Of a DNA stretch of 64,000 bases, positions 1 to 64,000 are shown one piece after another; positions within the stretch are counted from its first letter, which is position 1, and each line of letters begins with the position of its first letter. Source of the stretch: Antedon mediterranea (Eukaryota > Animalia > Echinodermata). The notes below the pieces were generated by a model. That model made no database searches, was not told where the DNA came from, and saw only the letters and a program-made list of their open reading frames with translations. The translations under genes were made by a program, and so were the position numbers. The stretch spans positions 14,036,171 through 14,100,170 of the forward strand of contig NC_092678.1 in the NCBI RefSeq assembly GCF_964355755.1. The letters run 5' to 3'.

Positions 1-52
1 TCAACTAATCCCGTCGGACAAAATAGGACATTCATCGATACATTGCAAAAAC

Positions 53-847
53 ATGAAAGTGCACTTGGACGACGTTCGCCAAACCCTGGTTCCCGATGGA
101 TTTTCTAGCAAATATACCTACTACGTGGTACTGACCGACTGCGACATGACGGAGACGGATCAAAATCTGAACTACAGGCTGTTGATCGTGTACGACGGCC
201 GCTCCAACGGGGCAGATGTTGGACGTTACTTTAACCTAATCACAGTCTCGTCCGTGTGGAAAGAAACCGAAGTGTTGAAGGTTCGTCCTTACACACGAAA
301 CGAAGAAGACACAGTGTGGATGCCGATGGTCAATCGGACCAGTTTAAATGCGGCCATCGACCATTTCGCCGAATCTTCAAAAGAAACCTCTCTAGAACTT
401 TCGTTGGACGGCTACACGGATGACCGAGTCGACATGTCAGTCGGCTTGCGATTGATGAGCTGGGACTCTTTGACCACCTTGTTTCTGCTAAATTCAATAG
501 TGGACGAAGGTTTTCTTTCTGTTGTCATGTCGGAACATCCGAACCTGAACACGATAACGATAAAGAATTGCGAAGGTGATCCGTTCGGTGAGATGGAAAC
601 GAGCCCCAACACCGCACTGAGGCATTTGAACCTGATCGAAATGAATATCGACGAGGCAGGCATGGCTGAATTCATGACACCAATCATCAACGTCGTCAAG
701 TTAACTTTACATAATATGTGTTTCTTCGACGAACGTCTTTTCGCTAAACGATTGTACGAGACATCCGGCTATCGTTGGCTCGATTGTGAGTATGTCCGCG
801 AGCCAGGCGTATTGGTTCCCATTGAGATGTTTCTTGAAACGGGTTGA
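53..847 (+). CDS. 264-aa protein with degenerate C-terminal leucine-rich repeats
   Basis: Intronless ORF; LxxLxL-like motifs about 25 aa apart (SLTTLFLLNS, NLNTITIKNC, ALRHLNLIEM, NVVKLTLHNM); AATAAA at 921-926. Confidence 0.7.
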   Translation: MKVHLDDVRQTLVPDGFSSKYTYYVVLTDCDMTETDQNLNYRLLIVYDGRSNGADVGRYFNLITVSSVWKETEVLKVRPYTRNEEDTVWMPMVNRTSLNAAIDHFAESSKETSLELSLDGYTDDRVDMSVGLRLMSWDSLTTLFLLNSIVDEGFLSVVMSEHPNLNTITIKNCEGDPFGEMETSPNTALRHLNLIEMNIDEAGMAEFMTPIINVVKLTLHNMCFFDERLFAKRLYETSGYRWLDCEYVREPGVLVPIEMFLETG

Positions 848-994
848 AGAAATCGATTTTTTTATATAACAAGTATACATAACATGTGTTTATAATAATA
901 ACAAAACAAAAATGTTCTGTAATAAAAATGATATTTATTCGAGAAAAAGAATTATTAAAAGAAAAAGCAAATGCATTCTATATTTTTTTTTTTT

Positions 995-1729
995 TCAATC
1001 ATGATGAATTTGAAATATTACAAATGTCTTCATTACATCGTCTTTGTCAGCTTCTTCTTCACTCTTCTTTAGACGGAATCTTTCGGAAATGCGAATGTCG
1101 TCCGGAATATCAGATGTAGTGAATTTAGAATATTCTTGTATGAGCTCCGGTGTCATGTGGGGATGTAATTTCTTCATGATAAATTTATATTCCTTTTGCA
1201 TAGCCATCTGCGTGCCTGCTATAAACGACTTTGGAAGAGGAGAGAGTCCCTGTGGAACGTAAATGTTCTCTACTACATCATGATAGAAAGTTGTCAAGAC
1301 TTCCCTCTTTCCTGTCTTTGTAAAATCGTAAAACTGTACAATTACGCCTTTGATGTATTGCAACCGAATTCCTTGCAGATACTCGTCCAATTCCTCAATG
1401 AAATACGTAGGCCTACGTCGACCAGTGTATGCGAATTCTATATTCGCTCCCTGGAGTAGATATGCGATCATCATTTTCAATATCGGTTTTCCTAACAAGT
1501 CCGTGTGTGCTATCGTTGGATGAAAGTCCATACTTTTCGAAATCCGGACATCCGCTTCCCCCGGAATGTACCATTGATGGTCATAATAAATTTCGTGAGT
1601 GGTATGGTCTGTGTAAACGTCTCGATGTACATCGTAGCCTTTGATCAACAGAATTCGTTTAAATCTCCCTTCAAAGTATTCTGTTCTTTGAATTCTCAGC
1701 TTTTCAGTTACTGATCTTCGCAGCATCAT
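995..1729 (-). CDS. 244-aa hypothetical protein
   Basis: Long intronless ORF, TATAAAA about 45 nt upstream (1771-1777, minus strand), AATAAA at 934-939 (minus); convergent with the LRR ORF. No family recognised. Confidence 0.7.
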   Translation of the reverse strand: MMLRRSVTEKLRIQRTEYFEGRFKRILLIKGYDVHRDVYTDHTTHEIYYDHQWYIPGEADVRISKSMDFHPTIAHTDLLGKPILKMMIAYLLQGANIEFAYTGRRRPTYFIEELDEYLQGIRLQYIKGVIVQFYDFTKTGKREVLTTFYHDVVENIYVPQGLSPLPKSFIAGTQMAMQKEYKFIMKKLHPHMTPELIQEYSKFTTSDIPDDIRISERFRLKKSEEEADKDDVMKTFVIFQIHHD

Positions 1730-1888
1730 TTCCCGTTTTGTTGTGCTTTTTTTTCTGTTAAAATTTCTCTTTTTATATCTACCATTTCCCTCGCCCCCCC
1801 CCCCCCCATAATAGCCTAATGTATGTGTGAGTGTGAGTGTCCAAAGACGCGCGGCGACGTTTAGTTTGCATCCTATTTTACAAAAGAG

Positions 1889-1916
1889 ATATGTGTCGTG
1901 TCACCACAAAAGGAGC
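1889..1916 (-). promoter_or_regulatory. 28-bp upstream motif, copy 1 (GCTCCTTTTGTGGTGACACGACACATAT)
   Basis: 24/28 identical to 3189-3216 in inverted orientation; followed by a G-run, TATA and the 244-aa ORF. Confidence 0.5.
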
Positions 1917-2428
1917 TTTGGGTTGAAATTATTTTTTTTTTTTTAAATTATTATTATAATATTAATCTCCATTCTTTAAGCTTTCTAAAAAAAATAATGT
2001 AACTTGCTTTATAATTTATTTCAAGGCAATTAAGATATGACCCTATTTCAACCAAGAACTTCCGAATTCAATAGATTACTTCCGAATTCAATAGATTATC
2101 AACAATTAGAAAACAGCCTTTTAAGTTCAGTGGACCATTACATTGGTTTTATTCAATAACCACAACACATTCGCCTTGGATACCATTAGTTATTATTACT
2201 GAATCTACATGAAATTTTAAACACTTAAACAATGAATACGAGTATAGATTACACTTTAATTTCTTTCAATTTTATTATCATCTTCATATATAAAATACAA
2301 CAATTAAAAATTACATAATTATGTTGATTAATGGATTATTTTGAGCACACACAATCTGTTAACATAACTCACTTCTACTCTAGATCATGATTAGGCCTAT
2401 ACAAATTCTTACACATTCTTCTTCGTTT

Positions 2429-2560
2429 TCAATAACTATCCTCGCCGTCAGAATCTTCGTCGTCTATCCCCATCATCCAGGCTTTAGCATTAGCAAGAAG
2501 GCTAGCATTTAAAGCGTCAGCTATGACTTTTTCCGATCGTTCATTATCAGAATTAGACAT
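2429..2560 (-). CDS. Possible 43-aa acidic small ORF or truncated gene
   Basis: MSNSDNERSEKVIADALNASLLANAKAWMMGIDDEDSDGEDSY*; a GC-richer island in an AT-rich spacer; short, so may be chance. Confidence 0.3.
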   Translation of the reverse strand: MSNSDNERSEKVIADALNASLLANAKAWMMGIDDEDSDGEDSY

Positions 2561-3188
2561 TTCTATTAATTATATCAAACTATTAATTTGAATGATGCAA
2601 AAGAATTATAGTATAGTTTATTAAAAGATTGTAAATTATAACACTAAAGTAGGACAATAATGTAGTAGCACACTGTAAACCTCGTGCGAACAGCTTACCA
2701 AGGTAGTAAACAATACGTCTACGCACGTTCACAAGTGATTGACCAATCAGAGGACGCGATTAGTCCCTTTTGTTTGGCTGTATTTAAGGCCGAAGCCTTT
2801 ATAAAAGTGATTGTGATTGGACTATGATTGCATATTTAAATGTTTATTCATGATATTCTGAAAGATGACGTTACAAGCTTTAAAACCATACCAGTTGTGA
2901 CAATGTTTGGAAAGGCGGGAACATTCGATTGAAAAATAAGGTAGATGATTTTTGGCCGGCCGTTTACGGCTGAAATAGTCAGAATTCCACACAAAACCTT
3001 ACAATATTGTCTATAAAAAAACGTCAAAATGTATGTATTTTGGAACAAAATTAAGTTTTAAGGACAAGTAAACTATAATAGTTGAATATGTCGAATATGT
3101 AAGAAAAAAAAAATTATTTTAAATTGACTATTCCAACATTCAAAGCTAATTATAGCAATATTATAGCTTTTGCGACACAAGGCCGGCG

Positions 3189-3216
3189 GCTCCTTTCGTT
3201 GTGACGCGACCCATAT
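3189..3216 (+). promoter_or_regulatory. 28-bp upstream motif, copy 2 (GCTCCTTTCGTTGTGACGCGACCCATAT)
   Basis: Inverted copy of 1889-1916; followed by a G-run (~3227-3240) and TATAAG (3281-3286) but no convincing ORF. Confidence 0.5.
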
Positions 3217-3789
3217 AGACGCGCGCGGGGGGGGGGGGGGAGATGTGGAGAACGCATTAGTAATGCTTAACATCAGTTTCTATAAGAGCGAGATGAGAGA
3301 GAGAGATAGAGAGAGAGAAAAACAAAAACAAAAAAATGTGCTGTATCAAATTTATTTTCTTTTATTAATCCATAAGAAAGTGACAACATTAAAATAAAAG
3401 TGAATTACATACAAAAAGTTTTGCATTTATTTATTTGGAATTACACCTTTAGATCGGTAGCACACTTAGCACAAAGGTGCATCCTTCACAATATAAAATA
3501 TAACAATTAACAGAAAAGTAAAAAAAGGCAAAAGCAACTATCCTACCCCCCCCCCCCCCCCTCAATTTACATCGATACATACAGTAGATCATTACTTTAC
3601 ACAAATGAATACAAAACAAGATATAGTAAAAGTGTACAAAATAAAATCAACTGATAAACACAGCTTATTACGTAAAAACCCCAACCTCTCCTCCCCCCCC
3701 CCCTTTTTTTTTTTCAATTTACTTAATGTAGCAATGTAGATAACATAGTTGCATTGCAGTTAAAGTTTGGTGCTGTATATATACAATTT

Positions 3790-4305
3790 TTAAATGTCGC
3801 ATACGCACAAGATTTCTATCGACATCGGCTCATATACTGCCGCGTCTACATTACATCGTTGAAAGCACTCATCCGATACGGGAATAGTTTCTGGATAACC
3901 AAACAGAGCGGGAACGCACCTTCCCACGTTTTCACCTAATGGAAAAAAGCAATGAGAACCAAACAGATCGCATCCATCATTGTCCGGTACGAGAAGCCAT
4001 TGATCATCAGCCGATCGGTTTAGGCTACACGTTTCTAAAGAATATTTCATACCGTCCCATCGATCGCATTCATCACAACACGTAACAATATGAGTACCGT
4101 CTTCGATGATGTCAATGCACGCATATTTTTCGCTCTCTCTAATGCATGCGTCGTGATATAGAAACGGCGATACTCCGTCAACGTACACCGATCCAATTAA
4201 CAAGTCCGGACGTTCATCGATGCACATTACACAACGATGGTGGTAAAGTAGTAGTAGTAATATGAGTAGTAGTAGTAAAATGTGTTTCAACGCCTCTGTA
4301 TCCAT
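3790..4305 (-). CDS. 171-aa secreted cysteine-rich protein, possibly cystine-knot cytokine/growth-factor-like
   Basis: Leu-rich signal peptide (ILLLLLILLLLLY), about 15 Cys, internal CVP and C-terminal CxC (ILCVCDI). Fold assignment is inference. Confidence 0.7.
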   Translation of the reverse strand: MDTEALKHILLLLLILLLLLYHHRCVMCIDERPDLLIGSVYVDGVSPFLYHDACIRESEKYACIDIIEDGTHIVTCCDECDRWDGMKYSLETCSLNRSADDQWLLVPDNDGCDLFGSHCFFPLGENVGRCVPALFGYPETIPVSDECFQRCNVDAAVYEPMSIEILCVCDI

Positions 4306-6439
4306 GCGTCACAATTGGTTCTGATGTAAAGCGATACCAACGAAAACAAAGGCCAATGTCTTGTCTCATTATGTTCTGTAACGGGCATGCAAACGTGATG
4401 AAAATGTTTTGAGAATCCACTTCGTATAGACGCTGATATGACGTGTGACGGAGGACGAGGTCCGGCGTTTTCAAATTTTACGAACCTGTTCAATTTGGTT
4501 GGAGCCATAGAATGCCAAGACCTTGTTGCCGGGTTGTAACCGCCAATCATGCGTGGTATTCCGTCTAATACGTCGTAAAAAAAGGAAACTTTACGGTTGA
4601 TCTGACTTTTTGCCTGAACCACGGGCCGTGTTTTTCATTACGTTTGAAAACATGTTCATTGTTGACAACAAAAATGTGTCCACTGTCGTGTATAAGCGAC
4701 GTGTTTTTGTCCAAGTGTCGAATGTATGATTTGGCAAAATTATCAACGAAACGAGACGGAAGTATTCTGTTCGGAATGTCAACGTCGGCCATCAATTGGC
4801 TCGAGATTATTGAAAGCTTAGAAACAACCGTTTTAGGCTCAGCTCTAGTGCACATGACGTTGCCGATAGTGAACAGTTCGATTTCACCGTTTGACTCGTT
4901 TCCTTTGCACCATTTACTCGAGTAATAACGATACGTCGTATTGAAAGCAAACCACTCTTTTCGTATCGTGTCATACACGAATCCATATTTTTCAGTATCG
5001 CATCTACTCGTGTCGGTTCCTAGAAAGTCTAACATGTCAGTCGGTGCGCCGGTTTCGAATCTACCACCAACAAACACTAGCAATCTATCCAGAAAACAAA
5101 ACATTTGCATTCCACAACGATGCCGGCAAACGACAGGCATTTCGCCAATTTTAGTCCATTCTGCTATACCGCCCTTGTTCAGGGTTTCTCTGGTGCACTC
5201 GTACACTTGAAAATCTGTTTCAAAGACGGCGTACAGTGTGTTCTTGTTACTCGTGCAACTTAAAACGCCCTTTATTGTTACGTCATGAAACAATGGTCGA
5301 ATGACAAGTATGGTTGTACCTGTGAACGCGTGATTCATGTACACGTCACCGGAAGAAAGAACGGTAAAAACAGATGCGTTCGGTGTGTCCTGACAGGCAA
5401 GTTGACGTTCCGGTGGTCGAGCAGACATTTTCAAGAGCGTCTTGATTCTGTCGGTGGTTCGTAAATCATCGACGACGACGTTGTTGTTGTGTTCGTTCAT
5501 TCTATACGGCGAGAATACGGACGAGTCGAGAAGAATGCCCATGCTTGTCGCGTTGATCTTGTTGTCGGGCAATGATGCAACCCATACGGTCACTAACCGA
5601 TTCACGTCTGCATTGTAACCGCTTTTGCGAGCGTTTCGACTCAGTAATTTGTCAAAGAAACATGGCGGAATCTGAGACATCCACATGGAAATCAAATCTG
5701 GTTTCTTAACAAACAAATCGTGAATGAGCGGTGCCCAGAAAATCAACGAATCGGCAATGACACTCGATATTGCGTATGCTTTTTCCCGTTGGATTGTCGC
5801 GTGAATCAATTGGAGTACAACTGCAGTTCTAATCGGATCAAAAAACATTACTGTCGCTTCTTTCGAAATTGTTTCAATTGTATCCGTTGAGATTTTTGGG
5901 AATACAATGCCTGTGTTTATGAGCATTTGCTTGATTTTATCCAGAGCAATTGTATTGTTCAAGTACACAGACAGTTTTGTAAACGAAACGATGTTTTCAA
6001 TTGTAAACGGTTCATTTCTTTTGGTAAAGTTGTTTACGGCGTTTGCGTCCAACCATTTCGGTACTTTATACCAAATGTTGCCGCTTACTTTATCTTTTAC
6101 AAAATGAAGATTTCTTATCTTATTTTTTGAGTCGTCGTGTTGTACTCTGTACGACGAATCGGTATCACGTTCCAAAAACCCGTCGTCGTATACATCACCT
6201 GTATGCTGCTGCTGCTCCGGTTGAACTTCAGTCTCCGAATCAATTTCGGGCACGTTATTCGGCGGCCGTTGAAATATTTCATAATTTAAAGGTGTTACGG
6301 TAGCAGATTTTGCTAACGTTGAAGGTCCATCATCATCATCATCTTCATCATCAGATGATATCCACACAGTATCAAGTTTTCTTACTTTCTTACTGTCTTC
6401 GTGACGTTCATTAGAACCGTGCCTGCGTCTGGACGCCAT
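4287..6439 (-). CDS. Divergent BACK-Kelch-like protein, split by a -1 frameshift near 4577-4583
   Basis: Likely ATG at 6439 (MASRRRH); BACK-like segment (FFDKLLSRN...VNRLVTVWV); Kelch motifs LLVFVGG and VYDTIRKEW; the overlapping ORF 4287-4622 continues with DVLDGIPRMIGGYNPATRSWHSMAP, a Kelch repeat. Confidence 0.7.
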
Positions 6440-6492
6440 CGCAATACTACAGCAACACGCACGCACACACACAATATGATCGCTAATATTAC

Positions 6493-6825
6493 TCACTTCA
6501 ATAACTGCTTAAGAAATGTGGTTAACGTTTCAGAATATTCCTCCTTGTTTTTACTGGAACTAGCAAATTCACGTGCAACGTGAAGTGTGACAATAATGCG
6601 GCCCTCATTCACGTGGCCGTCTTCAAACATGCCCACGAGCAGATCGTGTAATGACTTGGCGCTGCGACATTTCACCTTATCAACTTGATTCTTGATTTCA
6701 GTTTTCAATTCTGCGTTGCTAAATGTTTCCGGATATTCACGTTCAACTTTTTCCTCGTTTTCCAAATAATTTTTGGCCAAAACGATCAATTTATCAACAT
6801 CAAAACCACCGTTTCTCTTTAACAT
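6493..6825 (-). CDS. Short Bcl-2-like protein (110 aa from ATG 6825)
   Basis: BH1-like MFEDGHVNEGRIIVTLHVA (canonical LFxDGxxNWGRIV); TATAAAT at 6881-6887 (minus); no clear BH2 or TM before the stop. Confidence 0.7.
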   Translation of the reverse strand: MLKRNGGFDVDKLIVLAKNYLENEEKVEREYPETFSNAELKTEIKNQVDKVKCRSAKSLHDLLVGMFEDGHVNEGRIIVTLHVAREFASSSKNKEEYSETLTTFLKQLLK

Positions 6826-7003
6826 CTTGTTCAACAATATTTCTTTTTTTGAAGTGACTTTCTCGTTTATACGCACATCAATTTATAGTACCGGAATGAT
6901 TCTCTGTCAACAATCCCGTTTGTACGGTTCCGGTCTAGGATTTGCGTTTGTGATGACCGCTATGTTATGTAAATGAGCCTGTGCAGCTGGTGTATTAATA
7001 ATT

Positions 7004-7009
<6 letters not shown>

Positions 7010-7046
<37 letters not shown>

Positions 7047-7053
7047 ACACACA
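7010..7053. repeat. (CA)n microsatellite upstream of the death-domain gene ATG
   Basis: Direct reading. Confidence 0.9.
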
Positions 7054-7071
7054 CGTTTCATAAGTTTGGTT

Positions 7072-7696
7072 ATGGATTCAGAACAGGGCTTAATTGGAGA
7101 CCAGGGGTATGCTACGTCTAAAGCCAAAAACTTGGACATTAACCAGGTATCTGATGGTTTTGATGCCAAGTTGAACAATTTTAAAAGGCATGTTGCCGAG
7201 GAGTCATATTCAGCATTGAAACGTGCTCGGTCAGCGCATTTCAACGATGAATTAAAGATAGTGTATGAAAACAACGATCAGAGTGAAACGCTCACCGAAG
7301 GTATTATGATTCTTGAGAAATGACAAAAATTAAAAAATTTAAAAAAATAAATAAATAAATAAATAATTTATAATAGCTTATTTTTTTTATTATTTTTTGT
7401 GTGTTTCAGATGAAGACTTTGGACCACTCACAGATCTGCGTATTTCCGAGTTGGCAAGAGAGCTGGGCAATGATTGGTCAATGATAGCAACATATTTAGG
7501 AATTTCACTCGCTCAACAACAAGATTTACGTCAGGCTCATTACATTTGTAGTCGGGAACGTAATCAAGAAATGCTTGTTATATGGCGCAAGAGAGATTCA
7601 TGCTGCCAAAAATCAGACAAACTACAATCATTAATGAATGCATTGGAAAAAAGTGGAAGAATCGACTTAAAAAACAAAATCAGTCTATGGCAATGA
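7072..7696 (+). CDS. Two-exon death-domain protein, join(7072..7300,7410..7696)
   Basis: GT(7301)...TTTCAG(7409) intron with T-rich tract joins the two ORFs in frame (G|AT=Asp); exon 2 is a typical death domain (LARELGNDWSMIATYLGIS...EMLVIWR...LMNALEKSGRIDL). Confidence 0.85.
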
Positions 7697-8028
7697 AAGT
7701 CAAAACTATAGCATTCGTATTTATAAAAGGTGTACGGTAGAGTACGTTTCTTCAATAATGAATCATAGCATTCGATCTATATTAGTTTTGTTTTGAAAAG
7801 AGTTTATTAAAAAAAGAAAACACCTTTAACCGAGAACACCGTGTACTGTTATTGTAAAAAAATTTCGTTTCTAAAAGTTCACGTTCACAACAAGAAGGAT
7901 AGCGCGCAAGCAACTTGGCCATCTAGAATTCGTTCGATAATGTTTTAGAAAAAAATAAAAGCTTTACTTCGACGCCTAATGACAGCGTGCGTCAATGTTT
8001 TAAAAAAGAGAGAACATACTTCCCCCTT

Positions 8029-11000
8029 ATATACAATAACGTTTATAACTTTCCAGATCATACTTCTTTTTCTATTCGATTACAGTTTCTAATGATAGCA
8101 TACTTCAGGAATGATCCTGATTGTTCTTATATTAATTATTATACATGGTTTCTTAAATCCAAACACACTCTTATTCTAGAAAGTTCATGTAGATACATAC
8201 ACCGTCTCTTTACCGAATGAACTGATAAGGTCGTGCAATCAATAAGAGGCATAACATGCCGTGCATTCGTCGTGCGTTGTATATCGAGAGAACAAATGAA
8301 AATATTGTTTACTTCGAGAATAAGCAATACACCGTCTCTTTACCGAATGAGCTGATAAGGTCGTGCAATCAGTAACAGGCATAACATGCCGTGCATTCGT
8401 CGTGTGTTGTATATCGAGAGAACAAATGAAAATATTGTTTACTTCGAGAATAAGCAATACACCGTCTCTTTACCGAATGAGCTGATAAGGCCGCGCAATC
8501 AGTAACAGGCATAACATGCCGTGCATTCATCGCGTGTTGTATAATTATTATACATGGTTTCTTAAATCCAAACACACTCTTATTCTAGAATGTTCATGTA
8601 GATACATACACCGTCTCTTTACCGAACTAACTGATAAGGTCGTGCAATCAATAAGAGGCATAACATGCCGTGCATTTGTCGTGGGTTGTATATCGAGAGA
8701 ACGGATGAAAATCTTTTTTTTTTTTTTTTTACTTCTAGAAGAAGCAATACACCGTCTCCTTACCAATCGAGCTGATAAGGAAGGCCGCGCAATCAGTAAC
8801 ATGCATAACATGCCGTGCATTCATCGCGTGTTGTATAATTATTATACATGGTTTCTTAAATCCAAACACACTCTTATTCTAGAATGTTCATGTAGATACA
8901 TACACCGTCTCTTTACCGAATGAACTGATAAGGTCGTGCAATCAATAAGAGGCATAACATGCCGTGCATTCGTCGCCTGTTGTATATCGAGAGAACAAAT
9001 GAAAATATTGTTTACTTCGAGAATAAGCAATACACCGTCTCTTTACCGAATGAGCTGATAAGGCCGTGCAATCAGTAACAGGCATAACATGCCGTGCATT
9101 CATCGCGTGTTGTATAATTATTATACATGGTTTCTTAAATCCAAACACACTCTTATTCTAGAATGTTCATGTAGATACATACACCGTCTCTTTACCGAAT
9201 GAACTGATAAGGTCGTGTAATAAATAAGAGGCATAACATGCCGTGCATTTGTCGTGGGTTGTATATCGAGAGAACGGATGAAAATCTTTTTTTTTTTTTT
9301 TACTTCGAGAAGAAGCAATACACCGTCTCCTTACCAATGGAGCTGATAAGGAAGGCCGCGCAATCAGTAACATGCATAACATGCCGTGCATTCATCGCGT
9401 GTTGTATAATTATTAGACATGGTTTCTTAAATCCAAACACACTCTTATTCTAGAATGTTCATGTAGATACATACACCGTCTCTTTACCGAATGAACTGAT
9501 AAGGTCGTGCAATCAATAAGAGGCATAACATGCCGTGCATTCGTCGCCTGTTGTATATATACAATAATGTTTATAACTTTCCAGATCATACTTCTTATTC
9601 TATTCGATTACAGTTTCTAATGATAGCATACTTCAGGAATGGTCCTGATTGTTCTTATATTAATTATTATAGGCCTACATGGTTTCTTAAATCCAAACGC
9701 ACTCTTATTCTAGAATGTTCATGTAGATACATACACCGTCTCTTTACCGATCGAGTTGGATACGGTCGTGCAATCAATAAGAGGCATAACATGCCGTGCA
9801 TTCATCGCGTGTTGTATACCGAGAGAACAAATGAAAATATTGTTTACTTCGAGAATAAGCAATACACCGTCTCTTTACCGATCGAGTTGATAAGGCCGTG
9901 CAATCAGTAACAGGCATAACATGCCGTGCATTCATCGCGTGTTGTATAATTATTATACATGGTTTCTTAAATCCAAACACACTCTTATTCTATAATGTTC
10001 ATGTAGATACATACACCGTCTCTTTACCGAACTAACTGATAAGGTCGTGCAATCAATAAGAGGCATAACATGCCGTGCATACGTCGTGTGTTGTATATCG
10101 AGAGAACGGATGAAAATATTTTTTTTTTTTTTTTTTTTACTTCGAGAAGAAGCAATACACCGTCTCCTTACCAATGGAGCTGATAAGGAAGGCCGCGCAA
10201 TCAGTAACATGCATAACATGCCGTGCATTCATCGCGTGTTGTATAATTATTATACATGGTTTCTTAAATCCAAACACACTCTTATTCTAGAATGTTCATG
10301 TAGATACATACACCGTCTCTTTACCAATCGAGTTGATACGGTTGTGCAATCAATAAGAGGATAACATGTCGTGCATTCGTCGCCTGTTGTATATATACAA
10401 TAATGTTTATAACTTTCCAGATCATACTTCTTATTCTATTCGATTACAGTTTCTAATGATAGCATACTTCAGGAATGGTCCTGATTGTTCTTATATTAAT
10501 TATTATAGGCCTACATGGTTTCTTAAATCCAAACACACTCTTAGTCTAGAATGTTCATGTAGATACATACACCGTCTCTTTACCGATCGAGTTGATACGG
10601 TCGTGCAATCAATAAGAGGCATAACATGCCGTGCATTCGTCGCCTGTTGTATATCGAGAGAACAAATGAAAATATTGTTTACTTCGAGAATAAGCAATAC
10701 ACCGTCTCTTTACCGAATGAGCTGATAAGGCCGTGCAATCAGTAACAGGCATAACATGCCGTGCATTCATCGCGTGTTGTATAATTATTATACATGGTTT
10801 CTTAAATCCAAACACACTCTTATTCTAGAATGTTCATGTAGATACATACACCGTCTCTTTACCGAATGAACTGATAAGGTCGTGTAATCAATAAGAGGCA
10901 TAACATGCCGTGCATACGTCGTGTGTTGTATATCGAGAGAACGGATGAAAATCTTTTTTTTTTTTTTTTACTTCGAGAAGAAGCAATACACCGTCTCTTT

Positions 11001-12237
11001 ACTAATGGAGCTGATAAGGAAGGCCGCGCAATCAGTAACATGCATAACATGCCGTGCATTCATCGCGTGTTGTATAATTATTATACATGGTTTCTTAAAT
11101 CCAAACACACTCTTATTCTAGAATGTTCATGTAGATACATACACCGTCTCTTTACCGATCGAGTTGATACGGTTGTGCAATCAATAAGAGGCATAACATG
11201 CCGTGCATTCGTCGCCTGTTGTATATATACAATAATGTTTATAACTTTCCAGATCATACTTCTTATTCTATTCGATTACAGTTTCTAATGATAGCATACT
11301 TCAGGAATGGTCCTGATTGTTCTTATATTAATTATTATAGGCCTACATGGTTTCTTAAATCCAAACACACTCTTATTCTAGAATGTTCATGTAGATACAT
11401 ACACCGTCTCTTTACCGAATGAACTGATAAGGTCGTGCAATCAATAAGAGGCATAACATGCCGTGCATTCGTCGCCTGTTGTATATCGAGAGAACAAATG
11501 AAAATATTGTTTACTTCGAGAATAAGCAATACACCGTCTCTTTACCGAATGAGCTGATAAGGCCGTGCAATCAGTAACAGGCATAACATGCCGTGCATTC
11601 ATCGCGTGTTGTATAATTATTATACATGGTTTCTTAAATCCAAACACACTCTTATTCTATAATGTTCATGTAGATACATACACCGTCTCTTTACCGAACT
11701 AACTGATAAGGTCGTGCAATCAATAAGAGGCATAACATGCCGTGCATACGTCGTGTGTTGTATATCGAGAGAACGGATGAAAATCTTTTTTTTTTTTTTT
11801 TTACTTCGAGAAGAAGCAATACACCGTCTCCTTACCAATGGAGCTGATAAGGAAGGCCGCGCAATCAGTAACATGCATAACATGCCGTGCATTCATCGCG
11901 TGTTGTATAATTATTATACATGGTTTCTTAAATCCAAACACACTCTTATTCTAGAATGTTCATGTAGATACATACACCGTCTCTTTACCGATCGAGTTGA
12001 TACGGTTGTGCAATCAATAAGAGGCATAACATGCCGTGCATTCGTCGCCTGTTGTATATATACAATAATGTTTATAACTTTCCAGATCATACTTCTTATT
12101 CTATTCGATTACAGTTTCTAATGATAGCATATTTCAGGAATGGTCCTGATTGTTCTTATATTAATTATTATAGGCCTACATGGTTTCTTAAATCCAAACA
12201 AACTCTTATTCTAGAATGTTCATGTAGATACATACAC
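8029..12237. repeat. Higher-order tandem array: about 25 copies of an ~85-bp core separated by 3-4 linker types; ~833-bp higher-order unit
   Basis: Core ATACACCGTCTCTTTACCGA...CTGATAAGG...GGCATAACATGCCGTGCATT...GTTGTATA; higher-order starts near 9557, 10392, 11224, 12057; linkers contain TTCnnGAA. Confidence 0.95.
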
Positions 12238-13379
12238 CACACAAATACCTATATATAGGGGATAGGGAAAACCAATTCACGTTTTTTTTTTACTTGGAGT
12301 TGTGTTATGATGATTAAAATTTGCTGAGGCTTACTTTAATAACTACTTCTCATAGTAGTTGATAAATCGAGTCGATAACAATGACATCATCATGCCAGAA
12401 TCCAATATGGCGTCCAATTTGGCGGAAAAAACAGGGTATTGCTAACCCCGCAAACCCTTGCAAACCTACTTGTAAAAAAAAACATAGCAAACCCCACCGA
12501 ACCAACACAAAAGTGTAGTGATTGAATCATGTAGTGTACGACCCACTGGGTATATCCATGTAAAAAAAAAAATTAAATTTCTACGGTTAACTACTTATTT
12601 TTGGGGTAAAACCTCATTTTTTGGTCAAAAATGATTGCTAAACCCTGCAAACCTCCAAAAAAACATAGCAATCCCCACCGAAACAACATAATAAAAGTGA
12701 TTGAATCATGTAGTGTACGACCCACTGGGTATATCCATGTTTAAAAAAAATAAAATTTCTACTGTTAACTACTTATTTTTGGGGTAAAACATCATTTTTT
12801 TTGTAAAAAATGATTGTTAATTTTTAACCAAAAAATGATGTTTTATCCCAAAAATAAGTAGTTAATTCAGTAGAAATTTTAATTTTTTTTTACATGGACA
12901 TACCCAGTGGGACGAACACTCCATGATTCAATCACTTTTATGTCGGTTCGGTGCGGTTTTCTATGGTTTTTTTTAGGTTTTCAGGGGTTTGCGGGGGTTT
13001 AGCAATACCCTGTTTTTCCCGCCAAATTGGACGCCATATTGGATTCTGGCATGATGATGTCATCGTATCAACTTGATTCATCAACTACTATGAGAAGTAG
13101 TTATTAAAGTAAGCCTCTACTAATTTTAATCATTAAAACACAACTGCAAGTAACAAAAACTGTTAATTGATTTCCCTATCCCGTGTATGTTAATAGGAAT
13201 TTGTGTGTGTTCTATAGGCCAAAATTTAAAAGTGCCATGAAAAATTTTCCCCAAGACCCTGGGATGGGGATTTTTTTTCTGACATTCCATATGGTATACT
13301 TTATAAGAAAAACCAAAAAAACATTTTCCTATACTTTTTTCCCGCAAATGTGTATAATAATTGTTCTGCACCCAGGCTA
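12238..13379. mobile_element. Non-autonomous foldback DNA element, left arm apparently truncated
   Basis: 12238-~12815 is the inverted counterpart of ~12820-13209 (with an internal ~180-bp duplication in the left arm); the right side runs on to ...CCCAGGCTA at 13379 with no left counterpart. Confidence 0.75.
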
Positions 13380-13915
13380 CAAGGAGTTATCCGCTACTAA
13401 GCGGATAACAAATAAAGATGAAAAAAAAAGATATTTACAATCACAAGGGTTATCCGCAACTTAATAAGTTGCGGATAACCAATTAATAAGTTGCGGATAA
13501 CCAAAAAAAGATATTTACAATAACATGGGTTATCCGCAACTACTAAGTTGCGGACAACCAATGAAAAAAAAGATATTTACAATAACAAGGGTTGTCCACA
13601 ACTACTAAGTTGCGGATAGCCAACTAGATTTGAACTCGTCAAAATGACCTTTGGTTTATAATCTATGACCAATCATTGAAATTCATAAAATTGCGAGTAA
13701 CTTACGCTGCGCGACTCTAACGTCATTAAAAATATGGAGGTGCACAACTTCAGGTAAATGTCCATATAATGACAAAGTTATACAAAAGATATATTCACAA
13801 GCAATAGGGGATATGCTGTAGACAAAAATCCGGGAAAGAAAGAAGAATAACAAAGAAGATGAAAAAGATATTTACAATCACAAGGGTTATCCTGCAACTA
13901 AGTTGCGGATAACCA
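13380..13915 (-). mobile_element. Helentron/HINE-like fragments (GTTATCCGC...GCGGATAAC family)
   Basis: Repeated palindromic GGTTATCCGCAAC..GTTGCGGATAACC ends; CTAG plus half hairpin near 13622; same motifs as 19283-20854. Confidence 0.6.
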
Positions 13916-15097
13916 AAAAAAAAAAAGATCCGGACAATAACCAATTAATCAAAACATATCCCAAAGGCCTCTATAATTCTTAAAAACGAAGTACTGTAGG
14001 AAAAGTTGGTAATATCTGGATGTATTTTAAGAGTTGAAGATGATCTTTGACTGACTAAACAATAGACTGTTTATAATACCAGGTTTGCATGTTCATAGTA
14101 GGAAACTGCTAGGAGGCAATAGAGAGTGAACATTAAATTAAGATAAAAGATATCTTTCTGTAGTCAACACCTTTCAGTACATCTATGAATGAATAAGTAG
14201 TTGAGAGCAGGAATGCTAGTAAACTAAACCCAGTACCATTTTGATTTGACAAGAAATTATCTCTCTCTCTTTTGAAAATGTCTTCAACACATTCAGGTAT
14301 TCTGTAGGAGTATAGTATCTTGGTGTGTAAAAGTTTATTAATAATTGTCTTTGTTACATGTTTAGAAGAGAATTTATATCTGATCGTAGTTGTACTACAC
14401 TGTTTGGTAAGCCGTGTGTTGTTATTCAAATGAGTTTTTGTTTGTTAATTTTTTGTTAATTTTGTATATTAGAAGTTGCCTAGTATTGTATTAACTTTTT
14501 CCTGCCATACAACTTTATGCTGTACTGTTGGTTACACCGGTAGGGAGATATCTGGTTCATGCCAGATATTTTATTGTAATATGTTATGCATTAATATTAA
14601 TCGCTCTTGATCTTGGAACTTTAAATATTGTGTGGTCGCCACTCGAGGCTGGATGGAATTTTTTTAGAGATTTTTCCCCGATTCGGTTATCAGGGGTTTT
14701 ATTCATTGCCTATCGCAAGGTTAAGAGTGTTTTAGTAGAACATTACAGGTTAGCATCTGTTTGCCTTCAGTTCATTTAATTGAAAACAGAACAGAAAAGT
14801 AAAAAACACACGACTATTTAATTTTCGTCATTTTATCTAGAAACGAATATTGCATTTATTTTGTTTGTTTGTTATTTATACGGGGTTATGGAAGTTGGCG
14901 TGTGTGACCGCACTTTCCCAGAATAAACATGTTTTAAACAGATATTTTGTCTCCATTGGTTCATGTATGGGGTTAACAGTGGCTGAGATGAGATCCAAAT
15001 TTAACTGTGCTGTGGGCATTAGGTTAGATCGATCACACTCCCACACCTCAAAAGACAAGGCCTGCTATTGGTTAATAAAGGATTTAAAGCAACTTAC

Positions 15098-15254
15098 TGA
15101 GATCTAAATGTTGAACTTTTGGGCGATCTGAGTATGGATCATTTTTGTACAATGTATCCAGTATCTTCTCCTTTACTTGACTGATGGTGTCACAGCTAAG
15201 AACTTTCACTTTTTGAAATGCACCACTGTCAGAATGTTGTATTGCATTCAGTGT
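15098..15254 (-). pseudogene. Plexin RBD exon (last plexin exon recognised)
   Basis: [52 protein letters not shown] with AG/GT borders. Confidence 0.9.
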
Positions 15255-15298
15255 CTGTAAAATAAAAATAAAATTTATTTCTAGAATATTAAGTTGTA

Positions 15299-16800
15299 AC
15301 TAGAATTTAATTCGTCACTTTGACGAATTATAGGTGATCATTTTTATCATTTTATTGACATTCATATTTTTTAAACATGCACGTATGTTAACATACAATC
15401 GGAAAATGTTGATGTATGCCATCCTATTATACGCTATAGTGCTGAGTTGTGCCTATCATATGCCATATATACATTATGTACAGTATATACTGTATATCTA
15501 TATACAGTGTAGCATTAGTGAAATTAGGGACACACATCGTGTTCTAATTTTTTGGCACTGATGACATTATCAAAATAAACTTGTGGATAACAATATCGAA
15601 AGATAAAGAATTGAGCAATAAAATATAACAATTGGAAGAAAATTTGGCACGTAGAAGCGCGGTGCACGCTCTTTAAAATTTGTATAACTTTGACGAAAGA
15701 GATGAAAAATTTGCTTTTTAACTTCAACTTGCCATATTATAACGTCACAAGATTCCATAGGCTTAATTTTTATATAAATTCATATCTACATTTAACCAGC
15801 TCTAATAATAAGTTATAAACATCAAGGTCAACTTTAATTCAGAAGAGCTGTAAGTTATTCAAATGTACCTTATAGGTGAATTTACGTAACCACAGTTATT
15901 CAAATTTTAAGACGTGATGACGTCATCAAAATGAAAATGTTGGCAACTCATGAGTAACATAATTGGTTGAGGTAGAATATATTAAAATTATAAAAGAAAA
16001 TCAATTACAGATAAGCGAGTTGCGCTCTGTTGAATATGGTAGTCTATAACAAAAGGGGAAAAAACCCTGTTTTAAAAATACATGTGGCCCAAATGATGAC
16101 ATCATTCCATTTTGTACGTCTAATGTGTATATACATTTATATCTACAACTCATTGGCTTCCATAATAAGTTAAAAAAATTGGGGGTCACCTTCCATTCTG
16201 AACAGTTATATTCATTTTAAAAAGGCCTTATTTTTTACAATTTTTAGCACTTTTGTATAATTAATGTGCGCATTTTGTCATTTTTAACGTGCTCGTATAG
16301 CACTATTTTAAGTCGAAATGGACTCAAATTTGTTGAATGTACTATGGAAGTTGAGTAGAATGCAATTTGTACCAAAAAAATGATATTTTTTACGCTTTCT
16401 ATGTACGCACGCGCAAAAACGTGTTTTTGCGCAGTAATTTTTTAAAACATGCAAATGGCCTGCTCTAAATTGATCAAAACGTAATTTTGAGCTTTTTAAA
16501 TTTTTAACGCGCTCACGCGCATGACCCTGCGTGCTCGTGCGTTTTTATTTGCTAATATTTTTACCCTTGACCTGATGTTTACGTGTAGTGAATTCATTAA
16601 TATGTGATAATTAATTATGGAGATATGATTGATATTGCAATTTCACAAAATGGCATATAAATGACGTCACGGGTGAGGGATCACGCTGAAAAGCTTATTA
16701 GGACTAAGTTAAAGTATTTGAAAGACATTCTGAAATTTTGATAATCATTGACATTAAAGTTTTTGAGATATTTGTTACACAAAATCTGTACAGAAAGAAA
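15299..16800 (-). mobile_element. Helentron/HINE-like element copy 1 (5' end missing)
   Basis: 3' end: subTIR AAATGATCACCTA, hairpin AATTCGTC-AAAGT-GACGAATT, then CTAGT. Confidence 0.75.
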
Positions 16801-16839
16801 TTGCAAAGAAACATTTTTTTTTTACAAAAACAATTTCTC

Positions 16840-18394
16840 ACTAGAATTTAATTCGTCACTTTGACGAATTATAGGTGATCATTTTATCATTTTATTGACA
16901 TTAATTAATTATTACCTGAAAACAATTTGTTTTAAACATGCACGTACGTTATAATACGATCGGAAAATGATGATACATTCCATCCTATTATATGCCATAT
17001 ACATACAGTATACCGTATATCTACAGTCTATACAGTGTAGCATAGGTGAAATTACAGGACACACATCATGTTATAATTTTTTGGTATGATGGAATTATCA
17101 AAATAAACTCTAAGATGACAATTTCGAAAGATAATGAATTGAGCAAATAAATACAAGAATTAGAAGAGAATTTGCCACGTAGAAGCGCTGTGCGCGCTCT
17201 TTGAAATTTGTAAAACTTTGACTAAAGAAATTTAAAAACTACTTTTTAACTTCAACTGGCCATATGATGACATCACAAAATCCGATCGAGTTAATTTTTT
17301 TATGAATTCATATCTACATTTCATCAGCTTTCTTAATAAGTTAACATTTTCAAGGTCACCTTTAATTATGATGAGCTGTAAGATATTAAACTGTATGGTG
17401 TAGGTGAAATTACACGACTCACGTTATTCAAGTTTTTACACGTGATAACGTCATCAAAATGAAAACGCTGACAACTTATGAGAAAGATAAATAATTAAGC
17501 AAGGACACACTGAAATTTGTGCAAAAATCGGACTCAAATAACGGAGATGCGCTCTATTGAATACGATAACCTACACAAAACGGGAAAAAAATCCACATTA
17601 TTAAATTTAAGTGGCCATTTGATGACGTAATACCATTTTGTACGTCTAATGTGTATATACATTTATATTTACAACTTATATTGGCTTCCATATTAAGTTT
17701 AAAAAATTGGGGGTCACCTGCCATTCTGAAGAGTTATATTCATTTTAAAAAGGCCTTAATTTTTACCATTTTTTGCAATTAATGTGCGAATTTTGTCATG
17801 TTTAACGTGCTCGTACAGCGTCATTTTAAGTCGGAATGGACTCAAAGTCAGAGAATGTACTAAGGATTGTGAGTAGAATGTGATGTATACATAAAATTTT
17901 ATTTTTTACGCATTTTAAGAATCGCGTGCGCAAAAACGTGTTTTTGCGCAGTAATTTTTTGAAACACGCAAATGGCCTAGTTTATGCTCTAAATTGATCA
18001 AAACTTAATTTTGAGCTTTTTAAAATTTTAAGGCGCAATTTCACGTACATGACCTTGAAACGCGCGAGTTTTTATTTGCCAATATATTTTATCTTAACCT
18101 GAAGTTTACGTGTAGTGAATTTCATTAATATGTGATGATATGATTATGTGATTTCACAAAACGGCGTATACGTGACGTCAAGGATGAGTGATCACGCTGA
18201 AAAGCTTATTATGGCTAAGTTAAAGTATTTGAAAGACATGGTAAAATTTTTGTGATCGTTGCCATTCAACTTTTTGAGATATTTGTTACACAAATTTGTA
18301 CAGAGAGAAATAAATAATAAGAATAAGAATAGGAAGAATAAAGATTTCATACAATAACAATAGGTGATCATTTTATTCTAAATGATCACCTAAT
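16840..18394 (-). mobile_element. Helentron/HINE-like element copy 2 (both ends present)
   Basis: Same 3' hairpin+CTAG; 5' end TAGGTGATCATTTAGAATAAAATGATCACCTA followed by a simple repeat. Confidence 0.8.
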
Positions 18395-18555
18395 TAAAGT
18401 AATGAATATAGTACACACACAAGAGAAAGTAAATACAGAGATTAACTCTGACTGTTTACTGTTGTTTTAATAGAAATCCATTGTGGCCATGAAATTTCAT
18501 CTAATAATGAAAATGGAATGCATGTATACAGGGAAATAGTTAATAGAATACATAC

Positions 18556-18702
18556 AATGACTTGAGGACGTTTGTCTGACTGAAGGCAATCATCAAGGTT
18601 CAATGAGTATGTAGCACGTCCAGTAATGGCATCTACTGGACCCATCTCAATCCTTAACTTCAGTGCATGGTACAGAACATACAGTGGATGCCCGGCATAG
18701 TC
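18556..18702 (-). pseudogene. Plexin RasGAP exon
   Basis: DYAGHPLYVLYHALKLRIEMGPVDAITGRATYSLNLDDCL, matching plexin AGEPLF..KGPIDAITGEARYSL; AG/GT borders. Confidence 0.9.
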
Positions 18703-18865
18703 CTGTAAAACACAATGTTTAAATGAGCAAATGGCCAAAAAGTTAAGACATTGGAACTGTAATCCATAGCCTTATGCCAAGGGTTTGAGGCTCACTTGCT
18801 CCATGGTTCTGGTGGTAGAACGAGTCTTCTTGGATAGTTAATTGTTTTTAACTGTGTGCTAGTTT

Positions 18866-21800
18866 ATTAGGTGATCATTTAGAATAAAATGATCACCTAT
18901 TGTTATTGTACAAAATCTTTATTGTTGTTTTTTAGTTATCCGCATTCAGCGGATAACTCCTTGTAACTGTCCTGTTTCATCATCTTTTTTTTCTGTATTC
19001 TTCTTTCTTTCTGTCATTTTTGTGTCACGCGTAACTCAAAAACGTGTAAACATAACATTTCATAACTTTGTCAACATATGGGCATTTATGTGAAATTGTG
19101 CACCTCCTATTTTGAATGACGTCAGAGTTGCGCAACATGACTTACGCGCGTTTTTACGAATTTCGCGTATTTAACATAGATCGATAGATAATGTTTTTAA
19201 CTGTGTGCTAGTTTATTAGGTGATCATTTAGAATAAAATGATCACCTATTGTTATTGTACAAAATCTTTATTGTTGTTTTTTAGTTATCCGCATTCAGCG
19301 GATAACTCCTTGTAACTGTCCTGTTTCATCATCTTTTTTTTCTGTATTCTTCTTTCTTTCTGTCATTTTTGTGTCACGCGTAACTCAAAAACGTGTAAAC
19401 ATAACATTTCATAACTTTGTCAACATATGGGCATTTATGTGAAATTGTGCACCTCCTATTTTGAATGACGTCAGAGTTGCGCAACATGACTTACGCGCGT
19501 TTTTACGAATTTCGCGTATTTAACATAGATCGAAAACCATATAACAATTTAATATGAAACTTGACAAAAAGTTTAAGTTATATCTTGCGCTAACTGACTA
19601 TAGGGAAAAAATGGCATGTTTTACACGAAGTTACGCGCGCACGCGCGTTTAAAATTTCAAAATGCGAAAAATCAATTTCTAATCAACTTTCTACGCGTTT
19701 CATGTAATTTTAAGCATGTAAAAAATTCCCACGCGCCCGCATTTTTTTACGCGCATGGTGCGTGCGTTGAAAACAATTTTTTTTTTGTGATTTCAGTTTT
19801 TTCAGCCTTTTCTAGTAATTTTACCAACTTTTAAACAATTTCGACTTAAAACTACGTCATACGGGCACGTTGAATTGGATAATTTACGTGCGTTTTTGAT
19901 GAAAAAGTTTAAAAATTGGTCAAAATTATGCCTTTTTTTAAACAGTCATAGATTCTAAACAACGAGGTGAACTTTTTTTTAATTACATATTCTGGAAGTT
20001 GAAGAGTTGTAGATATCGGATCATGAATCGATACGGCTAACCAGACATTGTGACGTCATCGTATGGCCACACGAATGTAAAATATAGGATTTTTGTCTCT
20101 TTCGTTATTGCTCATCATATTCAATGGAGCGCATCACGCCTATCTGTATTCCTTTTTTTCCAAGACTTTAATATTTTCTAGGTCAATCAACTATCTTACG
20201 AATGAGTTAAAAATATTTTAATTTTTATGACGTCATCATGCCTAAAAATTATAATTAACAGGGTCATTAATTTCATCTTTACAGTAAATTTTAATCTGTT
20301 ATAGCTTGTAAGAATAAAAAGCTATAATTATGATTAAAACATTTTCTGGAAGCTATTGGACTGTAGATACGAATTAATGTGAACATTTTGCCAATCGGAT
20401 GTTGTGAAGTTATCATATGGCCAGTTGAATAAAAAAAAGCCGTATTTTGATATTATGCGTCATAGTTCATCACATTTAAACGAGCACGCATCCATATTCT
20501 ACGTATTCAAATTTCTTCTACACGTTAATATGTTGTTGGTGAGATAATGTCCTTCCGAAATTGCTATCTTAGTGTTTAATTTTAATACCGTCACCATGTT
20601 AAAAATTGGAATAAACGGTGGGTCCCGTAATTTCACCTATTCTACACTGTATGTAATATGTATACAGATTATACTGTATATACACTATATGACACAAAAT
20701 AGACAGAATTCAGCACTAACAAGATATGATATTCTTCAGTTCAGGTCATAATGCCATAATCTTTTTCTGTGTGCAATATTCAAACGTATGACGTGCACGT
20801 GGCGTTTGTCGTGCGGATAACTAACTCGTCAAAGTGACGAGTTTCATGTCTAGTGTTATTATTCTTCTTTCTGTACACTTTTGTGTAACAAATATCTCAA
20901 AAACTTGAAGAGCAATGATCACAAAAATTGTACAATGTCTTTCAAATAATTTAACTTAGCCATAATAAGCTTTTCAGTGTGATCACTCAACCGTGACGTC
21001 AATAATACGCGATTTTGTGAAATCACGCTATCAATCATATCTCCATAATTAATTATCAGATATCAATGAAATTCACTACACGTAAACTTCAGGTCAAGGG
21101 TAAAAATATAAGCAAATAAAAACTTGCGTGTTTCAAGGTCATGCGCGTGAAATCACACGTTAAAAATTTTAAAAGATCAAAATTATGTTTTGATCAAATT
21201 AGAGCTTGAATTAGGCCATTTGCGTGTTTCAAAAAATTACTGCGCAAAAACACGTTTTTGCGCACGTGAATTTTAAAAAGCATAACAAATAAAATTTGAT
21301 GTATACATCACATTCTACTCACAATCCTTAGTACATTCACCAAATTTGAGTCCATTTCGACTTAAAATAGTGCTCTACAAGTACATTACAAATGACAAAA
21401 TGCACACATTAATTGTACTAAAGTGCTCAAAATGGTAAAAAATAAGGCCTTTTTAAAATGAATATAACTCTTCAGAATGGAAGGTGACCCCCAATTTTTT
21501 TAACTTATTATGGAAGCCAATGAGTTGTAGATATAAATGTATATACACATCAGATGTACAAAATGGTATGACGTCATCATTTGGCCACATGAATTTTTTA
21601 AGTAGTTTTTTTTCACCTTTTGTCAAGACCACTATAATCAACAGAGTGCAACTCGCTTATCTGTGATCGATTTTCTTTAAATTTTTAATATATTCTACCT
21701 CAACCAATTATGTTACTTATGAGTTACCAAGATTTTCATTTGGATGACGTCATCACGTCTTAAAATTTAAATAACGGTGGTTACGTAATTCCACCTACAA

Positions 21801-22377
21801 GGTAAATTTGAATACATTACAGCTCTTCTGAGTTAAAGTTGACCTCAATGTTTATAACTTATTATAAGAGCTGGTGAAATGTAGATATTAATTCATATAA
21901 AAATTAAGCCTATCGGATGTTGTGACTTTATCGTATGGCCAGTTGAATTTAAAAAGTATTTTTTTCATCGCTTTCGTAAAAGTTATACAATTTTTAAATA
22001 GCGCGCACCGCCCTTCTACGTGCCAAATTTTCTTCCAATTGTTATATTTTATTACTCAATTCATTATCTTTCGATATTGTTAACTTCAAGTTTATTTTGA
22101 CAACGTCATCATACCAAAAAATTAGAATATGATGTGGGTCCCGTAATTTCACCTATGCTACACTGTATATAGATATACACAGTACAGTATATACTGTACA
22201 TATTGTATATGGCATATAATAGGCACAACTCAGCACTATAAGCGTATAATAGGATGGCATACATCAACATTTTCCGATTGTATGTTAACATACGTGCATG
22301 TTTAAAAAATATGAATGTCAATAAAATGATAAAAATGATCACCTATAATTCGTCAAAGTGACGAATTAAATTCTAGT
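18866..22377 (+). mobile_element. Helentron/HINE-like element copy 3, with a nested related element and a 349-bp local duplication
   Basis: 5' subTIR/IR at 18866 and again near 19215; body resumes after 20854; 3' hairpin+CTAGT at ~22335-22377. Confidence 0.75.
19283..20854 (+). mobile_element. Nested HINE-like element of a second family
   Basis: 5' GTTATCCGCATTCAGCGGATAAC; 3' GCGGATAAC, hairpin CTCGTC-AAAGT-GACGAG, CTAGT; inserted in the T-rich tract of copy 3. Confidence 0.75.
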
Positions 22378-22602
22378 TTTTTATTCTTTTATTTTATTTC
22401 ATACACATCCAACAGCGAGTACAAACTCGCCAATTACAGGATGGATGAACTATTTTATCGTGCTTATAAACTAAGTCTGATTTGAGTGTTAGAGAGTGGA
22501 GTTAAAAGAGTCTTGAGTTACAACCCTGCCACGAGGTCAGGATTGAACCCTGGACCTTGGGATTGGAAGGCAAGCATGTTTTAACCACCAATCTACAGCT
22601 CC
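22378..22602 (-). mobile_element. tRNA-derived SINE
   Basis: A-box-like TAGATTGGTGG, B-box GGTTCAATCC, unique body, A-rich tail. Confidence 0.65.
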
Positions 22603-23731
22603 ACTACAATGCGATATGCTATGCTTTTCTGTTCAATGCGCATACTACACTCAGGGAGTGGAAAGAAAAAATAAAAATATAATAATTTTCTCGATAGAAC
22701 CACACTTCCTACACACAGAGTAAATTGAACTTACTGGCATATAATTGCATCACAACGCATTCGCATTAATAGATGAAAGTTGATCCAATGAATATGATAA
22801 CAATGTGCAATTCTTTCTGGGTTAATTTCAATGTTAATATAAAACTAATAAACATTTTAAGTAAATCTTCCAAATAATTATTTTAATTATATGAATGTAA
22901 GAAAAGCAATATAAACATACCTTAAGATAATTGTACATTGATAAAGCTATCCAATTGGACAACAGCTTTGCAGTCACAGAGTCTGTTCTATAAATGTTAA
23001 ACAACAATTCAGTTTGAATATGTTGGAAACTTATTTTCACATTTACTGTAACTAACAATAAATACATTGACTTTCATTGCACCAACATTAACAATGTACA
23101 GTAACATAGTAGTAAACATATTTTCTATTTTCTAGTAAGAATGTGCCCTCTAATTTGCATAGAACACAAGATAATATACACAAGATGACCTGAAGTAGTT
23201 ATGACAGTGAACAACTTTAACAATTTGGTTTGATACTCAATGCAGAAACTAATGCCATCTCAGCAACTCCATTTTGCAAAGACAATGATTTTAACATAGA
23301 ATACATCTGACTCAAAATAATGAGACAGAAGCTATGATTGAGCCACCGTTTTGATCTTTATTGGATCAATAAAGATTGAAACGTTGAAAACTGACTTCTC
23401 TCTCATTATTTGGATTTAGTTTTCCATGCTATCTAATATTGGATTAAGTTTGTAGATCATCTTGTGTTTTTGTTGTCTTGCTTTAGTATAATATCGGACA
23501 TTATTATACGCTGTTGACAAAGGAAAAATAAAAACAAACTGACCTGGCTAGGACTTGCTTGGCTTTATGCGATGACACACAATAATCAATGTTGTCAATT
23601 AACAACTCCTCAAGTACCCTATAACACAACACAAATTATTGTCAGTTTCATTTATTTACACAATTAATTGTAACCAATAAATGTCTATATTTTCTGGATT
23701 GTTGTGGTGAAACAAGACTTAAAGACACTTA

Positions 23732-24658
23732 CGCCCGTATTCTTAAACCGGACTTTAGTCGTAGTTCGAAGTTCGACTTGGAAAAGTCGTAGTTCGAGCT
23801 ATTACTTCAAATTCGATTCAAAAACGAAGTAGTCGAAGTTTGCAGTTCGACTTAATGAAGTCGAGCTTTTAGTCGAGTTGCACACGTCTGGGTAACAAAG
23901 GCTATACATTGGCCAATGACAAGAGAGTATTTGAGGAGCAGACGAAATTTTGCGCATTGATATCACTTTCCATTTCTTACAACACTTTTTACGCATCAGG
24001 ACTATATACATGAAAAATAATTTTAATCGTTAATTATTAGAACAATATCAGTATTAATTTAACAGTGAAGTATATTTGATTAACAACAAATAAAATCTTA
24101 AAAATATATTTAGGAACCATGGCGGTACGGTAACTTTTATATTTTCTAGGCCCCCAACAAAGTATGATCGCCACGAACCACGCACTTCATAGCGTGACAA
24201 GAAAGCGTTAGGCCCCCTAAACATTCCATCGCGTGGTGAATTGCCGCATCTCCCATTGTCGCTATGGCGTGACGTAGCTCAAGTCGGACTTGCGCGAAGA
24301 AAATAATGTAATTTGTATACAGTTGTAAATAAAGATGACTTTCATTATTATAATTTATACCAATGTATATTTAATTAAGCTAATATAAATATAGATATTT
24401 CATTCTTCAATATCTGGCCAATATAACAACTCAATGACTGTTACGTTTTTTATAAACATCGTTTAAAAACCATTTAGTCGACCATTTAGTCTGCCCCCTC
24501 CAGGACTAAAAAAATCGATCAAAATCCGTCTCGATTTAGTCGAGGTTGGCCTGATTTAGTCGGTGATTTAGTTGAAGTTCGGTTTATGAATTAAAATGAC
24601 GTCATTTTTTTAGTTTTAGCTCGAACTACGACTAAAGTCCGGTTTAAGAATACGGGCG
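23732..24658. mobile_element. PIF/Harbinger-like MITE
   Basis: ~38-bp TIR CGCCCGTATTCTTAAACCGGACTTTAGTCGTAGTTCGA; TTA on both sides. Confidence 0.85.
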
Positions 24659-26809
24659 TTAAGGTTGGCTTTCTTCCAGATTATGTATTTTATTGTTTTA
24701 CTGATAATCTGTATTAATGTTTGATGAAGTGTGAAATAAAAACGAAAAAAAAAAAAAAAAAACACGGTTTGAACATTAAAATTGTTCAATTTGATTAAGA
24801 CAAAATGGAAGTGAAATTATTTCCATCAAATGTATTACACTTTAAACCATTGTTTAATTACAACTTTTTGGAAAAAACTATTAAAAAACTCTTGTAAGGA
24901 CAAAATAATATAAGGACTAATTAATATGTTTCTTATATATAAATCTTAGATGTAAAATTATGGGAAAAGTGGCAATTTACAATAAAAAATAATCAATGAA
25001 AGTATAAACATTAGCATATCTTGCAATCAATTTGGACTACAAGTAGATCACAACTTTATAAGTAAAAAAATGGTTTTTAGAGGAGTTAACATGCAAATAT
25101 TTAATCCAACAAAAACATGCTAGGTTATAGAATGTAAGGCTTCATACAATCAAATAGGTTAAGGTGTCTAGCAATAAATAGTGTTTTATTCACACTATCC
25201 TGTATTGTAATAATTATTATTATATGTTATGTACTGTATATAAATTGTTATGTTGTATCTTGAAATAAAAGAATGTTCAACATATGACATTGGTCAACAA
25301 GAAAAAAAATATGTTGCCTAACATTGCATTAAATTTAATTAAATGAATTTGAGCTGATTTTGCAATTTAAATTTGGTTAAAAAACTGTAGACTGTAAATT
25401 GTAGACCTGAACTTTTCCATCATTTTGTGTCAATGATAACAGGTTTTGAATTTATAAAGCACACAATTAAGCTAAACTTTAAAGGTTATCTTCTTTAAAG
25501 ATGGTTTTAAAAAAACAAATTATATTCAGTTTAAATGAAAAAACAAAAACCACAATATTAAAGTAAAAATAATTTAAAATAAAACGTTACATCACAATTA
25601 ATATTTGTCCCCATTTGTTTTTCAAACATGCAGCAAGTTTTCAATAAAATGGAATAAACAACATGAACAACAATATGTATAGGGAGGTAAACATAAAATG
25701 TGGTACAAATAATGTAACCATATCAACAACAAAAAGAATAAAACAGTTTGAATGCAAACAAATTAACTGAACCAAAATGTTGAGTGCAAAAGGTAAAAAA
25801 CCCAAACTTTACCACAATGAACTGAAAACTGTAAAAGCTGTGGAGAAATGGTATGATATTAACTTGAGGCAAATAAAAAAAAAAATATATGTTGTGATAC
25901 ACCTTCTTTGAGACCTCCAATTAAGGGAATACACACCTCTATTAAAACAAACTTTCATGTGAAATGAACAAGGGCAATATTGTTTCAACATTATGGCCAA
26001 TTACCTTGTTAGTCCAGTCAATCTATGACAAAAAAGGGCGTAACCCAAAACAAATTGCAATAGTTTCCAAACCTTTTTTATTTGATTCTATAAGCATCTG
26101 GGAAGATCATTTCCAAAATCTACCAAAATCGGTTCAGTGGAACATACTTTTTAAGGGGTTTTAAGGTCATAGGGGTCAAATTACACATTTTTCTATTTTG
26201 AAAACTACTAGGCGTAGCATGTTAATTTTGGTGTCAAACTATTCAGAAGACCCATATTTATATGTACTCTAATGAAACCTTTTTACCAAAAATTACAGGA
26301 AAGCATGTTTTTTACCTTTGACCTATTTTATTGTATATTTTCGTATATTCGTATCTTAGTAACCAGTGGGCGTAGATGAGCGTTATTTGCGTCAAACTAC
26401 TTAGAAGGTCAATGTTTATATTAGCTCTAATGGAAAAGATTCATGTAAAATGACCGGAAGTCATTATTTTGACCTCTGACACATATTCATTATTTTAGAT
26501 TTCTCAGTAAATACATTTTTTATATCTCAGTAACCACTGAGCACAACTTCGTCAATTTTGTGTCAAAAGATTCAGAAGACTCATATTTATATTCACTATA
26601 ATGAAAAAGTTTTTTAAAAAATGGATAGAAACTGTTTTTGACCTTTGACCTATTATACCAGTATATTTGTTTATATTTACTCTAATGAAAACAAATGCAA
26701 ATGTACAATATAACCGAAAATCATTATTTTGACCGTTAACATTTTCTAGTCGTGTCATGAATAAATCTCGAGTCTAGAGTATAAAATTTTAAATTTGACC
26801 AAATAATAA

Positions 26810-26920
26810 GTGCGGCGATCTGGCAGACGTTGGGCTGGAATATCAACTGATCTTGCCATAGAACAGTGTCTTATGCGTAGCATAAAAACAGGAGGAGGTC
26901 TAACAAGAGGGCGAGGATTA
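26810..26920 (+). mobile_element. Transposase fragment, Academ-like
   Basis: Translates VRRSGRRWAGISTDLAIEQCLMRSIKTGGGLTRGRGL, a motif I recognise from large invertebrate DNA-transposon proteins; the superfamily label is tentative. Confidence 0.55.
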
Positions 26921-28719
26921 ACTTGTCTGGGTCCTTTCAACTCCAGTCACTACTGTCATGTGAAATGAACAAGGGCAATATTGGCCAATTACCTTGTTTA
27001 GTGGACACTTTCTTGTGAACAGACAAAGGGTAATGTGTTTTAACACTACGCTAACCACTATTCAGGAAACATCTTAATTAAGGCAAAGTTTTTTTTTTGA
27101 GTTGATGTATACTTTAAAATGCCAAAAAATTATACAACTCTTATAATTTCGGTTTGTAAATTCAATTTGAGACAATATTTTCTAGTACAGGCTAGATTGT
27201 GTCAATATTATAATAATAATATTTGCCTTCATCTTGATTTGTAGGATTATGTTCATTTTTGGAATTTGAAACAGTATATAAAACATACGTAAAGATGGCT
27301 CACTAATAATTGAAATGTGCAGTATTAAGGGTAAAAAACTTACTTCTCTTTAACAGTAACTTTTGAATTGCTGTCCAACATTTTGATGAAAGTTAACAAG
27401 AAACTCTTGTTAAGAAGAAGCTCTGAAAGTTGTTGTAAACGTTTTGTAATGTTTTCACTATCCTAAGTAAAGTAAATTATTAGAAAAGAAATAATTACTA
27501 CACAAATATTTATTTCATATTATTAATTTTATTGATCAGAGTGTTTAAACGCAAGAAATTGGAATGTTGATCGTTGTCGAAGAACACTGGGACTTTTAAG
27601 ACCAAAGATTACCGTACACCTTGCGTTAGATAACTAACCTAACGCTGTGAGTCTGAACAAACAGAAATGTTTGCTGCTTAACTGTTACTTTGACCACTAT
27701 CACTCATCCATATTTATTGCATATGACCATGGAGTACAACTCGGGTTGTATACAACTGAATAGGAAATAGTTGAATGTTAAGTTTTTTCGTTCATAGTTG
27801 TTTTAACTCTTTCTAATTATCACTTCATAATATCAGGCTTGGGAGTGCTTGCCTAATACACTCGAAAAAATGCCCTGGAGTCGTGCCATTTACTGCACGT
27901 TTGGTAAACTTTTACACATGAACAGCAACAGCAAACCTATAGCACACTATGTGCTGAGGAGTACAATGTGTAGCACACTAGCAATTTTAAAGACACAAAG
28001 CCTGTGATATGATATAATATGAGTGGAGAAAATAAACAAACAAACTTACTTTGTTTTGTGAATCTGGAATGTTCAAAGCCATTGAACATCATGTTACAGA
28101 CATATTGTTTGTGAGTAACAAAAGGCATTACAATCCCTTGAAAATCATCTGCCGTCAAATCAGTCAAGTAAACAGTTAAATCAGCGAATGCTATTACAAA
28201 AATAAATAAAAATGATAAGTTTGTGTTTACTAAATATTTAACCAAATATTCTACACTATGTTATAATGTTCTTTACAAAATATTCACATTTCTATACTTC
28301 ATTCAATATGATTGTGTTTGTATTTTGAGAAAAATACTTTTTTTTATTGAGGTTGCATGACAAAGCTATATGAAGTCATCATTGCTTACAATTTGCAACT
28401 GTTGAGTTGGTTAGGACCATCAAACCGGGCAGGGTTGGGTTTCACGGTGCAAATGAAATTGTTGGCCTAAGGATTGTAGAGTACAGCCAGGTGTACATGT
28501 AATAAGAGGCAGTTGTAAAGGTTGTATATTCTGGCCAGTAAGTTTCATCCACTAAAGACACAACAGAATGCCGAGTACTTTGGCAATAAAAAAAAAAGAT
28601 GGGAATTTTGTGTACATAATTGAAATATTGGGACATACTTATGAGAATGAATGACATTATACCAGTTTAAAAGTACTAATTATGGTAAATTAAATTGTAA
28701 ATTAAATTATAATGGTAAC

Positions 28720-28974
28720 CTTCAATTTGGTCAGTGTTATGCCCAAATAAGGTCAAGTTATGCTTGAATTAATGATTCACTCATTCATTTCAACATAAGC
28801 TTTTTTGTTTTCTTTGTCATATTGTTTAATCCTTCTTCTATGGATCAGAAGAATGATAAAGAAAAGAAGTATTGCAACACCTATTACTGAACAAATTACA
28901 ATAATTATTTCTACTTGAATGTTGGAAGAATATTCGATGGGCCCAAACGTCACATTAATGTTACCATGTTGAAT
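28720..28974 (-). pseudogene. Plexin transmembrane exon, copy A
   Basis: ...EIIIVICSVIGVAILLFFIILLIHRRRIK...EMNE* (in-frame TGA). Confidence 0.85.
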
Positions 28975-30607
28975 CTGAAAAGAAAAAAAATTGAATTATA
29001 ATACTATACACCATTATTTTGTTTTTTGTAAAATAATATTTTGAACTTTTATATTTTGCAGTAGTTTAAAAAAATAGATAAAAACATTCTAAAAAGCATT
29101 TAAAAACATAAATTCTTGGTTATTGTGGAATAGCATTAAAAAAAAACTATCATTAATTTGGATATTATACACATAATGAATGTTTATGAGTTGATGGTTG
29201 AAAGATTGACTGCTCCCATTTAACGGGTACCAAGAGTACAATCATAGGTGTTATAAAAGCCATTATTTGTGATAAAAGATATGTCAATTGCAGAAGATTT
29301 GGCAAAATCAGGAGCAGAGTATTTTATTTTGAAATGAGAGGTTACCTCACTTGGCTTTTAATTGAACTAAAAATTCTATATAATAATATTATAAAATGTC
29401 CTTTTCTGTACCATGCTGTCTTAGAGGTTACTTTTAAAATGAGTAATAATTAGATTATGATTCTTGTGATCTGGTGACCACAAACATTTGCAATACATGT
29501 ACCTTAACTATAGGATGATCTTCACCATCTACTGGATTAGGTTCCTTGTCTGGTACTTCAACAATAACTACTGTACGTGTTATTGAATTTACAGTGCATT
29601 TAACCCTTCCTATGAAGACTTCAACATCCTCAATGTCACTAGCAAGGTTGATGTCAGAACCCTAATAATAATAAATTACAATCAGTAAATAACTGATTAA
29701 GGATTTAAAAAGTTCTTTTTCAAATTTTAAAATAAATGTAGCTCAATAATACACTTTACACTGAACAAAAACTAACTAACTAAATAATTATAAAAATTAT
29801 GAGATTTGTGTAAATATTTTGTGCAGCAGTAGAAACTAAGTTTGGTTGCTCCTGAGCACGCATTGCATGATGTAAGCACAACACAAGTAACTTGACTATT
29901 CATGACACGACTGATGGATCAACCATTGCATCATGATAATAGTCAAATTGCTTGCGTTGTCAATTACATCCTTCCATTGTGTTAAGTAGAGTTGATTTAA
30001 TGCTTTTACGCAATACACTGCTGAAGAAATAAAACTATATACAGTATTTACCATCAACTTTATAAATTCATCAATATCTTTGTCATATCTGTATATTCCA
30101 TCAACTACAGTCTCTCCATAAAAAGAAATATTATCAAAGGGATAATATATTGGATTAGGGTAAACTGAGAATCCAAAATCACCACTCAATGCAGGAACGA
30201 AACCATCAATGAAAAGGTCAACCTGATGTGGAGAGATCAGCTGGTGGACTTTCACAATCCATCTCTTCATTTGACAGAATTATACAGTTCTGAAAAAACA
30301 ACACATCATTTCTTTATTTATTAATTAAAGAACAATTTACAAGGAATTTTCAAAATAATTAATTAATTTTCATAAAGTCATATACTTTGCTTAAATCTGA
30401 CAAAACAATTCTACTTAGTAACAATTATAATCAAAATAAATACACAAAAGGCCTATATTGTGTAAATAAGACAGAAGAGAAAACAGAGTGTTAATGTTGG
30501 AAAACAAAAACATGATCTTAAAATTATCTTTACTTGATAATCAGATGCTTTTGGAGATGATTTAATGTACTGAGCATTGAGTACAATTACATCAGAGAAG
30601 GACTTAT

Positions 30608-30761
30608 GCTTGGTTACTACTAGAGATGCACAAGGACGCATGTAACATAAGTGATTTGACCAATCACAAGCGATTGATTATTCCAACTGTTACTTTTCAT
30701 TGGTCAACTAGCTTGCGTTGGGTCTACATCCTTGAGTTGCGTCTCTAGTGGCAACCAAGCT
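30608..30761. mobile_element. Short MITE (duplicate at ~42968-43121)
   Basis: Imperfect TIR GCTTGGTTACTACTAGAGATGCA / TGCGTCTCTAGTGGCAACCAAGC. Confidence 0.6.
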
Positions 30762-31690
30762 TTAAAGCACTCAGATTTTATGGATGGATTATGGATATAT
30801 TCTTATGGATGAATGATATGGATGTAAACATTGTTGACTTCTAAGGAAAACCTCTCTTTCTGTTGAAATTTATTATATTAGAAATGTATATGTATCTAAA
30901 GCTTACATTTTCAGCTGATACGATATTTAACAACATCGTTGCTTTCTGTACATATTGGAAATTTGTTCCGGTCACTCTGATGTTTTGACCACCTCTGCAA
31001 AAATAAGCATTTTAAACATTATCATTACATGGAATATGGTGCTTTAAGTATGAAGGAGTCAATTGATTTTACTTCCAATTCTTAAAGCCCAACATTGTCA
31101 CATTGTTTTGTATAATAATTTAATACACTGAGCTTTTGTATCAAGGTCAGTACAGTTTGTATCTTACTATAGTAAAGCAAGGTCAGTTGGCTTGGAACTT
31201 TCCATTTTTCATTTTTTTGACACACGATTTTCAGCCTGAATGAAAAATTAAGAATAATTTTGTTAACTGGCATATGTAGAGTTTCTCAGTTTACTACCAC
31301 TGCACAGTTGTATATTATATCTATTTGTTGGCCTACTTCTAATTTTAAGTCTAGTTACTTTCACTGTTCGAGTCACTGTCAGGGCCAAGCCCTAGCTAGG
31401 ACTAGATAAAGGACCTTATTTTGGAAAGGTAGGAGGAGGGGATTCTTCTGTTGGCCTAATTTTATATATTTTGGTTTGAATGGTGGCACTAAAGGAAATA
31501 AACCTAGGCTAGTGAATGTGTTAAACTTACCAATTCTATCGTTCTTGTGTTGATATATTTACGATAACAATGGTGATGAAATTCAAAATATGGATGCTTT
31601 GTTATTATGTCTTCATATGACGCATTAAGAATATCTAGCTCAGATACTAGTTTATTAGCAATATCTTTACAGGTACCATCTAAGTTTACC

Positions 31691-31726
31691 CAGGGAAGAG
31701 TTAAATTGTAATTTAACTCTTCCCTG
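31691..31726. mobile_element. 36-bp perfect hairpin insertion with 7-bp TSD
   Basis: CAGGGAAGAGTTAAATT-GT-AATTTAACTCTTCCCTG flanked by GTTTACC twice; empty site at ~44044-44050. Confidence 0.85.
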
Positions 31727-32758
31727 GTTTACCCATAACTTGGTACAAGCAACAACCTTATAAAATCGAACTTCCGTAATTGGAAATGCCGTTTTATCAG
31801 TAATGTTTTCATGGTGAAAACAACATTTTATTTGAAGATCACACACGTGGCTTTCATCAATCGAAGCCATGTTGTTGTTTGTGCACAGTTCATGTCACGC
31901 GTCCATATTCACCAAATCGTTAACAATTGTTGTACTAAAATTACGATAATACTGTTTTATTATCAAGTTTCCTGTTATAATTAATATACTAAATATCACT
32001 GAGCTTATTCAATGTAGTTTTTGTGAATAAATATTTTATTTAATGAATAAAACCTTAATGAAAAAAAAAATTTTTTTGGCTAAAGGAGTTTCTCGTGTGG
32101 AAAAGGTCATGGGTCAACACAATGTAAAAAAATTTTCAAATACTGACGTTGAAATGTGATTTCCTTGTTATATGATACGTTTTTTAGGTGAAACTTTGTG
32201 TTAAAACTTATTACTTTTAAAATATTATTAACATAATTATCATGTAGAGTTTTTTTAGGCTAATGAGACTGGAACGGGATTGAACGATAGGGTTTTCACC
32301 CGATGGCCTAAAATAAATAATGAATTTCTCTATAAAATCATTAACTTAAAATGTTTACCTTTGTTGCATTTGGTAAATTCCTAATTGGTATTATGACTTC
32401 TTTCTGTAATTGTGCATGAATAAGTTCCTCATCTGGTTGATAAATTTGTGGACATGACCCTTGACCTTGAAAACCATTTGGTGGTGATGCTGCCTACATA
32501 TTAAAACAATAGCTTATAAGTGATATTATAACAATAATGTCGTAAAACATTTTGAATGCCATAATTACAAAAATAGATAATTTTCTGTTTGTTCTTCTCA
32601 CCGATAACTGTAGATGATCTAATGGAAACTGTTAATACGAACCGTGGTAACTACTGTAAATTACTGACAAAGATCACTAAAATATATTAAGAATACACCA
32701 TTATTCTTACAAGTTCTTTATCTGGCACGGCACCTAATGTTCCATCTGCATAGATTAA

Positions 32759-33430
32759 GGGTATGTTCAGACTCACGGAGTTACGATGGAGTTATGTAAG
32801 CGGCGTACATATTTTTGTGTTTGAACCAGGCCGCGGATTAGCGTTAGGAAGCTGTTACTCCGCGCCAGTGGCGTTATTAACTTTGGCTGGAGAGGGTAGA
32901 TTTAATAACGCTAATCCAGTGATGCATCAGTGATTTTAACCCTAACCAATGAAAAGAAACGACCACGATTAGCAGACAGCAACTACATACCTGTACCCTA
33001 GTATACAACAGCGAAATAGCTATGTCAAATGTATTTTAGGTTTCCAAGTTTAAAGAACAGTAAAGTTGGTGTCAGTGATATGATATTTGCCTAAAATAAA
33101 TCAATTAATCAGAACATTTTCCGTGTAATAATTATGCTTTAACTTATTTTGAATTAAAATGCAATTCTACAAGTAGCAAGAACAAATAAGTATATGTAAC
33201 ATTATATAAATACAAATAACAAAAACCAATTTAACGATGTAAACTTTCATGCATTGTCATAAATGTATACATATTATAATTCAATCTGTTTTGACCTGAT
33301 CAGAGTTTTTTAAACGCAAGGCATTGGAATGTTGATCGTTGTGTCTGAACACCTTGGCTTTTAACGCCACAGATCACCGTACGCCTTGAATAGATAACTC
33401 CACCGTAACTCTGTGAGTCTAAACATACCC
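32759..33430. mobile_element. PIF/Harbinger-like MITE (duplicate at 45081-45746)
   Basis: TIR GGGTATGTTCAGACTCAC / GTGAGTCTAAACATACCC; TAA on both sides. Confidence 0.8.
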
Positions 33431-35819
33431 TAAAGTATCTTGCCTAAGGACACAAGGCATGCCACCTCATAATATAATTTCTATAAGCGGCATACTATAA
33501 ACTGAGCAACCCATTCGCACCTTACCAACCCCTTCCAAATACAATTAGCCTAACCATGTTGTCTCAAAAAGTGCTTATTTGAGCAATACAAGTTCCATTT
33601 GATTATATAGCACAAAAAAGAAAAAAAAGTCATAATTACTTACGTTTCCTTTCAAAATAATTTTGTCTGCTGTGCACAATATTGATGCATTATGGGTACA
33701 TTTGTTGTCGTAGACACACCAATCACAAGTAAAACTTAAAACACATCCAGAACAGCTACAGTATTGAAAATAAAAACAAAATAACATTGTTAAAAAGTAA
33801 AACACCATTTACTTATTTTGCACAACAAATGACAAAGTGCCAATCATTATCTTATGTAATGTCAATGCCAACAATATAAAGATGTTGTTAAAGATAATTA
33901 TTAAATCATATACTATCATTTTTCTACTCCTCAGGGGACACTTTACTGCCAAACGAGGAGGACTATATTTTAACACTGCGGCCAACCCTTACAAAAGGAA
34001 CACCTACACTGGGCCTAAAAAAATCACTGAATTAACATAATGATCTATTGTATATTTCACAATTCTGAGCACAAATGTATACAGTAATTTGTTAAGGTAA
34101 TAACCAGTGCAAACGCATCACAGTTTGCTAAAGTTTAAATTCTCAATTTCAAGAGCCAATTCATTAATTTTTTTTTTTTTTTTGCATATTTTTTTTTTCA
34201 TAAGGAGAATTTTTTTAGGTCCCAATAGTGTCCCCTAATAAGGGGGTCTACTGTATAATATTTTGATATTGTTAATATTATTTTGAACAATGGGAGAAAA
34301 TTAATCACAGCACATGGTACAAAATGAATGAAATTGGTGGATACACTTAGGTCTGTTACAGTACATTTAACAGCAGAATAACTCACTGAGTTCAGATTTG
34401 AGAGAGCATTAGTATTAGTTTGTTATATTGAACAAAAGTACAGTATTGGTAAAACGGTATGAACACATTTTCCCACGCCAACTTCCCTTTGACTCAAAAT
34501 AACCTTTTGTGTTACAAAAATAATAGGCTAAATTTAGGTAAAGTTATTGTTGAAATAAAATTCAATAAACAATACAGAAAACTTTAACAACAGAATCAAA
34601 TCCTTGATGATATAATACTTAATAGAGAAGGTTTACAGTTCTGGTTTCCGTAACAGCAAGTCAGAGGCTGACAAGTTAATACCAAGAAGCAAAGATTGAT
34701 GTATTTTGTATCGTTGATTAAATAACCTGATTAATTAAGTATGTGAATGAATGGCATTAAAGCATGCTTGACTGCACAGGCAAGTCAAGCAAATGCTGTC
34801 AAATGGTTCGATTAACATTGCATACAATTATACTGTGGAATTTATTAGGGTTGAGGGAATGTTATGGTTCCAGGTAACTGTAAGCTTATATTGGACATGT
34901 CCACATGCTTTTTCGACTTCTTGTTAAATGTTCTGTGAAGGTTAAAGATCATTCAGGAAAGCATTTTCCTTACAAACCTATACATTTAATAGGCTAACTA
35001 CTATCTACTCAAAATAACACATATAATAACTTAACTTAATTCAATAATAATAATAATCAAATGAATCATTTGAATCTAGTTCAATTATCAAAACACTAAC
35101 AGTAACTGTTTTTAACACAGTGAGAGTATCACTCTCAATAGTTATGTTTTAAATTATAAACAGTTTTCTCTTACAATCTAAACTAAATTCCTTCATGTAC
35201 ACCAAGTAGTTTATGATTTATGACATGCAAATACAGTCAACTTTCCTGTCAGTCAAAATTAGAAACTAAGCTGTCAAAATCACAATGTGCTTAAGAATCC
35301 AAAAGTTCTTGATAATTGTGGAAAAACCTTAGTGTGCTCTAAGACATTGCCATGCTTTTAAAAAGCCAGATATTTATTTTTTTCTGATCTCTGAAGACTT
35401 TGGAACAACCCAACCCAAGAGTTTGATTGATAATATTTGAATTTTTAAAAAATACTTAAATTACATTACAACAAAGATAAATAAAAAAGGTGTTATTTAA
35501 TCTACAATAAACACGTAACTGATGAGTTGATTGTCTTGAAAGGAAGATATATTGGTTAATTTGGCTGAACTATCTATCTGATTACAAATAGGGAAGTATA
35601 ACAATGATGATTCAGTGTTGACACATTGGTTTTTTAACTGTGTTTATTCATTCCCTCACAGCTATCAATATTTGCTATCCTGGTTCCAATATAAAATCAA
35701 TTTGAAGGAACCACTCTCATATGCATTGTAAATGTTTGTACAGTAACGTGTTACACAATTATAACTGTCCCATTACAACAATACTATCAATATTGTATTT
35801 GATTTCCTTATGTACTTAA

Positions 35820-36424
35820 CACGTTCACTGCCACGGCGTATTTATACGTCAAAAATTGCGTGTCGCTACTTGCCAAGACGTAATACTACGTCAAAATCGT
35901 AGCACTTTTGTATTGTATGTAGAATCGCTGGCAGTGGTGATTGGAACAGGAATTATCGCATGGCAGTTTATGAATGATGTACGTAAACGATAATCTAAAA
36001 ATAAATATCATATGTTTGTTTGTGTTTATTCCCTCATGCATTGAATATGGTTGATACGATGGCGCCCTCACACTCAATATAATCATCTCAAACATGTCAT
36101 AAATTGCGCTAATAGTAAATAAAAATAATAAAGGATGAAATGATTCAGTGTGGTTTACTGTTTTTATCTCTCGATGATAGGTTTGACCGATTTTAGCGCG
36201 GAAAATCCCCGACGTATATTTACGTTCCTGGCAAAGTCAATAAAATTTTTGGACCATTGCCAGTGACGTATTTATACGTCTCAACGGTTTTTCCCGCCAT
36301 CGTATTTTGAATGACATCATGATAGTCTGTGACCAGATGTTACACTTTCAAACTGTAATTTAATATGTAAACGGGACTTGGCACTGGGACAGAAATTACG
36401 GAAAATGCCTTGGCAGTCAATGTG
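35820..36424. mobile_element. piggyBac-like MITE, only in copy A
   Basis: TTAA TSD; TIR CACGTTCACTGCC / GGCAGTCAATGTG; empty TTAA site at 48113-48116. Confidence 0.85.
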
Positions 36425-36426
36425 TT

Positions 36427-36943
36427 AAAGATGACAGTGAGATTACAACAAATTATGTACATTGCAACCTGGTAAAGATGACAGTGAGATTATAACAAAT
36501 TATGTACATTGCAACCTGGTAAAGATGACAGTGAGATTATAACAAATTATGTACATTGCAACCTGGTAAAGATGACAGTGAGATTATAACAAATTATGTA
36601 CATTGCAACCTGGTAAAGATGACATTGAGATTATAACAAATTATGTACATTGCAACCTGGTAAAGATGACAGTGAGATTATAACAACTTATGTACATTGC
36701 AACCTGGTAAAGATGACAGTGAGATTATAACAAATTATGTACATTGCAACCTGGTAAAGATGACAGTGAGATTATAACAACTTATGTACATTGCAACCTG
36801 GTAAAGATGACAGTGAGATTATAACAAATTATGTACATTGCAACCTGGTAAAGATGACAGTGAGATTATAACAAATTATGTACATTGCAACCTGGTAAAG
36901 ATGACAGTGAGATTATAACAAATTATGTACATTGCAACCTGGT
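36427..36943. repeat. 47-bp minisatellite, 11 units
   Basis: AAAGATGACAGTGAGATTATAACAAATTATGTACATTGCAACCTGGT; 517 bp. Confidence 0.95.
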
Positions 36944-39900
36944 ACAGTAGAAACTAACTAAACAATATGTTCATTTCCTTAAAATAATGTGTCAATTGAA
37001 TTTCAGATCCTTTTATTTCGTTATTATCTTTAGAAAATGTTTGTTTACAATAAAAATTTGATATTTAAAGTAATGAAATTTGAAATAATTTTAAATGTTT
37101 ATTTATTACACATGCTTATAAAAAAAATTCAGTCAGAAAAGTCAGTACTTACAAAGTAATGGCACTGCAGTCAAAGAATGTGAAGTCAGTGGAAACAAAA
37201 TCAACATGAGTTACGGATGAGTGAACTGATAAAATAACATCTACAGAAGCTGTAAACAAATTATTTAAAGGTTAGCTACTGTGTAGGACTAGGCCTTAAT
37301 TTCAAATGCATTTCATTGGTAATACAAAATAATTGAAAATTAAATACAAAAATCTCTACAAAAATCCTAAATGTAATATTTAATTACTTTTTTTTCCAGA
37401 GGTAGATAGGTTTAAATACTTGGTGCAAACGTCTCCCAAAAAATGTGATATGCCCATATATAGAGACGATGATGTGATATCACTACCATTTTTGGGCATA
37501 TCACTACCATATTTGTTTTGTTATTCAAGTTTGATAGTGTAGACAAAGCTTAAGATATCAGTAGGTTGAAACAAGGGTCACTTTGGGGGAATCCCCTTGT
37601 TGCGAATGTAGAGTAGTGAGTGCATAATTTCTGTAATCCATGGTGTGTACTAAAACCTATTTCCTCATGAGCTATTAATAGTTATACACCTCCTACAGAG
37701 GAGAATGCATACCATGTGTGAAATACTAGTACAGCCACGTGCTACAGTTACATTAAATAAAGAAAAATAAAACAGAAAGTAAAGCATATTAGCATAATGT
37801 TTAACTCACCTTGGCTGGTTGGTATCTGTGGCACATGTGATGATGGCGGTGAATTACAAGTCAATGTTTCTGCATCTTTTATTGCAGATGATTGAAAGTC
37901 ACCAAATTTACAATTATAATTTTGGTTGATGTTTAAAGGAGGAAGTTGCTCAACAGTTAGAGAAATCTATGAATACAAAAAAAAATATTCCAGATTTAAT
38001 TTTAAGATATCTGTTTAATTGGAGTGTACTGTACAAAAACTTGTATATAATAGGTTTTGGTCCCACAACAACCTATAAATCCTGGCTTGACACACTGATC
38101 TAGATATCAAGCCAGGCTTCACAATGTTGGGAGTAATAGTTACTTGGGATGACCTCTAGAGTCAATACATGTTGGTGCACACTCAAAAAGGTTGTATTGC
38201 AACCGTAGCTGTTCATCCACTTTTTTTTTCTACCATCTTAATTGGGACATAGGGCCGGAATTCATGTGTCCGTTTGTAAAGAAATGATTTTAACTGGTCG
38301 ATGCAGTAGGATTATAGACAAAGGCAAATGTAACATGAATCTGTGCATCATGGCAACACCCTAGAGTGTACACCCTCGGAGGTTTGAATCCATATTCGAA
38401 AAGAATTATGGCTGTGGAGTGCCGATTTTATGGACATGGCTTGTGGTGCCCCTGCCTTGAGTAGCAGTGCTCAAATTCTAATGGCTAATGGCAAAATAAT
38501 TTTATTTAAAAAGCATTACAAGCCTGGAAAAAACAAATGTAACAAATTGTTCTTCACAACTCACACTGATATTTTCAAAAGTTTGAGGAATAAAAGGTGG
38601 TTCAACACTTGTAATCTCTACACACTGTGCATTGTTGCTTGGCAACCAAGGAGACTGTTGGCATTCATTATATCTGGTACATCTAAAAAATGACAAGCAA
38701 TCATAATTAAGTGCCATGAAGGACTATGAACATTTAAATCCTATATATGGATTCAGATTTAAAAAAAAACTGTTTGAATAAAAAAGGATTGAAAAAACAA
38801 TTAAGCCTGATGCATTTGGAATGTACAGTAACTAATTTATAACATTTAATAGTTTATTGTTTTACTAAAATATGTGAAACAATTTGTAAAATGCAATAAT
38901 AAAAGACACAGCGACTATACAAATTATAAAATATTGGGATTGAAAAAAAAAATGTTAATGAAAATGAAACTCTACTTACTTTTTGTGTAGTGTACACCAT
39001 CCACAATTCCATCTTCTAGACCTGGTATAATACACTCATCACATGTGATAAACTGACTGCAGTTTGAAACTTGTAGCTTAATCAACTAATCAAATATTGT
39101 GATAATTATACAAAATAAAGAAATATTATGAAACATAATCAACAACTAGTAAACAGACAACACGATTTTAAAACATTTACCATACATTTCCTTAGGATAA
39201 TTCAATCATAATTGTAAAAGTAACTGATTTAAAGTCTGAAGGGGTTTACATTGAATAAAAAAAGTGTTTGTCCTTAATAGGGTTAAAAGCATCATGGAAC
39301 AAGTATAAAAAATGATGGAGATGGACACCTCAACAGAACGAACAACAGAACGTTTCACGGAATGGACTAAAACATGCACAAAGACAAGATAAAGAGATGA
39401 TATGGCAGTATTTGCGGGAATATCTTGAAGAGAATGAGAGCAGGAGAGGACTTTGCCTATGGCTAGAATTATGCTGACGATGTTGTACTTCCTTGAAATA
39501 TAAACCAAATTATATTAAAATAAACTAACCTTTTTTGCTGTAATTAGATGTTTCATCTATAAATGTCTCTGACCTGACCTCTTGACCTGTGTATCTATGG
39601 TGATAAATTCATACACTCTAGATTAGATAGATGAGGCTTTGTTGGTTAACTCAGCCTGACAAATTGAAAAAAAATATAACTTAATTAATTAAGTTCATTC
39701 AAACATATTTATACATTTAAGCAGTGTTACAAACTTTAATAAATTAGTGACAGAATGCTGGTTTAATAACAACCTGTAAATAAATGCCAACAAATATGCA
39801 TGTCTCTGTACCTGATCTTAAGCCCGGCACACACTGTAGCTATCGGCTGAGCCAACTGGCACGAACAACACTTTGCTCACAACAAAAATTGTCACAAACT

Positions 39901-41079
39901 GTGATCGCGTTCTATCGGACGCATACTAAACGCCTTCAGCATTCGGTTTTCTCTTTGGATAATTACTTACTATGCTATAGGGCACGTGCTGACATACTAT
40001 AATAAATGACAACATTTTTCAGTAAGCTGTTAGCTTACGTTCGGAGGAAAATGACACGCATGATAGATACTTTCCTCAACAGCACATGTGGCCGATTCCT
40101 CACAAAGTGTCCGACGCACACTGTGTGTGAGTAAAGTGTAAGTAAGAAAGTAAGTTTTTTCGTTCATAGTTGTTTTAACTCTTTCTAATTATCACTTCAT
40201 AATATCAGGCTTGGGAGTGCTTGCCTAATACACTCCAAAAAATGCCCTGGAGTCGTGCCATTTACTGCACGTTTGGTAAACTTTTACACATGAACAGCAA
40301 CAGCAAACCTATAGCACACTATGTACTGAGGAGTACAATGTGTAGCACACTAGCAATTTTAAAGACACAAAGCCTGTGATATGATATAATATGAGTGGAG
40401 AAAATAAACAAACAAACTTACTTTGTTTTGTGAATCTGGAATGTTCAAAGCCATTGAACATCATGTTACAGACATATTGTTTGTGAGTAACAAAAGGCAT
40501 TACAATCCCTTGAAAATCTTCTGCCGTCAAATCAGTCAAGTAAACAGTTAAATCAGCGAATGCTATTACAAAAATAAATAAAAATGATAAGTTTGTGTTT
40601 ACTAAATATTTAACCAAATATTCTACACTATGTTATAATGTTCTTTACAAAATATTCACATTTCTATACTTCATTCAATATGATTGTGTTTGTATTTTGA
40701 GAAAAATACTTTTTTTTATTGAGGTTGCATGACAAAGCTATATGAAGTCATCATTGCTTACAATTTGCAACTGTTGAGTTGGTTAGGACCATCAAACCGG
40801 GCAGGGTTGGGTTTCACGGTGCAAATGAAATTGTTGGCCTAAGGATTGTAGAGTACAGCCAGGTGTACATGTAATAAGAGGCAGTTGTAAAGGTTGTATA
40901 TTCTGGCCAGTAAGTTTCATCCACTAAAGACACAACAGAATGCTGAGTACTTTGGCAATAAAAAAAAAAGATGGGAATTTTGTGTACATAATTGAAATAT
41001 TGGGACATACTTATGAGAATGAATGACATTATACCAGTTTAAAAGTACTAATTATGGTAAATTAAATTATAATGGTAAC

Positions 41080-41334
41080 CTTCAATTTGGTCAGTGTTAT
41101 GCCCAAATAAGGTCAAGTTATGCTTGAATTAATGATTCACTCATTCATTTCAACATAAGCTTTTTTGTTTTCTTTGTCATATTGTTTAATCCTTCTTCTA
41201 TGGATCAGAAGAATGATAAAGAAAAGAAGTATTGCAACACCTATTACTGAACAAATTACAATAATTATTTCTACTTGAATGTTGGAAGAATATTCGATGG
41301 GCCCAAACGTCACATTAATGTTACCATGTTGAAT
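41080..41334 (-). pseudogene. Plexin transmembrane exon, copy B
   Basis: Same as copy A, TGA at 41137-41139. Confidence 0.85.
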
Positions 41335-43863
41335 CTGAAAAGAAAAAAAATTGAATTATAATACTATACACCATTATTTTGTTTTTTGTAAAATAATATT
41401 TTGAACTTTTATATTTTGCAGTAGTTTAAAAAAATAGATAAAAACATTCTAAAAAGCATTTAAAAACATAAATTCTTGGTTATTGTGGAATAGCATTAAA
41501 AAAAAACTATCATTAATTTGGATATTATACACATAATGAATGTTTATGAGTTGATGGTTGAAAGATTGACTGCTCCCATTTAACGGGTACCAAGAGTACA
41601 ATCATAGGTGTTATAAAAGCCATTATTTGTGATAAAAGATATGTCAATTGCAGAAGATTTGGCAAAATCAGGAGCAGAGTATTTTATTTTGAAATGAGAG
41701 GTTACCTCACTTGGCTTTTAATTGAACTAAAAATTCTATATAATAATATTATAAAATGTCCTTTTCTGTACCATGCTGTCTTAGAGGTTACTTTTAAAAT
41801 GAGTAATAATTAGATTATGATTCTTGTGATCTGGTGACCACAAACATTTGCAATACATGTACCTTAACTATAGGATGATCTTCACCATCTACTGGATTAG
41901 GTTCCTTGTCTGGTACTTCAACAATAACTACTGTACGTGTTATTGAATTTACAGTGCATTTAACCCTTCCTATGAAGACTTCAACATCCTCAATGTCACT
42001 AGCAAGGTTGATGTCAGAACCCTAATAATAATAAATCACAATCAGTAAATAACTGATTAAGGATTTAAAAAGTTCTTTTTCAAATTTTAAAATAAATGTA
42101 GCTCAATAATACACTTTACACTGAACAAAAACTAACTAACTAAATAATTATAAAAATTATGAGATTTGTGTAAATATTTTGTGCAGCAGTAGAAACTAAG
42201 TTTGGTTGCTCCTGAGCACGCATTGCATGATGTAAGCACAACACAAGTAACTTGACTATTCATGACACGACTGATGGATCAACCATTGCATCATGATAAT
42301 AGTCAAATTGCTTGCGTTGTCAATTACATCCTTCCATTGTGTTAAGTAGAGTTGATTTAATGCTTTTACGCAATACACTGCTGAAGAAATAAAACTATAT
42401 ACAGTATTTACCATCAACTTTATAAATTCATCAATATCTTTGTCATATCTGTATATTCCATCAACTACAGTCTCTCCATAAAAAGAAATATTATCAAAGG
42501 GATAATATATTGGATTAGGGTAAACTGAGAATCCAAAATCACCACTCAATGCAGGAACGAAACCATCAATGAAAAGGTCAACCTGATGTGGAGAGATCAG
42601 CTGGTGGACTTTCACAATCCATCTCTTCATTTGACAGAATTATACAGTTCTGAAAAAACAACACATCATTTCTTTATTTATTAATTAAAGAACAATTTAC
42701 AAGGAATTTTCAAAATAATTAATTAATTTTCATAAAGTCATATACTTTGCTTAAATCTGACAAAACAATTCTACTTAGTAACAATTATAATCAAAATAAA
42801 TACACAAAAGGCCTATATTGTGTAAATAAGACAGAAGAGAAAACAGAGTGTTAATGTTGGAAAACAAAAACATGATCTTAAAATTATCTTTACTTGATAA
42901 TCAGATGCTTTTGGAGTTGATTTAATGTACTGAGCATTGAGTACAATTACATCAGAGAAGGACTTATGCTTGGTTACTACTAGAGATGCACAAGGACGCA
43001 TGTAACATAAGTGATTTGACCAATCACAAGCGATTGATTATTCCAACTGTTACTTTTCATTGGTCAACTAGCTTGCGTTGGGTCTACATCCTTGAGTTGC
43101 GTCTCTAGTGGCAACCAAGCTTTAAAGCACTCAGATTTTATGGATGGATTATGGATATATTCTTATGGATGAATGATATGGATGTAAACATTGTTGACTT
43201 CTAAGGAAAACCTCTCTTTCTGTTGAAATTTATTATATTAGAAATGTATATGTATCTAAAGCTTACATTTTCAGCTGATACGATATTTAACAACATCGTT
43301 GCTTTCTGTACATATTGGAAATTTGTTCCGGTCACTCTGATGTTTTGACCACCTCTGCAAAAATAAGCATTTTAAACATTATCATTACATGGAATATGGT
43401 GCTTTAAGTATGAAGGAGTCAATTGATTTTACTTCCAATTCTTAAAGCCCAACATTGTCACATTGTTTTGTATAATAATTTAATACACTGAGCTTTTGTA
43501 TCAAGGTCAGTACAGTTTGTATCTTACTATAGTAAAGCAAGGTCAGTTGGCTTGGAACTTTCCATTTTTCGTTTTTTTGACACACGATTTTCAGCCTGAA
43601 TGAAAAATTAAGAATAATTTTGTTAACTGGCATATGTAGAGTTTCTCAGTTTACTACCACTGCACAGTTGTATATTATATCTATTTGTTGGCCTACTTCT
43701 AATTTTAAGTCTAGTTACTTTCACTGTTCGAGTCACTGTCAGGGCCAAGCCCTAGCTAGGACTAGATAAAGGACCTTATTTTGGAAAGGTAGGAGGAGGG
43801 GATTCTTCTGTTGGCCTAATTTTATATATTTTGGTTTGAATGGTGGCACTAAAGGAAATAAAC

Positions 43864-44632
43864 CTAGGCTAGTGAATGTGTTAAACTTACCAATTCTATC
43901 GTTCTTGTGTTGATATATTTACGATAACAATGGTGATGAAATTCAAAATATGGATGCTTTGTTATTATGTCTTCATATGACGCATTAAGAATATCTAGCT
44001 CAGATACTAGTTTATTAGCAATATCTTTACAGGTACCATCTAAGTTTACCCATAACTTGGTACAAGCAACAACCTTATAAAATCGAACTTCCGTAATTGG
44101 GAATGCCGTTTTATCAGTAATGTTTTCATGGTGAAAACAACATTTTATTTGAAGATCACACACGTGGCTTTCATCAATCGAAGCCATGTTGTTGTTTGTG
44201 CACAGTTCATGTCACGCGTCCATATTCACCAAATCGTTAACAATTGTTGTACTAAAATTACGATAATACTGTTTTATTATCAAGTTTCCTGTTATTTAAT
44301 TAATATACTAAATATCACTGAACTTATTCAATGTAGTTTTTGTGAATAAATATTTTATTTAATGAATAATAAAACCTTAATGAAAAAAAAAATTTTTTTG
44401 GCTAAAGGAGTTTCTCGTGTGGAAAAGGTCATGGGTCAACACAATGTAAAAAAATTTTCAAATACTGACGTTGAAATGTGATTTCCTTGTTATATGATAC
44501 GTTTTTTAGGTGAAACTTTGTGTTAAAACTTATTACTTTTAAAATATTATTAACATAATTATCATGTAGAGTTTTTTTAGGCTAATGAGACTGGAACGGG
44601 ATTGAACGATAGGATTTTCACCCGATGGCCTA
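43864..44632 (-). mobile_element. 5' fragment of a DNA transposon, possibly Academ-like (duplicate at ~31504-32310)
   Basis: Terminus TAGGCCATCGGGTG; ATG 44187 ORF with FHHHCYRKY motif ending at a GTAAGT donor. Confidence 0.4.
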
Positions 44633-47600
44633 AAATAAATAATGAATTTCTCTATAAAATCATTAACTTAAAATGTTTACCTTTGTTGCATTTGGTAAAT
44701 TCCTAATTGGTATTATGACTTCTTTCTGTAATTGTGCATGAATAAGTTCCTCATCTGGTTGATAAATTTGTGGACATGACCCTTGACCTTGAAAACCATT
44801 TGGTGGTGATGCTGCCTACATATTAAAACAATAGCTTATAAGTGATATTATAACAATAATGTCGTTAAACATTTTGAATGCCATAATTACAAAAATAGAT
44901 AATTTTCTGTTTGTTCTTCTCACCGATAACTGTAGATGATCTAATGGAAACTGTTAATACGAACCGTGGTAACTACTGTAAATTACTGACAAAGATCACT
45001 AAAATATATTAAGAATACACCATTATTCTTACAAGTTCTTTATCTGGCACGGCACCTAATGTTCCATCTGCATAGATTAAGGGTATGTTCAGACTCACGG
45101 AGTTACGATGGAGTTATGTAAGCGGCGTACATATTTTTGTGTTTGAACCAGGCCGCGGATTAGCGTTAGGAAGCTGTTACTCCGCGCCAGTGGCGTTATT
45201 AACTTTGGCTGGAGAGGGTAGATTTAATAACGCTAATCCAGTGATGCATCAGTGATTTTAACCCTAACCAATGAAAAGAAACGACCACGATTAGCAGACA
45301 GCAACTACATACCTGTACCCTAGTATACAACAGCGAAATAGCTATGTCAAATGTATTTTAGGTTTCCAAGTTTAAAGAACAGTAAAGTTGGTGTCAGTGA
45401 TATGATATTTGCCTAAAATAAATCAATTAATCAGAACATTTTCCGTGTAATAATTATGCTTTAACTTATTTTGAATTAAAATGCAATTCTACAAGTAGTA
45501 AGAACAAATAAGTATATGTAACATTATATAAATACAAATAACAAAAACCAATTTAACGATGTAAACTTTCATGCATTGTCATGAATATATTATAATTCAA
45601 TCTGTTTTGACCTGATCAGAGTGTTTTAAACGCAAGGCATTGGAATGTTGATCGTTGTGTCTGAACACCTTGGCTTTTAACGCCACAGATTACCGTACGC
45701 CTTGCATAGATAACTCCACCGTAACTCTGTGAGTCTAAACATACCCTAAAGTATCTTGCCTAAGGACACAAGGCATGCCACCTCATAATATAATTTCTAT
45801 AAGCGGCATACTATAAACTGAGCAACCCATTCGCACCTTACCAACCCCTTCCAAATACAATTAGCCTAACCATGTTGTCTCAAAAAGTGCTTATTTGAGC
45901 AATACAAGTTCCATTTGATTATATAGCACAAAAAAGAAAAAAAAGTCATAATTACTTACGTTTCCTTTCAAAATAATTTTGTCTGCTGTGCACAATGTTG
46001 ATGCATTATGGGTACATTTATTGTCGTAGACACACCAATCACAAGTAAAACTTAAAACACATCCAGAACAGCTACAGTATTGAAAATAAAAACAAAATAA
46101 CATTGTTAAAAAGTAAAACACCATTTACTTATTTTGCACAACAAATGACAAAGTGCCAATCATTATCTTATGTAATGTCAATGCCAATGATATAAAGATG
46201 TTGTTAAAGATAATTATTAAATCATATACTATCATTTTTCTACTCCTCAGGGGACACTTTACTGCCAAACGAGGAGGACTATATTTTAACACTGCGGCCA
46301 ACCCTTACAAAAGGAACACCTAGACTGGGCCTAAAAAAATCACTGAATTAACATAATGATCTATTGTATATTTCACAATTCTGAGCACAAATGTATACAG
46401 TAATTTGTTAAGGTAATGACCAGTGCAAACGCATCACAGTTTGCTAAAGTTTAAATTCTCAATTTCAAGAGCCAATTCATTCATTTTTTTTTGTTTTTGC
46501 ATATTTTTTTTTCATAAGGAGAATTTGTTTAGGTCCCAATAGTGTCCCCTAATAAGGGGGTCTACTGTATAATATTTTGATATTGTTAATATTATTTTGA
46601 ACAATGGGAGAAAATTAATCACAGCACATGGTACGAAATGAATGAAATTGGTGGATACACTTAGGTCTGTTACAGTACATTTAACAGCAGATTAACTCAC
46701 TGAGTACAGATTTGAGAGAGCATTAGTATTAGTTTGTTATATTGAACAAAAGTACAGTATTGGTAAAACGGTATGAACACATTTTAACACGAACTTCCCT
46801 TTGACTCAAAATAACCTTTTGTGTTACAAAAATAATAGGCTAAATTTAGGTAAAGTTATTGTTGAAATAAAATTCAATAAACAATACAGAAAACTTTAAC
46901 AACAGAATCAAATCCTTGATGATATAATAGAGAAGGTTTACAGTTCTGGTTTCCGTAACAGCAAGTCAGAGGCTGACAAGTTAATACCAAGAAGCAAACA
47001 TTGATGTATTTTGTATTGTTGATTAAATAACCTGATTAATTAAGTATGTGAATGAATGGCATTAAAGCATGCTTGACTGCACAGGCAAGTCAAGCAAATG
47101 CTGTCAAATGGTTCGATTAACATTGCATACAATTACACTGTGGAATTTATTAGGGTTGAGGGAATGTTATGGTTCCAGGTAACTGTAAGCTTATATTGGA
47201 CATGTCCACATGCTTTTTCGACTTCTTGTTAAATGTTCTGTGAAGGTTAAAGATCATTCAGGAAAGCAATTATCCTTACAAACCTATACATTTAATAGGC
47301 TAACTACTATCTACTCAAAATAACACATATAATAACTTAACTTAATTCAATAATAATAATCAAATGAATCTTTTGAATCTAGTTCAATTATCAAAACACT
47401 AACAGTAACTGTTTTTAACACCGTGAGAGTATCACTCAATAGTAGTTATGTTTTAAATTATAAACAGTTTTCTCTTAAAATCTAAACTAAATTCCTTCAT
47501 GTACACCAAGTAGTTTATGATTTATGACATGCAAATACAGTCAACTTTCCTATCAGTCAAAATTAGAAACTAAGCTGTCAAAATCACAATGTGCTTAAGA

Positions 47601-48114
47601 ATCCAAAAGTTCTTGATAATTGTGGAAAAACCTTAGTGTGCTCTAAGACATTGCCATGCTTTTAAAAAGCCAGATATTTATTTTTTTCTGATCTCTGAAG
47701 ACTTTGGAACAACCCAACCCAAGAGTCTGATTGATAATATTTGAATTTCAAAAAATACTTAAATTACATTACTACAAAGATAAATAAAAAAGGTGTTATT
47801 TAATCTACAATAAACACGTAACTGATGAGTTGATTGTCTTGAAAGGAAGATATATTGGTTAATTTGGCTGAACTATCTATCTGATTACAAATAGGGAAGT
47901 ATAACAATGATGATTCAGTGTTGACACATTGGTTTTTTAACTGTGTTTATTCATTCCCTCACAGCTATCAATATTTGCTATCCTGGTTCCAATATAAAAT
48001 CAATTTGAAGGAACCACTCTCATATGCATTGTAAATGTTTGTACGTGTTACACAATTATAACTGTCCCATTACAACAATACTATCAATATTGTATTTGAT
48101 TTCCTTATGTACTT

Positions 48115-49383
48115 AAAGATGACAGTGAGATTATAACAAATTATGTACATTGCAACCTGGTAAAGATGACAGTGAGATTATAACAAATTATGTACATTGC
48201 AACCTGGTAAAGATGACAGTGAGATTATAACAAATTATGTACATTGCAACCTGGTAAAGATGACAGTGAGATTATAACAAATTATGTACATTGCAACCTG
48301 GTAAAGATGACAGTGAGATTATAACAAATTATGTACATTGCAACCTGGTAAAGATGACAGTGAGATTATAACAAATTATGTACATTGCAACCTGGTAAAG
48401 ATGACAGTGAGATTATAACAAATTATGTACATTGCAACCTGGTAAAGATGACAGTGAGATTATAACAAATTATGTACATTGCAACCTGGTAAAGATGACA
48501 TTGAGATTATAACAAATTATGTACATTGCAACCTGGTAAAGATGACAGTGAGATTATAACAAATTATGTACATTGCAACCTGGTAAAGATGACAGTGAGA
48601 TTATAACAAATTATGTACATTGCAACCTGGTAAAGATGACAGTGAGATTATAACAAATTATGTACATTGCAACCTGGTAAAGATGACATTGAGATTATAA
48701 CAAATTATGTACATTGCAACCTGGTAAAGATGACAGTGAGATTATAACAAATTATGTACATTGCAACCTGGTAAAGATGACAGTGAGATTATAACAAATT
48801 ATGTACATTGCAACCTGGTAAAGATGACAGTGAGATTATAACAAATTATGTACATTGCAACCTGGTAAAGATGACAGTGAGATTATAACAAATTATGTAC
48901 ATTGCAACCTGGTAAAGATGACAGTGAGATTATAACAAATTATGTACATTGCAACCTGGTAAAGATGACAGTGAGATTATAACAAATTATGTACATTGCA
49001 ACCTGGTAAAGATGACAGTGAGATTATAACAAATTATGTACATTGCAACCTGGTAAAGATGACATTGAGATTATAACAAATTATGTACATTGCAACCTGG
49101 TAAAGATGACAGTGAGATTATAACAAATTATGTACATTGCAACCTGGTAAAGATGACAGTGAGATTATAACAAATTATGTACATTGCAACCTGGTAAAGA
49201 TGACAGTGAGATTATAACAAATTATGTACATTGCAACCTGGTAAAGATGACAGTGAGATTATAACAAATTATGTACATTGCAACCTGGTAAAGATGACAT
49301 TGAGATTATAACAAATTATGTACATTGCAACCTGGTAAAGATGACAGTGAGATTATAACAAATTATGTACATTGCAACCTGGT
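48115..49383. repeat. 47-bp minisatellite, 27 units
   Basis: Same unit as 36427-36943; 1269 bp. Confidence 0.95.
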
Positions 49384-52071
49384 ACAGTAGAAACTAACTA
49401 AACAATATGTTCATTTCCTTAAAATAATGTGTCAATTGAATTTCAGATCCTTTTATTTCGTTATTATCTTTAGAAAATGTTTGTTTACAATAAAAATTTG
49501 ATATTTAAAGTAATGAAATTTGAAATAATTTTAAATGTTTATTTATTACACATGCTTATAAAAAAAATTCAGTCAGAAAAGTCAGTACTTACGAAGTAAT
49601 GACACTGCAGTCAAAGAATGTGAAGTCAGTGGAAACAAAATCAACATCAGTTACGGATGAGTGAACTGATAAAATAACATCTACAGAAGCTGTAAACAAA
49701 CTATTTAAAGGTTAGCTACTGTGTAGGCCTAGGCCTTAATTTCAAATGCATTTCATTGGTAAATACAAAATAATTGAAAATTCAATACAAAAATCTCTAC
49801 AAAAAACCTAAATGTAATATTTAATTACTTTTTTTTTCCAGAGGTAGATAGGTTTAAATACTTGGTGCAAACGTCTCCCAAAAAATGTGATATGCCCATA
49901 TATGGAGATGATGATGTGATATCACTACCATTTTTGGGCATATCACTACCATATTTGTTTTGTTAATCAAGTTTGATAGTGTAGACAAAGCTTAAGATAT
50001 CAGTAGGTTGAAACAAGGGTCACTTTGGGGGAATCCCCCTTGTTGCGAATATAGAGTAATGAGTGCATAATTTCTGTAATCCATGGTGTGTACTAAAACC
50101 TATTTCCTCATGAGCTATTAATAGTATATACACCTCCTACAGAGGAGAATGCATACCATGTGTGAAATACTAGTACAGCCACGTGCTACAGTTACATTAA
50201 ATAAAGAAAAATAAAACAGAAAGTAAAGCATATTAGCATAATGTTTAACTCACCTTGGCTGGTTGGTATCTGTGGCACATGTGATGATGGCGGTGAATTA
50301 CAAGTCAATGTTTCTGCATCTTTTATTGCAGATGATTGAAAGTCACCAAATTTACAATTATAATTTTGGTTGATGTTTAAAGGAGGAAGTTGCTCAACAG
50401 TTAGAGAAATCTATGAATACAAAAAAAAATATTCCAGATTTTAATTTTAAGATATCTGTTTAATTGGAGTGTACTGTACAAAAACTTGTATGTATAATAG
50501 GTTTTGGTCCCACAACAACCTATAAATCCTGGCTTGACACACTGTGATCTAGATATCAAGCCAGGCTTCACAATGTTGGGAGTAATAGTTACTTGGGATG
50601 ACCTCTAGAGTCAATACATGTTGGTGCACACTCAAAAAGGTTGTATTGCAACCGTAGCTGTTCATCCACTTTTTTTTTCTACCATCTTAATTGGGACATA
50701 GGGCCGGAATTCATGTGTCCGTTTGTAAAGAAATGATTTTAACTGGTCGATGCAGTAGGATTATAGACAAAGGCAAATGTAACATGAATCTGTGTATCAT
50801 GGCAACACCCTAATCTAGAGTGTACACCATCGGAGGTATTCGAAAAGAATTATGGCTGTGGAAGTGCCGATTTTATGGACATGGCTTGTGGTGCCCCTGC
50901 CTTGAGTAGCAGTGCTCAAATTCTAATGGCTAATGGCAAAATGATTTTATTTAAAAAGCATTACAAGCCTGAAAAAAATGTAACAAATCCTATATATGGA
51001 ATCAGATTTAAAAAAAAACTGTTTGAATAAAAAAGGATTGAAAAAACAATTAAGCCTGATGCATTTGGAATGTACAGTAACTAATTTCTAATATTTAATA
51101 GTTTATTGTTTTACTAAAATATGTGAAACAATTTGTAAAATGCAATAATAAAAGACACAGCGACCATACAAATTATAAAATATTGGGATTGAAAAAAAAA
51201 AATGTTAATGAAAATGAAACTCTATTTACTTTTTGTGTAGTGTACACCATCCACAATAAGGATCTCCATCTTCTAGACCTGGTATAATACACTCATCACA
51301 TGTGATAAACTGACTGCAGTTTGAAACTTGTAGCTTAATGAACTAATCAAATATTGTGATAATTATACAAAATAAAGAAATATTATGAAACATAATCAAC
51401 AACTAGTAAACAGACAACAAGATTTTAAAACATTTACCATACATTTCCTTAGGATAATTCAATCATAATTGTAAAAGTAACTGATTTAAAGTCTGAAGGG
51501 GTTTACATTGAATAAAAAAAGTTTTTGTCCTTAATAGGGTTAAAAGCATCATGGAACAAGTATAAAAAATGATGGAGATGGACACCTCAACAGAACGAAC
51601 AACAGAACGTTTCACGGAATGGACTAAAACATGCACAAAGACAAGATAAAGAGATGATATGGCAGTATTTGCGGGAATATCTTGAAGAGAATGAGAGCAG
51701 GAGAGGACTTTGCCTATGGCTAGAATTATGCTGACGATGTTGTACCTCCTTGAAATATAAACCAAATTATATTAAAATAAACTAACCTTTTTGCTGTAAT
51801 TAGATGTTTCATCTATAAATGTGTCTGACCTGACCTCTTGACCTGTGTATCTATGGTGATAAATTCATACACTCTAGATAGATGAGGCTTTGTTGGTTAA
51901 CTCAGCCTGACAAATTGAAAGAAAATATAACTTAATTAATTAAGTTCATTCAAACATATTTATACATTTAAGCAGTGTTAAAAACTTTAATAAATTAGTG
52001 ACAGAATGCTGGTTTAATAACAACCTGTAAATAAATGCCAACAAATATGCATGTCTCTGTACCTGATCTTA

Positions 52072-52437
52072 AGCCCGGCACACACTGTAGCTATCGGCTG
52101 AGCCAACTGGCACGAACAACACTTTGCTCACAACAAAAATTTTCACAAACTGTGATCGCGTTCTATCGGACGCATACTAAACGCCTTCAGCATTCGGTTT
52201 TCTCTTCGGATAATTACTTACTATGCTATAGGGCACGTGCTGACATACTATAATAAATGACAACATTTTTCAGTAAGCTGTTAGCTTACGTTCGGAGGAA
52301 AATGACACGCATGATAGATACTTTCCTCAACAGCACATGTGGCCGATTCCTCACAAAGTGTCCGACGCACACTGTGTGTGAGTAAAGTGTTATTCGTGCC
52401 AGTTGGCTCAGCTGATAGCGATAGTATGCGTCGGGCT
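52072..52437. mobile_element. PIF/Harbinger-like MITE (truncated duplicate at ~39821-40139)
   Basis: TIR AGCCCG...CTATCGGCTGAGCCAACTGGCACGAA; TTA on both sides. Confidence 0.8.
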
Positions 52438-53093
52438 TTAAATATTCATAAACCATTGTCAAGTACAATACTAATTTCATACTAACCTTAATAAGTTGTC
52501 CATTATCCGTGCCTATAAAAGCTATTGTATGGTTCCCTTCTATTGTTGTAGTAACTGATGTCAATGCTTCTGATACTGCTGCTTCTGTGTAATTACATTA
52601 GGAATATTGGCTGAGCAGTCCAACACCACTTATTGATGGACACATCATTGATTGAACTTCAGCAGAAGAAAAACTATAACTCTTCATTAAACAATAAAAA
52701 AAAACAATATTATAACTTATTAATTACCAGTTTTGATAATTCTAATTCTAAAATATTATGTATTATACACTAAATTTATTTTTGTCACCAAAATGACTGG
52801 TTGTAATAAATTACTATCTTTCTAAGTAAATATAAAATATATATGTACTTTTGGACACTTAGCATCATCAGCATAGTCTAGAGTATGAAGACCTTTATCT
52901 GTTTAAACATCCTCTTAATGCTTTGAAGAATGATCTTCTATATCATTCCACTTGTAAATAAACATTGCAGATTGTCCAGTGGCAACTCCACTTCCATCAC
53001 GTTTAGCAAACACTCCATACAGGACATTAGCTCTAGATTGTAAGCCTACTGAAGTAGCTAACTCAGCTCCAACAGGACCAACGGACATGGCTT

Positions 53094-54102
53094 GGAATAC
53101 AGAAATCACTCCGGCCGAGCTTCACTCCGGCCGCGCTTCAATCCGGCCGCGATTCATTCCGGCCGCAGCTATGGAGCGCCAAATGAGTCTTTTACAACCG
53201 AGACACGTTTTTTGTAGAGAATCAAAATAAACATTTGTAATCATACAGTATATTTTTTCTCTTTCAGGATCACAACAACATCGCAAGTGTTTTAAATTAG
53301 GTCTAATGCTAAAACAAAATAATTTATGTGTTTTATCCAATGTAATAGGCTAGTATATTAATTTTAATTTGATTAATTAATGTAATTTATTGCAATATAC
53401 CCTATATGTCATATTATTTTTATCATATATAAATTAAAATATAAAATCATTGTAAATTGGACTGTACAAAAATGATATATTAATTCTTGATACAATTCCA
53501 GGTTACATTAATTAGACGGATATTTGATTTGAAATAAATAAATTAATATTGTAAATATTGTTATTAACTATAACAAACATCAATAATAATTGATTATTTG
53601 AAATAAATTAATTAATATTTTACATATTGTTATTAACTATAATTAGTAAGTATGGGTACTGGCAAGATAAAATGTTATAAAAATAAGGGTTTTAACTAAT
53701 TTTTAATGTTAATAAATGTAAAGCTATAAAAATAAATGTACATAGAAAGAATATTGTTATTCAAGCACTAATTAGACGGGTATTTGATTATTATTTTATT
53801 ATTGAATTTAATTAAGTTAAGTTTAGTTTGAAAGAAAAAGCAGTTCCAACTTCTTTGAATGTTATTGTTAATGAAAAAAGTAAAATTGTTGCTAATAAAT
53901 ATTCAACTAGCCTAGTTCCATTTAAATTCACCAAGAATTTGTTATAACACTGAACAGTATAGAAAACTTAGATATGGGCGCTCCATACTAACGGCCCCTT
54001 TGCACAGGAAGTCGAATTGAATATATAGCGGCCGGAGTGCATAACATCGCGCTAAACTGATACGGCGGCCGGAGTGAAGCGCGGCCGGAGTGATCGGCTA
54101 CC
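53094..54102. mobile_element. Non-autonomous TIR element with tandem subterminal repeats, inserted in the Sema exon
   Basis: Inverted TCACTCCGGCCG repeats at both ends; splits YNL|QAM; no clear TSD. Confidence 0.8.
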
Positions 54103-54535
54103 TAAATTGTAATCAACATTATTAACTAAACATCGAATGTAGATCTCAGAAAATGTATGAAATGAGTTTTCTTGACAAATTCGACTCAGTCGTGAATGAA
54201 AGTAATCAGTATCATCTGGCCTATGAAACAGAATAAGTATATCCTTCAAAGAGAATGTATTTGTAAAACTGATATAAACCAACCTACTAGACCGTAACAA
54301 CTTCCCCAAGGTTTTTTAAAACTTGGAGATGGTGAAAAAGTATTAAATTGAATATTACGAGCTTCAAAAATCATCTCTGTTTCAAGATGTCTTCTGGCAT
54401 TAATATACCTAGAAAACTCTACTTGATCCATAGAGATATTATAGTGAACTATATCTCTATGCTTGATCCAATGACGTATGACCAGATGACACATATAAAA
54501 CGTTCCTTTTGATAACATCATCTCTATCCCATTTG

Positions 54536-54601
54536 GGGATCCAGTCAAGTCGCCCCATTGCAAAGTCACCCCATAACAAAGTCGCCCCATAACAAAGTCG
54601 C
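54536..54601. mobile_element. TE terminal remnant in the Sema exon
   Basis: Short AAGTCGCCCCA repeats flanked by CCCATTTG direct repeats. Confidence 0.6.
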
Positions 54602-55999
54602 CCCATTTGTACTATCACCCAACACACCAGGTGCAATGATTCCAACTGCTGACAGTTCACTCACTACTATTTCATCTATTACTTTACTTTCATGTAATTT
54701 GTTTAAATCCACAAGAGATCTTCCTTCAAATCTTCCATTGTTTCCTCGTCCGCACGTGATCAATCGTTCATGATCATAATCAATTTCTAATATTTTATTT
54801 ATGTTATCACAATCATCTGATGAACATGTTGAAATATTAGCAATGATATTAAAATCTTCTGACAGTCTGTACAGTGTGTTGTAAGCTCCTATGTAGGTAT
54901 CTCCTGTTGTACTATGGATTTTGACATGGTACAGAGCTTCATTTTCATGAGGTGTAAATTTGAGTAACACATCATTGTCGAATGCCTGGATGCTTAGCAG
55001 AATGTTGAAGAATATAGCAGAAATGCAAAAATGTTTAACAATGTTGGAAAACTCATATTTAAAGGTGAGAGAATGTCATTACCTTATATAAAAGAAAATA
55101 CAAAAACACTAATTTAAATAAGAAATACAATACAATGAATCATTAATGATTAATTTTTATATGCCTTTACTGAATAGCAATCTACTATCTATACTCATTA
55201 ATTAAAAAGCTAAAACTGGATTGTACTAAGACTGACAAGACCAACAAGCATGGAAAAATATCCCACTCAGATAATATTGCTCCTTTCAGGATTACATGCT
55301 GCACAGGATAGTTTAGTACAGTATGTATAGTATCAGAGTATCAGTTTTGTCTCTCTTTTTATATCTGCATACAAAATTTGTATAACTTGTAACCAGTGTT
55401 TAATCTCCTGAGTTATTCCACATTTTCATTAACGCATATGCTGGGAAAAATCGGGAGGAAAGCGTACAGTAGTTGCACGCTATTTGATTACTATGATTGG
55501 TCAGTTTAATACCAGGGCAATACACGTGCGCACAGAACAAAAACAGGCCTCTCTCTGTGTTTTTCTCCCGAGATCCTATTCACACTATGCAAACCTGGTT
55601 ACAACTTCTTACAATATAAAGTTGTTACATTACATTTTGCAATATGAAAAGGATATAACTCTATGTTTTGAACAGTCAAACAATTTGAAGATTTATTTTG
55701 GGTTCTCCACTTAAAACTGGTTTACTTTTATGTAATATATATTTATTGATATGAAGCATCTTTGAGGGATGTACAGTTACCATCAGCCAATCTATCCAAA
55801 AATGGAATAAATTCTTTTTCTTCAATTTATTACTGTACAATTAGACTATACATTGCATTGTTGCAATATTATCAAGACGATATACAAAAACCAAACAATG
55901 TTAAAGCGAGACCAGAAGCTTCCAACGAGAAAAAAGCTTGATTATTATTAACAATTTAATTACTTATTTTATAAAATTGTATAGGCCTCAGGAATTCGG

Positions 56000-56200
56000 A
56001 AACTCAGTTAGCTAGTTAGGCCGGATGATTAGCTAGGCTAAGCCAAGGCCTTAGCTAGGCTAGTTGTAGTAGGTCTAGGACTAGCCTAGTAGCCTAGGCG
56101 CGCCTAGGCTAGGCCCCTTCTTAGGCCTATGGCTAGGCCTAGCCTGCTGGGCCAGGCAGGCCTAGCTAGCTAGCTAGCTAGGCCTAGGTCTAGTAGTCCA
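56000..56200. other. TAGGCCTA/CTAG-dense block just inside the putative first intron of the plexin gene
   Basis: Many CTAG/AGGCCT palindromes; minus-strand donor ATG|GTGAGG near 56217. Confidence 0.5.
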
Positions 56201-56659
56201 GTCAAAAATCACCCTCACCATGGTATAAGAACGTACCCTAATAAAATTTCATCCCTATGGGCATAGGTAATAACATTTCTTGATGTTGCGTCTTGCAAAA
56301 CTTGGGATTTTACGAGAAAATTATACTTTTATACCCAATTTATAACCGCCTCATGTCGTATTATTGTGTACAGTGAATGCGACGAAGCGTGACTGAAATT
56401 ACGAGACGCCGTTAGCGCCCGTTGAAAAATGCAATAACAAAGCTAAAAACCTACAAAATTAATAGTTCATACAATAATTTAAATATAGTTTACAATAAAT
56501 TGTATAATAAAATACATAACATATAAAGAAAACCCAAGTATAGACTAAAATATTTACAGATATGTGTTTAAAAATGTACAAATCAAAATGGCCTTTCATA
56601 AAATAAAGTGCGCCCTCACGCGTCATACTTTTATCGGACTTGTATGGATGGCCGGTTAT

Positions 56660-58268
56660 AATACAAGGCATTAATATACGAAACCCGATGCGGTTTGTTA
56701 GTTATATTGCCCCTGCAAGAGGCAGAATATTATATTTTCACAAATATATTTCTAGTTTTTATCATGGAAAAAAAGGATTGTATATATTTAAACACATTAC
56801 AACTTCCAGTCTACCATCATGATGGATTAAGTGAAGCGCCGTATTGTATCTGCTAAAGCGTAATGATCTCCTATAGTTAGGCCTATCTGGTTAGCCTATA
56901 GGCCTATTCTGGACATTCTTTTTTTCACAGCATTATTTGCCCGGTTAGCAACAAAGTTAATCCTTGTGATTGTTAGTTTTAAGTTTCTTTTAATTGTTTA
57001 TTGGCATCCATATCGTATGATGTGTAAGACAATTTCGTGTTTTAGAAAATGTGATCCTGCCACCAAAGATTCTTTATGTTCGAAGACGTCTGACGGATAA
57101 CTGTTTTATTCTTTTACATTTAATTAATTAATTAATCTTCATCTTCACTTTTGAGGGAATTAGCCTCTTTTAGGTTTAAAACATCATTTATAAGCATTTG
57201 AATAAGCCAACAAATTAAACTACTGCTTTCTCCCAAGCTTTTTAAATATTATTTAAATGCATTAAAATGCGTCGAACTCGGCGGATAACAATATTTGAAA
57301 TAAAAATGCATATAAAACTTTTGTTTTGGACTTTACTTTTTTGTCCCAAGTGAGAACTTTCAGGCCGTGGAGGTGAACTGATTGTTTATGACATTCTTTT
57401 TTGTATAAAATGTCCAATAATAATTATCATTGTAGGACTAGTAGGCCTACTCTCCACCAAAAAACTTTATATTAGAAAGTATTTAATACGCCGTCATGTC
57501 TTTAAAAAAGGAGAATTGGGTAATATATGTAGTTTCTCGCGAATCTTACATCACACTCCAACATTCTCACTCTCTTTTATTTAGTGGAAAAACACTTTAA
57601 CTTTAGAATGCTTTGAATTCTGGAAGACAACTTCGAACTTAAAAGAATCGTCATGAATGACGTTTATTGGCTCAAACTTCACACATCGGTACGATGTGAA
57701 GGCCAGACGGATTCAGAGAGGATCAAACCGGCTCCTCCTCCCCATTGACAGCCGGGGCAGCGGTGGGTGGCGGTGGCTGAAAGGGGAAAATGAAAAATGT
57801 TGATTCAGACGAATGCCAACCAGCGCCTTTGATACGCTCTTAATAATTGTTGGAAAGTGAAAGTAGGTCTACTTGAGGTAGTATCTTTCGTATAGGCCTA
57901 CATGAAATAGATTATCCTTAAATAATTGGTTCTTACTCTAGATTATAATCGCGAATGATAGTTCAAAATATGCAATGCATTGTGATATCCACGCAAGTAG
58001 GCCTAATGCTGTGAAAAAAAAGAATTTCCAAAATAAAACCAGCAGAACTAGTAGGCTAGATCATTACGCTTCAGCAGATATATACAAATATAGGGCCTAC
58101 ACTTAATTCATCATGATGGTATATTGGAGGTTGTAATGTGTTTAAATATATACAATCCGTTTTTCCATGATAAAAAATATAAATAAATTTGTGAAAATAA
58201 AATATTCTGCCTCTTGCGTAAAAAAAGGCAATAACTAACAAACCGCATCGGGTTTCGTATATTAATGC
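56660..58268. mobile_element. Long-TIR foldback element
   Basis: ~56668-56870 is the imperfect reverse complement of ~58058-58268. Confidence 0.7.
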
Positions 58269-58270
58269 CG

Positions 58271-59100
58271 TCAAAGAATATATATCACAAGAATGAGTAT
58301 TCCGCGATTTTGCATGAGAAATTTGCCCGGTAACAGAGAGCTCCAGAGAGTGATGCCCGCCCTCATAAGGTCGGATGTATACATACTAAATAAGACTTGA
58401 TTTAATAGATATTATACATGTCACATTAAATAGAATTATGATAATATATTTTGCAATTGTAAACTATTTTATAATACATATTTATTAACAAACTAGTGTA
58501 CATTCACTTTTACAGACAATTATTTACTAACATGCTAAGTTAGTTCACAAAAAAAGCCTAACACAGCAACACCAAAAATCAACGAATCGTTACTCAGCAC
58601 GGCCTATTACCATTGCCGTGTACTACTCTACGCCCGGTAAAATAAGTATTGTTTTTATGATATAAATTAGTATAAAATACATGTTATTAATAGGACAAAA
58701 TGTTAAATATCATTAACATTTATTTGTTTCACCAGAAACAAGTTAAATATAGGGATATTATTAAACTATCGTTCGTGAAAACGCGTAAACACCAACACGC
58801 CCGGTCAATCGTAGCGCCCGGTTGATAAAGCAAACTGTTTATACGGCAGTTTTTACTAAATAAATTGCATAAAACGAACAATTAAATATCCAAATAGTAT
58901 AACATGATGTTGGCATGTAGTTTATAACATTTTTTATCATGAAAATATTACCGGTGGTCCAGCCTTTGAATGGTGAAACCGTCACATAAAGTTGTATACG
59001 TCCCAGATACATCCACACTTATGGCGGCGCCCTACCACATGGACAATTTTACTGTTACAGGGAAAATCGCGGATTACTCATTCTTGTGGTAATTCTTTGA
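58271..59100. mobile_element. TIR element apparently inserted in the right arm of the foldback
   Basis: TCAAAGAAT..CACAAGAATGAGTATTCCGCGATTTT / AAAATCGCGGATTACTCATTCTTGTGGTAATTCTTTGA. Confidence 0.65.
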
Positions 59101-59503
59101 TGCCCCGTGTACTGTGTATTAACCATATCGAGCTATATTTCCTATACCAACCTGGCTAGTTGAGAATTCTCAACTATTTTATGTTTTTTTCTACCTTTCT
59201 GGAAAATGATATAATCCAAAGTGTATTAATACTACCAGTAATAAATATTTAGAAACACTTGCATACCTTCACTAATTTTAGTTGTTTGTAGTTTAAGACA
59301 ATCTTAGTGATATTTAAATGAAAACAATACGATAAAAACTATTGTGTCTGTATTTTACAAGACTATGACTTCCGTATAACGTGCATTGTGGGTACTTCAA
59401 TTTTTATAGAAAAGCTAGGGAATCCTAATTTAGTAGGCAGCATATGGGGGCGGGGCAACCAAACTTGCTTATCAAATCAAAGCACAGTAAAGCAAAGGAT
59501 AAA

Positions 59504-62500
59504 ATTAATGTACGATCCCGTTTAACACTGTTCTCAACTATAGTCATTTTGGTATACTTGAGCACAGTGATAAATAATAGGATAAACTTAACAATATACA
59601 ACAAAAAACATTAATGTACGATCCAGTTTAACACTGTTCTCAACTATAGTCATTTTGGTATACTTGAGAACAGTGATAAAGAATAGGATAAACGTAACAT
59701 TATACAACAAATAACATTAATGTATGATCCCGTTTAACACTGTTCTCAACTATAGTCATTTTGGTATACTTGAGCACAGTGATAAAGAATAGGATAAACT
59801 TAACAATATACAACAAATAACATTAATGTACGATGTAGTTTAACACTGTTCTCAACTATAGTCATTTTGGTATACTTGAGCACAGTGATAAAGAATAGGA
59901 TAAACTTAACAATATACAACATATAACATTAATGTACGATCCCGTTTAACACTGTTCTCAACTATAGTCATTTTGGTATACTTGAGCACAGTGATAAAGA
60001 ATAGGATAGGCCTAAACTTAATAATATACAACAAAAAACATTAATGTACGATCCCGTTTAACACTGTTCTCAACTATAGTCATTTTGGTATACTTGAGAA
60101 CAGTGATAAAGAATAGGATAAACTTAATAATATACAACAAATAGCATTAATGTACGATCCAGTTTAACACTGTTCTCAACTATAGTCATTTTGGTATACT
60201 TGAGAACAGTGATAAAGAATAGGATAAACTTAATAATATACAACAAATAGCATTAATGTACGATCCAGTTTAACACTGTTCTCAACTATAGTCATTTTGG
60301 TATACTTGAGCACAGTGATAAAGAATAGGATAAACTTAATAATATACAACAAATAACATTAATGTACGATCCAGTTTAACACTGTTCTCAACTATAGTCA
60401 TTTTGGTATACTTAAGCACAGTGATAAAGAATAGGATAGGCCTAAACTTAAAAATATACAACAAAAAACATTAATGTACGATCCCGTTTAACACTGTTCT
60501 CAACTATAATCATTTTGGTATACTTGAGAACAGTGATAAAGAATAGGATAAACTTAACAATATACAACAAAAAACATTAATGTACGATCCCGTTTAACAC
60601 TGTTCTCAACTATAGTCATTTTGGTATACTTGAGAACAGTGATAAAGAATAGGATAAACTTAATAATATACAACAAATAGCATTAAGGTATGATCCCGTT
60701 TAACACTGTTCTCGACTAAAGTCATTTTGGTATACTTGAGCACAGTGATAAAGAATAGGATAAACTTAATAATATACAACAAATAGCATTAATGTACGAT
60801 CCCGTTTAACACTGTTCTCGACTATAGTCATTTTGGTATACTTGAGCACAGTGATAAAGAATAGGATAAACTTAATAATATACAACAAATAGCATTAAGG
60901 TATGATTCCGTTTAACACTGTTCTCGACTATAGTCATTTTGGTATACTTGAGCACAGTGATAAAGAATAGGATAAACTTAATAATATACAACAAAAAACA
61001 TTAATGTATGATCCCGTTTACCACTGTTCTCAACTATAGTCATTTTGGTATACTTGAGCACAGTGATAAAGAATAGGATAAACTTAATAATATACAACAA
61101 AAAACATTAATGTACGATCCAGTTTAACACTGTTCTCAACTATAGTCATTTTGGTATACTTGAGCACAGTGATAAAGAATAGGATAAACTTAAAAATATA
61201 CAACAAAAAACATTAATGATGTACGATCCAGTTTACAACTGTTCTCAACTATAGTCATTTTGGTATACTTGAGAACAGTGATAAAGAATAGGATAAACTT
61301 AACAATATACAACAAAAAACATTAATGTACGATCCAGTTTAACACTGTTCTCGACTATAGTCATTTTGGTATACTTGAGAACAGTGATAAAGAATAGGAT
61401 AAACTTAAAGATGTATTGTCCCTTTAAACACAAAAAAATGAAGGTCAAAATATTCTAAATTTAAAGTGGCCATATCAAAGTAATATTAAAGTTATTCACT
61501 TTTAGTCGAAAATTTGAGCCAAAAACAACAAGTTTACGTAATTAACAGGTAAATTAGTTTGATTACATTCCATCTGGAAAATCGTCACGAGCGAAAGTAA
61601 ACAAAGATTTCAAACCATGAGTACGCATTATGCATATGCTAAATTAGGATTGTTTACAACTCGCCACGGTTAAGAAGGTATTTTCACACAGATCATAAGG
61701 AAGTTTTATGATTATGCATACAGAGTAGCCAAACAAGCGCGTTTCATTATGGGATATGTTTTGATTGAAAACTTTGACTGGAAGTCAAAGTTATTTTTTA
61801 AACAAAAAAACGTCTGTATTTCAGTTAAATTTTTTTTTTTTCCGAAAAATTTTTGGTGAAAGTTAATAACTATTATGATACTTCAAAATGACCCACTTTT
61901 TTTAGAAATAAAAAAAAAAAATTTTTGTTGGAATTAGTCAAAGGGACAATACATCTTTAACAATATACAACAAAAAACGTACATTAATGTACGATCCAGT
62001 TTAACACTGTTCTCGACTATAGTCATTTTGGTATACTTGAGCACAGTGATAAAGAATAGGATAAACTTAACAATATTCAACAAAAAACATTAGGCCTAAT
62101 GTACGATCCTGTTTACAACTGTTCTCAACTATAGTCATTTTGGTATACTTGAGAACAGTGATAAAAAATAGGATAAACTTAACAATATACAACAAAAAAC
62201 ATTAATGTACGATCCAGTTAAACACTGTTCTCAACTATAGTCATTTTGGTATACTTGAGAACAGTGATAAAGAATAGGATAAACTTAACAATATACAACA
62301 AAAAACGTACATTAATGTACGATCCAGTTTAACACTGTTCTCGACTATAGTCATTTTGGTATACTTGAGCACAGTGATAAAGAATAGGATAAACTTAACA
62401 ATATACAACAAAAAACATTAATGTACGATCCCGTTTAACATGCACTGTTCTCAACTATAGTCATTTTGGTATACTTAAGCACAGTGATAAAGAATAGGAT

Positions 62501-62720
62501 AAACTTAATAATATACAACAAATAGCATTAATGTACGATCCAGTTTAACACTGTTCTCAACTATAGTCATTTTGGTATATTTGAGCACAGTGATAAAGAA
62601 TAGGATAAACTTCGAATAAACAGCAAATAACATTAATGTAAGATGCCGTTTAATACTGTTTTAAACTATAGTCATTTGAGTATAATTAATCACAGATAAA
62701 GAATAAGATCAACTTTAATA
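59504..62720. repeat. 106-bp tandem satellite, about 25 units, each with an internal hairpin
   Basis: Unit starts at 59504, 59610, 59716; CACTGTTCTCAA...TTGAG(A/C)ACAGTG inverted repeat. Confidence 0.95.
61409..61956. mobile_element. Kolobok-like MITE inside the satellite
   Basis: TTAA TSD, TIR AGATGTATTGTCCCTT / AAGGGACAATACATCT. Confidence 0.8.
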
Positions 62721-63149
62721 CTATTTATTAAATAAAAAAAACTAATTCTATATTAACACATATTATTTACATATACTTTCACTGCTGATTTCTAGTATAA
62801 ACAGGCCATAGGCCTATACATGGCTGCAGTCGCGTGCTCAAATTTGAGTTGGTGTTTACCGACCGACCGATCGACATAGTGAGCTGTAGAGTCGCGTTTG
62901 CACGCTACTAAAAAGTTCACAAAAACCGTAGGATGGGCACAGGGAAGTTTGTTCGAAACTCCAACCCCTCCCCTGGCTATGCGTTTAGATTTTTCATGCC
63001 TCCTTTACAAACCAAGATTATTAGAATACTATTAGGAGGATCAAACACAATTCTTGTTGCCAGATTTCATTGACATTACAGGTATGAAGTCTATCAATAT
63101 ACAGTACCGCTTAATACAATACTTGTTGAGGCCATATCCATCTATACAT

Positions 63150-64000
63150 TTTAGTGTTATTCCACTTTAAAAAAGTCGATTTATATCAATACTTATCAAC
63201 ATACGATATAACGATAGAATTTATTGCAACTTGTCCATGTCGTATTCATCTACAAATAAAGTGTCTATTACCGTACTTTTAAAAATCTATTTATATCAAT
63301 ACCTATCAACGTATGTACGTGTGCATATTATATATACAAAACTATATACATCAACATAAATGTCATATCATCTACAGTCATTAGTGTTATTTCACTTTTA
63401 ATATTAGTAAATCCAAAGGCAAAATACTGAAATAATAACAATGCTGTGGTCTCAATGGAAATACAAAAAAAGAAGCGAAAAGCTAAATCAAAACGATAAA
63501 GTAAGACAGCCAGAAAAGTTAGCAGAGTTTTCGGGCAACACTAGCCCTTCATCAGTGCAAGTGAGGGTACTTGTACAAGATAGTGTTATTTAACGTTTAG
63601 TCGATTTATATCAATACACTCATCAACATATGTACGTGCAATTCACGTCTACAATCAATAGTGTTAATTCCTCTTTTAAAAGTCGATTTATATCAATATA
63701 CTCATCAACATATGTACGTGTCCACGTCATATTCATCTATAAATATTAGTGTTATTTCACTTTTAAAAGTCGATTTATATCAATATACTCATCAACATAT
63801 GTACGTGTCCACGTCATATTCATCTACAAATATTAGTGTTATTTCACTTTTCAAAGTCGATTTATATAAATATACTACTCATCAACATTATGTACGTGCA
63901 ATTCACGTCATATTTATCTACAATCATTTGTGTTAATTCCACTTTTAAATGTCAATTTATATCAATTACTTATGAACATATGTACGTGTCCGCGTCATTC
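63150..64000. repeat. Degenerate ~86-bp tandem repeat, runs off the window
   Basis: TAGTGTTATTTCACTTTTAAAAGTCGATTTATATCAAT..CATCAACATATGTACGTG recurring. Confidence 0.8.
63520..63560 (-). ncRNA. Minimal hammerhead ribozyme motif, Penelope-like remnant
   Basis: Minus strand TTGCA-CTGATGA-AGGGC TAGTGTT GCCC-GAAA-ACTC-TGC: core CUGAUGA/GAAA, stem II GGGC/GCCC, short stem I. Confidence 0.55.

Follow-up and report, generated by a model that had tools for sequence, protein, structure and literature searches.

A packed gene island in an Antedon mediterranea chromosome as a candidate end of an endogenous large DNA virus or virus-derived element

What a densely packed group of genes is doing in an animal chromosome is the question raised by a stretch of 64,000 nt from the feather star Antedon mediterranea (contig NC_092678.1, positions 14,036,171 to 14,100,170; hereafter the window). 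An earlier note, made from the letters alone, had read the first 12 kb as the end of an endogenous large DNA virus or giant mobile element. Our analysis makes it fairly probable that positions 1 to 12,238 belong to an endogenous large DNA virus, or to a giant element derived from a virus, and form its host-modulating end. A foreign, compact, multi-copy gene family in an animal chromosome speaks for this reading, while the window contains no viral hallmark gene; what is observed are compact, mostly intronless, host-like modulator genes (the island) and related copies of them.

Gene packing and composition of the island

The packed gene island at positions 1 to 7,696 is real. Eight frames, A to H (Table 1), are packed into this interval, approximately 68% of which is coding, bearing out the earlier claim of at least six overlapping or convergent genes in 7.7 kb. 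ORFs A and B are convergent with 147 nt between them, and AATAAA signals for both strands (921 and 934) are found inside this gap; D and E overlap by 19 nt, and F and E as well as G and F are separated by only 14 and 53 nt, respectively. The island contains three stop-free frames of at least 240 aa, as compared to a mean of 0.005 and a maximum of 1 in 200 Markov shuffles, and its frames are therefore not due to chance. The host part of the window (51.8 kb) contains no stop-free frame of at least 170 aa. Of the eight frames, seven lack introns, are complete or nearly so, and gave no close match in the searches made with them. A GT-AG intron of 109 nt is located in gene H, in agreement with the earlier note, which had seen at most short introns, a spliceosomal one among them.

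Table 1. Location and description of the features found in the window.
Feature	Position	Strand	Description
ORF A	2..847	+	281 aa, 5' end open; C-terminal half weakly LRR-like
ORF B	995..1729	-	244-aa orphan, convergent with A
ORF C	2429..2560	-	43-aa acidic peptide, tentative
ORF D	3790..4305	-	171 aa, 15 Cys, hydrophobic N-terminus
ORF E	4287..4550	-	87 aa, Kelch-like motif; frame differs from F
ORF F	4565..6439	-	624 aa; acidic N-terminus, helical middle, Kelch-like motifs near residues 428-460
ORF G	6493..6825	-	110 aa, Bcl-2-like, BH1-like motif
Gene H exon 1	7072..7300	+	76 codons; unrelated to host adaptor
Gene H intron	7301..7409	+	109 nt, GT-AG
Gene H exon 2	7410..7696	+	death domain
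Tandem array	8028..12238		25 copies of ~80-nt core, three spacer types
Host hairpin (foldback) repeat	12238..13207		high-copy; abuts array, 1-nt overlap
Host plexin gene	15098..55075	-	Sema, PSI, TIG, TM, RasGAP, RBD exons

The CpG o/e ratio was found to be 1.32 for positions 1 to 7,900, 1.35 for the tandem array and 0.69 for positions 12,238 to 64,000. The difference expected across position 12,237 was thus found between these regions, but a sharp step at that position was rejected, since the adjoining repeat-rich intron reaches 1.01-1.16 in 7.9-kb windows. Similarly, the proposed CpG richness of the coding sequence holds for five frames (1.16-1.60, versus approximately 0.42 for the plexin exons); the span of H gives 0.89. 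TATAAA was counted 15 times in positions 1 to 8,000 versus 13.1 expected for positions 1 to 7,900, which is no enrichment; TATA boxes, previously cited as a sign of Pol II transcription, are at chance level and their counts were discarded as evidence. AATAAA was observed 19 times versus 13.1 expected.

Gene content and the death-domain exon

Gene H was found to match the Death profile (PF00531) with an E-value of 1.9e-10 and 41.1 bits, above the cut-off of 22.6, which confirms the death-domain gene proposed before; removal of the intron gives an open frame of 171 aa. Its death domain is 81% identical (75/93 residues) to the C-terminus of the A. mediterranea protein XP_071953500.1, and the claim that all proteins of the island are very divergent has to be abandoned. 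The isoforms XP_071953500.1 and XP_071953492.1 have an architecture of a TIR-like plus a death domain, and the identity of H to XP_071953500.1 starts at an exon edge, which is the apparent splice acceptor of the host gene. The two isoforms show a one-residue difference exactly at this edge, as expected from a tandem acceptor. H resembles both proteins in its death domain, its C-terminal end and its apparent exon start, but it lacks the TIR-like half and has its own, unrelated first exon of 76 codons. Contigs in X1, X5 and X10, three of the coded data sets, match only exon 2, showing 35-41 differences, and were taken to represent the host adaptor gene. A metagenome scan with exon 2 gave no match.

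Judged from these comparisons, exon 2 of H looks like a recent capture of host DNA, presumably transferred from the host gene to the element. New in this arrangement is a death-domain exon that follows a first exon of unrelated sequence and starts at the apparent acceptor of the host gene, as a captured exon would. The last exon of the host TIR-like plus death-domain gene was likely captured at the DNA level, splice acceptor included, and the resulting death domain, lacking the TIR half present in the donor, would serve as a decoy within Toll/death-receptor adaptor assemblies.

Exon capture with an intron is typical of pack-type transposons. DNA-level capture with the intron kept, a multi-copy family and a window without a viral gene would all fit a giant transposon of non-viral origin (Helitron-, CACTA- or Starship-like) that picks up exons and genes of its host as cargo and has the array as its subterminal repeat. 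We consider such a transposon unlikely. Pack elements mostly hold fresh host fragments, whereas seven of the eight frames found here are intact or nearly so, lack introns and have no close match in the searches run. In addition, 18 of the 29 listed differences between diverged copies of A fall at third codon positions (p=0.0014), which shows purifying selection between these copies (for B, 2 of five listed differences are at third codon positions, which is no bias). Moreover, convergent genes with a common 147-nt gap point to long compaction, and no TIR or hairpin end of the element was found at 12,238.

Among the other genes, ORF G can with modest confidence be regarded as a putative Bcl-2 family member. 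It matched Bcl-2 (PF00452) with an E-value of 1.7e-4 and 22.5 bits, below the cut-off of 31.4, and TIGR00865 (NCBIfam) with an E-value of 0.0074; its top PDB matches were to Mcl-1 (E 0.06), to which the BH1-like stretch aligns. The Bcl-2-like assignment of the earlier note is thus retained in part, as the profile and PDB matches support it but the score lies below the cut-off and the frame ends about where BH2 would be expected to start in the Bcl-2 layout. The stop codon of G overlaps a donor-like GTGAGT. Three weak loci found for G in IMG/VR (34%, 52 residues, without BH1) were rejected; in the one inspected, the match lay inside an unrelated frame of 1,002 aa. If G is functional, it would dampen apoptosis.

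ORF F is a possible BTB/BACK-Kelch adaptor, and ORF E could be either the broken tail of F or a separate small gene. F matched Kelch_2 with an E-value of 0.047 on one fragment only and gave no BTB or BACK match in a Pfam profile search, E had no Pfam match, and the Kelch label is left with weak profile support. No relative of F was found by a length-limited word-based homologue search or an IMG/VR scan. A single-sequence model of its residues 114-624 was of too low quality (pLDDT 36.5), and the Foldseek and VIA matches were generic and exclude no listed family. The LRR label proposed for ORF A is weak as well, with a GALA LRR match at an E-value of 0.062, no LRR match in Pfam and no match in IMG/VR and metagenome scans. 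If these labels apply, F (with E) and A would bring host proteins to ubiquitination.

ORF D is likely a secreted protein, given its hydrophobic N-terminus; its 15 cysteines end in CxC. A secreted Cys-rich cytokine mimic had been proposed; the cysteines and the N-terminus are consistent with the first part of this description, while the label of a cystine-knot cytokine found no profile or fold support, the IL-17-like look being a resemblance that no tool supports. D had no match in Pfam, PDB or IMG/VR, and its single-sequence model, likewise of too low quality (pLDDT 44), gave generic fold matches (Foldseek, VIA), which exclude no listed family. For ORF B, no homologue was found by Pfam, a length-limited word-based search or an IMG/VR scan. 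Its single phmmer match among 1.84 billion proteins, 31 residues of a tandem-repeat mussel protein, was rejected as a repeat-summed artefact, and its ankyrin/SOCS-like look is likewise a resemblance to which no tool lends support. Profile searches, including NCBIfam and PHROGs, assigned ORF C to no family.

Of the host-modulation set described in the earlier note, the death domain is therefore firm and the Bcl-2 assignment modest, but the labels Kelch and LRR have little profile evidence behind them and the cytokine is without support, so that the theme is firm for only two of the eight genes. Together, the island genes would help the carrier cell to survive and keep it quiet. The present copy may be partly decayed, with breaks in G and at F/E.

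Terminal array, plexin flank and related copies

Positions 8,028 to 12,238 are a 4.2-kb tandem array and not genes. Its units of 130-262 nt have a higher-order arrangement, and the array terminates at the start of a core. The core does not recur in the host part of the window, the array motif has no exact match in IMG/VR, and Rfam gave no match in positions 1 to 15,000. The array abuts a hairpin repeat, beyond which more host repeats extend up to about 14,013. This hairpin was considered as the element's own end and rejected, as its summed depth is far above that of the island and, in X1, X5 and X8, the arm sequence continues into sequence like that from 13,188 onward. On these two grounds the hairpin is provisionally read as a host repeat, in which the element likely landed.

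The last exon seen of the plexin gene is located at 15,098-15,254, and the C-terminal exons are absent from the window. The exons matched cover the RBD and RasGAP profiles partly (21-69 of 113 and 111-179 of 441, respectively), and none of 111 minus-strand frames in positions 1 to 8,200 and 12,200 to 15,100 matches a plexin family. With the last plexin exons missing from the window, the island is likely located in a plexin intron. The host gene with kilobase introns that the earlier note placed next to the island was thus found beyond 12,238, but the island is probably inside this gene and not beside it. In X10, a contig match begins at the plexin acceptor 15,254, as in spliced RNA, although contigs cannot show transcription. 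Island-like contigs are also present in X10, with little cover over 5,074-6,400, from which nothing can be concluded.

Other copies do exist: copies related to the island, some strongly diverged, are present in the runs of three coded organisms. In X1, some copies are almost the same as the island (99.8% over 6 listed contigs), and ORF A also occurs there as a second, diverged type; identity was 96.0% over 6 listed contigs in X5 and 96.3% over 7 listed contigs in X8. The identity of the plexin flank to X5 is 94.2%, about equal to the 96.0% of the island, which fits vertical inheritance as well as recent infection. In X1, contig depth was 948-1202 for the island and 983-1464 for the plexin flank, both about 4x the 284 of the inferred host adaptor exon. 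X5 showed 328-661 for the island, 178 for plexin and 227 for the adaptor. Contig depth does not equal copy number, and in each run the host reference is a single contig. The locus was likely amplified later together with the plexin flank.

These data also bear on two further explanations. An assembly chimera, in which free virus or other DNA was joined to a host contig via the array and the high-copy hairpin, would be consistent with a junction between two repeats and with the fact that no contig among the matches listed bridges 12,238 (the comparison covered assembled contigs). The junction thus stays unbridged among these matches, but related copies and the parity of island and flank depth in X1, the run in which it holds best, speak against a contaminant. 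Moreover, three coded organisms have runs with such copies, the death-domain exon resembles crinoid sequence and, even with a false joint, the island would be a real crinoid-associated element, which makes a chimera highly improbable. Alternatively, a fast-evolving host immune-gene cluster could have been spread by segmental duplication with no mobile element. The region is duplication-prone (a 12-kb duplication inside the plexin gene has 98-99.5% identity), island and flank share their depth in X1 and diverge similarly in X5, and H is close to a crinoid protein. However, the gene density, few introns and high CpG o/e of the island contrast with the plexin exons and their kilobase introns, searches with B and F found no relative even though A. 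mediterranea proteins were in the searched database, and the island appears to interrupt the plexin gene. A host cluster is therefore regarded as quite unlikely.

In the preferred reading, the island is the terminal accessory region of a large DNA virus or of a giant element derived from one, which would be transcribed in the nucleus. Feather-star chromosomes likely carry several integrated copies of it, the present one probably in a plexin intron. A narrower version, which we put forward only tentatively, is an undescribed lineage of integrating large crinoid DNA viruses whose array-type termini differ from those of Teratorn, Mavericks and nimaviruses. It would occur as several subtypes in at least two species of feather star, and the island would record how it took up an immune-adaptor exon of the host, intron included, for a death-domain decoy.

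Comparison with known systems

Very little is known about large DNA viruses of echinoderms, and a literature search on them found one preprint on starfish herpes-like regions and nothing on crinoids. If viral, the element would represent a new host class and a datable snapshot of immune-modulator gain, with a genomic host exon and its acceptor placed behind a new first exon; as a non-viral giant transposon, it would be an animal example of a cargo element whose compact genes have long been conserved. The captured gene also identifies a crinoid signalling adaptor apparently targeted by the element. Searches of positions 1 to 12,238 with Pfam, NCBIfam and PHROGs found no polymerase, capsid, terminase, packaging ATPase, integrase or transposase; beyond the Pfam matches, NCBIfam and PHROGs contributed TIGR00865 and nothing else, and scans of IMG/VR gave no credible relative for A, B, D, F or G.

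Poxviruses have a cytoplasmic replication cycle and are not known to contain spliceosomal introns. Bcl-2-like proteins and BTB-Kelch cullin adaptors are described together, as host-range genes, in the Orthopoxvirus genome (PMC3413996), but no sequence match to the island was found and the BTB-Kelch label of the island is weak. The Maverick/Polinton elements reported in PMC8097293 share with the island accessory gene regions beside the core and an occurrence in echinoderms. Intact vertebrate elements are described there as intronless and 12.7-24.6 kb long, and their TIRs of 46-1,447 bp end in (ACT)2 or (CT)3; the size range applies to vertebrate Mavericks, and those of invertebrates may exceed it. 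The arm of the island alone exceeds 12 kb without a core gene and has an intron, and neither end motif is found at 12,238, the one end visible.

Endogenous nimaviruses of crustaceans have been reported to carry apoptosis inhibitors, among them BIR proteins, expanded host-like genes and some introns, and to insert into (TAACC)n, 28S rDNA or via Ginger2 TIRs (PMC10871703). Host-like genes, candidate apoptosis genes, introns and a probable insertion into host repeats are common to both; the island, by comparison, has Bcl-2-like and death-domain genes and not BIR, and its flank is a hairpin repeat, at which (TAACC)n and 28S rDNA are absent. Herpesvirales-related regions, deep-branching and integration-prone, have been described as embedded in a starfish genome (10.1101/2025.04.19.649669). 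They resemble the island in their echinoderm host and in pointing to a large DNA virus, but their defining feature is a DNA polymerase, and none is found in the window; moreover, the main text of that preprint does not include crinoids.

Teratorn, a piggyBac-alloherpesvirus fusion of fish, is described as chromosomal and multi-copy with long repeats, a Mcl1-like gene, immune regulators and two subtypes about 88% alike (PMC5601938, PMC10175614). Unlike Teratorn as described there, the island is found in an echinoderm and ends in a 4.2-kb tandem array, with no transposase or herpes core gene in the window. Its visible end, which could be truncated, has no piggyBac CCYT-type TIR or TTAA and reads ...GATACATACACC into the host repeat. 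With Teratorn the island has in common its probable chromosomal location, multiple copies, diverged subtypes, candidate immune regulators, a putative Mcl1-/Bcl-2-like gene and long repeats.

Gene content of the island

The first 7.7 kb of the window hold eight reading frames (ORFs A-G and gene H), with a coding share of approximately 68% and one short intron of the spliceosomal GT-AG type, which bears out the packed genes and the spliceosomal intron described in the earlier note. There are three stop-free frames at least 240 aa long, whereas 200 shuffles gave on average 0.005 such frames and never more than 1; the 51.8-kb host part lacks any of at least 170 aa. CpG o/e was 1.32 in 1-7,900 versus 0.69 in 12,238-64,000 and 0.42 in the (approximate) plexin exons; the suggested CpG difference was therefore found, but the repeat-rich intron adjoining the island reaches 1.01-1.16, and composition thus gives no sharp island boundary. 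A host gene cluster appears an improbable explanation of the block. TATA boxes, previously taken as a sign of Pol II transcription, had to be dropped, as TATAAA occurs at chance level (15 seen, 13.1 expected). Between ORFs C and D (3,205-3,738), summed depth was very high in X1 and X5, two of the coded sequencing runs whose contigs were compared with the window, and this part of the island thus likely includes host repeats or stretches of low complexity.

Features of the island and its flank (window coordinates)
Feature	Position	Strand	Description
ORF A	2-847	+	frame open at window edge
ORF B	995-1729	-	reading frame
ORF C	2429-2560	-	reading frame
ORF D	3790-4305	-	reading frame
ORF E	4287-4550	-	reading frame
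ORF F	4565-6439	-	reading frame
ORF G	6493-6825	-	reading frame
Gene H	7072-7300 and 7410-7696	+	two exons, 109-nt GT-AG intron between; open 171-aa frame
Tandem array	8,028-12,238		25 copies of ~80-nt core, three spacer types
Hairpin repeat	12,238-13,207		abuts array
Last plexin exon seen	15,098-15,254	-	RBD positions 21-69 of 113

Among the protein labels proposed earlier, the death domain in H exon 2 is firm (E=1.9e-10, above the Pfam cut-off). The Bcl-2-like label of G is retained with caution: its profile match (E=1.7e-4) is below the Pfam cut-off, and Mcl-1 chains, aligned over a BH1-like stretch, make up 55 of 58 PDB rows but with weak E-values. Kelch and LRR labels are both weak, the sole matches being Kelch_2 on a fragment of F (E=0.047), which has Kelch-like motifs besides, and an LRR protein for A (E=0.062). 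With its 15 cysteines and hydrophobic N-terminal end, ORF D would fit a secreted Cys-rich protein, but it matched no family; B is an orphan for which homologue searches gave no credible relative, and the structures predicted for ORFs D and F were of too low quality for use.

The G frame ends about where BH2 would presumably begin, and E, 14 nt from F, is read in another frame; this copy may therefore be partly decayed, or these sites may be spliced. By eye, a 50-nt stretch (6,447-6,496) has GTGAGT...AG ends; were it spliced out, the Bcl-2-like frame would continue in phase into ORF F, and without splicing the stop of G is followed by a hydrophobic segment. The locus could encode a fusion of Bcl-2-like and Kelch-like parts, or be a tail-anchored gene that has been broken.

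A host-like death-domain exon

Out of 76 candidates, the homologue search that gave a match returned a single protein, XP_071953500.1 of Antedon mediterranea; H exon 2 is identical to it at 75 of 93 residues (one gap), and H exon 1 showed no relationship to it on comparison. This points to a feather star as the likely host. This crinoid protein (XP_071953500.1/XP_071953492.1), annotated as uncharacterized, carries its death domain at the C-terminus and matches TIR weakly at the N-terminus (E=0.025), the reverse of the order in MyD88. Its two isoforms show a single-residue difference right at the H exon 2 start, suggesting a splice acceptor at that point. In X1, X5 and X10 there are contigs that align with exon 2 alone, at 35-41 substitutions plus one short gap, and these probably represent the host gene. 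The simplest reading of H is a DNA-level capture, in which the element would have acquired the last exon of the host gene in genomic form, together with its acceptor, and joined it to a new first exon; parsimony favors the direction from host to element.

The island is probably, though by no means certainly, the accessory part at the end of a large DNA virus, or of a giant element derived from one, that is integrated in the host and has its genes transcribed in the nucleus. Anatomy, family and exon identity were observed directly; in the predicted working, G would hold apoptosis back, H would be a death-domain decoy aimed at the host adaptor, F/E and A would be adaptors for ubiquitin ligases, and D would be secreted.

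Junction, related copies and the host plexin gene

The array core has no copy within the host part of the window, and the array breaks off where a core begins, overlapping the hairpin repeat by one base. All four runs compared show this repeat at very high depth, and its arm sequence continues into sequence like 13,188 onward in three of them; it is probably a host repeat whose outer left portion the insertion pushed aside. Host minisatellites with 47-nt and ~106-nt units (36,426-36,944, 48,114-49,384 and 59,499-62,715) indicate that tandem arrays alone are nothing special in this genome.

The whole stretch or part of it is present in ten runs, which come from 4 studies and cover three coded organisms. 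The search for other copies proposed earlier found both near-identical and diverged ones among the matches listed: 99.8% identity over 6 contigs in X1, which may be the source of the window and also has a second, much different ORF A type, 96.0% over 6 in X5 and 96.3% over 7, at low depth, in X8 (omitting one contig in a repeat-rich gap). Third codon positions account for 18 of 29 ORF A differences among the matches listed (p=0.0014; 40 of 524 rows), indicating coding constraint. Divergence in X5 is similar in island (96.0% identity) and flank (94.2%), which argues against a recent jump between species.

Among the matches listed (10,567 further pieces lie outside them), no contig bridges the joint at 12,238. 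A chimeric joint is nevertheless very improbable. In X1, depth of island (948-1202) and plexin-flank contigs (983-1464) is similar, and ~4 times above both the likely host adaptor exon, the counterpart of H exon 2 (284), and a further 12 contigs of the joint (250-290), although contig depth is not copy number, as the tool itself cautions, and the adaptor reference is one contig per run. As a hint, this parity fits an amplification in one individual that took in island and flank together, and it argues against a contaminant. In X5, depths were 328-661 (island), 178 (flank) and 227 (adaptor exon). Flank region 13,943-15,219 is thus ~4 times the adaptor exon in X1 and about equal in X5, a hint that it varies in copy number.

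Profile searches identified Sema, PSI, TIG, RasGAP and RBD exons of a minus-strand plexin in the host part. None of 111 minus-strand frames of at least 27 aa in 1-8,200 and 12,200-15,100 (array excluded; B and F, the two longest frames, profile-scanned separately) matched plexin families. The missing C-terminal exons indicate that the island likely lies in a plexin intron or truncates that copy, rather than standing next to a long-intron host gene as first described. Elsewhere in this gene, a ~12 kb tandem duplication (27,779-40,139 and 40,151-52,390; 98-99.5% identity) covers extracellular, TM and first cytoplasmic exons; its product could have a longer ectodomain, or the copy could be disrupted. 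Both duplicates carry a 75-115 aa frame with Cys/His motifs (31,504-31,894; 43,864-44,211), without a Pfam match and perhaps a transposon remnant. Large nested, CpG-rich inverted repeats at 15,298-22,390 in the plexin intron (arms up to 568 nt, 77-100%) are likely a young foldback family.

Comparison with known elements

The gene island itself is confirmed; its interpretation as a virus end is partly supported. None of the ends known from Teratorn, nimaviruses or Mavericks was seen at 12,238. A non-viral transposon carrying these genes as cargo is a possible but unlikely alternative. A literature search, with subscription papers sparsely covered, showed neither this element nor any large endogenous DNA virus described from crinoids. 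Teratorn (two subtypes, ~88% alike) has an Mcl1-like gene, and CCYT TIRs at TTAA targets (PMC5601938, PMC10175614), which the visible island end lacks. Endogenous nimaviruses carry apoptosis inhibitors and intron-bearing genes, like H, but insert at (TAACC)n or rDNA or have Ginger2 TIRs (PMC10871703), none of which was seen at the island's visible end. Intact vertebrate Mavericks (12.7-24.6 kb) are described as intronless, unlike the island, with (ACT)2 or (CT)3 ends (PMC8097293) that are missing here. Orthopoxviruses have Bcl-2-like and BTB-Kelch genes together in one genome (PMC3413996). While fitting none of these four groups, the island would, in its predicted working, resemble the accessory end of such elements.
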